Virus record (IMG/VR): IMGVR_UViG_3300044844_001069
Location: 1-48,561 of that record
DNA length: 48,561 nt
Direction: 5' to 3' (one strand)
Source of the DNA: a virus
Lineage: Duplodnaviria; Caudoviricetes
Part shown: one piece after another, positions 1 to 48,561 of the stretch
Layout of the letters: every line of letters starts with the position of its first letter
Position numbering within the stretch: the first letter of the stretch is position 1
Notes under the pieces: model-generated
The model's database searches: none
Told to the model about the DNA's origin: nothing
The model's input: the letters and a program-made list of their open reading frames with translations, nothing else
Position numbers and translations under genes: made by a program

Positions 1-127
1 ATCCAGCATCAACGCTTAAGGCTATCCAGCATCAACGCTTAAGGCTATCCAGCATCAACGCTTAAGGCTATCCAGCATCAACGCTTAAGGCTATCCAGCA
101 TCAACGCTTAAGGCTATCCAGCATCAA
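1..127. repeat. Tandem array of 23-bp unit ATCCAGCATCAACGCTTAAGGCT, about 5.5 perfect copies, running off the window edge
   Basis: Read directly; periodicity breaks after 127. Confidence 0.98.
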
Positions 128-157
128 AATGAATTTTAACGGTAAAATTATCAATAA

Positions 158-170
158 AATCAATAGGTTA
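158..170 (+). promoter_or_regulatory. IHF-consensus site
   Basis: AATCAA-TAGG-TTA matches WATCAANNNNTTR, with an AT-rich upstream tract. Confidence 0.5.
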
Positions 171-194
171 TAAAAGCTATGTTATAACATTGCA

Positions 195-241
195 GGGACT
201 CTGGGAAATCGTGAAGCAGCGCGGGGGGGAAGCACCCCGCG
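195..241 (+). other. Putative lambda-like cos site (cosQ-like GGGACTC plus cosN-like dyad)
   Basis: GC-rich island in AT-rich DNA; dyad CGCGGGG (220-226) / CCCCGCG (235-241); cosQ-like heptamer starts 30 nt before the centred 12-mer, as in lambda; genome encodes a gpA-type terminase. Confidence 0.6.
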
Positions 242-265
242 ATTTCAGTGGTTACGGAGTTTTTC

Positions 266-278
266 TAAGCCTTTGATA
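266..278 (-). promoter_or_regulatory. IHF-consensus site downstream of the cos candidate
   Basis: Minus strand reads TATCAA-AGGC-TTA. Confidence 0.5.
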
Positions 279-385
279 CACAATTACTTTTAGGATGACA
301 CAAGAAATGCTCCGTTGCCGTCACGCCTAATGGATAATTTCAGGTAAATCTATACTATATGCCAAGTGTCAATAAAATGGCAGAT

Positions 386-412
386 AAAAAAATAGGGCAA
401 TAAATGCCCTAT
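386..412 (-). terminator. Rho-independent terminator of the left-arm operon
   Basis: ATAGGGCA/TGCCCTAT stem with an adjacent A7 tract, just after the endolysin stop. Confidence 0.75.
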
Positions 413-440
413 CAAAATAAAGTTATTTTAAGTTCAGCAT

Positions 441-890
441 CTAAGCGTTTGCTGTTTCCATCACAGTTTTCAAATAAGCCGATCTGTTTCCAACTTGACT
501 ATACCATTTAGAATTCTTCATTTCAGCAGCCGCTTTATCATATTCACCTTTACCGACAGCAGTCAGCATATTTTTGAATTTATAAAGACCACCTGTGCCC
601 ATGTTATACGCCATATTAATCAATACCCATTGGCGGTCTTCATCGAGTGCTTCAAACCAAGAGAAATGTGTTTCCAATTCTGCTTTGATTTTTTCACAGA
701 GAAGCATTAATAAACGTTCTGCTGCTTCCTTAGTAATACCATTCTGCTTTAAGCGTTGAACGTTTACCTTTAGTGGATTTGCATCCATGTTGTAGCCATA
801 GCCAATCGTGTTTTTATCAGCAGTGCATTTATACGGCACAGCAGAAAAGCCTTCATGGATTTTAAGTGTATCAAGATGTTTTTGAGCCAT
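441..890 (-). CDS. Endolysin, T4-like/GH24 lysozyme
   Basis: HEG...PYKCT...TIGYG catalytic region; NMAYNMG; SKWYSQVGNR. Confidence 0.9.
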   Translation of the reverse strand: MAQKHLDTLKIHEGFSAVPYKCTADKNTIGYGYNMDANPLKVNVQRLKQNGITKEAAERLLMLLCEKIKAELETHFSWFEALDEDRQWVLINMAYNMGTGGLYKFKNMLTAVGKGEYDKAAAEMKNSKWYSQVGNRSAYLKTVMETANA

Positions 891-1074
891 AATTTATTTT
901 TCCTATTACGAATTCAATTGTTCCGCATTCAACACATTCAACGCAACCGATTACAGGATGTGGTACAAAAATCTTACATTCATGTTTGGTAAAAAATCGA
1001 TTGAAAATTTTTGCAAAAAATCTCATGGCAGTTGATACATTAATTCTTGGAACGCGATTTATAAAATTTACCAA
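871..1074 (-). CDS. Hypothetical protein (small, Cys-containing; start uncertain)
   Basis: ORF packed in the minus-strand operon; CxxCxxC motif. Confidence 0.45.
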   Translation of the reverse strand: MVNFINRVPRINVSTAMRFFAKIFNRFFTKHECKIFVPHPVIGCVECVECGTIEFVIGKINYGSKTS

Positions 1075-1249
1075 TATTGCTTAAAGCGATTTGGCGTTTA
1101 GTTTTTGACGAAATACAATTTACTGCACGTTGCGCATTTCTGCGAATAAATTCTTCTTGAATTGGAAAACTATAAAGATTGATTGGTGGAAATTTAATAT
1201 CTGACCAAAGCATTTTCAACCCTATCGTAAATTCAAACGTAGCTATCAT
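1040..1249 (-). CDS. Hypothetical protein
   Basis: ATGA overlap with the upstream gene. Confidence 0.55.
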   Translation of the reverse strand: MIATFEFTIGLKMLWSDIKFPPINLYSFPIQEEFIRRNAQRAVNCISSKTKRQIALSNIGKFYKSRSKN

Positions 1250-1824
1250 TGTAGCAAATCCTCAAGTAATTCAGGATGTTCAATCTGTTGCATAATTTGA
1301 GAAATCATATCTCGCCAGTATAAATACCGATGGTCTTTACGCTGTGAAATAATATTACGGAGCGTAGCGTAATTAATGGAAACATCGCGCGTTTGCAGAT
1401 AGCCTTCGGGCAGAGAATCTTTTAATTCCATGAAGGACATATCGCCATTTTTGTATTTAAGCCAAATCACTTTAAAAATATCAACAACAATCTTTGGTGT
1501 AGTTATTGAGAAATCATTGTAAGTAGGCTCACGCTTATCAAGCTTGTGCATAGTGCTTGCAGAAAGTTCTGTGCTTCCAATTTTGTAAGTAGCGTATTCC
1601 TGCCAAAATGCCCGTGTTGCTCTGATGGTCAACTTGATATCAATGACACGCAAAAACTTGGAATGCTCAGGCGTTTTTACGCACAATAGCTTTGCTCGTT
1701 TTTCTGCTTTAGCTTGCTGTGTTTCCCACCAGAGTTGTTCATCATCTGCTTCATCATAATAACTGCGTGACATTCCTAATAGCGCAAAGTCATAACCGAA
1801 TTCATGTCGAATATCTACTTGCAT
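1246..1824 (-). CDS. Divergent ThyX-like (flavin-dependent thymidylate synthase fold) protein
   Basis: HSKFLR, RAFWQE, SASTMH, LPEG and NYATLRNII..R..H motifs; nucleotide-metabolism context. Confidence 0.65.
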   Translation of the reverse strand: MQVDIRHEFGYDFALLGMSRSYYDEADDEQLWWETQQAKAEKRAKLLCVKTPEHSKFLRVIDIKLTIRATRAFWQEYATYKIGSTELSASTMHKLDKREPTYNDFSITTPKIVVDIFKVIWLKYKNGDMSFMELKDSLPEGYLQTRDVSINYATLRNIISQRKDHRYLYWRDMISQIMQQIEHPELLEDLLQ

Positions 1825-2177
1825 TTTGGGTCACGCAAAGCTTCAGCTAAAATTTCAATAATGTCGTGAATGCTTTTATCTGAAACAATTGAAACATCAA
1901 CTTGATTGTCATCCTCATCATCGTAATCAATGCTAAAATCAAAATCGTAATCATCAGTTTCAGTTTCAACAAGATATTCAATTTGTTTTTCAATATGCCA
2001 AATGGCTTTTTCAAGTGATTCAACACCACCTTTTTGTTTATGTCGCCATAAATATTTAATTGCATTTCCAATCAAATAGCCTTCATAGCCTGATAGGTTT
2101 TGAACAGCAGATTCAATTACATCAATACATTCAATTCCGCCTTGGTTGTAATGGTCTGGATGATTTACGTTGCTCAT
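1815..2177 (-). CDS. DUF3310 / T7 gp1.7-like nucleotide kinase domain protein with acidic tail
   Basis: VNHPDHY..GGIECID, GNAIKYLWR...K.G.E.LEKA.W signature. Confidence 0.88.
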   Translation of the reverse strand: MSNVNHPDHYNQGGIECIDVIESAVQNLSGYEGYLIGNAIKYLWRHKQKGGVESLEKAIWHIEKQIEYLVETETDDYDFDFSIDYDDEDDNQVDVSIVSDKSIHDIIEILAEALRDPKCK

Positions 2178-2193
2178 TATTTTTGCCCTATAG

Positions 2194-2916
2194 TTAATTA
2201 CGATATGCCAATAAAATTTCTTTACAAATGCCCGATCTCACAACATCATCAACTGTAAATTCAACAATTCCAATGTTATCAATATTGCGTAATCGGTTAA
2301 CAGCATCTTCTAAACCGCAAATACCGTTAATGTCTTTTTGCTCAATGTCACCGTCAATTATGACTTTCGTATCTTCACCTACACGCGAAAGGAAAAGTTT
2401 CATTTGCGATGGAGTCGTGTTTTGAGCTTCATCCAAAATGTAAAGACAATTTGAAAAAGTCTTACCGCGTAAAAATTCTAACGGCTTAAACTGGATTGCA
2501 CCGCGTTTGACCAAATATTCAGTATGTGATTTTCCCAATCTTTCGTTAAGCACATCGAGTAATGGTTCAATGTATGGTGCAAACTTTTCTTGAAGGTCAC
2601 CTTTTAAAAAACCAAAACCCCGACCTGCTTCAACATTTGGTCGAGTCATGACAATGGTGTCAATGTGACCTTCTTCTAGCATTTGGGCAGCATACGATGC
2701 GGCAATATATGTTTTTCCAGACCCAGAAATTCCAACAGCAAACGTAATAACGTTTGCGCGAATGGTGTTTAAATACTGCTGCTGGATTTTATTTAAAGCA
2801 ACGATTTGTTTTGCTTTTCTTGCACCAAAATTTTGTGGCTCTTGCTGTTGAAACTTTGACGCTCTTTTCTCTTTACGAGAAATCTTTTTATTAAAATCCA
2901 TTACTGCTCCATGCAA
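2194..2916 (-). CDS. phoH: PhoH-family ATPase
   Basis: GISGSGKT Walker A, LRGKTF, ILDEAQN, GD..Q.D, DVVRS. Confidence 0.95.
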   Translation of the reverse strand: MHGAVMDFNKKISRKEKRASKFQQQEPQNFGARKAKQIVALNKIQQQYLNTIRANVITFAVGISGSGKTYIAASYAAQMLEEGHIDTIVMTRPNVEAGRGFGFLKGDLQEKFAPYIEPLLDVLNERLGKSHTEYLVKRGAIQFKPLEFLRGKTFSNCLYILDEAQNTTPSQMKLFLSRVGEDTKVIIDGDIEQKDINGICGLEDAVNRLRNIDNIGIVEFTVDDVVRSGICKEILLAYRN

Positions 2917-2928
2917 TTGAAAATAATA

Positions 2929-3375
2929 TTATTTGGTCGTACTTCCGAATCCACCCGTTCTTTGCGTTGGTAAATCAAATTCTTCAACTTGGATAAACTC
3001 AGGATGTTCAACAGGTATGAAAATCATTTGAGCAATAACAGCATACGGATTTATTGTGAAAGGCTCATTACCACTGTTCCAAAGCGATACCATAATTTCG
3101 TTAGAAAAATCACTGTCAATTAAGCCGACTAGATTACCAAGGACAATGCCATTTTTATGACCTAAGCCTGACCTTGGAAGCAATTTGATTGCGTAATTAA
3201 TACTTGGGATTCTAATCGCAAAGCCTGTTGGGATTAGCTTACGTTCACCGCAAAGCAGGGTAATAGGCTTGTCAATCTCTGCTTCAATGTCATAGCCAGC
3301 ACTACCGTCAGTAGCGCGTTGAGGAATGCTTACGCCATCGCGTAATATTTTTATGTAAACAGATTCTAAACTCAT
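2929..3375 (-). CDS. dut: Trimeric dUTPase
   Basis: GSAGYD, PRSGL, GLIDSDF, AQ, RTGGFGST motifs. Confidence 0.95.
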   Translation of the reverse strand: MSLESVYIKILRDGVSIPQRATDGSAGYDIEAEIDKPITLLCGERKLIPTGFAIRIPSINYAIKLLPRSGLGHKNGIVLGNLVGLIDSDFSNEIMVSLWNSGNEPFTINPYAVIAQMIFIPVEHPEFIQVEEFDLPTQRTGGFGSTTK

Positions 3376-3617
3376 AATTTGCCCTTATTTTTTACGGATT
3401 TTTTAGAAATAGTTTTTTTAACAACAGGTTTTTTAATATCTTTGCAAATTGTAAATTTTTTCAAACTTGGCAATCGTTGCAAAAGATTGACAACAGGGTA
3501 TGACTCAATTGCTTTTTTGTAAGCAACCATGTCAGTTTTACAAATTTTAGTTTGCGTTATTGAACCATGGGCATCAAGACAAAATGGCAAAATGAATAAT
3601 ATCAATAATTTTTTCAT
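3372..3617 (-). CDS. Hypothetical exported Lys-rich protein
   Basis: Signal-peptide-like N-terminus; overlaps both neighbours. Confidence 0.65.
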   Translation of the reverse strand: MKKLLILFILPFCLDAHGSITQTKICKTDMVAYKKAIESYPVVNLLQRLPSLKKFTICKDIKKPVVKKTISKKSVKNKGKL

Positions 3618-4054
3618 TAGTAAAACTCCAAACGTCCAATGATTATTGGCTTTGTGGGTGTTGGGTAGCGTTTACCGTAGCTGACGTGATTAAAATATAT
3701 TGCGTGTTTGGTGACGGGATTTGTAAATCCTCGGTAGACTTCGATTGCTGCAATTCTGGCTAAACGCCATGCGCGTTTGTCGTTCACTGGATGTTTTTTC
3801 TTTACCCAAGAAAATTGCTTGTATTGGCTCACCACGCCACAAACGTCTTTAGGGTAGCCTTTGGTATTACTTCTTCGTAAAGTGACCTCTGCAACCGCTT
3901 TACGCGCAGATAATGGCTCTCCTCGACTTTCGTGGTAGATGTTTTCTTGAAGACAGCGAATTTGTTTGTTGTGACGTAAATCGAAATCTGCCATTGCGTT
4001 TGTAGAACTCAAAAGCAGTAATGCGGAAATGCAAACTGGGTATTTTTGAATCAT
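3617..4054 (-). CDS. SleB-like cell wall hydrolase (Hydrolase_2) with signal peptide
   Basis: CL..NIYHESRGE, AVAEV...R, P..VCGVV.Q..QFSW. Confidence 0.92.
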   Translation of the reverse strand: MIQKYPVCISALLLLSSTNAMADFDLRHNKQIRCLQENIYHESRGEPLSARKAVAEVTLRRSNTKGYPKDVCGVVSQYKQFSWVKKKHPVNDKRAWRLARIAAIEVYRGFTNPVTKHAIYFNHVSYGKRYPTPTKPIIIGRLEFY

Positions 4055-4169
4055 GGTTTTTACTCGTCAGGTTAAAAAAATAAAATGCCGCCAGATTGAT
4101 AAATCGCCAAAAAGTGATTATGACGGCAAATGAATTTTACCAAAAATACACAAAAAAGCCAATATTCAT

Positions 4170-4543
4170 GTGTGTCATAGCTAAAAACGACCTATGACAC
4201 CCCTCTAGCCCAATGCTGGTGCGGCTTTCAGTAAATTTTGTCACGCGTCACACAGCAAATGAGAAAAACCTTTTATATGTGATGTGATGTGATGTGTATT
4301 TTTATATGTTTTTATATATTTCTATTTCTTCTTTTTTTTCTATTTATACTACTTTTTCTTATTTATCTATGACAGTGTGACAAAGGTAGAAAGAAAGGTA
4401 AATAGATAAAGGGATAGAGGGGTGTCACAGATAAAGTTTATCTGTGACAAAAAAGCGTCACAGATAGACCAAAACGTGGTGTTTTCTAGGTAAAATTAGA
4501 AAAGTGTCACACGTCACACTAGTGTGACACTATCTGTGACACT
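4170..4543. other. Putative replication origin: TGTCAC/GTGACA iterons, palindromes and an AT-rich tract
   Basis: About a dozen GTCAC/GTGAC-like motifs; perfect inverted repeats at 4423-4449 and 4513-4528; directly downstream of the primase-helicase gene. Confidence 0.7.
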
Positions 4544-4575
4544 TTTTTTAGAGGTGAAAATTTATTGGAGTTTTT

Positions 4576-7014
4576 CTAAAAATCGTCTACGTTTTCATTT
4601 TTTGATGTTGCATCAAGTAAATCTTTTACTGCTTCAATTGAAATATTTGAGTTCTTTTTTACCCAAACATGATGACGATTGTTCTGCCAACGAACCATTT
4701 TTGTAAATTTACTGTAACCCATTGCCATCAAAATTGAGGTAATTTGTTTGTCACCATACTCAAAATTTTCATCAAATGAGTTAGCCGAAATGGCATTTTT
4801 TAGCATCCTTGTTGATACCACTTTTTTATCAAAACCGATACCTCCTTGTAAGATTAAATCGTTCACAAATTCAGAAAATTCTGAACGTGACATTTTAGCC
4901 ATGACTTCTTTTTCATGAGTCATTGGTGCTGGTGCTTTAGGGTTAAAATCTTCAGATATTGGGTATTCTCTAAAAAACTTATTAATTTGTGGTGCGTGGA
5001 TTTCTATTCTTTTATGGATTTCGTAAAAATATTTAGCAAGGTCATCAACGCCAATTATTTCTTTCATATCCTGTGCATTTGCCCACTCGGTAAAAATAAT
5101 AAGCCAACGTCTATCGGTATCGCTTAACGGTAAAGCATCCTTATAATTGGTAAACGCAATATAATTAGTGACGTTTGGAATCATATAATGCCCTTTATAA
5201 GGCTTTCTAATACTGATGTTATCATTGGTGATAAGCGGCTTAACTCGGTCAAGCACGTCATAGCGGTTATGCCCAACCATGCGTAGTTCTTCAATAGCAA
5301 CCAAACACGAACCCTCAGCAAAGCCATTAAAGTTATCGTGGAAGATGGTAGGTTGCGCTGAGAAAATGTTTTCATGCCCAAGTGAACACGCCATAATTGT
5401 CGTCAGCATGGACTTCCCATCACCTTCAATTCCTTGGATTAGTGGTGCAAAGTTAATCTTTTTGCCCATATTCTGTATGGTGTACGCCATCCAATCCATT
5501 AAAGCCTTGATGACTTCTTCACGCTGAGAGCATAAATGCCTGATGTGGTCTTCTACCATCTTAATAGTAATCAAACCATCCTCAGTATAATTCTCGGCAA
5601 CAGGTGGAAGTGACTTCTTAGAAAACGAATTTACGCATTCTTCGCTACCAATTTGGAACTCACGACCAAGCTGCGGCATATACATTATTCGGTCTTTAAT
5701 TGTCAGGTTTCCGAATTTTGAAAGAAAAGCTGTCGGTTGCATTTTATGCCCACTATCGTCTTCTTCGATGTAATGCCAGAAATTCAGGTCAAAGTTTTGG
5801 AGTGTTAATGTCTTTGATGAAGCTAAATTAAAATGAACAGAATCTTCATTTACCCATACCCATCCTTTTGCCCAATTTGGTTTGGTTACTTCCGATACAT
5901 TCTCAAATGGCTTAAGCATATCGCGCACAATGTTTATGGCAATAGCACGACCTGTCAATTTGGTGTAACGCTTTTTCCACTCCACACAAACTTCTTCAAA
6001 AGCAAATTCAGACAAATCAGACGTTTTCTTAATTTCATCCGCCAAGCCTTCCTTTAAATATTGCACATCCGCATCATCGATTTTTTCAAGAAGTGTTTTT
6101 TCAATCTTACCGCTTCTTATTTTCTTGGAAGCAAACTCTAAACTGGCAATGGTGACTGCATTTCCATTTCCTTTACTGCTGAATGTTTTCCAGTGCTTTT
6201 TGCAAACACCTTTTTCATATTTTGAACCTTTCTGCGACCATTCTTCCCAAACGAAGAAAAGTTTGTCACAGTTAAGACTGTGTAATGCCATGCCATGTTT
6301 AATCCACTCGTCATACTCGCAGTCAGGGTCAATCTCATTTAATTTCTGACGGTATTCTTCAATTTCTTCATCAGATAGTTCTGCAACAATGTCGTCAAAC
6401 ATATCCTCGTCTTCGGAAAAGAATCCTTCATCCTTTTTATCTTCTCGGAAGTTTGATTTGAAGTTTGTTGCGCCTAATTCCTCTAAGTTTTTTTGAACAA
6501 CTTTCAAAAAAGAAACTAAAGTCGATTTTGATATGACCGTCAAATCATTGACGCTTGTTGTTAAAGGTGAAACATCGTTTAACCACTCATAGGGTAATTT
6601 GGTATCGGGGTGAATTCCAAACCCGATGAACTGCTGACCGTCACCTAGGATTTCAATCTTTTGTTTTGTGCCTTCGTAGTCAAACTGCAAAAACATTTTT
6701 AAAATTGCTGCATCCACCTTATATAGGAAAAGGCATTTAGGCTTATTGCCAAAACGCAGTGGTGCTTCACCAAGAAAACCTGAAGCCATGCCGACAATTA
6801 GGTCATTGACTAACTGGTCAGACACATCGATGTCAACAGCCGCTAAATTGCTACCAAGCAGAATACCTACATTATTATCTGCATATCTTGTTTTCCAACT
6901 TTCCCCATTTTCGGTTTTAGACTGCCAAGCCTTAAGTATTGGAGCTTTCCCGTCACATGGTGTAATCAAATAGCCGTTATTTGATAAGCCATCAAAGCAT
7001 TTACTTATTGTCAT
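4576..7014 (-). CDS. Primase-helicase: bifunctional PrimPol + PriCT-2 + SF3-like (DUF5906) NTPase
   Basis: NVGILLG..LAAVDID, GIHPDT..PY.W, YDEWI..GMALH...W.EWS..G.KY, GIEGDGKS, AFTN, DRRW. Confidence 0.92.
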   Translation of the reverse strand: MTISKCFDGLSNNGYLITPCDGKAPILKAWQSKTENGESWKTRYADNNVGILLGSNLAAVDIDVSDQLVNDLIVGMASGFLGEAPLRFGNKPKCLFLYKVDAAILKMFLQFDYEGTKQKIEILGDGQQFIGFGIHPDTKLPYEWLNDVSPLTTSVNDLTVISKSTLVSFLKVVQKNLEELGATNFKSNFREDKKDEGFFSEDEDMFDDIVAELSDEEIEEYRQKLNEIDPDCEYDEWIKHGMALHSLNCDKLFFVWEEWSQKGSKYEKGVCKKHWKTFSSKGNGNAVTIASLEFASKKIRSGKIEKTLLEKIDDADVQYLKEGLADEIKKTSDLSEFAFEEVCVEWKKRYTKLTGRAIAINIVRDMLKPFENVSEVTKPNWAKGWVWVNEDSVHFNLASSKTLTLQNFDLNFWHYIEEDDSGHKMQPTAFLSKFGNLTIKDRIMYMPQLGREFQIGSEECVNSFSKKSLPPVAENYTEDGLITIKMVEDHIRHLCSQREEVIKALMDWMAYTIQNMGKKINFAPLIQGIEGDGKSMLTTIMACSLGHENIFSAQPTIFHDNFNGFAEGSCLVAIEELRMVGHNRYDVLDRVKPLITNDNISIRKPYKGHYMIPNVTNYIAFTNYKDALPLSDTDRRWLIIFTEWANAQDMKEIIGVDDLAKYFYEIHKRIEIHAPQINKFFREYPISEDFNPKAPAPMTHEKEVMAKMSRSEFSEFVNDLILQGGIGFDKKVVSTRMLKNAISANSFDENFEYGDKQITSILMAMGYSKFTKMVRWQNNRHHVWVKKNSNISIEAVKDLLDATSKNENVDDF

Positions 7015-7189
7015 TTTCCAAACCTTTTGTTATTTTCTGATATGTCACAAGAGTGATATTGTTCTTATGACCGCCCTTTATCATGTACAACGTTTTATAG
7101 CTAACGTTGCATTTCTTTGCTAATTTCCTGACATCTATGCCGCTATACGGTTGAAGTTTGTTTTTTAAATCGTTTAATAGTTCATTCAT
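7001..7189 (-). CDS. Cro/XRE-like HTH regulator
   Basis: VRKLAKKCNVSYKTLYMI helix-turn-helix; AAGGA RBS; head of the leftward operon. Confidence 0.8.
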   Translation of the reverse strand: MNELLNDLKNKLQPYSGIDVRKLAKKCNVSYKTLYMIKGGHKNNITLVTYQKITKGLENDNK

Positions 7190-7220
7190 TTGTTATTATT
7201 CCTTTGCGGTTATGTAATTC

Positions 7221-7238
7221 TGTGTATTATAATACACA
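7221..7238. promoter_or_regulatory. Palindromic operator overlapping divergent -10 boxes
   Basis: Perfect palindrome TGTGTATTATAATACACA with TATAAT on both strands, between divergent operons. Confidence 0.75.
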
Positions 7239-7266
7239 ACACAAACTAAAACATAAAGGAGTATTT

Positions 7267-7920
7267 ATGAGTATCAATGATTTGAAACTTAAAATGACGC
7301 TTGTTCAAATTGAATTGGCTGAACTTCGTCAGATAATTCAAGCAAAAGAAGACACATTTAAAGCATTGGAATGGCAATGTCATGAGCTTACCAAAGACGG
7401 TACACATGAAAATGCCATAAAAATAATTGATGAAAAAAGAACGTGGGTATTTAATCCTCATACAGGCATAGAAGAATTTATGACTGATGCAGACCTTGCC
7501 ATTGAAGAAAAAATTTATGATGAATTTCTTAAAGACCAAGCAAAAGAAGACATTGCTTCTGATGAAACAACGCATGAGCAGTGCATCGCTCAAGTTGAAA
7601 AAGAAGAAGCGTTAGAAATTGCTGCGGCTGCTGATCAAGAATGTTTGCTTGACCCAATCGTTGACATTGAATCAGAAGAAAATGAGGTAGAAAACATTAA
7701 ATCAGAAGAAAGTGTTGATATTAAAATTCAAAATTTTAATATTGAACCGTTAAGCGTTGATGCCTTATCGATTATGGCAATCAAGTATTATAAGAAAACA
7801 GGTGAAGCTGTTACGGATATAATCGAAGAACGCTTTAATGTTAAGTCGCTTCATAAACTTAACGATTTTCAAAACTGCACATTGCAACTTATCTTAATGG
7901 GTGAAACATGGAATCAATAA
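7267..7920 (+). CDS. Hypothetical acidic protein
   Basis: Start moved to the ATG after AAGGAG; N-terminal coiled coil; first gene of the replication operon. Confidence 0.75.
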   Translation: MSINDLKLKMTLVQIELAELRQIIQAKEDTFKALEWQCHELTKDGTHENAIKIIDEKRTWVFNPHTGIEEFMTDADLAIEEKIYDEFLKDQAKEDIASDETTHEQCIAQVEKEEALEIAAAADQECLLDPIVDIESEENEVENIKSEESVDIKIQNFNIEPLSVDALSIMAIKYYKKTGEAVTDIIEERFNVKSLHKLNDFQNCTLQLILMGETWNQ

Positions 7921-8033
7921 TTGCTTTTATTAAATATCTTGACGAAACCAATCTTGGCTATTTGTTAATGATACTGTTGTTCTTACTTCAGAACTATCTT
8001 TTAACAAATAATGGTAAACGATGGGAACGTTAA
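7908..8033 (+). CDS. Small hydrophobic peptide, 41 aa (not in ORF track)
   Basis: MESIIAFIKY...LLMILLFLL; overlaps the previous stop. Confidence 0.45.
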   Translation: MESIIAFIKYLDETNLGYLLMILLFLLQNYLLTNNGKRWER

Positions 8034-8116
8034 TTGAAATTGTACTTTATATGTCGTTTATCAATACCGTAGCGATGTTTATTTTTGCTTATATAATTTG
8101 GGATAACGAAGAATGA
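8021..8116 (+). CDS. Small membrane peptide, 31 aa (not in ORF track)
   Basis: MGTLIEIVLYMSFINTVAMFIFAYIIWDNEE; ATGA overlap with the next gene. Confidence 0.5.
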   Translation: MGTLIEIVLYMSFINTVAMFIFAYIIWDNEE

Positions 8117-9270
8117 GTCACGCAAAATTGTCACCGTCCGCATCCGAAAGATGGATGAATTGCCCTGCCAGCGTTAAAGCGATTGCCTTAATGCCAGAAA
8201 CTGTTGATGAGTCATCGTCATTTGCCGCTGAAGGCACAGCCGCACACGACCTCGCTTCAACCTGTCTAACAACAGGTATGCCACCTGAAGCGTTTAAGCG
8301 TACCGTGTTTAGTGGCTATTTGCCTGATAAAGAAATGCTAATTAATGTGCAAACGTATCTTGATTATATTGATGAGATTTTAGAAGATATTTACGGCACA
8401 CTTCATGTTGAGATAAAAGTGGATTATTCACGTTGGGTGCAAGGTGGATTTGGCACATCTGATGCAATAATTTGCGATAAAGATGATAATTGCATTCACG
8501 TTGTTGACTTAAAATACGGTAGAGGTATTGAGGTATATGCTGAGAATAATACGCAATTGCAGCTATACGCCTTGGGTGCTTATGAGAAATTTAACAAAAA
8601 ATATGACATTCAAAAAGTAAAAATGCATATTGTGCAACCCCGCATAAACAATATCAGCAGTTGGGAAATATCGATTGGACAATTACTTGAATTTGGCGAA
8701 TATGCCACGCATCGCGCTAATCTGACCTTACTTCCCAATGCGCCATTTTCAGCAAGCGAAGAAGCCTGCCAGTGGTGTAGCGCAAAGTCATATTGCGAGG
8801 AATTGGCGAAAGTAAGTCTGCAAACAATGTCAGTTGATTTCAGTGACCTTACGCAGATTGAACCCGTGGAAGTGCCAATGCTTACTGCAAAAGACATTTC
8901 AGTTATTTATGATAAATTGCCGTTGCTTAAATCTTGGATAAAAGCAGTTGAAGAAGCGGCTCAAAATCTGGTGCAAACTGACGAGCTGAAAGGATTCAAA
9001 TTAGTAGCAGGTCGAAATTCAAGAAAGTGGAAATTCTCGGATGAAGATATTGTTAAATTGCTTGTTGATGACTTTGATTTAGACCCTGAGCAAGTTGTCA
9101 CCTTTGAAACGATTAGTGTTGCTCAATGCGAAAAGCTTCTTGATAAAGACGGTAAAAAGGAGCTTAAAGATTATTACATAAGCATATCAGGAAAGGCTCA
9201 AATCGTCCCTGCTGATGATAAACGCCCAGCGTTAACCACATCGTTAGATGATTTTGACACACTAGAATAA
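8113..9270 (+). CDS. DUF2800 / Cas4-like PD-(D/E)xK exonuclease
   Basis: HAKLSPS...RW..CP, EGTAAH, FGTSD, VDLKYGRG, QL.LYALG, CQWC.....C. Confidence 0.92.
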   Translation: MSHAKLSPSASERWMNCPASVKAIALMPETVDESSSFAAEGTAAHDLASTCLTTGMPPEAFKRTVFSGYLPDKEMLINVQTYLDYIDEILEDIYGTLHVEIKVDYSRWVQGGFGTSDAIICDKDDNCIHVVDLKYGRGIEVYAENNTQLQLYALGAYEKFNKKYDIQKVKMHIVQPRINNISSWEISIGQLLEFGEYATHRANLTLLPNAPFSASEEACQWCSAKSYCEELAKVSLQTMSVDFSDLTQIEPVEVPMLTAKDISVIYDKLPLLKSWIKAVEEAAQNLVQTDELKGFKLVAGRNSRKWKFSDEDIVKLLVDDFDLDPEQVVTFETISVAQCEKLLDKDGKKELKDYYISISGKAQIVPADDKRPALTTSLDDFDTLE

Positions 9271-9275
9271 AATTA

Positions 9276-9309
9276 TTGACTTTAGCTAGTGTAATATAAT
9301 ACACTAGCT
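9276..9309 (+). promoter_or_regulatory. Sigma70-like promoter with overlapping palindromic operator
   Basis: TTGACT-18-TACACT; inverted repeat AGCTAGTGTA-6-TACACTAGCT. Confidence 0.6.
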
Positions 9310-9525
9310 TCAACAGATTAGCTGGTCGATGCAAAACCAGTTTACACAAGCTCTTTAAGTTTTTAATCTTAATAGAAGCACTACTATTTAAAAGTGGCAA
9401 ATGTAGTTATGCGGAAAGCCTTAATGCACAAAAAATAACTGACTGCTGGAAAGACAGCACTATCAATTTTAGTGGTATGTTCCAAAACGGAACTAACCTT
9501 AATTTTAAATTTAGAGGAAATTATA

Positions 9526-9681
9526 ATGAGTATTTTTGATAATATTGTTGAAGCTGTTGAAAAAGTTACTGATGACGTTGTAGATGCCGTTACTGATATT
9601 TCAGAAGGAGATATCATTGGTGCAATTGAAAATGTTGTTGATGCTGTTGAAACAGTAAAAAACATTGAAGAAAAACTTTAA
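9526..9681 (+). CDS. Small highly acidic protein, 51 aa
   Basis: AGAGGA RBS before ATG 9526; D/E and V/I-rich repeat pattern. Confidence 0.7.
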   Translation: MSIFDNIVEAVEKVTDDVVDAVTDISEGDIIGAIENVVDAVETVKNIEEKL

Positions 9682-9708
9682 TGTATCAAGCAAAGCAAAA
9701 TGCTTTGC

Positions 9709-9748
9709 TTACTAAATTGCTAACTTACTAAATTGCTAAATTACTAAA
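9709..9748 (+). repeat. Five tandem 8-mers TTRCTAAM in the SSB leader
   Basis: TTACTAAA TTGCTAAC TTACTAAA TTGCTAAA TTACTAAA, preceded by hairpin 9688-9710. Confidence 0.9.
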
Positions 9749-9765
9749 TCGATAAGGAATTAAAA

Positions 9766-10320
9766 ATGTCTGACCCAATTATTTTAAAAAATGTTCGTTT
9801 AAGTTTTGCACATTTGTTTAAAAAAGAAACTTTTAAGCAAACCGATGGTAGCGTGACTGTTGGTAAATATGCAGCAACACTATTGCTAGATAAAACCGAA
9901 CATAAAGAAGCTATTGAAATGTTAAAAGCGGCTTCACGCCAAGCTGCAATTGAGAAATTTGGAGAAGGTAAAGTTCCAAAGTCAATTGTATTGCCATTAA
10001 AAGATGGTGATACTCAGGATTACGATGGTTATGAAAACCAAATGTATCTTAAAGCAGCTTCAACTCGTAAGCCTGTTATTATTAATAAGAAAAAACAAAA
10101 CATTGTAGAAGAAGACGAAATCATTTTTTCAGGCGATTACGTTAACGCCAAGATTGATTTTTGGGTGCAAGATAATGCGTTTGGTAAAAAAGTAAACGTC
10201 AATTTACAAGCAATCCAATTTGTCCGTGAAGGTGAACGTTTTGGCGCAGCACCTGTTAGCATTGATGATTTTGAAGTGGAAGCGTCATCTGATATTGAAG
10301 ATGAAGATTTTCCTTTTTAA
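9766..10320 (+). CDS. Single-stranded DNA-binding protein (DUF2815 / gp2.5-like)
   Basis: VRLSFAHLF, PLKDGD, SG.YV, L.AIQF..EGERFG, acidic tail ending DFPF. Confidence 0.92.
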   Translation: MSDPIILKNVRLSFAHLFKKETFKQTDGSVTVGKYAATLLLDKTEHKEAIEMLKAASRQAAIEKFGEGKVPKSIVLPLKDGDTQDYDGYENQMYLKAASTRKPVIINKKKQNIVEEDEIIFSGDYVNAKIDFWVQDNAFGKKVNVNLQAIQFVREGERFGAAPVSIDDFEVEASSDIEDEDFPF

Positions 10321-10336
10321 ATAACTAATGCGTATT

Positions 10337-10369
10337 AGCCGAAACGGGAATTCTCGTTTCGGCTTTTTT
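10337..10369 (+). terminator. Rho-independent terminator after ssb
   Basis: AGCCGAAACG...CGTTTCGGCT followed by a T run. Confidence 0.8.
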
Positions 10370-10370
10370 A

Positions 10371-12236
10371 ATGGGATATGCTATGCAAAACCTAGTCTTT
10401 ATCGACACTGAATGCTACAAAAATTACTTTCTTGTATTTGTTAAAAATGAAGAAGGTAAAGTGTATTATTGGGAAATGTTTAACAATAAGCGTCCTGATA
10501 CCATAATGCTTGCTAAAGCACTCAAATCAAAAACGCGAACATTTGTATCATTCAACGGTTTGTCTTACGATATGCCTATGATAGAAGCCTTTTTAAATGG
10601 GTTTACTAACGAACAGCTAAAAGCCTTAAGTGATGACATCATTGTTAACCAAGCTCGAAAGTATCATAACCTGCCATGTGACCATATTGATATTATCAAT
10701 ATCCCCATTGGTCAATCTTCATTAAAGATTTATGCTGGACGTTTACATTGTAAAAAAATGCAAGACTTGCCAATTGAACCTAGTGCAATAATTAAAGAAA
10801 CTGATATTAGTAATTTACGTCAATACTGTGAAAATGACGTTGATAATACACGATTGATATTCAATGAAATCCGTCAAAGAATTGACTTGCGTGAAGAAAT
10901 TACCGCGCAATATGGAATCGATGTTAGAAGTAAAAGTGATGCGCAAATTGCTGAAGCAGTTATTAAATCTGAGGTTTCAGCAATAACGGGCAAGCAATAT
11001 AAGCCAACACCTTACCCTGATGATTTTAAATTTAAATATCAAAATCCACAAATATTGTCTTTTCAATCTAATTATTTGAATTCATTGTTTGAAACAATAT
11101 TGGAAGAAGAATTTGGTCTTAGTGAAAAAGGTGGGGTTAAACTTCCAGAATGGCTTTCGGAAGATAGAATTTCATTTAATTTTTTGCATCAGAATATTGA
11201 TGTAGTAAATCGATTTTATCAATTTGGAATTGGGGGTTTGCATTCGTGTGAAAAAGCGCAAAGTGAATATTCTGATGATGAGTATATGCTGTGTGATGCG
11301 GATGTCGGCAGCTACTATCCATCAATTATTGAGCAATTAGGTTTGTTTCCAAAATCATTTGGTAAAGATTTTTTAAATCTGTATTCCAAAATAATTATTG
11401 AAAGATTGGCAGCAAAAGGAAAAGCATCTTCTATTGCTAAAACTATTGGCAAGTTAACTATTGATACTACTGATTTACAAATAGAAATGAAACGGCACAT
11501 TGTCGAATCTGAAGTTAAAAAAATCGTGTTAAATTCTTCGTTTGGCAAATTTGGAAGTAAATACAGCACTTTATATTCGCCAGAACTGCTTATCCAAGTG
11601 ACAATAACAGGTCAATTAGCACTTTTAATGCTGATTGAAAAATTAAATATGAATGATATGCTTGTTATTTCAGCCAATACTGATGGTATCGTGGTTAAAT
11701 TAAAACGCACTGCTTACGATGAATTCCAAACGATTGTGCAATGGTGGGAATTGCAAACAGGCTTTCGGATGGAAGAAACACAATACAAATCCATTCATAG
11801 TCGTGATGTAAATAATTATTTTGCCATTAAGCCTGACGGTAAAGTAAAGTCAAAAGGTATTTATGGTGATGCAACACTAAGTAAAAACCCAACTGAGCTT
11901 ATCGTCAGCAAAGCCGTAATTGCTTATGTGAATAAAGGTATTCGGATTGAAGACTATATCCGAAATGATACTGACATCAGAAACTTTACAAGCATTCGTA
12001 CCGTAAAACTTGGTGCATACTTTCGTGGTGAATTGATTGGTAAAGCAGTTCGATTCTATCAGTGTTCAACAAGTAGTGATTTTTTAGTTAATGCAAAAGG
12101 TGATAAAGTGGCTAAGTCCGATGGATGCTTTCCATTAATGGAATTACCAGATACCTTGCCTGACGATATAAACTATGACTACTATATCGCTGAAGCAATC
12201 AAATTATGCAAATTGACGGGAATTGATTATGTTTGA
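10371..12236 (+). CDS. Family B DNA polymerase with 3'-5' exonuclease domain
   Basis: ExoI DTE, ExoII FNG..YD, ExoIII YC.ND; motif A DVGSYYP, B K...NS.FGK, C NTDG. Confidence 0.9.
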   Translation: MGYAMQNLVFIDTECYKNYFLVFVKNEEGKVYYWEMFNNKRPDTIMLAKALKSKTRTFVSFNGLSYDMPMIEAFLNGFTNEQLKALSDDIIVNQARKYHNLPCDHIDIINIPIGQSSLKIYAGRLHCKKMQDLPIEPSAIIKETDISNLRQYCENDVDNTRLIFNEIRQRIDLREEITAQYGIDVRSKSDAQIAEAVIKSEVSAITGKQYKPTPYPDDFKFKYQNPQILSFQSNYLNSLFETILEEEFGLSEKGGVKLPEWLSEDRISFNFLHQNIDVVNRFYQFGIGGLHSCEKAQSEYSDDEYMLCDADVGSYYPSIIEQLGLFPKSFGKDFLNLYSKIIIERLAAKGKASSIAKTIGKLTIDTTDLQIEMKRHIVESEVKKIVLNSSFGKFGSKYSTLYSPELLIQVTITGQLALLMLIEKLNMNDMLVISANTDGIVVKLKRTAYDEFQTIVQWWELQTGFRMEETQYKSIHSRDVNNYFAIKPDGKVKSKGIYGDATLSKNPTELIVSKAVIAYVNKGIRIEDYIRNDTDIRNFTSIRTVKLGAYFRGELIGKAVRFYQCSTSSDFLVNAKGDKVAKSDGCFPLMELPDTLPDDINYDYYIAEAIKLCKLTGIDYV

Positions 12237-12510
12237 GAGTAAAATTGAAAAGTATTTAGTCGATAGCTGTAAAAAACGTAATTGGCTTTGTGAAAAATTC
12301 ACATCACCGTCAGGTAGAAACAAACCCGACAGGATGATAACGCTACCAAACAAGGTTGTGTTTGTTGAGCTTAAAGCCACTGGAAAAACACCCAATGCAG
12401 GACAATTAGCCGACCATGAGCGAAGACGAAATTTTAATATTGATGTTTACGTCATTGATAGCCTATCTGCTGTTGATGTTCTCTTAACCCAACTTGAACT
12501 GAGTATTTAA
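12229..12510 (+). CDS. VRR-NUC domain nuclease
   Basis: E..IE..L, KF.SP....PDR, FVELKA.G......Q. Confidence 0.9.
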   Translation: MFESKIEKYLVDSCKKRNWLCEKFTSPSGRNKPDRMITLPNKVVFVELKATGKTPNAGQLADHERRRNFNIDVYVIDSLSAVDVLLTQLELSI

Positions 12511-13850
12511 TGTTAGCCTTATCTGATTTGCACAAGTATCAAACAAAAAGCAAAGATTTTATTTTAGACAACAATAATTGCGGATTATTTCAGCAATGCG
12601 GTTTAGGTAAAACGGTCAGTACGCTAACAGCTATATCTCATTTATTTGAACAACGTGAAATTAAAAAAGTATTGGTGATTTCAACACTTCGAGTCGCCAA
12701 TACGGTTTGGCATAATGAGGTTAAAGAATGGGAGCATTTGCAGCATCTATCTGTAAGTCGAATTATTGGTAATGCAAAGCAACGTTTAGAAGCAATTAAT
12801 AAATGCCAAATTCATACTATTAATGCTGAGAATTTACCTTGGCTTGTTCGTGAAGCTTGTCGGAATAATTTCCCATACGACTTTGTTGTTTTTGACGAGT
12901 CATCGCTATTTAAAAATTCATCATCGATACGTTTTAAAGCCGCAAAAGCAATGCTACCTGTACTAAGTCGCACATTGATACTGACAGGCTCACCAGCAGC
13001 CAACGGTGTGCATGATTTATGGTCACAAGTCTATTTGCTTGACCAAGGTAAACGACTTGGTAAAAACATCACTGCTTTTCGCAACAAATGGTTTATTCCA
13101 AATCGATTTTATGGTTTTGACCCTTTGCCAAATGCGCTGATTGAAATCCCAGCTCGCATCGAAGATATTTGTTTAAGCATGAAAGCTGATGATTATCTTG
13201 ATGTACCCGCAATGATTGAAAACGAAATAATGGTTGAACTATCTGCACCTGCTAAAAAGCTTTACAAAGAAATGCGTAACCAGTTATTGGTTGAAGTAAA
13301 CAGCATTGATATTGAATCTCCAACGGCTGCAACCCTTGTTAATAAATGCCAGCAAATTTCAAACGGTTTTCTTTACGATGAGCAAAAGAATATTCACGTT
13401 TTGCATGAAAATAAACTTGATGCTTTAAGTAGTATTATTGAAGAAACAGAAAGTCCAATCCTTATTTTCTATTCTTTTAAAGCAGACCTTCAAGCAATAC
13501 AAAAACGATTTGCATATGTTGCAACATTAGATAAGGATTCTGATTTGACCATAAAAATGTGGAATAACGGTGATGTACCGCTTTTATGTTGCCACGCCAA
13601 AAGTGCTGGACACGGGCTTAACTTACAAAAAGGTGGAAATACGATTGTTTGGTTTGGTTTGACGTTTTCTTGGGAACTATTTGAGCAAGCAAATTCACGT
13701 TTACATCGTCAGGGTCAACGTAAAAATGTCTTTGTGCATTACCTTCTCGGTGATGGGACAATTGACCATTTAATTCTAAAAGCTTTACGCAATAAAGAAC
13801 GTGTACAAGATTCTGTTTTTGAGCAATTAAAAGCTCTTGACAAATCATAA
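12510..13850 (+). CDS. SNF2-like (SF2) helicase
   Basis: GLGKT, DESS, LTGSP, SAGHGLNLQ, QANSRLHRQGQ. Confidence 0.93.
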   Translation: MLALSDLHKYQTKSKDFILDNNNCGLFQQCGLGKTVSTLTAISHLFEQREIKKVLVISTLRVANTVWHNEVKEWEHLQHLSVSRIIGNAKQRLEAINKCQIHTINAENLPWLVREACRNNFPYDFVVFDESSLFKNSSSIRFKAAKAMLPVLSRTLILTGSPAANGVHDLWSQVYLLDQGKRLGKNITAFRNKWFIPNRFYGFDPLPNALIEIPARIEDICLSMKADDYLDVPAMIENEIMVELSAPAKKLYKEMRNQLLVEVNSIDIESPTAATLVNKCQQISNGFLYDEQKNIHVLHENKLDALSSIIEETESPILIFYSFKADLQAIQKRFAYVATLDKDSDLTIKMWNNGDVPLLCCHAKSAGHGLNLQKGGNTIVWFGLTFSWELFEQANSRLHRQGQRKNVFVHYLLGDGTIDHLILKALRNKERVQDSVFEQLKALDKS

Positions 13851-13879
13851 CGCAAACCGCAAAATCTATTAACGCCAAT

Positions 13880-14056
13880 ATGGATGAAACTAAAAAAAAA
13901 GTAAAACCTGATTTATTTGATTTGCATGATTTTAGTAAACGTGATTTTTCAGAAATAATTACTTCAACTTTAGATTTTAAATTGGCAAAAGAATTCCTTA
14001 GGACTCCGTTTTTATATTCTAATCTTTATGACTGTGGCGATGACAGTGACGAATAG
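13880..14056 (+). CDS. Possible 58-aa hypothetical protein (not in ORF track)
   Basis: Open frame MDETKKKVKPDLF...DDSDE; no clear RBS. Confidence 0.35.
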   Translation: MDETKKKVKPDLFDLHDFSKRDFSEIITSTLDFKLAKEFLRTPFLYSNLYDCGDDSDE

Positions 14057-14211
14057 TCTACACATCGAACACGCCAGCTAACAGGTGCGTGTACATGAAA
14101 AAACAGTTAGCGTATGCATTTGTTTTATCCTTTTTAATAAATGCTGAGGGCATCGAGAACCACTCTAAAAAAAGCGTTTAGGTGTGACCTGCATAGTATT
14201 CTCCTTTCTTT

Positions 14212-14241
14212 AAAAAGCCAGCCTTATCCCTCTGGCTTTTT
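14212..14241. terminator. Likely bidirectional terminator
   Basis: AAAAAGCCAG...CTGGCTTTTT. Confidence 0.65.
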
Positions 14242-14242
14242 A

Positions 14243-14271
14243 TTGAACCTTAAATTGTAATATGTTACACT
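14243..14271 (+). promoter_or_regulatory. Sigma70-like promoter with degenerate operator
   Basis: TTGAAC-17-TACACT; 14255-14270 matches GTGTAATATAATACAC at 13/16. Confidence 0.6.
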
Positions 14272-14277
14272 AAGTTT

Positions 14278-14378
14278 GAGTTTTTTAGATTTGCACGGAC
14301 GAGGTGTATTTAATCTAAAGGATTCGTCCTGACCTGCTGATACTGTGTTCTCGTCCACCTGTATCAGCGGGTTTTTTT
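14278..14378 (+). ncRNA. Putative structured leader or small RNA ending in a terminator, upstream of nrdJb
   Basis: Crossed pairings 14284-91/14312-19 and 14297-302/14324-29; 11-bp stem plus T7 tract. Confidence 0.4.
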
Positions 14379-14401
14379 ATTTCTAATTTTGAGAATAATT
14401 T

Positions 14402-15049
14402 ATGTTTACTATTAATAAAAAAATTGTTGGCTATCAAGTTGTAAATAAAACTGAAGAAGAAATTGCAGTAAAACCTGAACTTGAAACCATCCATGAAGCA
14501 ATCAAACGTCCTGACATACTAACAGGCGCAACGTATAAAATTAAAACTCCGCAATCAGAACACGCTTTGTATATTACCATCAATGATATGGTTTTAAATG
14601 CAGGTACAGAGCATGAACAATATCATCCTTATGAAATGTTCATTAATTCCAAAAATATGGAGCATTTCCAATGGGTACTTGCATTAACTCGCTTAGTGTC
14701 GGCTGTTTGGCGCAAAGGTGGTGACTCTACGTTTTTAGTTGAAGAACTCAAAAACGTATTTGATCCGAAGGGTGGTTACTATAAAAAAGGTGGTGTGTAT
14801 ATGCCATCGCTAGTGGCTGAGATTGGTAGCGTAATTGAACAGCATTTAATAGCAACTGGTGTTATTAAAGTTAAGGTGGACGAACACATGGAAAAGTTTA
14901 TCAAAGCAAAGCGTGAAGAAGTGATGAGCAGTGAAGAAACTGGGTATCCTGCTAATGCCACTTTATGTAATGAATGCAATACAAAAGCGGTGATTGTTAT
15001 GGATAATTGTCAAGTATGCTTATGCTGCGCCAGCTCAAAGTGTGGGTGA
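14402..15049 (+). CDS. nrdJb: NrdJb-like (TSCPD + Zn ribbon) small subunit of split class II ribonucleotide reductase
   Basis: TYKIKTP.SEHALYITIND, FINSKNMEHFQW..ALTR, VFDP.GGY, terminal CxxC...CxxCxxC..SKCG. Confidence 0.85.
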   Translation: MFTINKKIVGYQVVNKTEEEIAVKPELETIHEAIKRPDILTGATYKIKTPQSEHALYITINDMVLNAGTEHEQYHPYEMFINSKNMEHFQWVLALTRLVSAVWRKGGDSTFLVEELKNVFDPKGGYYKKGGVYMPSLVAEIGSVIEQHLIATGVIKVKVDEHMEKFIKAKREEVMSSEETGYPANATLCNECNTKAVIVMDNCQVCLCCASSKCG

Positions 15050-15052
15050 TTT

Positions 15053-15469
15053 ATGAGTAAAGAAAGAGAGTTGTTAAAAAGAGTGCGAGATACACTGCGC
15101 GAATTAAAAGAAACTCATTATGATTTGTACTGGGATATACAAGCTGAACTAGACCTAGATGAGCAAGAGCCTGTGGCGTGGATGTCAACAAAAGGGGAAG
15201 GCGGTCTTACTGACGATAGTTATTATGCTAACCTCAAAGATTATGTGCCACTCTACCTAGCACCAACAAAACGTGAACTTTTGAGTGATGATGAAATTTT
15301 TAAAATTGGATACAATGCAGGATTTGCTCTTGACCATGTTGAAAATGATGATGATGATTGTTCCGCCTATGGATTTTTAAACGAGTATGGTTACATTGAT
15401 AATAATCCATATTTTAAGTTTGTCAGAGCAATAGAAAAAGCACACGGTATTGGAGTAGAAAATGAATAA
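15053..15469 (+). CDS. Hypothetical phage protein (QEPVAW...PLY...RAIE.AHGI type)
   Basis: Motifs common in small proteobacterial phage proteins; operon packing. Confidence 0.75.
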   Translation: MSKERELLKRVRDTLRELKETHYDLYWDIQAELDLDEQEPVAWMSTKGEGGLTDDSYYANLKDYVPLYLAPTKRELLSDDEIFKIGYNAGFALDHVENDDDDCSAYGFLNEYGYIDNNPYFKFVRAIEKAHGIGVENE

Positions 15470-15650
15470 AGAAACTATTTACATTGATGCAGTCACTAAG
15501 CTCAATGAACAAGATGTCGTTATTCAAGAACTAGCTGAACTGCTTAGTGATGTTTTATATGTTTGGAGAGGGTATTCAAAATCAGAAGAATATGACTTGT
15601 ATGTAAAAGCAAATGATTATTTAAAAGGATTGAGAGATGACAGAACATGA
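15462..15650 (+). CDS. Hypothetical protein
   Basis: GGAG RBS; overlapping operon gene. Confidence 0.7.
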   Translation: MNKETIYIDAVTKLNEQDVVIQELAELLSDVLYVWRGYSKSEEYDLYVKANDYLKGLRDDRT

Positions 15651-15846
15651 AATAAACGTTCTTATAAATGTTAATAAGGAATTGTTTAAAGCTATAAAAA
15701 TACTCAATGATTTAAATCATGATTTTGTTTTTGTTAATGAAACAACTTCGTATCACACGATTATAAATTCATGTCGCCAGATACTTTTTACCGTATCTGA
15801 AGAAATTACACAAACCGTTGTTAAAGAGGATAAAAAATGTCAGTGA
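15637..15846 (+). CDS. Hypothetical protein
   Basis: Overlapping operon gene. Confidence 0.65.
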   Translation: MTEHEINVLINVNKELFKAIKILNDLNHDFVFVNETTSYHTIINSCRQILFTVSEEITQTVVKEDKKCQ

Positions 15847-16262
15847 TTGTAGGTAAAAAATTAAATGATTTAGTAAAATCTATTTCAGATTGTCCTGAAG
15901 AAAATATTGAATATTCAGGCGTAAATGTTGGTATCGATAAATGGTCATCCAGTGCATTAACTGAAAATGGTGTACCAATGTGGGAAACATGGGATAAACG
16001 TATTGATATTCATCCTCACAAATTTATCCGAGCAAGATTGATTGAATCGTTTAAAATGCCAAATAACGTTCTTGGTATGTTCACGCTTCGCAGTAAATAT
16101 GCCCAACGAGGTCTTGAGCATTCTACGTCAATACTTCTAAAACCAAACTGGCATGGGCAACTGATTTTGGAATTAACCAATTTGACAAATACTTTTCCGA
16201 TTGAATTGAAGTATGGCGAATTAATTGGTCAAATCACTTTTTTTGAATGCCACGATTATTGA
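15837..16262 (+). CDS. dCTP deaminase-like protein (short, degenerate)
   Basis: E...MP........LRSKYA.RGL, P.W.G.L.LEL.N, IGQI.F. Confidence 0.8.
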   Translation: MSVIVGKKLNDLVKSISDCPEENIEYSGVNVGIDKWSSSALTENGVPMWETWDKRIDIHPHKFIRARLIESFKMPNNVLGMFTLRSKYAQRGLEHSTSILLKPNWHGQLILELTNLTNTFPIELKYGELIGQITFFECHDY

Positions 16263-16285
16263 AATCTTTATGATATAATTCAAAA

Positions 16286-16335
16286 GTGTGGCTAGGGTCA
16301 TTCCCGAAAAGTATTTGCCCTAATATCTGCCACAC
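16286..16335 (+). ncRNA. Putative three-way-junction leader RNA
   Basis: GTGTGGC/GCCACAC closing stem with two inner hairpins, just after an extended -10 (TGaTATAAT). Confidence 0.4.
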
Positions 16336-16353
16336 CTTATTTATGGAGGTTTT

Positions 16354-16533
16354 ATGAATGAAAAACAACGTGAAATGATTAATCGCAAAATGGATGCGAT
16401 GCTTTTAAAACCAAGACGTAAAACAAATTGGGGTAAAGGTTTTCAAATTACAGCCCGATTATCGGATATTGATATTGTTCGATATGAACGATTGGATGTT
16501 ATAAATGATTATGTTTCAGGAATACGGCACTAA
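16354..16533 (+). CDS. Small basic hypothetical protein, 59 aa (not in ORF track)
   Basis: GGAGG RBS; TAATG coupling to the next gene. Confidence 0.65.
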   Translation: MNEKQREMINRKMDAMLLKPRRKTNWGKGFQITARLSDIDIVRYERLDVINDYVSGIRH

Positions 16534-16847
16534 TGACACTTCCATTTCAACACGCAGCAACACTTAAGTATCAAATGCTTAAGCCGAATGGCTATGCTGA
16601 AGATGCACTAAATAAAGATGGTGCAAAATTCAGAGTTATTTTTGGTCAACAGCCACGTCTTGACGAATTTGGGGACACTATCATTAATTCACAAGTGACC
16701 TACATCAAAACATTGCAATCTGAAGTTGATAGACTTCAACTTAAAAAAAGACAACTCATCACCGTCAATGGTCTTGCACACACTATGCTTGATATACCTC
16801 CACCTTCTATCTTAGGTGAAGTTATCATTCAAATTCAAGAAACCTAA
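16533..16847 (+). CDS. Putative head-tail joining protein (gpFII-like)
   Basis: Size, beta-rich pattern and position before gpZ/gpU-like genes. Confidence 0.5.
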   Translation: MTLPFQHAATLKYQMLKPNGYAEDALNKDGAKFRVIFGQQPRLDEFGDTIINSQVTYIKTLQSEVDRLQLKKRQLITVNGLAHTMLDIPPPSILGEVIIQIQET

Positions 16848-17452
16848 TGTCTAGCAAATACGAAACTAAAGAATGGGATAAATTTTCGCAAGGTTATTCT
16901 CGCGCACTTTATAACGCTCAGAGGTTATCAATAAATTCAACGCTTACTTGGGCAAAAAAGCAACTTGATACTAAACTGACTGATACTTATCACACACCAA
17001 ATAAAACGCTTAAGCTTTACCGAAATAAAACCAATCGCGGTAAAAAAAGTGCAAATACTATCGGTAGAATTTGGCTTGGCTATAATCCCATTGTGGCTAA
17101 AGAGTCATCAGATAACACCTTCGTTGGTCGATTACGTCAAAATGAAGCTGAAGATGGTGCAAGAGCTGGTGAATATTTCTATGAAAAAGGTTTTATTGCA
17201 CAATTCAAATCAGGTGCAAAAAAGATTGTCAAACGTGAATTTAACGGCATGACGACTAAAACTAACAAACGTGGTATTGCTCGACAAGTTAAAAAGTGGA
17301 AATTAATCACACAAAAATTACCGCAAGAAAGAACACAGTCTATCTCGGATAGTTTTATCAATGATATTGGGATTGAATTCCAAATACGCTATAATGAAAA
17401 AATTGAACAATACATTCGGGATGGTAAGATTCCTGATCTTGGAGAACCGTAA
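16847..17452 (+). CDS. Putative tail completion/neck protein (gpZ-like)
   Basis: Basic protein with GRIWLGYNPI and GFIA motifs; synteny. Confidence 0.6.
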   Translation: MSSKYETKEWDKFSQGYSRALYNAQRLSINSTLTWAKKQLDTKLTDTYHTPNKTLKLYRNKTNRGKKSANTIGRIWLGYNPIVAKESSDNTFVGRLRQNEAEDGARAGEYFYEKGFIAQFKSGAKKIVKREFNGMTTKTNKRGIARQVKKWKLITQKLPQERTQSISDSFINDIGIEFQIRYNEKIEQYIRDGKIPDLGEP

Positions 17453-17893
17453 ATGAGTTACGCTTGTCAACAATATCTAATTGATAGAATAACAGACCAT
17501 GTTCCTGCTTTTGTAACAGTGACAAATTCTTCATTTTCACCTGACGATAAAGCAGTTGTTAAAAAACTACCTGCTTGTGTTATTGTGCCATTTGAATCGA
17601 TTTATTCGCCACCATCGCTTTCTAATGATTTCCTTATTGATACTCAGCAATATGAAATTCATGTTATATTGCGAAGCGAAAACAACGATACAGACCATTT
17701 GCAGACGGAAGCGAATGCAAGTGTATTAATTAATTCTGTGCTAAAATGGGTAACAGGGTTTATCCCTGATGACCCAAATGTACTGGATGCTTTTAGACCT
17801 ATTAAAAAATTAAGACCAACTTACTTTCCTGATGAAGGTTTTGCGAGTTTCGGATTGATTGTGTCTATTAGAAAAACCATACCTTTGCTTTAA
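17453..17893 (+). CDS. Putative tail terminator (gpU/Gp37-like)
   Basis: LPAC.IV and L..V.GF.P motifs; immediately before the tail tube gene. Confidence 0.6.
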   Translation: MSYACQQYLIDRITDHVPAFVTVTNSSFSPDDKAVVKKLPACVIVPFESIYSPPSLSNDFLIDTQQYEIHVILRSENNDTDHLQTEANASVLINSVLKWVTGFIPDDPNVLDAFRPIKKLRPTYFPDEGFASFGLIVSIRKTIPLL

Positions 17894-17920
17894 ACTTTTC
17901 CAACCTCATGAGGAAATAAA

Positions 17921-18757
17921 ATGACAATTAGTAATCCATTCAGCTCTGCCAACTCAACGTTGACAGTTTTTAACAATTCAACTGCTGGCGAAATTGCAGC
18001 AATGGCTACTTTGCAAACAGCAATTAATTCTGCTTTGCAATTAGCATTAACTGACCCTGTTACTGCAAAAGCAAACCGTTTGACTGCTTATCAAGCATTT
18101 GAGTCTGCTGCTTCAGCACAAGGGACTTTATCTGTTGTAAGCACAGTAACAACTGCTAAACAAGCGGACGGTTATTACACAGGTACATTCACATATACTG
18201 GTGGTGTTACAGGTACTTGGGAATCAAAAGGTTTAACAACGTCGGCTGTTAACATTGAATTGACTTTGACAAGCGGTGCGTTCCCTACAGGTTCAAGCCC
18301 TTATACAACAGGTTTCTCATTCACTGTTACTGGTGCACGAGCTTTAGACGCATCAATTACTGGCCACTCAATCACTACTGTTGCTAATGCTGTTTCTAGC
18401 GCATTAGTAGGTAAAATTACTGCAATGGGCGACACAGGTTTAACTGCCGCTACTATTTCAGCAAAATTACTTAACGAAGCTGGCACATATAAAGCAAAAG
18501 GTTCTTCTGATGAAGGTGAATTGTCAGTTGATTTCTTGCGTGTTCCTTCTGACGCAGGTCAGATTTTGTTATTCTCAGCACAAGAAGATTTGAGCATCAA
18601 CGCAAACCGTGTTGTAAAAATTACTCATAATTCATCTGGTCAAGAATGGTATGGTATTGTTCAAGTATCAACTATTAAAACCACTCGCGGTTCAATTGAC
18701 AACTTTGTAAACGCGAAAGCGACATTGTTAATTCAATCTGGTAGCGTTGAAGACTAA
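17921..18757 (+). CDS. Major tail tube protein with an inserted N-proximal domain
   Basis: VGKIT.MG..G, K.KGS.D.G, DAGQ..L tail-tube motifs; GAGGA RBS. Confidence 0.8.
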   Translation: MTISNPFSSANSTLTVFNNSTAGEIAAMATLQTAINSALQLALTDPVTAKANRLTAYQAFESAASAQGTLSVVSTVTTAKQADGYYTGTFTYTGGVTGTWESKGLTTSAVNIELTLTSGAFPTGSSPYTTGFSFTVTGARALDASITGHSITTVANAVSSALVGKITAMGDTGLTAATISAKLLNEAGTYKAKGSSDEGELSVDFLRVPSDAGQILLFSAQEDLSINANRVVKITHNSSGQEWYGIVQVSTIKTTRGSIDNFVNAKATLLIQSGSVED

Positions 18758-18784
18758 TTGATAAAAATTAGTCTTTAATGTAAA

Positions 18785-18818
18785 CTGACGATTCTCAATT
18801 GAGGGTCGTCAGACTTTT
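18785..18818 (+). terminator. Hairpin / weak terminator after the tail tube gene
   Basis: CTGACGATTCTCA/TGAGGGTCGTCAG followed by ACTTTT. Confidence 0.45.
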
Positions 18819-18845
18819 AAATAATCAAATACAAGGGCATTAAAA

Positions 18846-19265
18846 ATGGGCATTTTAAAATTCAAAGCATCTCAAGATGGCGAAAATACAGGTAAATTAT
18901 TGTTAATTGATGAAGATGGTTCACCAATCTTAGCTTCAAACGGTAAACAAGCCACTTTTGAGTTACGCGGTGCGGAATCAAAAGGATTCAAAGAAGCCAA
19001 ATTCAAAAGTGATAAATTATTTATCGAATCGTTATCAGGCAAAAACAAAAAAGACAATTGGGTTGCCGATTTAAACAGACGTATCTCAATGTTACTTGCG
19101 TGTTTCGTTGGTTGGGAAAACGTAGAAATCGAAGATGGTGTCGCATTGGAATTTACACTTGAAAACGCAGCTATGATTTTGCGTGAAGAAAGTGAGATTT
19201 TCAAACAAGTTGATACTTTCATTGCTGACCGTCAAAACTTTGTAAAAAAAACTACCAGCGTTTAA
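18846..19265 (+). CDS. Tail assembly chaperone (gpG-like)
   Basis: L.G..S..F, VGWEN, FT.ENA, QVD.FI....NF; slippery A8 near the end. Confidence 0.85.
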   Translation: MGILKFKASQDGENTGKLLLIDEDGSPILASNGKQATFELRGAESKGFKEAKFKSDKLFIESLSGKNKKDNWVADLNRRISMLLACFVGWENVEIEDGVALEFTLENAAMILREESEIFKQVDTFIADRQNFVKKTTSV

Positions 19266-19696
19266 TCATATACGCTAAAAAAGTAGCTTGGTTGCATACT
19301 GCAACTGACGCTGACAAAGAAAATCCTAAGAGCCGTTCTCATGAACTTGATGAACGGCTTTTTCATGAGCTAATTTCTGAAGAAGAATACGCTAAATATG
19401 TTAAAATACCTGCCATAGACGAAGAATTCAAATATCTTTTAGATTATATTGGTGAATTAGGATTCTTTATAAATACAGGTATGGGTGCAATACCTCTCAG
19501 TTATACTGAAATTGCAAATTGGGCAATGCTAACTGATGTGAATCCTTCCCCTTTTGATGTTAGAGTATTACGTCAAATGTCATCTGCATTTATTTCATAC
19601 CAAGACAAATCTAAAAAACCCGAATGCCCTGACCCGATAAAAGAATTAGAGGAATTAGAAAATGGCGACTCAACAGAAAACCACGATAGTTATTGA
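19250..19696 (+). CDS. Tail chaperone gpT-like extension expressed by -1 frameshift
   Basis: The -1 frame is open from 19250; GMG..PLSY.EI..W motif. Confidence 0.8.
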   Translation, partial: NYQRLIIYAKKVAWLHTATDADKENPKSRSHELDERLFHELISEEEYAKYVKIPAIDEEFKYLLDYIGELGFFINTGMGAIPLSYTEIANWAMLTDVNPSPFDVRVLRQMSSAFISYQDKSKKPECPDPIKELEELENGDSTENHDSY

Positions 19697-22600
19697 AGGT
19701 GATTCAACCAAAGCAACCGAAGCACTTGATCGCGTCAATAAAGCTGTTGATAAGGTAAAGGATAACGTCAAAGAACTAGGTAAAGAGTTCGACAAACTTG
19801 AACCTGCTGTTAATTCAATACGAAATGCGGCTAACGGTTTAAATCAAAGTGCAACACAAGTACGTCAAGCAACTGCTGAGTTTAGAAATTTAGACGGTGC
19901 TACACGCTCTGCGACAGCATCTCTTGGTAATATGGGTCGAAGCGCAACATCTAGTTCAAGTTCACTCGGAACTGCTGGTCGTAGCGCAACGCAAATGAGT
20001 AGCGGAATGCATTCTGCTGTTTCTGCTACCGACATCCTGACTCGTCAATTGAATCATTTAAATTTGGCGGTGGCAGGTTCTTCTTCATCACTTGGTGCAT
20101 TTAGAAATTTAATGGGTACACTCGGCATTTCAATTGGCGCAGGTCAACTTGCACAATATATGGATGCATGGGTAAATTTAGCATCAAGACTTAAGCTTGC
20201 TACTAACAATACGACTGAACTAAAAATTGCCCAAGAAGCTGTCGTTAATATTTCAAAAGAAAGTCGGATGTCACTTGTTGATTTGGCTGACCTGTACTAT
20301 AAGGTTGGGTCAAGTGCTAAAGATATGGGTATTAATCAAACACAAGTTATCAAACACGTTCAAGCTGTTGCCAACGCTATTTTGATTTCAGGCTCAAGTG
20401 CTGAATCTGCAAAAGCGGCTTTAGTTCAATATTCACAAGCATTTGCATCAAATAGATTTGGTGGTGACGAGTTACGTTCTGTTGCAGAGCAAGCACCAAG
20501 ATTGTTTAAAGCATTGCGAGAAGGATTTGTTGACGTTAATGGTGAAGTTGGTGTCAGTGTTGCTCAAATGAAGCAACTTGCGGCTGAAGGCTTTTTCACT
20601 GCTGAAAAAATGAATCAAGCTATGATAAATAGTGCTGAAAAATTAGCGCAAGAAGCTAAAGCAATGCCAATTACTATTGGTCAAGCGTTTACTATTTTAA
20701 ATAATGAATTAGTCAGATTTATTGGCTCTGAAGGTCAAACGTCAGGTGCGTTTACAGCAATTGTAAACGGCATCTTAGGTATTGCTAATAATGTTGATAA
20801 ATTAATTCAAGGAATGGTTATTGGAACGGGTGCTTGGCTTAGTTACAAAGCAGCTATTGTTGCGACTACTGTAGCTGAATATGCCAATCTTGCTGTTACT
20901 GGCTATCACAACGCATCAAAAACAGCGAAAGCGTTGGCTTTAGCTAAAGCTACTGCGGCTGAATTAGCCAATACCGAAGCACAACTTGCTAGTGCTGTTG
21001 CGGCTGAACGTGTCGCAATTACACAAGCGCAGAGATTAACTGCATCAGGATTAATGACTAATGCGGTATTAGCTAACACAGCGGCTACACAAGCAAACGC
21101 AATTGCTCAAGCCGAATATGCAGCGGCAACGGCTGTATCTACTGGTGCAACAAGTCGATTAACGCTTGCATTTGATGCACTGACTCTCGGAATGATGCGC
21201 AATCCATTTGTTGCTTTACTTGTTGTTTTAGGCTCATTTGCAACTTATTTATATACAATTCGAGATTCATTAACTGAAGTTGATGGAAAGATGGTTAGCG
21301 TAGGCGCAATTTGGCAAGCAACTTGGGAAGACATTGGTAATAAAATTTTTAAAGCTAAAAATTATTTGGCTGATTTAATTCCTGATGCGGTTGTTAGTGG
21401 ATGGGAATCTGGCATAAATGTTTTAAATAAATTGTTGGATAAAACAGGTTCATACTTTGGTGGTTCAACAAACGAACCTAGTGACATTACCAAACGTGCA
21501 ATGGCAATTGATGCTAAAGATAAAGCTGATGCTGAAGCAAAAGCTAGAAAAGATGCTGAAGATGCTGCGGCTGTTTCTGCGGGTAAGTCTTTTGCGTTTG
21601 TTGATTTAGCGGCAAAAATAGCAGGCGATACTAAATCGTTACCTACTGTTACAAATTATAACAAGCAACTTGAAGAAGTTCGCAAAATGCGAATTAATCT
21701 TGATAAAGCTTATATTGAAACGCAAAAGCAATTAAATGATGAAATGGTTAAGGCTCAACAGCAAGGCGATGAGAAACTTAAGCAACAACGTGAAAAATCA
21801 ATTGCATATAATGCTAAAGCACTTGCTGAATCAAAAACAGCATTGGATGACCAAGAAGCAGAACTTGTTAAAAAAATAACTACTATTAAAAATGAAGCAT
21901 CAGGTAATACTGCTAAAAGAAGTGACTTTGAAAAAGCGTTTAGAGAAAATCTCACAAAAGACATTGACGCAATGATTAATGAGCAAGCCAGTTTGCGTGG
22001 TGTTGAAGCGGCTGCTGTTAAAGCCTTAATTGCTACCGAGTCACGTTTTAAACAAGGTGCTGTTAGCGAAACTGGTGCTAAAACCATGTTTCAGTTTTTT
22101 GACCCTGCGGCTAAAAGCGTTGGTACGACTGTTGCTGAGATGCTTAAAAGTGAAGCATTGACTATTGAGAAAGGCACACAATATTTTGCCATGATGCTTA
22201 AGCAATCAAACGGCAATGTTGAACAAGCTATCGCCCGCTACCATGACGGTACGACTAAAATTCAAAATAAAATAAATGCGGCTGGTGGTAAATTTGAAAT
22301 GTCGATGGTTAGCCCTGCGGCTGTCGCTCAGATTAACGATTTTAAAATTGCATTAGATGTTGCTGGTTCAAGTGTCACGCAAGTTGGGAAAGTAATGCGT
22401 GAAAATTATAAGGAACAAGAAGCGGCAATTAAACAACAAGAAAATTCAATAAAAGCTATTGCCAAAAGAGGTTCTCCTGAAGAAGAACGTTTGGTTAAAG
22501 AGCAACAACAAGTTAATGAATACGCAAAAACTGTTAATGCTGATGCGACATTAATTGCAGACGCTTATGCGCGAATTGCAGATGCACAACAAAAATTAAA

Positions 22601-25600
22601 AGACAAAAAGCTAGACCCTTTCCGTGATTACACTGCTACGGCAAAAGAGCTTTACGCAAGTTTGCAGTCTGGTGATATTAGTCAATCACGCTTTAACCTC
22701 GGTATTGCTGAAGCAAAAGGAACGCTTGCTAATCGTACTTCTGAAACTGATGTCCCTGTTGCTAAACAGCAGGATGTCATTGCTTTTAGTAAAATCGTTA
22801 AAGATGAAGAAAAAGCAACTACGGCAATGAAGAAGTTTAACGATGAAATGGATAAATCGACTGCTGCATTCAATAGTTTTGGTAATAGTGGAAAAATGGC
22901 ATTTGACGGTATCCTAGGTGGCATAAGCGCGGTAGCCGCTGCCGCATCATCATTTGGCTCAGATTTAACCAAACTAAATGCGATGCAGACTGATTCGCAA
23001 AAAGAATATGAAAAAGCAATGGCACAAGTTGGTGCAACGGAAGCTGACAAAGCCAATGCGACTGCCAAATACAATAAAGATAAAATGGCGTATGAGCAAG
23101 CAATGATTGCCACTGAGATTAGTGGCGCAAGGTCTATTGCAGGTGCTACTTCAAAAATGTTTGGCGAAAAGTCTGCAGCAAGAAAAGCTTTCCACGGTAT
23201 TGAGATGGGATTAGCTGTTATCGAAATGGCAATGTCACTTAAGAAAACCGTTGTTAATATTTCTGAAGGTGCTTCAAAAATGTTTGCACAATCGGGATGG
23301 TTAGGGTTCGCTGGGGTTGCCGCCATGTTAGCAGTTATGGCTGGACTTGGTATTGCGGCTGGAAGTAGTGGTAAAACTACAGATTTAACTGCGCCTGAAA
23401 GCAAAACGACAGGAAGTGTGCTAGGCGATAATGAGAAAGCATCCACATCGATTAAGAGTATTACTGATACGCTAAATTCAATTCATGCTAGTGAATATGT
23501 TGAATTGAAGGATATGAACAGTAACTTTAAAAATCTTGTTCAAATGACAACGACAGGTACTTCTCAAGCAATGCGAGAAAGAGGAACGTTTATTTTCTCA
23601 AACAACGGAATGAAGAATACAAATACAGGTGCATCTGAAAAGCAATTTGCAATGGGTCTTGGTACAACTGCAATTAGTGCTGGATTAGCTGCGGCTGGAA
23701 TGGGTACAGGATTGGTAACAACAGCGTTAGCGGGAGTCATTGGAGCTGTTTCTGGTGTTTCTACGACATTGACGGGTGCATTAGTTGGTTTATCCGCATC
23801 GATAATGGGTGGTGGCTTAATGGCGGCTGCGGCAATGGGTGGTATTGGCTTGCTAATTGGTGGTGTTATCTATGGTCTTTCTAAATTGCTAGGTATCGGT
23901 AAAGTTAAGTTTGAAGCGGTAGGCGGTGGTATTGTTAGCAATGCTCAAGAATACATATTGAATGGTATGCAACAGCAAGTTACTGTTTATGACTATTCTA
24001 AAATTAAAAAGACAGTAACAGGCTGGTTCAGTAACGATGTGACTTATTTTGATGTTATTAATCAAATTGATAATCCGTTAACTAAATTATTTAGTGGTAT
24101 TTTTAATAATGTAAAATTATCGTTAATCCAATCTGCACTTATTTTTGGTGAAGGGGACTTATTTAATATGAGCATCGTTCTACCAAAAATGAAATTAGCT
24201 TTAAAGTCTGGTGAAAAATACAACGCTGAAAATCAAAAGAAGATTGAAGATTATTTGAATAAAGCCAGTGATGATATTGCCACACAGGCATTTGGAAGAT
24301 ACTTGTCCCAATTCCAACAAATGGGTGAAGGTATGCTTGAAACTGTGCAAAGATTGGCGCAACAAGCTGTCGTTGCTAAAGTTGGATTTGAAAGATTAGG
24401 TGCAAATATTACGCTTTCAGGTTTAGGTTTAATTTCATTTTCTGATTCACTTGCTAAAGCGTTTGGTGGACTTAAAGAATTGCAATCAGGTCTTAATGAA
24501 CTTTATGATTCATTCACAAGTGAAACTCAAAAATTAAAAGATGCGCGTGATGCTGTTGATAAATTAATGGTATCTCTTAAAATTCCAACAGGAACAGGTA
24601 CGCCAACAGCTATTACAACTAACGCTGATGTATCAAAAGTAGTTAAATATTTAGGTGACAATGAGAATTCATTAAGTGAAGTTCTTGGTGAATTGAAAAA
24701 AATGATAAACCCAAAGCCTAGTGATACGGGTATTCAATCTAAAATAAATTCACTTTCTAAAGCTTTACCTACTGATGATTCTGCATTTTTAAACCTATTT
24801 TCTCCAAGTGAGCTTACTACTGACATTCTGAAAAAAGCACTCGAAGGAACTAAATGGTCAATATTAGGCGAAATTGCTGGGACTAAAGCCATTAGTTCTG
24901 CGTATAAACCATTGCTTGAATTTGCTTCTAAAAATGCAAACTATTTAGCATCTCTTAATGCATATAATAATTCAAAATCAAATACGATATTGTTTGAAAA
25001 TTTGAAAAAATTTGGTGAAGTATTGCCCGATAGTATCGATGGTGTTGAAGCATTGGTTATTAAATTTGATGATTTACAAACAAGCACAAGTAATAATGTT
25101 AAAGCTCTTTCCGACAATACCAAGTCAATTAAATTAGTCACAGCCGCTAATGAAAAAGCCGCTGAAGTTGGAAAATATACGCTTGATTTTTCTAAAAGAA
25201 TATCGGCTTGGATAAACAATCTAAACGCAACTCAATTAGGTTCACCTTTAACCCAATTAAACGCTTCTAAAGCCAACTTCCAAGAGCAAATGACTCTAGC
25301 ACAATTTGGCGCAACGGCTGAAGATAAACGTGCGGCATTAAGCGGTATAACGGGTTATGCCGATACTTATATCAATGCTATTAGGAATTATTATGCGAGT
25401 AGTGAACAAGGTCAAATAGCTATTACTGAAGTTATGAATTCAGTAAAAGGTTTAGATAAAGTTAAACCAATTGAAGAATTACAACTTGATGCATTGACTG
25501 GTATTAAGGATGCAATTGAAGCAGGTAATTTGGCTATTCCTTCTGCGTTAAGTGCGGCAAATGCTGAGATATTTAAAGCCTTACTTAACGTAACAAGTAC

Positions 25601-27953
25601 AGCGGGAAAAAATGCGGCTGTATCCCCAACTGCTGAAAATATGATGGCATATGATGCTTTAGCAAAACTTGTATTGGTTGTTGATAAAACAGCTGCATCA
25701 GGTGCAGATGTAAACTTCCTTAATGCCTTGGTCGCAAGTATTGGTGGTACAACAGGATTACAAGCTGAAGTTGCTTTAATAATTAACGATGCACAATTTA
25801 GTCTTGCTGAAAAAGATAAAATTCTTGCTAATGTTCTAGCCGCATTTAATGAACAAACTTTGAATTTAACTAATTTTAGTTTTGACGTTCTTGATGCGGT
25901 GCTTACTGCAAAACAACTAGTGACCGATACTTGGGGAAAACCTGAATTGGATGTATCTGTTGATGAAGTTATTCGTAAAATTGGTGAAATTAATAAATTA
26001 TCACTAGAATTAAACGGTTTAATAACAACTAAGAACGGGGTTGTAGTTCTTAATGAAGACGCAATCGCTAAAATTGCAGAGATTGATGCTAAAACCAAAG
26101 AATTAAATGCTCTTATTGAGAAGAAAAATTTAATAAGCGTATTGTCGGAAGATGCAATTACTGTAATTGGAAATTTAACCGAGTTATCAAAAACACTAAA
26201 TACGTCAATAACGACTGAAAACGGTGTTACCGTTCTTAGTGATGACGCTAAAAGTAAATTAGATATTTTAATCGAACTAACATCAACATTCATGAACGCA
26301 ATAAGCAAAGTGCCCGCATTGGATGTGTCAATTAATGAAGTTGTTAGAAAAATTGGTGAAATTGATAAATTATCTAAAGAACTAAACGCATTAATCACGA
26401 CAGAAAATGGCGTAACCGTTATTAATGCTGATGCTATAGAGAAAATTCTTGAAATCGATAGAAAGACTAAAGAGTTGAATGCATTAATTGAAAAAGAAAA
26501 TTTAGTAAAAGTATTACCCGAAGAAGCCATTGCCACAATAGCTCGTATTACCGATTTATCAGAAGCGTTAAATCTTTTGATAACTAAAGATAATAGTGTG
26601 ACTGTTATTGATGATGAAGCAAAACGCAAATTGACTGAATTGACTGAATTAACATCTACATTTATGGTTGAAATATCCAAAGTGCCCGCATTGGATGTGT
26701 CAATTAATGAAGTTGTTAGAAAAATTGGTGAAATTGATAAATTATCTAAAGAACTAAACGCATTAATCACGACAGAAAATGGCGTAACCGTTATTAATGC
26801 TGATGCTATAAAGAAAATTCTTGAAATCGATAGAAAGACTAAAGAGTTGAATGCATTAATTGAAAAAGAAAATTTAGTAAAAGTATTACCCGAAGAAGCC
26901 ATTGCCACAATAGCTCGTATTACCACTTTATCAGAAGCGTTAAATCTTTTGATAACTAAAGATAATAGTGTGACTGTTATTGATGATGAAGCAAAACGCA
27001 AAATAAAAGACTTAACGGAATTGACATCTACATTTATGGCTGAAATATCTAAAGTGCCTGTGATGGACATTGATACTAGTAAAGTAATTTCTAAAACTGA
27101 TGCAATAACTACAGCAGCCCAGAGTGCTATGGATGCTGTAAAAGCTGCTGAAGCCGCACAAGCCGCAGCAGCAGAAAAGGCAGCTGCAAAAGCCGCAGCA
27201 GATAAAGCGGCAGCAGATAAAGCGGCAGCAGATGCGGCTTTTGCGGCAAGTGAGACAGCAAGACGCGAAACTGCTGCAATGAATGATCCTAATTATCAAG
27301 GATACTATGACAAGTATGTTATTTCGGAGGCGGCACAAGCGGCAGCAAAAGCAGCGGCTGAAGCAGCAGTTTCAGTGGGAAAAAACAGCACTGATGCGCA
27401 GCTTGACGCAATAAAAGAAACAACAAGTATAACCGTAGCCGCAAATGCCGCAAATGCCGCAATAGCCGCAGCCGCACAAGCCGCAGCCGCACAAGCCGCA
27501 CAAGCCGCAGCCGCACAAGCCGCAGCAGATAAAGCGGCAGCAGATAAAGCGGCAATAGATGCTGTTTTAGCAGCAAATGAGATAGCAAGACGCGAAACTG
27601 CTGCAATGAATGATTATAATTATCAAGGAAACTATGACGAGTATGTCAATTTGCCAAAATTTGCAAGGGGTGGTATTACTAATGAGCCATCAATCTTTGG
27701 TGAAGCAGGTATTGAAGCGGCAGTACCATTGCCTGATGGTCGCTCAATACCTGTTAAAATTATGAACCATTCCAATGATGCAAGCATTAACAGCGAAGAA
27801 ACAATTGCTGAATTAAAAGCTCAAAACAATAAACTTGAAACACTGGTTAATACGCTGATGGCTACATCAAAAGCAGAACGTGATAAAACACAGGAGTTGA
27901 TTGATGCAATGAACGGCTTGCGTGTTGATACTCGATTAAAAAATAAGGCTTAA
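19662..27953 (+). CDS. Tape measure protein with internal SLT lytic transglycosylase domain and C-terminal repeats
   Basis: GDELRSVAEQAP tape-measure domain; ATESRF..GAVS..GA...FQF...AIARYH.G; FA.GG...GEAG.EA..PL C-terminus. Confidence 0.95.
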   Translation: MATQQKTTIVIEGDSTKATEALDRVNKAVDKVKDNVKELGKEFDKLEPAVNSIRNAANGLNQSATQVRQATAEFRNLDGATRSATASLGNMGRSATSSSSSLGTAGRSATQMSSGMHSAVSATDILTRQLNHLNLAVAGSSSSLGAFRNLMGTLGISIGAGQLAQYMDAWVNLASRLKLATNNTTELKIAQEAVVNISKESRMSLVDLADLYYKVGSSAKDMGINQTQVIKHVQAVANAILISGSSAESAKAALVQYSQAFASNRFGGDELRSVAEQAPRLFKALREGFVDVNGEVGVSVAQMKQLAAEGFFTAEKMNQAMINSAEKLAQEAKAMPITIGQAFTILNNELVRFIGSEGQTSGAFTAIVNGILGIANNVDKLIQGMVIGTGAWLSYKAAIVATTVAEYANLAVTGYHNASKTAKALALAKATAAELANTEAQLASAVAAERVAITQAQRLTASGLMTNAVLANTAATQANAIAQAEYAAATAVSTGATSRLTLAFDALTLGMMRNPFVALLVVLGSFATYLYTIRDSLTEVDGKMVSVGAIWQATWEDIGNKIFKAKNYLADLIPDAVVSGWESGINVLNKLLDKTGSYFGGSTNEPSDITKRAMAIDAKDKADAEAKARKDAEDAAAVSAGKSFAFVDLAAKIAGDTKSLPTVTNYNKQLEEVRKMRINLDKAYIETQKQLNDEMVKAQQQGDEKLKQQREKSIAYNAKALAESKTALDDQEAELVKKITTIKNEASGNTAKRSDFEKAFRENLTKDIDAMINEQASLRGVEAAAVKALIATESRFKQGAVSETGAKTMFQFFDPAAKSVGTTVAEMLKSEALTIEKGTQYFAMMLKQSNGNVEQAIARYHDGTTKIQNKINAAGGKFEMSMVSPAAVAQINDFKIALDVAGSSVTQVGKVMRENYKEQEAAIKQQENSIKAIAKRGSPEEERLVKEQQQVNEYAKTVNADATLIADAYARIADAQQKLKDKKLDPFRDYTATAKELYASLQSGDISQSRFNLGIAEAKGTLANRTSETDVPVAKQQDVIAFSKIVKDEEKATTAMKKFNDEMDKSTAAFNSFGNSGKMAFDGILGGISAVAAAASSFGSDLTKLNAMQTDSQKEYEKAMAQVGATEADKANATAKYNKDKMAYEQAMIATEISGARSIAGATSKMFGEKSAARKAFHGIEMGLAVIEMAMSLKKTVVNISEGASKMFAQSGWLGFAGVAAMLAVMAGLGIAAGSSGKTTDLTAPESKTTGSVLGDNEKASTSIKSITDTLNSIHASEYVELKDMNSNFKNLVQMTTTGTSQAMRERGTFIFSNNGMKNTNTGASEKQFAMGLGTTAISAGLAAAGMGTGLVTTALAGVIGAVSGVSTTLTGALVGLSASIMGGGLMAAAAMGGIGLLIGGVIYGLSKLLGIGKVKFEAVGGGIVSNAQEYILNGMQQQVTVYDYSKIKKTVTGWFSNDVTYFDVINQIDNPLTKLFSGIFNNVKLSLIQSALIFGEGDLFNMSIVLPKMKLALKSGEKYNAENQKKIEDYLNKASDDIATQAFGRYLSQFQQMGEGMLETVQRLAQQAVVAKVGFERLGANITLSGLGLISFSDSLAKAFGGLKELQSGLNELYDSFTSETQKLKDARDAVDKLMVSLKIPTGTGTPTAITTNADVSKVVKYLGDNENSLSEVLGELKKMINPKPSDTGIQSKINSLSKALPTDDSAFLNLFSPSELTTDILKKALEGTKWSILGEIAGTKAISSAYKPLLEFASKNANYLASLNAYNNSKSNTILFENLKKFGEVLPDSIDGVEALVIKFDDLQTSTSNNVKALSDNTKSIKLVTAANEKAAEVGKYTLDFSKRISAWINNLNATQLGSPLTQLNASKANFQEQMTLAQFGATAEDKRAALSGITGYADTYINAIRNYYASSEQGQIAITEVMNSVKGLDKVKPIEELQLDALTGIKDAIEAGNLAIPSALSAANAEIFKALLNVTSTAGKNAAVSPTAENMMAYDALAKLVLVVDKTAASGADVNFLNALVASIGGTTGLQAEVALIINDAQFSLAEKDKILANVLAAFNEQTLNLTNFSFDVLDAVLTAKQLVTDTWGKPELDVSVDEVIRKIGEINKLSLELNGLITTKNGVVVLNEDAIAKIAEIDAKTKELNALIEKKNLISVLSEDAITVIGNLTELSKTLNTSITTENGVTVLSDDAKSKLDILIELTSTFMNAISKVPALDVSINEVVRKIGEIDKLSKELNALITTENGVTVINADAIEKILEIDRKTKELNALIEKENLVKVLPEEAIATIARITDLSEALNLLITKDNSVTVIDDEAKRKLTELTELTSTFMVEISKVPALDVSINEVVRKIGEIDKLSKELNALITTENGVTVINADAIKKILEIDRKTKELNALIEKENLVKVLPEEAIATIARITTLSEALNLLITKDNSVTVIDDEAKRKIKDLTELTSTFMAEISKVPVMDIDTSKVISKTDAITTAAQSAMDAVKAAEAAQAAAAEKAAAKAAADKAAADKAAADAAFAASETARRETAAMNDPNYQGYYDKYVISEAAQAAAKAAAEAAVSVGKNSTDAQLDAIKETTSITVAANAANAAIAAAAQAAAAQAAQAAAAQAAADKAAADKAAIDAVLAANEIARRETAAMNDYNYQGNYDEYVNLPKFARGGITNEPSIFGEAGIEAAVPLPDGRSIPVKIMNHSNDASINSEETIAELKAQNNKLETLVNTLMATSKAERDKTQELIDAMNGLRVDTRLKNKA
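25935..27050 (+). repeat. Three tandem 372-bp (124-aa) units in the tape measure gene, each made of four 31-aa sub-repeats
   Basis: Units at about 26307 and 26679 nearly identical; unit at about 25935 diverged. Confidence 0.95.
27150..27646 (+). repeat. Ala-rich microrepeats and a duplicated block of about 125 bp (27192, 27519)
   Basis: GCCGCACAA/GCCGCA and GCAGCAGATAAAGCG repeats; ARRETAAMND.NYQG.YD.YV occurs twice. Confidence 0.92.
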
Positions 27954-27956
27954 ACT

Positions 27957-29657
27957 ATGTCAATTTGGATTGCAACAATCGGTGCGTTAGACGGCTCTAA
28001 CGCATCAAAAACTTTATACTTTAGTGACGTATCCTATATCGATAATGACGGTAATTATTTTGAGAATAGGATGCTTCAACCTGCATTAATTAAAGTCAGT
28101 CCAGATGATGGTGGCACATTTAATATTTTTTCAAGCGCATCTATCGGTGAAATTGAGTTAATAAATAAAGACGGTGGCTTAAACTATTTAATGGATTACG
28201 CGCTGGATAATGGAGATATTAATTTATCATTAATAACTGATGATGGTGCTAAGAATGATTACCTGACAGGTAAAGTTGAATCCATTCGTTTTAGCGGTGA
28301 CTTTGTTTATTTAACTGTGCGTTCAATTTCTGAAGTTTTATCACGCAATCACACTAACACGAAATTTCTTGGTAATAATGTTTTGCCTAATGGCGTGGAA
28401 GGCGTTGCAGGTGATATTAAAGGTAACGTAAAACCGCGCATATTTGGCAGTGTGCTTAATGCCTCACCAGTGCTGGTTAATACATCACAATTAATTTATC
28501 AGTTCTCAGATAGAAGCACAGCGAAAGTTAATGCTGTTTACGATAAGGGTGCGGCTTTAACTTTACATCAAGCTTACACATGGGCAAACTTTGCATCGTT
28601 TATGGCACATACAAGTATTGCAACTGGTAAATATATTACTTGTGCTGGCTATGTAAAATTAGGCGCAACACCTGTTGGAACAGTCACTGGTGATTGTTCT
28701 GACGGTATTTCAATTGCTACGTCTACCACGTCATTTGCAATTGGAGTAGGTTCAAAAACGTTTACTACACAAGCAGGAAAAGATTTTGTTTCTGGTAATA
28801 CGTTAATTGTTTACTCAGCCGCAGACCAATCTAATTTTATGGTAGGTATAGTTACCTCTTACACTACAACGTCACTAGTTATAAATATTACGTCTGTTGG
28901 TGGAACAGGGACGTTTGCTAGTTGGATTATATCAAGTTGTTTAGCGGGGGATGTTTTTGAAGCAATACTTGCTGAAAAAACTTTAACACTAAATAGCACA
29001 TCAAAAAAACTTTTAAATACTTACGGTGATGTTGGGATATTTATTACAGGTGAAATAAGCACAACTGATTTACTCAATAATATTTGTAAATCATGCGGGA
29101 CTTATTGGTATTTTCTACAAAATGTTGTTTACGTCAATGCAATCGTTTTGGCAACAACCTATGTTCTTGATTTAACCAATAGTGAATTAATATCTATTGA
29201 TATTGTTAATACGGGTTTAGGAGAAAATGGATTGCCTGTCGAATCGGTTTCAATTGATTACGATAAAATTGAAACGGTTCAACAAGAAACAGATTTAGCT
29301 GGAGCTGTGACCACTGTGCGTAAAGCAGTTTTGGCAAATCAATTTCGAAAGTATTTTACCACTGATGCGGCTGTAAAAACGCGACATCCTTTAGCCAATC
29401 AGATAAAAATAGAAAGCTGTCTTCGTACTTTAAGCTCGGCAACAACAGTTGGAAATGCGCTTTTGGCTTTATCAAAAAATCGTGTTGATACCGTTAATAT
29501 TACTGCTGTTGTAAACGATATTCCGAGCATTACTTTAGGTGACGGTGTCATTGTATTTTCCGATAAGTTAAGCTATGATTACGGAAAAATATTAACTATC
29601 ATTGGGTTTCAAATTGATGCTAAAAGAAAACAAATTGTTTTGGAGTGTATCGGATGA
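27957..29657 (+). CDS. Tail tip/baseplate hub-like structural protein
   Basis: Follows the tape measure gene; G..KP..FG.V.N..P, VYDKG motifs. Confidence 0.75.
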   Translation: MSIWIATIGALDGSNASKTLYFSDVSYIDNDGNYFENRMLQPALIKVSPDDGGTFNIFSSASIGEIELINKDGGLNYLMDYALDNGDINLSLITDDGAKNDYLTGKVESIRFSGDFVYLTVRSISEVLSRNHTNTKFLGNNVLPNGVEGVAGDIKGNVKPRIFGSVLNASPVLVNTSQLIYQFSDRSTAKVNAVYDKGAALTLHQAYTWANFASFMAHTSIATGKYITCAGYVKLGATPVGTVTGDCSDGISIATSTTSFAIGVGSKTFTTQAGKDFVSGNTLIVYSAADQSNFMVGIVTSYTTTSLVINITSVGGTGTFASWIISSCLAGDVFEAILAEKTLTLNSTSKKLLNTYGDVGIFITGEISTTDLLNNICKSCGTYWYFLQNVVYVNAIVLATTYVLDLTNSELISIDIVNTGLGENGLPVESVSIDYDKIETVQQETDLAGAVTTVRKAVLANQFRKYFTTDAAVKTRHPLANQIKIESCLRTLSSATTVGNALLALSKNRVDTVNITAVVNDIPSITLGDGVIVFSDKLSYDYGKILTIIGFQIDAKRKQIVLECIG

Positions 29658-30814
29658 CAAGTAATGTTTCTTTGAGCTACCCAAATAGAATTTCCGAGTC
29701 AAATATAACTGAAACGACAGCGACTACTTGGAATTCAACACTTCCTTTAAGCAATGTTCAAAATCCTGTTATTAAGCGTGTTGCCAGAACAAACATTGGC
29801 TATCGTACTTCAACGCTTAAATTAAATTTACCATATGAGCCAAGAAGCATTGGCGTAATGTCGCTTATTAATCATAATTTAACCACTAATGCAAAAGTCA
29901 GGTTTATTGGCTATAGCGGGTTAGATTTTACTGGTGATATTCGATTTGATAGTGGTGCTGAATTTCGTGCTTGGACAATCCTTTATCCCATTTATTCAAA
30001 TTATGCGGCAAGCGATAAAATACCTTGGGAATCAAGAAATTGGTGGCTTGGGTCAATTGAAGAAGAACAGCGCAAAAGCTACACTTCGATGGCTACTTAT
30101 TATCCTGATGAAAATGCAATGGTAAGGTCAATAAAAATAATAATTAATGATACGCCAACGATTTCTGCAACAAGTACAACAAGCGTTACAGTTGGTACAG
30201 GAAGCAAATCATTTACGGTAAATACAGGTCTTAATTTTATTGCGGGACAAGAAATTACTATTTATAAAACTTCCGACAATACAACCTTCGTTTCTGGTAA
30301 AATTACAAGTTATAATTCATCAACTGGTGCATTAGTTTTAAATTCCACGTCTTACGGTGGCACAGGCGCACATAGTACATGGTCTGTTATCAATGGTGAA
30401 AATTACATTGAGATTGGACGCATATTTTTAGGACGTACTATTGAGCCAAAACTAAATCCTGAATATGGTGATTTGTCACAAGGCTATATTGATTTAACTG
30501 AAATTCAACGCTCAATTGATAACACCAAATATTATTATATTAAGCCTAAAATGCGCACATTGTCTTGCGTCCTAAAACACTTGGATAAAGATGAAGCGTT
30601 CAGCGGATTTTACGATGCACAGCGTGAAGTTGGATTAAGCGGTGAATTACTCTATGCATATTCTAAACCAGAATATATCGGTAGCATTAATATAACTGTT
30701 GATAAGAATTTTTATGCACGAACATTTTTGTGCAATTTTTCAGAATTAAGTCCGATTGACAATCCGTATTTTAATGGATTTCAAACGGCATTAAAATTAG
30801 AGGAAATAGTTTAA
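29654..30814 (+). CDS. Tail tip structural protein
   Basis: ATGA overlap; L.NHNL...A..R, YIEIGRIFLG, P..NP.YG motifs. Confidence 0.75.
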   Translation: MTSNVSLSYPNRISESNITETTATTWNSTLPLSNVQNPVIKRVARTNIGYRTSTLKLNLPYEPRSIGVMSLINHNLTTNAKVRFIGYSGLDFTGDIRFDSGAEFRAWTILYPIYSNYAASDKIPWESRNWWLGSIEEEQRKSYTSMATYYPDENAMVRSIKIIINDTPTISATSTTSVTVGTGSKSFTVNTGLNFIAGQEITIYKTSDNTTFVSGKITSYNSSTGALVLNSTSYGGTGAHSTWSVINGENYIEIGRIFLGRTIEPKLNPEYGDLSQGYIDLTEIQRSIDNTKYYYIKPKMRTLSCVLKHLDKDEAFSGFYDAQREVGLSGELLYAYSKPEYIGSINITVDKNFYARTFLCNFSELSPIDNPYFNGFQTALKLEEIV

Positions 30815-31713
30815 TGAGTTCAGTCACTTTTAGTACAACAGTAGGCGGTGACGGTTCAACTGTTACCGATGATGATAATGCCACAACAGGTCTTGGTAAC
30901 GGTGGTGCGTTAATACGTCTTGTGCCAATGATGCAGCAGGTTGTTAATGTTGCCGCTTATGCCGTTAGTATTAGCGGTGGTGCTGGCAATGATGCTATTG
31001 CAGCAGCAGCAAGCGCAGACGCAGCCGCAGCAAGCGCATCAGCCGCAGCGGCATCTTATGATTCATTTGATGATAGATATTTGGGTGCAAAATCGTCTGA
31101 CCCGTCAATCGATAACGATGGAAATGCTTTGCTTACCGGTGCGCTCTATTGGAACACAACAAGTAGCGAAATGCGTGTTTATAGTGGTAGTGCATGGATA
31201 ACTTCTTACTTGCCTGCATCGGCATATTTAGCGTTAGCGGGCGGCACGATGACGGGTGCAATTACGTTTGCGTCTGCGCAGTTTGGAACAAATGTTGCTA
31301 CGTTTTTAACTACACCATCCAGTGCTAACTTAAAAGCAGCATTAACTGACGAAACAGGTAGTGGTTCGGCAGTGTTTGCTACCTCACCTACGCTTGTCAC
31401 GCCTACGATTACGGGGTACACTGAATCTGTTGTTACTTTAGCTACTTCTGGCTCTATAGCACTTTCAATTACTTCAGGTACAGTACAATCATGCGCGGCT
31501 GCGGGTACAATCACCTTTACTGACAGCTTATCGTCTGGTCAAAGCATCTCCTTACTGCTTACTAACGGTAGCACCTACACAATCAACTGGCCAACAACCA
31601 CATGGGTGACAGCGGCTGGAAATACTGCGCCTACGCTCAGTGCAAGTAATACTCTTGTCTTTTGGAAAATCAGCTCAACACTTTACGGTGCGCTGGTTGG
31701 GAAGTCAGCATAA
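30814..31713 (+). CDS. Tail fibre, proximal subunit
   Basis: YDSFDDRYLGAK, GALYWNT, LALAGGTMTG, TDETGSG..VFATSPTLVTP modules. Confidence 0.75.
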   Translation: MSSVTFSTTVGGDGSTVTDDDNATTGLGNGGALIRLVPMMQQVVNVAAYAVSISGGAGNDAIAAAASADAAAASASAAAASYDSFDDRYLGAKSSDPSIDNDGNALLTGALYWNTTSSEMRVYSGSAWITSYLPASAYLALAGGTMTGAITFASAQFGTNVATFLTTPSSANLKAALTDETGSGSAVFATSPTLVTPTITGYTESVVTLATSGSIALSITSGTVQSCAAAGTITFTDSLSSGQSISLLLTNGSTYTINWPTTTWVTAAGNTAPTLSASNTLVFWKISSTLYGALVGKSA

Positions 31714-33632
31714 TGCTATCTACTAAATTAAAAGAAGCAGCAGGTAACAGCGCAGACGCAACGCTCTATGTTGATGATGTATTCTCAACCTATCTCTATA
31801 CTGGTAACAGCTCAACGCAAACCATCACCAACGGTATTGACTTGGCTGGAAAAGGTGGGTTGGTTTGGCTAAAAGGTAGAAGTCTTGCCGTACCAAATAA
31901 TCTTTGGGATTCAGCTAGAGGAATTACTAATGGCCCATTAGAATCTGACAATACTAATCAAGCATACTCAAATACTCCCCGCACAATTACATCATTTAAT
32001 AGTGATGGATTTTCGATGCAAGATGATTCTGAAACATTTGGTGAAAATGTTAGCACTAGAACCCAAGTCTCATGGACATTCCGCGAAGCCGCGAAGTTTT
32101 TTGATGTGGTGACTTATACGGGGACAGGCAGTGCAAGAACGATTGCACATAGTTTAGGTGTTGCTCCGGGAATGGTGATTGTTAAGCGTACTGATACAAC
32201 AAGTAATTGGCAGGTTTATCACAGAGGTTTAACGTCAGCCGCGTATTCAATACAACTAAATTTAACAGCCGCGCAAGCCTCAGCACCTACTGTATGGAAC
32301 TCAACAGCACCAACAAGCTCAGTGTTTTCTGTAGGAGCAGATGCTACTGTTAATGCTTCTGGCGGAACTTACGTCGCCTACCTATACGCCCACGACACGT
32401 CATCAACTGGGATTATTCAGTGTGGGAGTTATACGGGTAATGGGTCGGGAAACTCAGTAACACTTGGGTTTGAACCGCAGTATATTATAGCTAAAGCGGT
32501 AACAACCACAGGTAACTGGGAAATTATTGATACCATGAGACGCTTTAATATAAATAATCCAAATGAGATATTACGGGCTAATTTGGCAAACGAGCTTTCT
32601 TATGGGTTTTATTTTGTCCCTAATAGTACCGGTTTTAAATCATACAGTGTAATGAACACTGCTGGCGTAACCTACATCTACATGGCAATTCGTATGCCAA
32701 ACAAGCCGCCTACATCGGGGACGCAGGTTTATGCGCCAGTTGCGTTTACCGGAAATGGTTCAACTACTACAGGACAGTTTATTACTTCAGGATTCCCTGT
32801 TGATTTGGCTATTCAAATGTTTAGAAATCAAAATTATGGTGATTTTTTAGTAGACAGGTTGCGCGGCCTTACCGCCCCTGCGGTAACTGGAAATCCTGAT
32901 TTATCAACAAATTCCACTTCAGCAGAAAACGTTGCTGGAAATTTATTTAGTGGCGATAGCAACACGGGCATAAAAAACTATGGCCATAGTGGGTCTGTAA
33001 CATTAGTTAACTGGTTATTCAAACGCGCCCCAGGATTCTTTGATGAGGTTTGTTGGACTGCGATAAGTAACGCATGGACATCCGCTCACAATTTAGGAGT
33101 TTCTCCAGAACTGATAATATCAAAAAATAGAACTGGAACCGCTACTTATTGGTATGTGTATTTGTCGAGTTTTTTAGATACTAAGAAATATTTATTACTC
33201 AATACAACTGACGCGGTAGCTATAAACGGAACTAATATTTGGGGTTTATCTTCGACATCTGTATCTGGATACTCTGATACAGCTAATGGTACAGGAGTAA
33301 GCTACCTATTCGCCACACTAGCTGGAATCAGTAAAGTGGGTTCCTACACAGGTAACGGAACAGGGCAAGCGATTGCGTGTGGATTTGGTTCTGGTGGTGC
33401 AAGGTTTGTTTTGATTAAACGTACAGACTCTACAGGTAATTGGTACACATTTGACTCGGCTCGTGGGTTAACAAGCGGTTCAAGTCCATACTTACTGCTT
33501 AACTCCACAGCGGTAGAGGTGACAGGTAATAACGGTGTCTATGCGTCAACAGGTGGCTTTACACTTGGTGCAACGGCAATAACAACGACCAATATAGCAA
33601 CAGCAACGTACATATTCTTAGCAATAGCGTAG
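31713..33632 (+). CDS. Tail fibre / receptor-binding protein with internal beta-rich repeats
   Basis: Start moved to TAATG overlap; repeated YTG.G....I..G...P....K.R units. Confidence 0.75.
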   Translation: MLSTKLKEAAGNSADATLYVDDVFSTYLYTGNSSTQTITNGIDLAGKGGLVWLKGRSLAVPNNLWDSARGITNGPLESDNTNQAYSNTPRTITSFNSDGFSMQDDSETFGENVSTRTQVSWTFREAAKFFDVVTYTGTGSARTIAHSLGVAPGMVIVKRTDTTSNWQVYHRGLTSAAYSIQLNLTAAQASAPTVWNSTAPTSSVFSVGADATVNASGGTYVAYLYAHDTSSTGIIQCGSYTGNGSGNSVTLGFEPQYIIAKAVTTTGNWEIIDTMRRFNINNPNEILRANLANELSYGFYFVPNSTGFKSYSVMNTAGVTYIYMAIRMPNKPPTSGTQVYAPVAFTGNGSTTTGQFITSGFPVDLAIQMFRNQNYGDFLVDRLRGLTAPAVTGNPDLSTNSTSAENVAGNLFSGDSNTGIKNYGHSGSVTLVNWLFKRAPGFFDEVCWTAISNAWTSAHNLGVSPELIISKNRTGTATYWYVYLSSFLDTKKYLLLNTTDAVAINGTNIWGLSSTSVSGYSDTANGTGVSYLFATLAGISKVGSYTGNGTGQAIACGFGSGGARFVLIKRTDSTGNWYTFDSARGLTSGSSPYLLLNSTAVEVTGNNGVYASTGGFTLGATAITTTNIATATYIFLAIA

Positions 33633-33640
33633 GAAACAAA

Positions 33641-34063
33641 ATGACTAATTACATCAATTTACAAACACATCAAGTTAGCACGGAACATGAAATTCGTGCA
33701 GCGCATCCTAATACGTCTTTCCCTGTGCCTTTTACAGTAGAAGGCTACTCGTGCGTGTTTGATGCAGGGCAACCAGATTACGATAAGTACACACAAACTA
33801 TTGCACAGGGCGTGCCTGTAGAAGCTCTGCCAAATCACTGGGAGCAAACGTGGGTAATCTTAGACCTAAATGACGAGCAACTTGCTGAGGCACAGATTCA
33901 AAAGAGTGAAGATGAGAAAGCAAAAATCAAAGCAGAGATTGCAAAACTAGAAGATTCAGTCACACCTCGCAGACAGCGGGAAGCTATTTTAGCTATCGAT
34001 ACAACATGGCTTGCAGATATTGAAATTCAAATCGGGCAGTTAAAACAACAATTAGCGGAGTAA
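33641..34063 (+). CDS. Putative tail fibre assembly protein
   Basis: HPNTSFP, W.QTW, I..LE...TPRR.REA; follows the fibre gene. Confidence 0.6.
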   Translation: MTNYINLQTHQVSTEHEIRAAHPNTSFPVPFTVEGYSCVFDAGQPDYDKYTQTIAQGVPVEALPNHWEQTWVILDLNDEQLAEAQIQKSEDEKAKIKAEIAKLEDSVTPRRQREAILAIDTTWLADIEIQIGQLKQQLAE

Positions 34064-34067
34064 GATA

Positions 34068-34280
34068 ATGCCTGATGATGCTTGCAGATTAGCTAAAGTG
34101 GAGCAACGGATTGAAACGCTTGAAGATGATTTCAAGCGTCAAAACGATAAACTTGACGATATAATTCATGCGCTTGAAGAAATGAAGAATGAGCAAACAC
34201 GCTATAAAGGTTTTATTGGTGGAATTGTTTTCACCGTTGGTGCTTTATTCTCGTTTTTAACTTGGTGGACAAGTAAGTAA
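34068..34280 (+). CDS. Coiled-coil protein with C-terminal TM helix (XhlA/holin-like)
   Basis: RLAKVEQRIETLE coiled coil; one TM segment. Confidence 0.6.
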   Translation: MPDDACRLAKVEQRIETLEDDFKRQNDKLDDIIHALEEMKNEQTRYKGFIGGIVFTVGALFSFLTWWTSK

Positions 34281-34540
34281 TGGAATTCCTACAGTTTGCA
34301 ACGGATGTTGGTTTCCCCATTGGGTCATCTTGCCTTGGAATGTATTTTGTTTTTCTTACTGTAAAATTCCTGCTGGATGGTGTTCTTGAACGCATAAATG
34401 GGTTAATTAATATTATCCAGCAACTTGATAAACGTGTTACAGCGATGTCTAATGATATACTGCATATTGACGATTTAATGTCAGAAGCATTAAATATACC
34501 TAAAGAAAAATTTAAACTTCCCACCGAGAGAAAAGACTAA
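34280..34540 (+). CDS. Small membrane protein, holin-like
   Basis: DVGFPI + TM + coiled coil. Confidence 0.6.
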   Translation: MEFLQFATDVGFPIGSSCLGMYFVFLTVKFLLDGVLERINGLINIIQQLDKRVTAMSNDILHIDDLMSEALNIPKEKFKLPTERKD

Positions 34541-34788
34541 TGGACACTGTCGCAATTGCAAAATATATCAACACATACGGTTTCCCAATTGTTGCCGCAG
34601 GTGGCATGGGATATATCGTTTATTTCGTGTGGATATGGGCAACAACAACCGCAAAGCCCATTCTTGAACAAGCGTACAACGTCCTTGTTGAGCTTATAGA
34701 TCAGATTCGCGTACTTGATAATGACATGATTCGTCTAACACAAAAGTTATCGACAATACTTAGTCTTCGTCAAATCAAAAAAGACTAA
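34540..34788 (+). CDS. Small membrane protein, paralogue of the preceding gene
   Basis: YGFPI + TM + coiled coil. Confidence 0.6.
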   Translation: MDTVAIAKYINTYGFPIVAAGGMGYIVYFVWIWATTTAKPILEQAYNVLVELIDQIRVLDNDMIRLTQKLSTILSLRQIKKD

Positions 34789-34874
34789 AAACAAATTTCA
34801 TCCAAATAGCTTAAATCTTCTTTTTCTGTAACCATCCCAGTTAACCATTCCCAAACTTCTTTTGCGTAAAACAT
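34785..34874 (-). CDS. 29-aa acidic peptide with its own promoter (not in ORF track)
   Basis: AGGAGG RBS; MFYAKEVWEWLTGMVTEKEDLSYLDEICF. Confidence 0.6.
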   Translation of the reverse strand: MFYAKEVWEWLTGMVTEKEDLSYLDEICF

Positions 34875-34894
34875 AAAACCTCCTGAGTTAATTT

Positions 34895-34930
34895 GTGTAA
34901 TATAATACACTATTAGTTTTTATTAGACAA
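34895..34930 (-). promoter_or_regulatory. Promoter with operator GTGTAATATAATACAC
   Basis: TTGTCT-17-TATTAT on the minus strand; 16-mer identical to 9289-9304. Confidence 0.65.
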
Positions 34931-34931
34931 T

Positions 34932-34964
34932 AAAAAACCCCGACAGCCGTAAAGCCGTCAGGGT
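34932..34964 (-). terminator. Terminator of the head operon
   Basis: Minus strand ACCCTGACGGC...GCTGTCGGGGT plus T run, after the capsid gene stop. Confidence 0.8.
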
Positions 34965-34978
34965 CATATCACTTAAAA

Positions 34979-35962
34979 TTAAGCGAGTTCGATTACCGCA
35001 GCAGGTAATGTATTCAATGTAAGCACGTTAGTTTGTGCTTCAATTTGCATACCTTTACCAAACTCTAAAATCTCGCTTTTTGCATAATATGGTTGTGCCA
35101 TTGTGTTGACAGTTTCCATATAGTTAGCAGGTGCAAAGAAATGTTTGAATTGACCAGCTACACCCAATGGAATCGCATACGCTTTATCATCAGGCACTTT
35201 AACTAGGTTTGAACCGCGATAACGGACGTGTTGTGCATCACCATAAGTCATTGGTGTGCGTGGGTCACGACCTAAGTTAACAGCCGCTGCCCAGTTTTGC
35301 ATAGTCGCTTTAATTGAAGGACACGCAATCAACTGTTTCCATTTTGTTGCACCATAGATGATTTGGATACCAGTGTATGGGATACCGTCTAAAGCCGCTT
35401 CCATTGCTTCATGAATACGCATCATTTCAACTTCAAGTTCCAATGAGTTTGAAGTCAAATCAATAGCAATTGATTTTTTCTTAACACCCATTTCAGTGTA
35501 AAGTGAAGTCAATGCGCCTGTTGCACTATAATAGTTACCTAAAATAGCTTGAAGACGATGTGATTCCATCGTGTAATCAATTTGTTCACGCATACGTTGT
35601 AAGCGTTTGTTGATAACGCTTTCAACAGTGCGAAGTTGATTAGTTGAACCAAACTCACGAACGTTTAATACTTCGTCAGCCATCACAGTTGCGCGTTGTG
35701 GCAAATGCGGAATAACGAAAGATTGAAGTTTACGTTTGTTAACTGCTTCAACAACTTGAGCAGGTGCATTGCGTGGTCTAATATCAACTAAACCTACAGT
35801 ACGACCATCAGTTTCAAGCGTTACGCTGTTGGTTGCTAAAGATTCTGCTTCGAAAATACCCAAGTCGCCAAGCAACGTTGGAGTATAAGGACGAGCGATA
35901 ATTGACTGGGTTAATTCTTCTAAGCCAAACCCAGTTGTAAAAGGCGACATTGTTAAAGGCAT
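34979..35962 (-). CDS. Major capsid protein, lambda gpE family
   Basis: LG.LG.F, IPHLP, VR.FG, TMES.R.QA..G, FAPANY.ETVNT...P.YAK. Confidence 0.93.
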   Translation of the reverse strand: MPLTMSPFTTGFGLEELTQSIIARPYTPTLLGDLGIFEAESLATNSVTLETDGRTVGLVDIRPRNAPAQVVEAVNKRKLQSFVIPHLPQRATVMADEVLNVREFGSTNQLRTVESVINKRLQRMREQIDYTMESHRLQAILGNYYSATGALTSLYTEMGVKKKSIAIDLTSNSLELEVEMMRIHEAMEAALDGIPYTGIQIIYGATKWKQLIACPSIKATMQNWAAAVNLGRDPRTPMTYGDAQHVRYRGSNLVKVPDDKAYAIPLGVAGQFKHFFAPANYMETVNTMAQPYYAKSEILEFGKGMQIEAQTNVLTLNTLPAAVIELA

Positions 35963-35965
35963 AAT

Positions 35966-36904
35966 TTACGCTCTCACGATAATGAATTTAGTAGAAAGGT
36001 CAGCTAAAGCCTGTGCTTTTTGAGCAGCAGTGATGTTAGTTTTCCATGTTAATTTACCGTCAAATACTTCGCCCATACGAGTGAAGATAGTTGCAGCCAA
36101 ATCAGAAGATGAAGCATCAACGTCATTGTATAGAATACCAGCAGCGACTTGTGAGCCGTTGATTGCTGAAGCATCGTGCTGAGTCCATTTTGGCACTGGT
36201 AATTGAATGGTAACAGTGAAGTTATCACCAACAACGAAATCAGTTGCACCATCAGCAATAGTGATTGTGAAATGGTTTCCAACAGAAGTTGCACCAGCAG
36301 CAACAGTTACGTCAGCAATAAATTCACCTGTTAATGGTGCATAAACGCTAAATGTACCTGCGTTAGCTGCCGCTTCAGTTAAGCTAACTGAATAGACGCC
36401 AGATTTAGCTAAACCACCAATTGCACCAAGTGTAATTGTGCCGTTACCAGTTCCTACGATAGCAGTATTAGTAATTGTACCTGTTGTCGCAGCAGCAACA
36501 ACAACGGTAAATACATCGCCAACTGCTGAGTTGGTAACGTTAACTAAAGTTAAAGTGAAGTGGTCATCAATGTTAATTGCGCCAGAACCGACAACAGCAT
36601 TGGTTGCTAATTGTTCACCTGTTGGTAATTCAACTTCATAAACCGCTGTAGCACCTGCTGTGATACAAGTTAAAGTGTATGTACCAACAATTGCGTTTAC
36701 GCCTAATGCGCCAACAGTTCTTGTGACAACACCTGTACCTGTAACCGCAGTTGAAGTTGCAGTGGTATTTTTAGTAATTTGACCAAGAACAGAACCGCTT
36801 TTCAAGTTTTGACCTGAAGCCAGTGTGCCAACGTCAACTGATTGTTGTTCTTCATCAGAAAGCAACCATTCGACTGGGTGATTTCCTTCGAGTAATGTAG
36901 TCAT
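35966..36904 (-). CDS. Head decoration protein (gpD-like) with two inserted beta domains
   Basis: L.SG..L..G.VLG.IT N-terminus, GSQ.A.GILY..VDA C-terminus; duplicated insert ending GD.FTV. Confidence 0.85.
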   Translation of the reverse strand: MTTLLEGNHPVEWLLSDEEQQSVDVGTLASGQNLKSGSVLGQITKNTTATSTAVTGTGVVTRTVGALGVNAIVGTYTLTCITAGATAVYEVELPTGEQLATNAVVGSGAINIDDHFTLTLVNVTNSAVGDVFTVVVAAATTGTITNTAIVGTGNGTITLGAIGGLAKSGVYSVSLTEAAANAGTFSVYAPLTGEFIADVTVAAGATSVGNHFTITIADGATDFVVGDNFTVTIQLPVPKWTQHDASAINGSQVAAGILYNDVDASSSDLAATIFTRMGEVFDGKLTWKTNITAAQKAQALADLSTKFIIVRA

Positions 36905-36918
36905 ATTTTATATTCCTA

Positions 36919-38241
36919 TTATTTGTGAGAATTCAGATAAGCCTGACGTTGTGCTTCAAGTAATTCCATATTTGAAAAAGAATCTTGAAGTTTGTTACCT
37001 TGAATTGGGTCTTTATCAACCAAAGTAACTGGTACAGTGCTGTCAATTTTAGCAGTAGATTCAACTTGTTCTGCAATCAACGTTGCGCGAGCTTCTTCTG
37101 CTGAGATGCCACTTTTAGCTAATAAAGCAGCAACATTTTGTTGAACACCAGCCGCTGCACATAAGTCTAAGATTTCAGAATTGATTTCTTCTACTTTTGG
37201 TGCGTCTTGTGCTATTTCTTCAACTGCTTTTTGTTTAGAAAGCAGTGATTCAATAAATGATAATTGATCTGGCGTAAAAGGCACGTCAGGTGTTATCGTT
37301 TCTTGTTCCATTTTTACCTCTTTCATCGATGTTGAAGTGTTAATAAGGCTGTTTGTTATTTTATCATTACTTTCATTGATATAGTTGATTAAATCATCAA
37401 ACGTACCAATTTTGTGTGCTAAACCTGCTTTTACTGCTTCTTCGCCCCGATACCAACGAGCTTGCATACCGTAAATTTGTTCAACAGGCATATTTAAATT
37501 ACGCGCACACGTTTTTTTAAATACTGCGTCCATTGCCATAATATCATCAGTAAACATACTGATGGCTTCCTCTGTTAAAGGCTGGTCAGGATTGCCATCC
37601 AATTTGTGAATATCAGAAGCGATATAATTAAATTTAATGCCTTCCATTTCATTGCGAGCTGTTTCATCAACTAGGCAAACATATGTGCCAATTGACCCTG
37701 CAACACCGCTACGAGTAATCCAAATTTCATCAAACGCACTGGCAATACCGTAGGCAGCCGAGCAAGCTTGTAAATCCACCATAGCCATCAATTTAATTTG
37801 ACCACCACGCATATTATAAATAAAGTCTGATAAATCACACATCAAAGCCGCTTGACCGCCACATGAGCCAAATTGACCAATAATGTGAGTAACATTGGCA
37901 TCAGCTTGAATGCGCTGAAGGTCTTGCTTCAATTCTTCATAACTAAGTGGTGAAGCTTCACACATATTGCCGTAGGTGGGACGAGCAGTAAGAACCCCAC
38001 GAATGTCAAGAACAACAACATTATCGTTAAGATAGTATGAACAGCGACTGCCGCCTTCTTCATAATCCATACCGTCATTTCGCACATCGCCATGCAGATA
38101 CCCATGCAGAATAGGAAGGGCAGCAGTAGGCTCAATGTGCAAAGGTTGATTAAATGTGTTTTCATAAAGTTGAGTTAAGACTGTTGATTTCACACCACCT
38201 TTATTAAAAAGGCGACTAATTGCTTTCAATGGATTTTTCAT
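36919..38241 (-). CDS. S49-family prohead protease with scaffold region (gpC-like)
   Basis: I.G.L, S.GG, ACSAAY.IAS, GSIG, EA..AGLA. Confidence 0.92.
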   Translation of the reverse strand: MKNPLKAISRLFNKGGVKSTVLTQLYENTFNQPLHIEPTAALPILHGYLHGDVRNDGMDYEEGGSRCSYYLNDNVVVLDIRGVLTARPTYGNMCEASPLSYEELKQDLQRIQADANVTHIIGQFGSCGGQAALMCDLSDFIYNMRGGQIKLMAMVDLQACSAAYGIASAFDEIWITRSGVAGSIGTYVCLVDETARNEMEGIKFNYIASDIHKLDGNPDQPLTEEAISMFTDDIMAMDAVFKKTCARNLNMPVEQIYGMQARWYRGEEAVKAGLAHKIGTFDDLINYINESNDKITNSLINTSTSMKEVKMEQETITPDVPFTPDQLSFIESLLSKQKAVEEIAQDAPKVEEINSEILDLCAAAGVQQNVAALLAKSGISAEEARATLIAEQVESTAKIDSTVPVTLVDKDPIQGNKLQDSFSNMELLEAQRQAYLNSHK

Positions 38242-39726
38242 TTAATTTCCTGTTTGGTTAGTTGGATTAGGTGCTAAACCGAGATCAATTTCCCGTTGTT
38301 TAATTTTTGCACGTTGGGCATCAATCTGTTCAGCATTGCCGTTACGTTCACGAATTTGCGTATCACGGTCAATATAACCATTATCCTTAAGTAATATTTT
38401 GGATTGAACATCTTGTACTGGATGAATGTAATCAAATGCTTCGGGTGTCCACTGACATCTTTGATATTTACGTTTGTTTTTGGCGTAATCAACAACAGGA
38501 ACTAATCCTGCTACGACAGCCGCATCAACACACCAACGCCAGATACCTTGACAGACTTGCGGAATCGTAAACAATGATTGACGTTGACGAACAATACGTC
38601 TTTCATTATTTGCGGCAAAACGCAAAACACGATCATTGGTTTGTGACCAATCACCTGTCATTTGCGCATAAGAAACACCAAAACCTGCTGCAATACGCAA
38701 TCCTGCATGATATTGAAAATCTTTGTAGCCTTGCCCAGTTGCATGAGATGGTGCGAAAGTAATATCTTCATCATCAGCCAAAAACTGAACTGTACCCGCT
38801 TCTAAATTCACTTCAGGCACTTTATCAATATCTACTTCAGGATTAGCACCAACAAGGCTGTTTGAAGTGTTCATTGCTTCAAGTTGTTCAACTGAGGGTG
38901 TATTTTTTCTAACAAAAGCAACAAATCCTGCTTGGCTTGCCGCCTTTTCAGATTCATTGTCATCATAGGTTGCCATTACACGAAGTGGAACTAACGATTG
39001 AACGCCTTTTGGTGTTCCACGTTGTTGCCCAATTCTTCCGAGTTCAGGAATGAAATGATGGATAACATCAGCAGCAGGAACGCGAACAAGTTGAGTCGTA
39101 TCAAATAAATTGCGCTCGGAAGGATGAGATTTGTACATCCAATACGCCATTCTATTGCCAAGGTTGTCATACTCAATACCATTTATAACTAAATTATTAT
39201 TAGATGTAACCGTGTTTAGCCACATTGGGCAAAAGTCAGATTCAAGTAATTGGATTTGAACAGGTAGTGTTAAGCCATCAGACTTATATCGAGGTCTACG
39301 TCTAATGAATACTTCCCCTGACGTATTACGGGCAGATACGGCTAAGAATATTGCACCATATCCACCGACAATACCACCTGCAACTAAATCAGGTTCATGG
39401 TCAATCCAAAGTTCCATCATTGCGTCATTGAAGTCTTGCCAAGGCGTGTTAGGCATTGGTGTAATTTGACTTCCAACTTCATCAGATACTGCTGCCATTC
39501 GCGCATTAATCGCAAATGAATTTTTACGTTGCGCTTCGCGTGATCTTTCTGCAATTAATGAATATCGCTCACGGATAGCGTTATTTGGGGAATAACTACT
39601 TGTACCCCAGTTTTCACTTCTGCGTCCTACACCACCAGCATCAAACGCTTCAGATACAGGGTCTGAATCCATTTTGACTGTTTTTGGTGCTGGACGAAAT
39701 GCTTTAAATGATTGTCTTTTCTTCAT
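38242..39726 (-). CDS. Portal protein, lambda family
   Basis: GEVF.R, QLLE.D, NGIE.D..G...AY, GQ.RG.P, IAAG.GV.Y...TGD.S, I.P..D. Confidence 0.95.
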   Translation of the reverse strand: MKKRQSFKAFRPAPKTVKMDSDPVSEAFDAGGVGRRSENWGTSSYSPNNAIRERYSLIAERSREAQRKNSFAINARMAAVSDEVGSQITPMPNTPWQDFNDAMMELWIDHEPDLVAGGIVGGYGAIFLAVSARNTSGEVFIRRRPRYKSDGLTLPVQIQLLESDFCPMWLNTVTSNNNLVINGIEYDNLGNRMAYWMYKSHPSERNLFDTTQLVRVPAADVIHHFIPELGRIGQQRGTPKGVQSLVPLRVMATYDDNESEKAASQAGFVAFVRKNTPSVEQLEAMNTSNSLVGANPEVDIDKVPEVNLEAGTVQFLADDEDITFAPSHATGQGYKDFQYHAGLRIAAGFGVSYAQMTGDWSQTNDRVLRFAANNERRIVRQRQSLFTIPQVCQGIWRWCVDAAVVAGLVPVVDYAKNKRKYQRCQWTPEAFDYIHPVQDVQSKILLKDNGYIDRDTQIRERNGNAEQIDAQRAKIKQREIDLGLAPNPTNQTGN

Positions 39727-39728
39727 GC

Positions 39729-39974
39729 TTATAATCCATTCATAGCAGAGCGTTTGAACCTAGCGATGTTAGGTGGACGAGTTGATTTATCAGGAGAATT
39801 GAGAATTGCATCCATAGCGAGTTCATTACGAATTCGATTGATTGCAACACGCATTTCGTTCATAGACTGATATTTGGTTGTCGTAGTGGAATTTCCTTCT
39901 TTGTAGGTAATTTCTGTTACGCCAAGCGCATAAGCCTGTTCTAGTGCTGTTAATTGTTCTTGTGTGAATGCCAT
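39729..39974 (-). CDS. Head-tail joining protein (gpW-like)
   Basis: MAFTQ.QL.ALE.A.A.G...I.Y...Y.S..E; precedes portal. Confidence 0.85.
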   Translation of the reverse strand: MAFTQEQLTALEQAYALGVTEITYKEGNSTTTTKYQSMNEMRVAINRIRNELAMDAILNSPDKSTRPPNIARFKRSAMNGL

Positions 39975-40163
39975 AAATACCTTGTGTGTTTTAGCTAAAA
40001 ACAGCTTTGATTATAGCATCGAAGGCATTAAAAAAGAAAAACCCATTACAAAGAAAGCAGTAATGGGTTTGAGGTAAGCGTAGGTTAATCGTCAACTGCA
40101 ATATTACTTAGTAAGCCAGTAATCAATAAGCCGATAATAAAACAAATAAATAATATTATCAAA

Positions 40164-40376
40164 TCAAGCATTGGCAATACGCCTTTTAACGATGTTATCA
40201 AGTTCTACAAATTCGTGAATCGTTATTGCTTCATCATTGCTATTAATAAATTTCCCAAGGAATTTGATTGGAATACCTTTTCGATGAATAGTTACTTCTG
40301 TGAACTGGTTTATGCCAACGATGCTGTCACGGTCTAGTGACATTATTCTGCCTGTTTTCAATTCTTTAAATCTCAT
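40164..40376 (-). CDS. Hypothetical protein
   Basis: ATGA-coupled operon gene. Confidence 0.65.
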   Translation of the reverse strand: MRFKELKTGRIMSLDRDSIVGINQFTEVTIHRKGIPIKFLGKFINSNDEAITIHEFVELDNIVKRRIANA

Positions 40377-40564
40377 TGTAATTCTCTTTTTTTAATTAAT
40401 GATTTTTCCCAAAGAGCAAGGAATGGCTCAATATAGGCATCATCCCAAGCTAACATTTCGTCTACGCTGTGTGTTGGCTTGGGAAGTCGCCCTGAGTAAA
40501 GAGCCATTTCGAGTTGCATATTGGATACGTTAAGGCGTTTCTTCACCATTGCTATTGTTATCAT
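40373..40564 (-). CDS. AlpA/excisionase-like winged HTH protein
   Basis: V...L.VS........G.LPKP.......W pattern. Confidence 0.65.
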   Translation of the reverse strand: MITIAMVKKRLNVSNMQLEMALYSGRLPKPTHSVDEMLAWDDAYIEPFLALWEKSLIKKRELQ

Positions 40565-40781
40565 TTATGCCTTTTTTATAAGTAACAACTTTTTCTTTTT
40601 TCATTTCAATTTCGCGTTTAACACCCATCAACAAGTAATGCAATTGGCTTTCTTTATCTGTTTTACTCCAATTGTATAAGGTTTGAACGCTAACTTCCGT
40701 GATTAAAGAAATGTCTTTCACATCCATAAATGGTGGTAAACCTACTTTTTCCATCATTTTTAATATTTTAACTTTACTCAT
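40530..40781 (-). CDS. HTH DNA-binding protein
   Basis: VKDISLITEVSVQTLYNW. Confidence 0.7.
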   Translation of the reverse strand: MSKVKILKMMEKVGLPPFMDVKDISLITEVSVQTLYNWSKTDKESQLHYLLMGVKREIEMKKEKVVTYKKGINDNNSNGEETP

Positions 40782-41149
40782 TAATAATCATCTCCAAATT
40801 CACAAAATTCTGATTCCCAAAAATAGTCAAATATAAATTCAACAATTTGGTTAACATCAGTAAAAATAACAATACCTTCACAATCGCCTTGATACCAAGT
40901 GAAGTACGCATACTCAGTTAATAAACTTAACGCATCTTCTGTACTAGCAATACCTTCTAAATAAATAGCATATTCAATACGGTTTTTATCCGTAATATCA
41001 AGTGTTAAATTTTCAACAACAAGTACATTTGCCAATTCCAAATTAATAGAATACTTTTTTTGAAAATCAGTTACTTCTTTTAAATCTTTTTCTTGAAGGT
41101 CTAATAATTGGTAACGCATTTTTTCTTTAACGCTAATTTCAATACTCAT
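40781..41149 (-). CDS. Hypothetical acidic protein
   Basis: AAGGA RBS; operon packing. Confidence 0.7.
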   Translation of the reverse strand: MSIEISVKEKMRYQLLDLQEKDLKEVTDFQKKYSINLELANVLVVENLTLDITDKNRIEYAIYLEGIASTEDALSLLTEYAYFTWYQGDCEGIVIFTDVNQIVEFIFDYFWESEFCEFGDDY

Positions 41150-41198
41150 AGCACAAGTTCCTTATTATCTGTTGATGTAAGCTTACTTTTTAAATCAC

Positions 41199-41405
41199 TC
41201 ATTTTATACCTACCTGTAGTTCACCTTTTACGTTTCTTTCCATCTCATAAACAGCATACATTTTACCGTCATGGATGATAAATTCACCTGTTGTTACTTT
41301 AATCACTTCGTAGTAATGACGATGAAATGCTGAGTCAATACTCCAAGTTAAAATTACACCTAAACAAAATGAGGCAATAGCTACATATATCATGTCGTAT
41401 TTCAT
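41199..41405 (-). CDS. Hypothetical protein with N-terminal TM helix
   Basis: Hydrophobic N-terminus; overlaps the upstream stop. Confidence 0.7.
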   Translation of the reverse strand: MKYDMIYVAIASFCLGVILTWSIDSAFHRHYYEVIKVTTGEFIIHDGKMYAVYEMERNVKGELQVGIK

Positions 41406-41683
41406 TCTATTCCCCTTGTTTTAAGCATTGCATCAGCCATAAGATAAGCATTTACCGCAATTTCAAACAAATATTCAGATTTTTTTGTCGGTATTCCTGA
41501 ATATGCTGTTATTTCAGCTTCCATGGCTTTTGCTGCAAAAAGATCACGCAAACTTATTGCATCTCCATAAACTTCTTCAATCCTATCGGCAAATAACTCA
41601 ATCATTTGGTCATCACAAAACCCAACCTCATCAAAACAGTCGGCAATTAAATTTGCTGCTTTTAATGCTTGTTCTCTGCTCAT
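41402..41683 (-). CDS. LRD.FAAKAM-motif phage protein, copy 1
   Basis: LRDLFAAKAM...AY.MADAML. Confidence 0.8.
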   Translation of the reverse strand: MSREQALKAANLIADCFDEVGFCDDQMIELFADRIEEVYGDAISLRDLFAAKAMEAEITAYSGIPTKKSEYLFEIAVNAYLMADAMLKTRGIE

Positions 41684-42246
41684 AAAATTTCCCTAAATTT
41701 AATTTGATTTCTAATTTGCAATTTAGCGTTCATATACGCTATTCGTGCGTGTCGTGCATCATCAAAACTACCTAAATATTCACCGCTAAGATTTCCTTTT
41801 TTTATTTTGACAACATACTTGTTATTATTTTTTACTGAAAATACGCCAAAATTATCAAAATTATTTATCAAATGCATCCTATCGGAACGAGTAATGACTT
41901 GCATATTACCCGCTTTATGATTATGTTTATCGTCATCAAGATATTTGCAAACATAATTATTTGATAGATAAACGCCTTTTTGTAAATAATAGATAACTTT
42001 CCATGCGCAAAAGAATTTACGACCAATAAATACAACATCGTTATCTTTGCCATTTGGTGAATTTCTAATGGCATTTTTACCGATACGATGTTTATGAAAT
42101 GACTTCAATCTAATTAATTCACCCGTTTTAGGTAAATATTTAAATGTGTCACGCAGAAATAAATACTCATCATTTTTTAATTTGATTTGAATAATTGGTG
42201 CAATTTCTTGTGCCAATTCAGATTTAGGCAAAAGTCCATCACGCAT
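41680..42246 (-). CDS. HNH-AP2 homing-endonuclease-like protein with degenerate active site
   Basis: Y.P.TG.L; CKYLDDDKHNHKAGN in place of DHI.....N....N; AP2-like YLGSF....A..AY. Confidence 0.75.
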   Translation of the reverse strand: MRDGLLPKSELAQEIAPIIQIKLKNDEYLFLRDTFKYLPKTGELIRLKSFHKHRIGKNAIRNSPNGKDNDVVFIGRKFFCAWKVIYYLQKGVYLSNNYVCKYLDDDKHNHKAGNMQVITRSDRMHLINNFDNFGVFSVKNNNKYVVKIKKGNLSGEYLGSFDDARHARIAYMNAKLQIRNQIKFREIL

Positions 42247-42497
42247 TACTGCACACTCCCATATTGTTTATCCATGCAAACAGCAGAAATAATACGAGAA
42301 GGTTTGCGTATCATTTGATATGCGCCATAAGCGTTTTCCATTTCTGATACAGCATTTTTACACGCTAATGCACTTGGAAAATTGCTAATTACAACAGTGT
42401 TAACTGTTTCTTGTTCAGAAAGGATACTGCGACCACTTGGTTTTTCTGTTGAAACATTGGTGACAAGAATTGATACCGACAAAATTAAATCAAACAT
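42246..42497 (-). CDS. Hypothetical small protein with F.S..AC...C motif
   Basis: AAGGGG RBS; first gene of the island. Confidence 0.7.
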   Translation of the reverse strand: MFDLILSVSILVTNVSTEKPSGRSILSEQETVNTVVISNFPSALACKNAVSEMENAYGAYQMIRKPSRIISAVCMDKQYGSVQ

Positions 42498-42579
42498 TTT
42501 TAAATCCCCTTGGTTAAAATTAAACTTCGGGGAAATTATAAAATTTATTTAAAATAATTACAAATAATTTTTAAAAATA

Positions 42580-44418
42580 TTATCTGACTCTACGCTTGAT
42601 TTGACGAGGAGCTACGGAATTAGCGGGATTGCGATATTTACCATTCAGCATTTTGAACGCAGCGTATGCATAAACGCGACAGTCAAGTGCTTCATTTCGA
42701 CCACCGTTCGGCTTAATCCATCTTTGCACAGCAAAGCCACGCTGATATTTTGTTTCTAGCTGTTCAATAGTCATTTGGTTATACCATTCTTCATCACGAC
42801 TCATGGGCGTGTGCATATAGCCAGCACCTGCTTGCGTCATTCTCATTCTACGGTAAATAATCCCTTTTGCTTCATCAACACCAACAATAATAGGATGTCC
42901 GCCTTTTTTCCGTGCTTTGAGCATCCTGCGTTTACGTTCTTTTTCATGCTCAACAACGGGTCGCTTTCCTGCTTGCCCTTTGCACGAGAAAACAAAGTTT
43001 AATGCCATTCTATTCACGCATTCATAAACTCGCGTTGCAGAGAAGCCTGAGTCAATTAATGCCATTGAAATTGGAAGCATTATTCCTTGATCGTCACTAT
43101 AATTCTCAATCAACCATTCTTTGAGTTCATCCCAGACTTCAAATGAATCAATTGTATCTCCCCAGAGAATTTGATAATCGGCTGACCAACTTTCTTCATT
43201 TGAATTCCAAGCGACAATTTCAAACTCAAGTCGATCTGGTTGAACGTCAACACCCATTGTTAAGCAAACAGCCTGAGATGAAAACTTCTCATATTCCTCT
43301 GCACGTCCTCGGAAAGTATTCGGGTCAACGCTTTCGGTTTCTTCTTTATCTGCTTCACCGAGCGTGGTATTGATGAATGTACGCAAAAGGATAGGGTCTT
43401 TGTAGCAACTCAGCCATTCACGGACAATTTGTGACCACGTTTGCATAGGACTATAAGCAGTCCAAATGTGAATGCCAACAGTCAATGGTGTTTCAATAAC
43501 TTGGTCTTCATCATTGTAAAAAAAGCCATCCTGATAATAGATACCATCATCACTTTGATAACGTCCATTTTCCCAGACTGACAAAAATTGTGACTGGTTA
43601 TATCCTGAACCGCATTTTTGGCAATGATGAAGTATGCTTTCGGGTTCATCTTTTTCCCACATCATACTTTTCCATTCTAGCGGATGAAGTTTTTCGCAAT
43701 ATGGGCAAGGAATATAAAACCGTAATTTGATAACATTCTTTTCATGGCGTTCAGTAATTAAACACGTTCCTGCGATCTTTGGTGTTGAACCGCACACCAG
43801 TTTAGGAAATACTGAACCTGATGTTCGCTTGTTTGCAAGTAAGGCTGGATTACCTTCCGCTTCAATATCAGGTTCAAATGATGCAAGCTCATCTAAGTAA
43901 GCACAATCAACAGAAATCTCACGATAGTTTTTAGCCGCTGTTCCTCCAAGGATTCTAAGCGTTGTGCCGTTATCAAATATCTTTAAGTTTTGCGTATTTC
44001 TGGCACATTTCTTATCGTAAGAGTTCTTGAACATCGCCCGAACTGAGGGTACGTCACGAAGCATAGTATCGATTTGAGTCTTTGAAAACGTAACGGCTGA
44101 TGCATCAGTGGGAAGCCAAATTGCCTGATTGCGTTTTTTGTGTTCCTGAAAATAGCCGATACACGCTAAGAGCATTTTGGAATAGCCGATACGCGCAGAC
44201 TTCAATATATCAATTTCCCTAATGCCATCATTCCCTATCATATCGAGTATGGGTGCTTGATACGGGTAAGATTCCCATCGCCCACTGATATAAGAACTTT
44301 CTGCTGATAGGAAAAAGTTGTTATTTGACCAACGACTGACAGACTGTGGGGGTTCTTTTCTAATTGATAAGAGTCCACGCTGAATTGCGTTATTGATTTT
44401 ATCTGTTATTGATTTCAT
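42580..44418 (-). CDS. terL: Terminase large subunit, lambda gpA family
   Basis: KSARIGYS, LDE, GSTP, CP.C / C..C, F.NT.LGE, GVDVQ, IDSG, RNEALDC.VYA. Confidence 0.96.
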   Translation of the reverse strand: MKSITDKINNAIQRGLLSIRKEPPQSVSRWSNNNFFLSAESSYISGRWESYPYQAPILDMIGNDGIREIDILKSARIGYSKMLLACIGYFQEHKKRNQAIWLPTDASAVTFSKTQIDTMLRDVPSVRAMFKNSYDKKCARNTQNLKIFDNGTTLRILGGTAAKNYREISVDCAYLDELASFEPDIEAEGNPALLANKRTSGSVFPKLVCGSTPKIAGTCLITERHEKNVIKLRFYIPCPYCEKLHPLEWKSMMWEKDEPESILHHCQKCGSGYNQSQFLSVWENGRYQSDDGIYYQDGFFYNDEDQVIETPLTVGIHIWTAYSPMQTWSQIVREWLSCYKDPILLRTFINTTLGEADKEETESVDPNTFRGRAEEYEKFSSQAVCLTMGVDVQPDRLEFEIVAWNSNEESWSADYQILWGDTIDSFEVWDELKEWLIENYSDDQGIMLPISMALIDSGFSATRVYECVNRMALNFVFSCKGQAGKRPVVEHEKERKRRMLKARKKGGHPIIVGVDEAKGIIYRRMRMTQAGAGYMHTPMSRDEEWYNQMTIEQLETKYQRGFAVQRWIKPNGGRNEALDCRVYAYAAFKMLNGKYRNPANSVAPRQIKRRVR

Positions 44419-44957
44419 AGCTTATCCAATTCTATTGCTTCTTTAATGTCATCCTCACTCACACGAATATCTGATATGGCGTTCTGCACCGTAACTAATT
44501 CCTTTGTGATAAGTTCAATATCGGTGATAGTCAGGTGGGGTATTCTGCGTTTTAAATTTAGTGGGATTGATGCCAAATGCGATGCGGCACTTGAGCCTAT
44601 CTTTCCAAGTGTAAGCTCTAAAGCTGTTATCGGGACAAGCTGACCTGCTTTTATCATGACTCGCAGTTCACTCTCTTTTGCCTGAGATGCTGCAAGCTTT
44701 GTTTTTTCTACGGTGAGTTTATCTGATAGCGATAAGCCTTCATCATCGATGGGTTCGGAATTGGATTTATTGCTTTTGCGCAAATAGGTGAAGAATTTGT
44801 GGCGTAGTTCTTCCCATTCGACTGTTTTGTAATCAATACCCATGTTAGTCATGTAACGACTCATTGCGGATTCAGGGATGCGTAAAACGTTATTTTCATC
44901 CCTTCCGCAGAGGTATTCGGATATATCGATTAAAGTCCGTGTATTGTGCTGCCCCAT
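44415..44957 (-). CDS. terS: Terminase small subunit (Nu1-like)
   Basis: EK.KL...QA...EL.....G.LVP, L..IP..LKR..P.L; overlaps the terL start. Confidence 0.85.
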   Translation of the reverse strand: MGQHNTRTLIDISEYLCGRDENNVLRIPESAMSRYMTNMGIDYKTVEWEELRHKFFTYLRKSNKSNSEPIDDEGLSLSDKLTVEKTKLAASQAKESELRVMIKAGQLVPITALELTLGKIGSSAASHLASIPLNLKRRIPHLTITDIELITKELVTVQNAISDIRVSEDDIKEAIELDKL

Positions 44958-45082
44958 AGCATTTATGCCCTTTTGATTAAAAGCTATAGTGTACTATTTT
45001 TCACAAAATTAATAAATCGTTTGCTATTTTAATAATTATTTGATAATATTTTTAAAACTTTTATTACAACAGAGGAGAAATC

Positions 45083-45478
45083 ATGGCTAAAAAATTACTC
45101 TTGACTCCAAGTGAGCAAGAAACGCTTTCTGATATTCAAATAGCAATTGCTGAAGCAGATATTGATCCGAAATCAACTGATTTGCTTTCTTTTAAAATTA
45201 CAGCACATCGCTATCATGCTGATTGGGATAAAGCTAAATATTGCTCATTGGCAAAACAATCTAATTTGCGTTTGCCAACTTTAACCGAAATGCGGGAAAT
45301 ATTGGAATGTTATGACAACCCAATTAATGACGGTGAATATTGGGTTGCAAATAGCGTTTCAAGCAGTGAAGCATTTCTTTACAATGTTAATAAGAAAGGT
45401 ATTGGCAATATTATTAGTGATGCAAAAAATATGCGTCATTCGTATTTTTATGTTCAAGACAAATCAAAAGGGGAATAA
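45083..45478 (+). CDS. Hypothetical protein with Lcl/DUF1566-like motif
   Basis: W..A.YC...RLPT..E....YW pattern; GAGGAG RBS. Confidence 0.6.
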   Translation: MAKKLLLTPSEQETLSDIQIAIAEADIDPKSTDLLSFKITAHRYHADWDKAKYCSLAKQSNLRLPTLTEMREILECYDNPINDGEYWVANSVSSSEAFLYNVNKKGIGNIISDAKNMRHSYFYVQDKSKGE

Positions 45479-45479
45479 A

Positions 45480-45770
45480 ATGAGTAACATAAACGCAATG
45501 AGCAGAGAAAAAGCAATGAAAGCGGCAAACTTAATTGCCAATGATTTTACAGTCGGATTTTTTGACCAAAGAATGGTTGAAAATATAGCAGGTAGAATTG
45601 AGGAAGTTTATAACGATTTAGCAGGTGCAATGGATTTGCGTGATTATTTTGCGGCTAAAGCAATGCAAGGATTTTGTGTAGCAGATAATATACATTTTGC
45701 CGATTTAGATATTACAGCTAAAAAGTCTTATTTAATAGCAGACGCAATGCTGAAAGCAAAAGGGGAATAA
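45480..45770 (+). CDS. LRD.FAAKAM-motif phage protein, copy 2
   Basis: Start moved to ATG 45480; LRDYFAAKAMQ...SY.IADAML. Confidence 0.8.
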   Translation: MSNINAMSREKAMKAANLIANDFTVGFFDQRMVENIAGRIEEVYNDLAGAMDLRDYFAAKAMQGFCVADNIHFADLDITAKKSYLIADAMLKAKGE

Positions 45771-45771
45771 A

Positions 45772-46131
45772 ATGAGATTAAAACCAAATGTCACAGAAAA
45801 AAGTTTTGAAAAAGAATTTGAAATTGTTGACGCAAATGGGCAATGTTTTGCTCAAGTCATTTGCGGCTGGACAGAGTTTACACATCATGTGCCAGCCACA
45901 TTTCATCACGCTGATGAAAGTGAAACTGAATCATCAGGTTTAAACATTGAAATGTTTATTGGTAGTTCGCATGGTGAAATTGAAATGACATTCAGAAACA
46001 AGCATATCCCTTATGAGCAATACTGGTCGATTGTGGCACATATTGATAAATATGGGCATGATACAAGTGTGCCAAATTTAGTGATGAAGCCTTTTGGCTT
46101 AAAAATGATAATTGGTGCTGATGATGAATGA
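45772..46131 (+). CDS. Hypothetical protein
   Basis: AGGGG RBS; operon packing. Confidence 0.7.
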   Translation: MRLKPNVTEKSFEKEFEIVDANGQCFAQVICGWTEFTHHVPATFHHADESETESSGLNIEMFIGSSHGEIEMTFRNKHIPYEQYWSIVAHIDKYGHDTSVPNLVMKPFGLKMIIGADDE

Positions 46132-46372
46132 CAATATATTGAAAAGAAATAGCGAAATTATGGATGAAATATCGGATTGTTTACTAGACAATTCTAATTT
46201 ACCTGAAGGATACTCAGTTGAAATATTGAGTAGTGTGAAATCATCTTATGGGTGGTTTGGCGGTTATAGCACTGAATATGTTGTCACTGCTCCCGATGGG
46301 AAAGTATGTAAAGATTCGGTTGAACTCCATGAGAAATTACCTGTTGGGAAATATGTCCCAATATCCATTTGA
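46112..46372 (+). CDS. Hypothetical protein (start probably 46121-46124)
   Basis: Overlapping operon gene. Confidence 0.65.
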   Translation: MVLMMNDNILKRNSEIMDEISDCLLDNSNLPEGYSVEILSSVKSSYGWFGGYSTEYVVTAPDGKVCKDSVELHEKLPVGKYVPISI

Positions 46373-46386
46373 AAAAAGGAATACTA

Positions 46387-47322
46387 ATGAAACAAATACC
46401 AGTTAATCAAGATAAAGTTAAATGCGCATCAGCAAGTAATGGTGATTTGTTAAAACAACGAATGGCATATCCAATGAAGGCAAAACTTGCCTTAACTAAA
46501 GATAGAATTACAGAATGGTATGATTATCATGAAGGTATGGTTTATGTAGCCTTTAGCGGAGGAAAAGATTCAACAGTCCTTTTGCATATTGTAAGAAGCA
46601 TCTACCCTGAAGTTCCCGCAGTATTTTGTGATACAGGATTAGAGTTTCCAGAAAACCGTACTTTTGTGAAAACAATAGATAACGTCACATGGCTAAAACC
46701 AGCAATGAATTTTAAAGCCGCATTAGAAAAATATGGCTTTCCTCTTGTAAGCAAAGAAGTATCGCAAAAGGTTTCCGAACTTCAGACCACTAAATCAGAA
46801 AAATTAAAAAATATCAGATTACATGGTAATGAAAAAGGTCATGGTAAATGCCCAACAAAATGGCAATATCTTGCAGACGCACCATTTAAAATATCAGCTA
46901 AATGCTGTGATATATATAAAAAAAATCCATCTAAAAAATATGAAAAAGAAACTGGGAGAGTAAAGTTTGTTGGCACTATGACAGAAGAGTCATCATTAAG
47001 GCAAGCTAGTTATTTAAAAACGGGATGTAATGCCTATGAACAAAATAACCCTCGTAGCGCACCTATGTCCTTTTGGACTGAAGCAGATGTGTGGGAATAT
47101 ATTAATGAATTTAATGTTCCATATAGTGCAATATACGATATGGGATATAAAAGAACAGGATGCGTTTTTTGCCCACTTGGCGTTCAATATGAGCATGGTG
47201 ATGGTGAACAAAATAGATTTCAAAAGCTTGCTAAAACTCACCCTAAACTGCATAAATATGCAATGGAGGATTTGGGTTATCGTGAAAAATTAGCCTATAT
47301 TGGCGTAACAGATTTGGATTAA
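46387..47322 (+). CDS. PAPS reductase / PP-loop family Fe-S protein
   Basis: AFSGGKDS, DTG, CC...K..P, WTE.DVW.Y, RTGC..C. Confidence 0.92.
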   Translation: MKQIPVNQDKVKCASASNGDLLKQRMAYPMKAKLALTKDRITEWYDYHEGMVYVAFSGGKDSTVLLHIVRSIYPEVPAVFCDTGLEFPENRTFVKTIDNVTWLKPAMNFKAALEKYGFPLVSKEVSQKVSELQTTKSEKLKNIRLHGNEKGHGKCPTKWQYLADAPFKISAKCCDIYKKNPSKKYEKETGRVKFVGTMTEESSLRQASYLKTGCNAYEQNNPRSAPMSFWTEADVWEYINEFNVPYSAIYDMGYKRTGCVFCPLGVQYEHGDGEQNRFQKLAKTHPKLHKYAMEDLGYREKLAYIGVTDLD

Positions 47323-47326
47323 ACTA

Positions 47327-47551
47327 ATGAATATTATTAAAAACTTTTTTGCCATATTGACCATTTATACCGCAATGCTCCTTGGAACAGTAATCAATAT
47401 GCTTGCATTACCAGTAAGAGCAATTATCGACCCAAAACTTATTGACTTTAAAGATGATGAGTTTGAGGAAGTATTGTTTGAAAGAGGTATTGGTGTTGCG
47501 GCTGATTGCGCCAAGTTATATCGGATTATGATGGGGAAAAAGAATGTCTGA
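47327..47551 (+). CDS. Hypothetical membrane-anchored protein
   Basis: Hydrophobic N-terminus; operon position. Confidence 0.6.
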   Translation: MNIIKNFFAILTIYTAMLLGTVINMLALPVRAIIDPKLIDFKDDEFEEVLFERGIGVAADCAKLYRIMMGKKNV

Positions 47552-47735
47552 TTTTATGCAGAAAATTTTTGAAGATTTGGTAATTTTATTTTTTGTGTTT
47601 GTTGAATTATTTGTGATTGCCGCAGTGCATTACTGGCTATTTGATACACGCGAAGACTTATTCATCAAATCGTCTATCACGCTATTATTGATTGATTATT
47701 ATATCAATAGAAAACTAGACACATTAGACCAATAA
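47544..47735 (+). CDS. Hypothetical membrane protein
   Basis: Hydrophobic segments; overlaps the previous gene. Confidence 0.6.
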   Translation: MSDFMQKIFEDLVILFFVFVELFVIAAVHYWLFDTREDLFIKSSITLLLIDYYINRKLDTLDQ

Positions 47736-48390
47736 AATCAAAATAAAATTGCAGACCGATACTTCACATTCAAAATCGGTCTGCAATCCTCAGCGATACT
47801 TCACATTAATCAATAAATCATATAAGGTTTTTCAGCACATCGCTCGTAGAGCATGGTGTCGCTGCAAGCCTTATGGAATCACACTTTCAGCTACTATACC
47901 TTAGCGGTGCTGATTTTACTGGCTTTGAGCAGGGTATGCTGTCTTGGTGCTGCATTTGCTGGTGTTAGCGTTTAAGCTTACCCTGAGGTTTACCTTGATG
48001 CATTTACCCTGAGGTTTGTCCTGAGGTTTGTCCTGAGGTTTGTCCTGAGGTTTGTCCTGAGGTTTACCCTGATGCATTTACTGGTGTTGCGTTTTTTCGT
48101 TTCAATCGCTGAGTCGTTTTTGTCACGTTTTGAAACTTTAAAATCAAAATAAAATTGCAGACCGATACTTCACATTCAAAATCAATGGCTAGACCGTAGC
48201 GAAAACTCACATTTTCCTGAATTTTTGTAAGGTTTTTCCGAGCATTGCTCGTAGAGGGGTGAAGGTCTGCAAGCCACGTATAATCACTGCTGCGAGGGGT
48301 ATAGGCTGCGCGTGTGATTATACGCGGGCTGCATGGGGTATGCCTTCACGGTGTTGATTTTACTACATTGTAAAACCTTACAAAAATTGA
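47733..48390. repeat. Duplicated non-coding element (period about 406 bp) with a 45-bp exact direct repeat and nested inverted repeats
   Basis: 47733-47777 equals 48139-48183; diverged similarity continues downstream. Confidence 0.9.
47978..48080. repeat. 12-bp tandem array CCTGAGGTTTGT (5 tandem cores plus variants)
   Basis: CCTGAGG at 47982, 48008, 48020, 48032, 48044, 48056. Confidence 0.95.
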
Positions 48391-48434
48391 TGTTTTATAA
48401 GTGATTGAATTCTATAGTGGTATTTTTTTCAAGT

Positions 48435-48561
48435 CTTTGAGCTGGATAGCCTTTGAGCTGGATAGCCTTTGAGCTGGATAGCCTTTGAGCTGGATAGCCT
48501 TTGAGCTGGATAGCCTTTGAGCTGGATAGCCTTTGAGCTGGATAGCCTTTGAGCTGGATAG
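48435..48561. repeat. Tandem array of 16-bp unit CTTTGAGCTGGATAGC, about 7.9 perfect copies, running off the window edge
   Basis: Read directly; begins at 48435. Confidence 0.98.

Follow-up and report, generated by a model that had tools for sequence, protein, structure and literature searches.

Fast-changing tandem arrays at the contig ends of a tailed-phage genome with a probable lambda-type cos site

The mirrored terminal repeats of the window (the whole stretch of 48,561 nucleotides that was analyzed) are real, fast-changing tandem arrays located at assembly breaks, just inside the probable packaging cut site of a lake phage, and are not telomeres. In the reading that we favor, with a probability of roughly 55%, these arrays lie in a gene-free arm that is packaged last, into which short local words have been copied and expanded by slippage, and which serves at most as a length buffer.

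The left end of the window (1-127, plus strand) is the inner end of a tandem array with the 23-bp unit AAGGCTATCCAGCATCAACGCTT, of which 5.5 copies are visible. The right end (48435-48561) is the inner end of an array of the 16-bp unit AAGGCTATCCAGCTCA on the minus strand, with 7.9 visible copies. Both arrays are cut by the assembler, and TRF gives 100% matches in each, which confirms the two perfectly homogeneous, inverted arrays described in an earlier note made from the sequence alone. No CRISPR array is present at the contig ends, where the units follow each other head-to-tail without spacers (TRF). The 13-bp core that the same note found in both units is indeed present, five times on the plus strand at the left and seven times on the minus strand at the right. 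With up to two mismatches, this core is found 13 times, where shuffles average 0.71 and none of 100 reaches 13; moreover, the longest stretch common to two shuffled units never exceeded 10 bases in 5000 trials, compared to the 13 observed. Because the core exceeds all shuffles, the 23-mer and the 16-mer share an origin. The 16-mer equals the 23-mer minus 7 nt, as had been claimed, and direct comparison of the two sequences puts the difference down to two separate deletions, of 1 nt and 6 nt.

The periodic stretch at each contig end is exactly 127 bp long. A word of k=127 is a usual largest one of short-read assemblers. In a k=127 de Bruijn simulation, arrays of 10, 20 and 40 copies left exactly 127 periodic bases, and arrays of 6 or 8 copies were read through. 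This, together with the identical length of both ends, indicates that the visible copy numbers are minima. Passages of PMC6350398 describe both the use of k=127 and a link between repeats and assembly fragmentation.

Contigs of four public runs from four studies (X1, X2, X3 and X6) were aligned to positions 75-3000 of the window. The 23-mer unit is present in all four runs, contiguous with phage DNA. X1-X3 are marked as possible sources of this DNA; X6, from another study and not so marked, carries a 96%-identical variant (27 differences in 683 bp). One contig in each of X1, X2 and X3 runs through at least 255 bp of unique sequence into the 23-mer array, at an identical phase and with an identical 30-letter edge, and no unique entry was found for X6 among the matches listed. 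Among the loose ends listed, this is the single entry sequence into the array, identical in the three runs. The edge upstream of the array is unlike the terminal modules and absent from the window, from 78 loci and from the viral contigs. Since unique DNA precedes it in X1-X3, the left array lies within the genome and has no direct contact with the 16-mer array. The second model of the earlier note, in which the arrays of a circular or cos genome meet head-to-head about 70 bp before a cosQ-like motif, thus holds for a cos genome with internal arrays at this distance from the motif and fails for the head-to-head meeting. A cruciform at the junction, also part of that model, is very unlikely, as the unique DNA excludes a direct palindromic junction. 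From unit-length cos packaging and the size of two relatives' contigs we infer that the unique piece joins the right array; at 49,019 and 49,479 bp, those contigs agree with 48,561 bp plus the missing copies and the spacer.

The depth of the array contigs relative to their flanks, a rough measure, is 18.3 in X1, 10.9 in X2, 19.7-22.4 in X3 and 4.3-13.6 in X6; the values of X1-X3 exceed the number of copies visible in the window. This suggests a 23-mer array of ~4-22 copies, or roughly 130-550 bp, which differs between samples. The array thus behaves as a variable-number tandem repeat, with a unit that differs in the relative L008 and depth ratios of 4 to 22 across runs, rough as these are. A 53-bp low-depth contig of X6 with two differences from the 23-mer suggests a variant unit in that population. 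Elsewhere, exact patterns of the two-unit arrays had no match in the viral contigs. A looser pattern gave four matches there, all of them unrelated short repeats, and the two matches of the array pattern in metagenome contigs were discarded as unrelated two-copy repeats. The right terminal region was found in none of five related records.

The genome end is very probably a lambda-type cos site, 97 bp inside of the left array. An AT-rich spacer (128-194, 21% GC), conserved in relatives, separates the array from a cosQ-like heptamer, GGGACTC (195-201, plus strand), which is identical to lambda cosQ at five of seven positions and sits in the same place. The earlier note had pointed to such a motif close after the left array, and it starts 67 bp past the array end. 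The spacer contains an IHF-consensus site (158-170, plus strand), a predicted binding site upstream of cosQ that is exact in L007 and has one mismatch in L008. A cosN-like dyad, CGCGGGG-N8-CCCCGCG (220-241), follows, with a predicted top-strand nick after position 223; its 22 bases are unchanged in L007 and L008. The distance from cosQ to the predicted nick is 22 bp in the window, L007 and L008, compared to 23 bp in lambda, and counts by eye give 22 bp for VP58.5 and 23 bp for R20L. In the window and these two relatives, the sequence of this 22-bp spacer varies and its length is constant. Together with the gpA/Nu1-type terminase and the lambda-family portal, the cosQ spacing and the CG-flanked dyad place the site among the lambda-type cos sites. 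In database contigs, the cos 22-mer was found twice among viral contigs and not among metagenome contigs.

A candidate cosB (238-440, plus strand) contains an inverted pair (253-266 and 303-316) around a second IHF-consensus site (266-278, minus strand). This site is present in the window, L007 and L008. The inverted pair occurs in the window, L006 and L007 and is absent in L008, which makes its role uncertain. With the strict 13-bp form that we take to be the IHF consensus, eight exact matches occur in the window, two of them, 158-170 and 266-278, within 70 bp of cos. Both sites also fit the consensus given in a section of PMC1914354. The candidate cosB is followed by a lysin gene on the opposite strand, and terS (44415-44957) and terL are located ~45 kb away, transcribed against the predicted packaging direction.

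Contig starts, an indirect kind of evidence, coincide with the dyad. The contigs of X3 and X6 start at 224, without cover of 173-223, and L006 starts at 229. The dyad is read through in five assemblies (window, X1, X2, L007 and L008), as annealed ends or intracellular DNA allow. Another cause of the starts at 224, 224 and 229 could be a loss of sequencing cover over the hairpin, which is rich in GC and has a G run. According to a section of PMC4669245, CG pairs flanking the nick sites are conserved in lambda-like cosN, and the window has such pairs at 222-223 and 238-239. If these flanks hold, the predicted 5' overhang (224-237) would be 14 nt long; otherwise it would be 12 nt, which breaks the right CG flank. 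An overhang of 14 nt would widen the known range of cuts by lambda-type terminases.

The last gene ends at 47735, and the arm beyond is free of genes. This right arm is a degenerate duplication of 406 bp with an array after each copy. The first copy of the non-coding module (47733-47970, plus strand; repeat spacing 406 bp) is followed by a third tandem array (47978-48072, plus strand) with the 12-bp unit CCTGAGGTTTGT, of which 4.8 perfect copies stand at 48008-48065 between degenerate flanks. The second copy (48139-48434, plus strand) precedes the 16-mer array and ends with a weak IHF-like site with one mismatch (48398-48410, minus strand). Such one-mismatch matches are common, with five in 47731-48561.

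Replacement of the unit is seen in L008, whose lysin is 94% identical to that of the window and which is the only relative with a fully visible array. In the same place, it carries a different perfect 16-mer, in 6.9 copies to the contig end, and an 8-mer in 5.1 copies. The contig of L007 stops after 11 bp of a word that resembles the 23-mer. The 8-mer array of L008 (4612-4652; GGGGTTCA on the other strand), at five copies, fits a G-quadruplex pattern. Comparable arrays were found in none of ten cultured phages with related terminases (last 2 kb) and in none of 61 prophage loci (3 kb upstream of TerL; 18 of 79 were dropped as short), two sets in which the cosQ side is not certain in all cases. 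INPHARED contained no close relative of the window phage. The relatives retrieved by the PAPS reductase were rejected as other phage types, and neither comparable non-coding arrays nor the same cos occur in the prophage with the nearest named TerL or in phage-like contigs of two further genomes (G202 and G194). Two lineages with different units at one site, next to comparators without any, suggest that this lineage keeps its arrays, which neutrality explains poorly.

A local source of the units was considered by comparison with the candidate cosB, in post hoc tests on five units. Between the 16-mer of L008 and the candidate cosB of that phage, 16 of 18 bases agree, a score reached by none of 945 background genome windows, and the two have in common an exact 11-bp word, as found in one of 3000 shuffles. 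The segment concerned, whose counterpart in the window is 314-336, differs in the window, L006 and L007. The window's own 16-mer has a 9-bp word in common with cosB (15 of 945 windows; 39 of 3000 shuffles). In gapped alignment, the two units of the window match their own cosB at background level, with 832 and, for the 16-mer, 366 of 945 windows as good, and no match above background was obtained for the 23-mer, 12-mer and 8-mer units. Since the window's units do not match cosB above background, an origin by local copying is supported for L008 only.

The remainder of the genome is that of a tailed phage. Of 111 ORFs, 54 proteins were scanned against PHROGs, a set without the tape measure and the small overlapping ORFs; some 17 of these proteins could not be assigned to a family. 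By the matches, the terminases (TerL and TerS), the portal, and the head and decoration proteins are of lambda type, and for replication the phage encodes a primase-helicase, a DNA polymerase, an SSB and a helicase of its own. The large terminase of lambda gpA type (42580-44418, minus strand; phrog_15, E 6e-191) is 37% identical to lambda gpA. The adjacent small terminase of Nu1 type (44415-44957, minus strand; phrog_57) matches PF07471 with an E-value of 1.6e-6, just under the curated cut-off. No integrase, recombinase, reverse transcriptase (RT), protelomerase, terminal protein, Rep or ParB was found among the 54 proteins with PHROGs. For RT and protelomerase, this agrees with the earlier note, which saw neither; a Pfam scan of 19 proteins gave no RT, protelomerase or terminal protein either.

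An origin-like non-coding region (4055-4575) is located right after the primase-helicase gene and is conserved in L006 and L007. It contains a T-rich tract, a 39-bp inverted repeat and seven of the window's 34 TGTCAC words, in both orientations within 303 bp (4239-4541). The GC skew tracks gene direction and is uninformative, and no tRNA was found in the window. The tape-measure-like protein of 2763 aa (19662-27953), very long for a 49-kb genome, has Ala/Lys/Gln-rich repeats and an internal duplication of 372 bp. A PhoH-like gene (2194-2916) and a PAPS-reductase-like gene (46369-47322) were identified as auxiliary genes. Two paralogous small genes in opposite orientation (41402-41683 and 45312-45770), from one PHROG family and with a 51-bp inverted repeat of 82%, flank the terminase block. 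The small tandem repeat (8/16 bp) that precedes the SSB gene, at 9708-9749, also occurs in L007.

Tentatively, and judged by sequence relationships, the host belongs to the Methylococcales. The nearest named TerL (60%) and portal (49%) are encoded in a prophage of a Methylococcales genome. In this prophage (L161, 8570-14218, of genome G006), terS/terL and the head genes lie back to back and diverge, and the DNA that separates them contains no evident cos. Positions 128-19600 of the window match 265 of 401 genomes of this order, the sole order searched, and the matches listed all fall on one gene near 14.3-14.8 kb, at 71-79%. This gene (14402-15049), with DNA 71-79% identical in many Methylococcales genomes, encodes a stand-alone TSCPD domain, which is related to ribonucleotide reductase. 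A CRISPR spacer context was found at none of 15 loci of the candidate host order.

In our preferred reading, the contig would be a nearly complete lambda-type cos genome that the assembler opened at two arrays longer than k=127. From left to right, the real map would run through the last gene (ending at 47735), module 1, the 12-mer array, module 2, the 16-mer array, the unassembled unique DNA (at least 255 bp) and the 23-mer array, followed by the AT-rich spacer with its IHF site, cosQ, cosN, cosB and the lysin gene. The terminase would bind cosB, cut at ~224 and package the DNA rightwards. The arrays would thereby be situated in the last 1.5-2.5 kb packaged, beginning ~100 bp off the right end of the virion DNA. 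As the arm has no genes, insertions would be tolerated there. Local words may have been copied into it by template switching, with one switch giving the inverted pair of 16-mer and 23-mer. Replication slippage or unequal exchange would then expand and homogenize the copied words, which would quickly be replaced. The sequence of the arrays would be of little weight, and their total length would at most buffer the unit length for terminal cos cutting. Part of PMC7617512 reports that terminal cos cutting depends on packaged length, and the arm may therefore act as a length buffer.

Alternatively, the arrays might be multiplied binding sites with a TATCCA/TGGATA core, in the DNA end that is packaged last or is the first to enter the cell. 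They would recruit or soak up a DNA-binding protein of host or phage, and their units would turn over under host-driven selection. We consider this a real but minor possibility. Candidate partners would be a defense or restriction protein, RecBCD/AddAB via Chi-like words, DnaA, or the terminase at termination. TATCCA is present in all three long units, is invariant in cosB (331-336) in four of four sequences, and is spaced by 10 bp in both 16-mers, that of the window and that of L008; yet a 6-bp word common to unrelated units also arises in 701 of 5000 shuffles. IHF-consensus sites stand beside the arrays, the comparators (ten cultured phages and 61 prophage loci) have none, and the presence of both orientations is compatible with a function of double-stranded DNA. 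In lambda, the last-packaged DNA end enters the cell first. The unit of L008 is one mismatch away from a DnaA box, but the window's units are three mismatches away. The array periods of 8, 12, 16, 16 and 23 have no helical phase in common, and the 13-bp core, matched in 59 of 301 Methylococcales genomes, has at most three copies per genome and gives no high-copy signal; its occurrence in this order is above a reversed control, possibly via codon use. The earlier note had named TerS among the candidate binders. Close relatives replace the unit with a nearly constant TerS (175 of 180 positions identical between the window and L001), which speaks against a site specific to TerS, provided that L001 and L008 are one phage, as their common assembly number suggests. 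An array of cosB type for TerS binding was rejected for the same constancy, with the same pairing of L001 and L008, and for the position of the arrays upstream of cosQ. Bolder, and doubtful in our view, would be a swappable DNA decoy arm inside the cos end, on the DNA that is the first to reach the host. Hundreds of bases of perfect tandem sites in both directions, derived from cosB words of the phage itself and with units swapped out between near-identical phages, would titrate a host defense or end-degrading protein, next to a cos with an unusual 14-nt 5' overhang. If true, it would be the DNA-level counterpart of pseudo-ToxI.

By analogy with the pseudo-ToxI of PhiTE, the arrays could instead yield, by transcription and cutting, many copies of a small RNA that imitates an antitoxin or guide RNA of the host, and they would expand when the host defense is present. 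Among the 20 runs listed by a DNA search as containing this sequence, none is an RNA run. Part of PMC3475682 offers a precedent of slippage-expanded, intergenic anti-defense repeats, and nothing resembling a terminator separates the rightward gene block, which ends at 47735, from the 16-mer array. However, Rfam gave no hit at the gathering threshold, folding was no better than in shuffles (z -0.99, -0.86 and -0.79; DNA parameters), promoter-like sites were at chance level, the units, at 16-23 nt, fall short of the 36 nt of a ToxI unit and the arrays face both ways, so this explanation is unlikely. A role as replication iterons or as a partition site beside the IHF sites and the AT-rich tract is a little less likely still. 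The ingredients of an origin are at hand (direct repeats of 16-23 bp, a tract of 21% GC and the IHF consensus), and AT-rich right-end tandem repeats have been proposed as an origin in Xop411, according to a portion of PMC2248197. Against it, the conserved origin-like region at 4055-4575 lies elsewhere, beside the primase-helicase gene, the units are not conserved, and Rep and ParB families are absent among the 54 scanned proteins. Quite improbable is an invertible or hairpin-forming cassette bounded by the inverted arrays, in which recombination at the 13-bp core would flip the unassembled middle piece. The inverted orientation with a common core and the local duplication history would suit it, but the entry into the 23-mer array has one sequence, identical in three runs, among the loose ends listed, the differing periods limit pairing to 13 bp, and a recombinase is absent among the 54 proteins. 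The other model of the earlier note, telomere-like ends of a linear replicon, fits a contig that ends in mirrored arrays and is nevertheless very improbable. At least 255 unique bases lie beyond the left array in three of the four runs, contig starts cluster instead at the cos-like dyad, 97-102 bp inside of the array, both periodic ends are exactly k long, and RT, protelomerase and terminal protein are missing among the 54 proteins. The chance of a library or adapter concatemer, which the note had also raised and which the perfect homogeneity would suit, is negligible; the unit occurs in four runs of four studies, one of them with a 96%-identical variant, and in a relative the site is occupied by another unit.

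According to a part of PMC4893331, phages generally lack variable tandem repeats. Despite this, the lineage of the window has several tandem arrays with fast turnover beside cosQ. If the arrays are neutral, they serve as a warning that mirrored repeats of exactly k bases at phage contig ends represent assembly breaks and not telomeres, and as a marker for strain typing of a likely methanotroph phage. If functional, they would be a new DNA-only form of counter-defense or packaging control. A literature search, for which most subscription journals and the bioRxiv supplements were out of reach, returned no account of a lambda-type cosQ preceded by long tandem arrays.

Several known systems show partial similarity. 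Short repeats adjacent to the terminal repeats of T7 and the iterons of plasmids are short direct repeats beside a genome end or beside an IHF/AT-rich tract. Their unit is conserved with its protein partner, whereas the units of the window are replaced between close relatives. Telomeres are found on linear phage-plasmids, as in the protelomerase hairpins of N15, and on terminal-protein replicons. The likeness is restricted to the look of the mirrored contig ends, as no such enzyme was found in the window and the left array is internal. Like the window arrays, the pseudo-ToxI repeat of PhiTE, as described in part of PMC3475682, is an intergenic phage tandem repeat of variable copy number that is thought to be expanded by slippage. 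It is expressed and mimics a known structured RNA of 36 nt, in contrast to the window arrays, which have no Rfam match and no folding signal, occur in both orientations and have more copies. Xop411, based on a portion of PMC2248197, is also a cos phage; its non-coding right end differs strongly from relative to relative and has perfect 15-bp tandem repeats. However, it has four copies of an almost pure A/T unit, a 3' overhang and a proposed origin, whereas the window has GC-balanced units, several arrays and an inverted pair. The closest resemblance in the packaging genes and the genome end is to lambda cos (cosQ-cosN-cosB; gpNu1/gpA), N15 and VP58.5 (a section of PMC4669245), in the gpA/Nu1-type terminase, the lambda-family portal and the head and decoration proteins, and in the cosQ-like heptamer 22 bp before the nick, the CG-flanked dyad and the downstream IHF-consensus site. 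In comparison with lambda, terS of the window is ~45 kb from cosB and points the other way, the overhang may be 14 nt instead of 12, and the phage carries its own replication genes without an integrase hit. Upstream of cosQ, the phage has more than 1.2 kb of DNA that is filled with arrays and lacks genes, a feature of none of the ten cultured comparators. The cos site itself appears to work like that of lambda, and it is the repeat-rich cos arm that is unusual.
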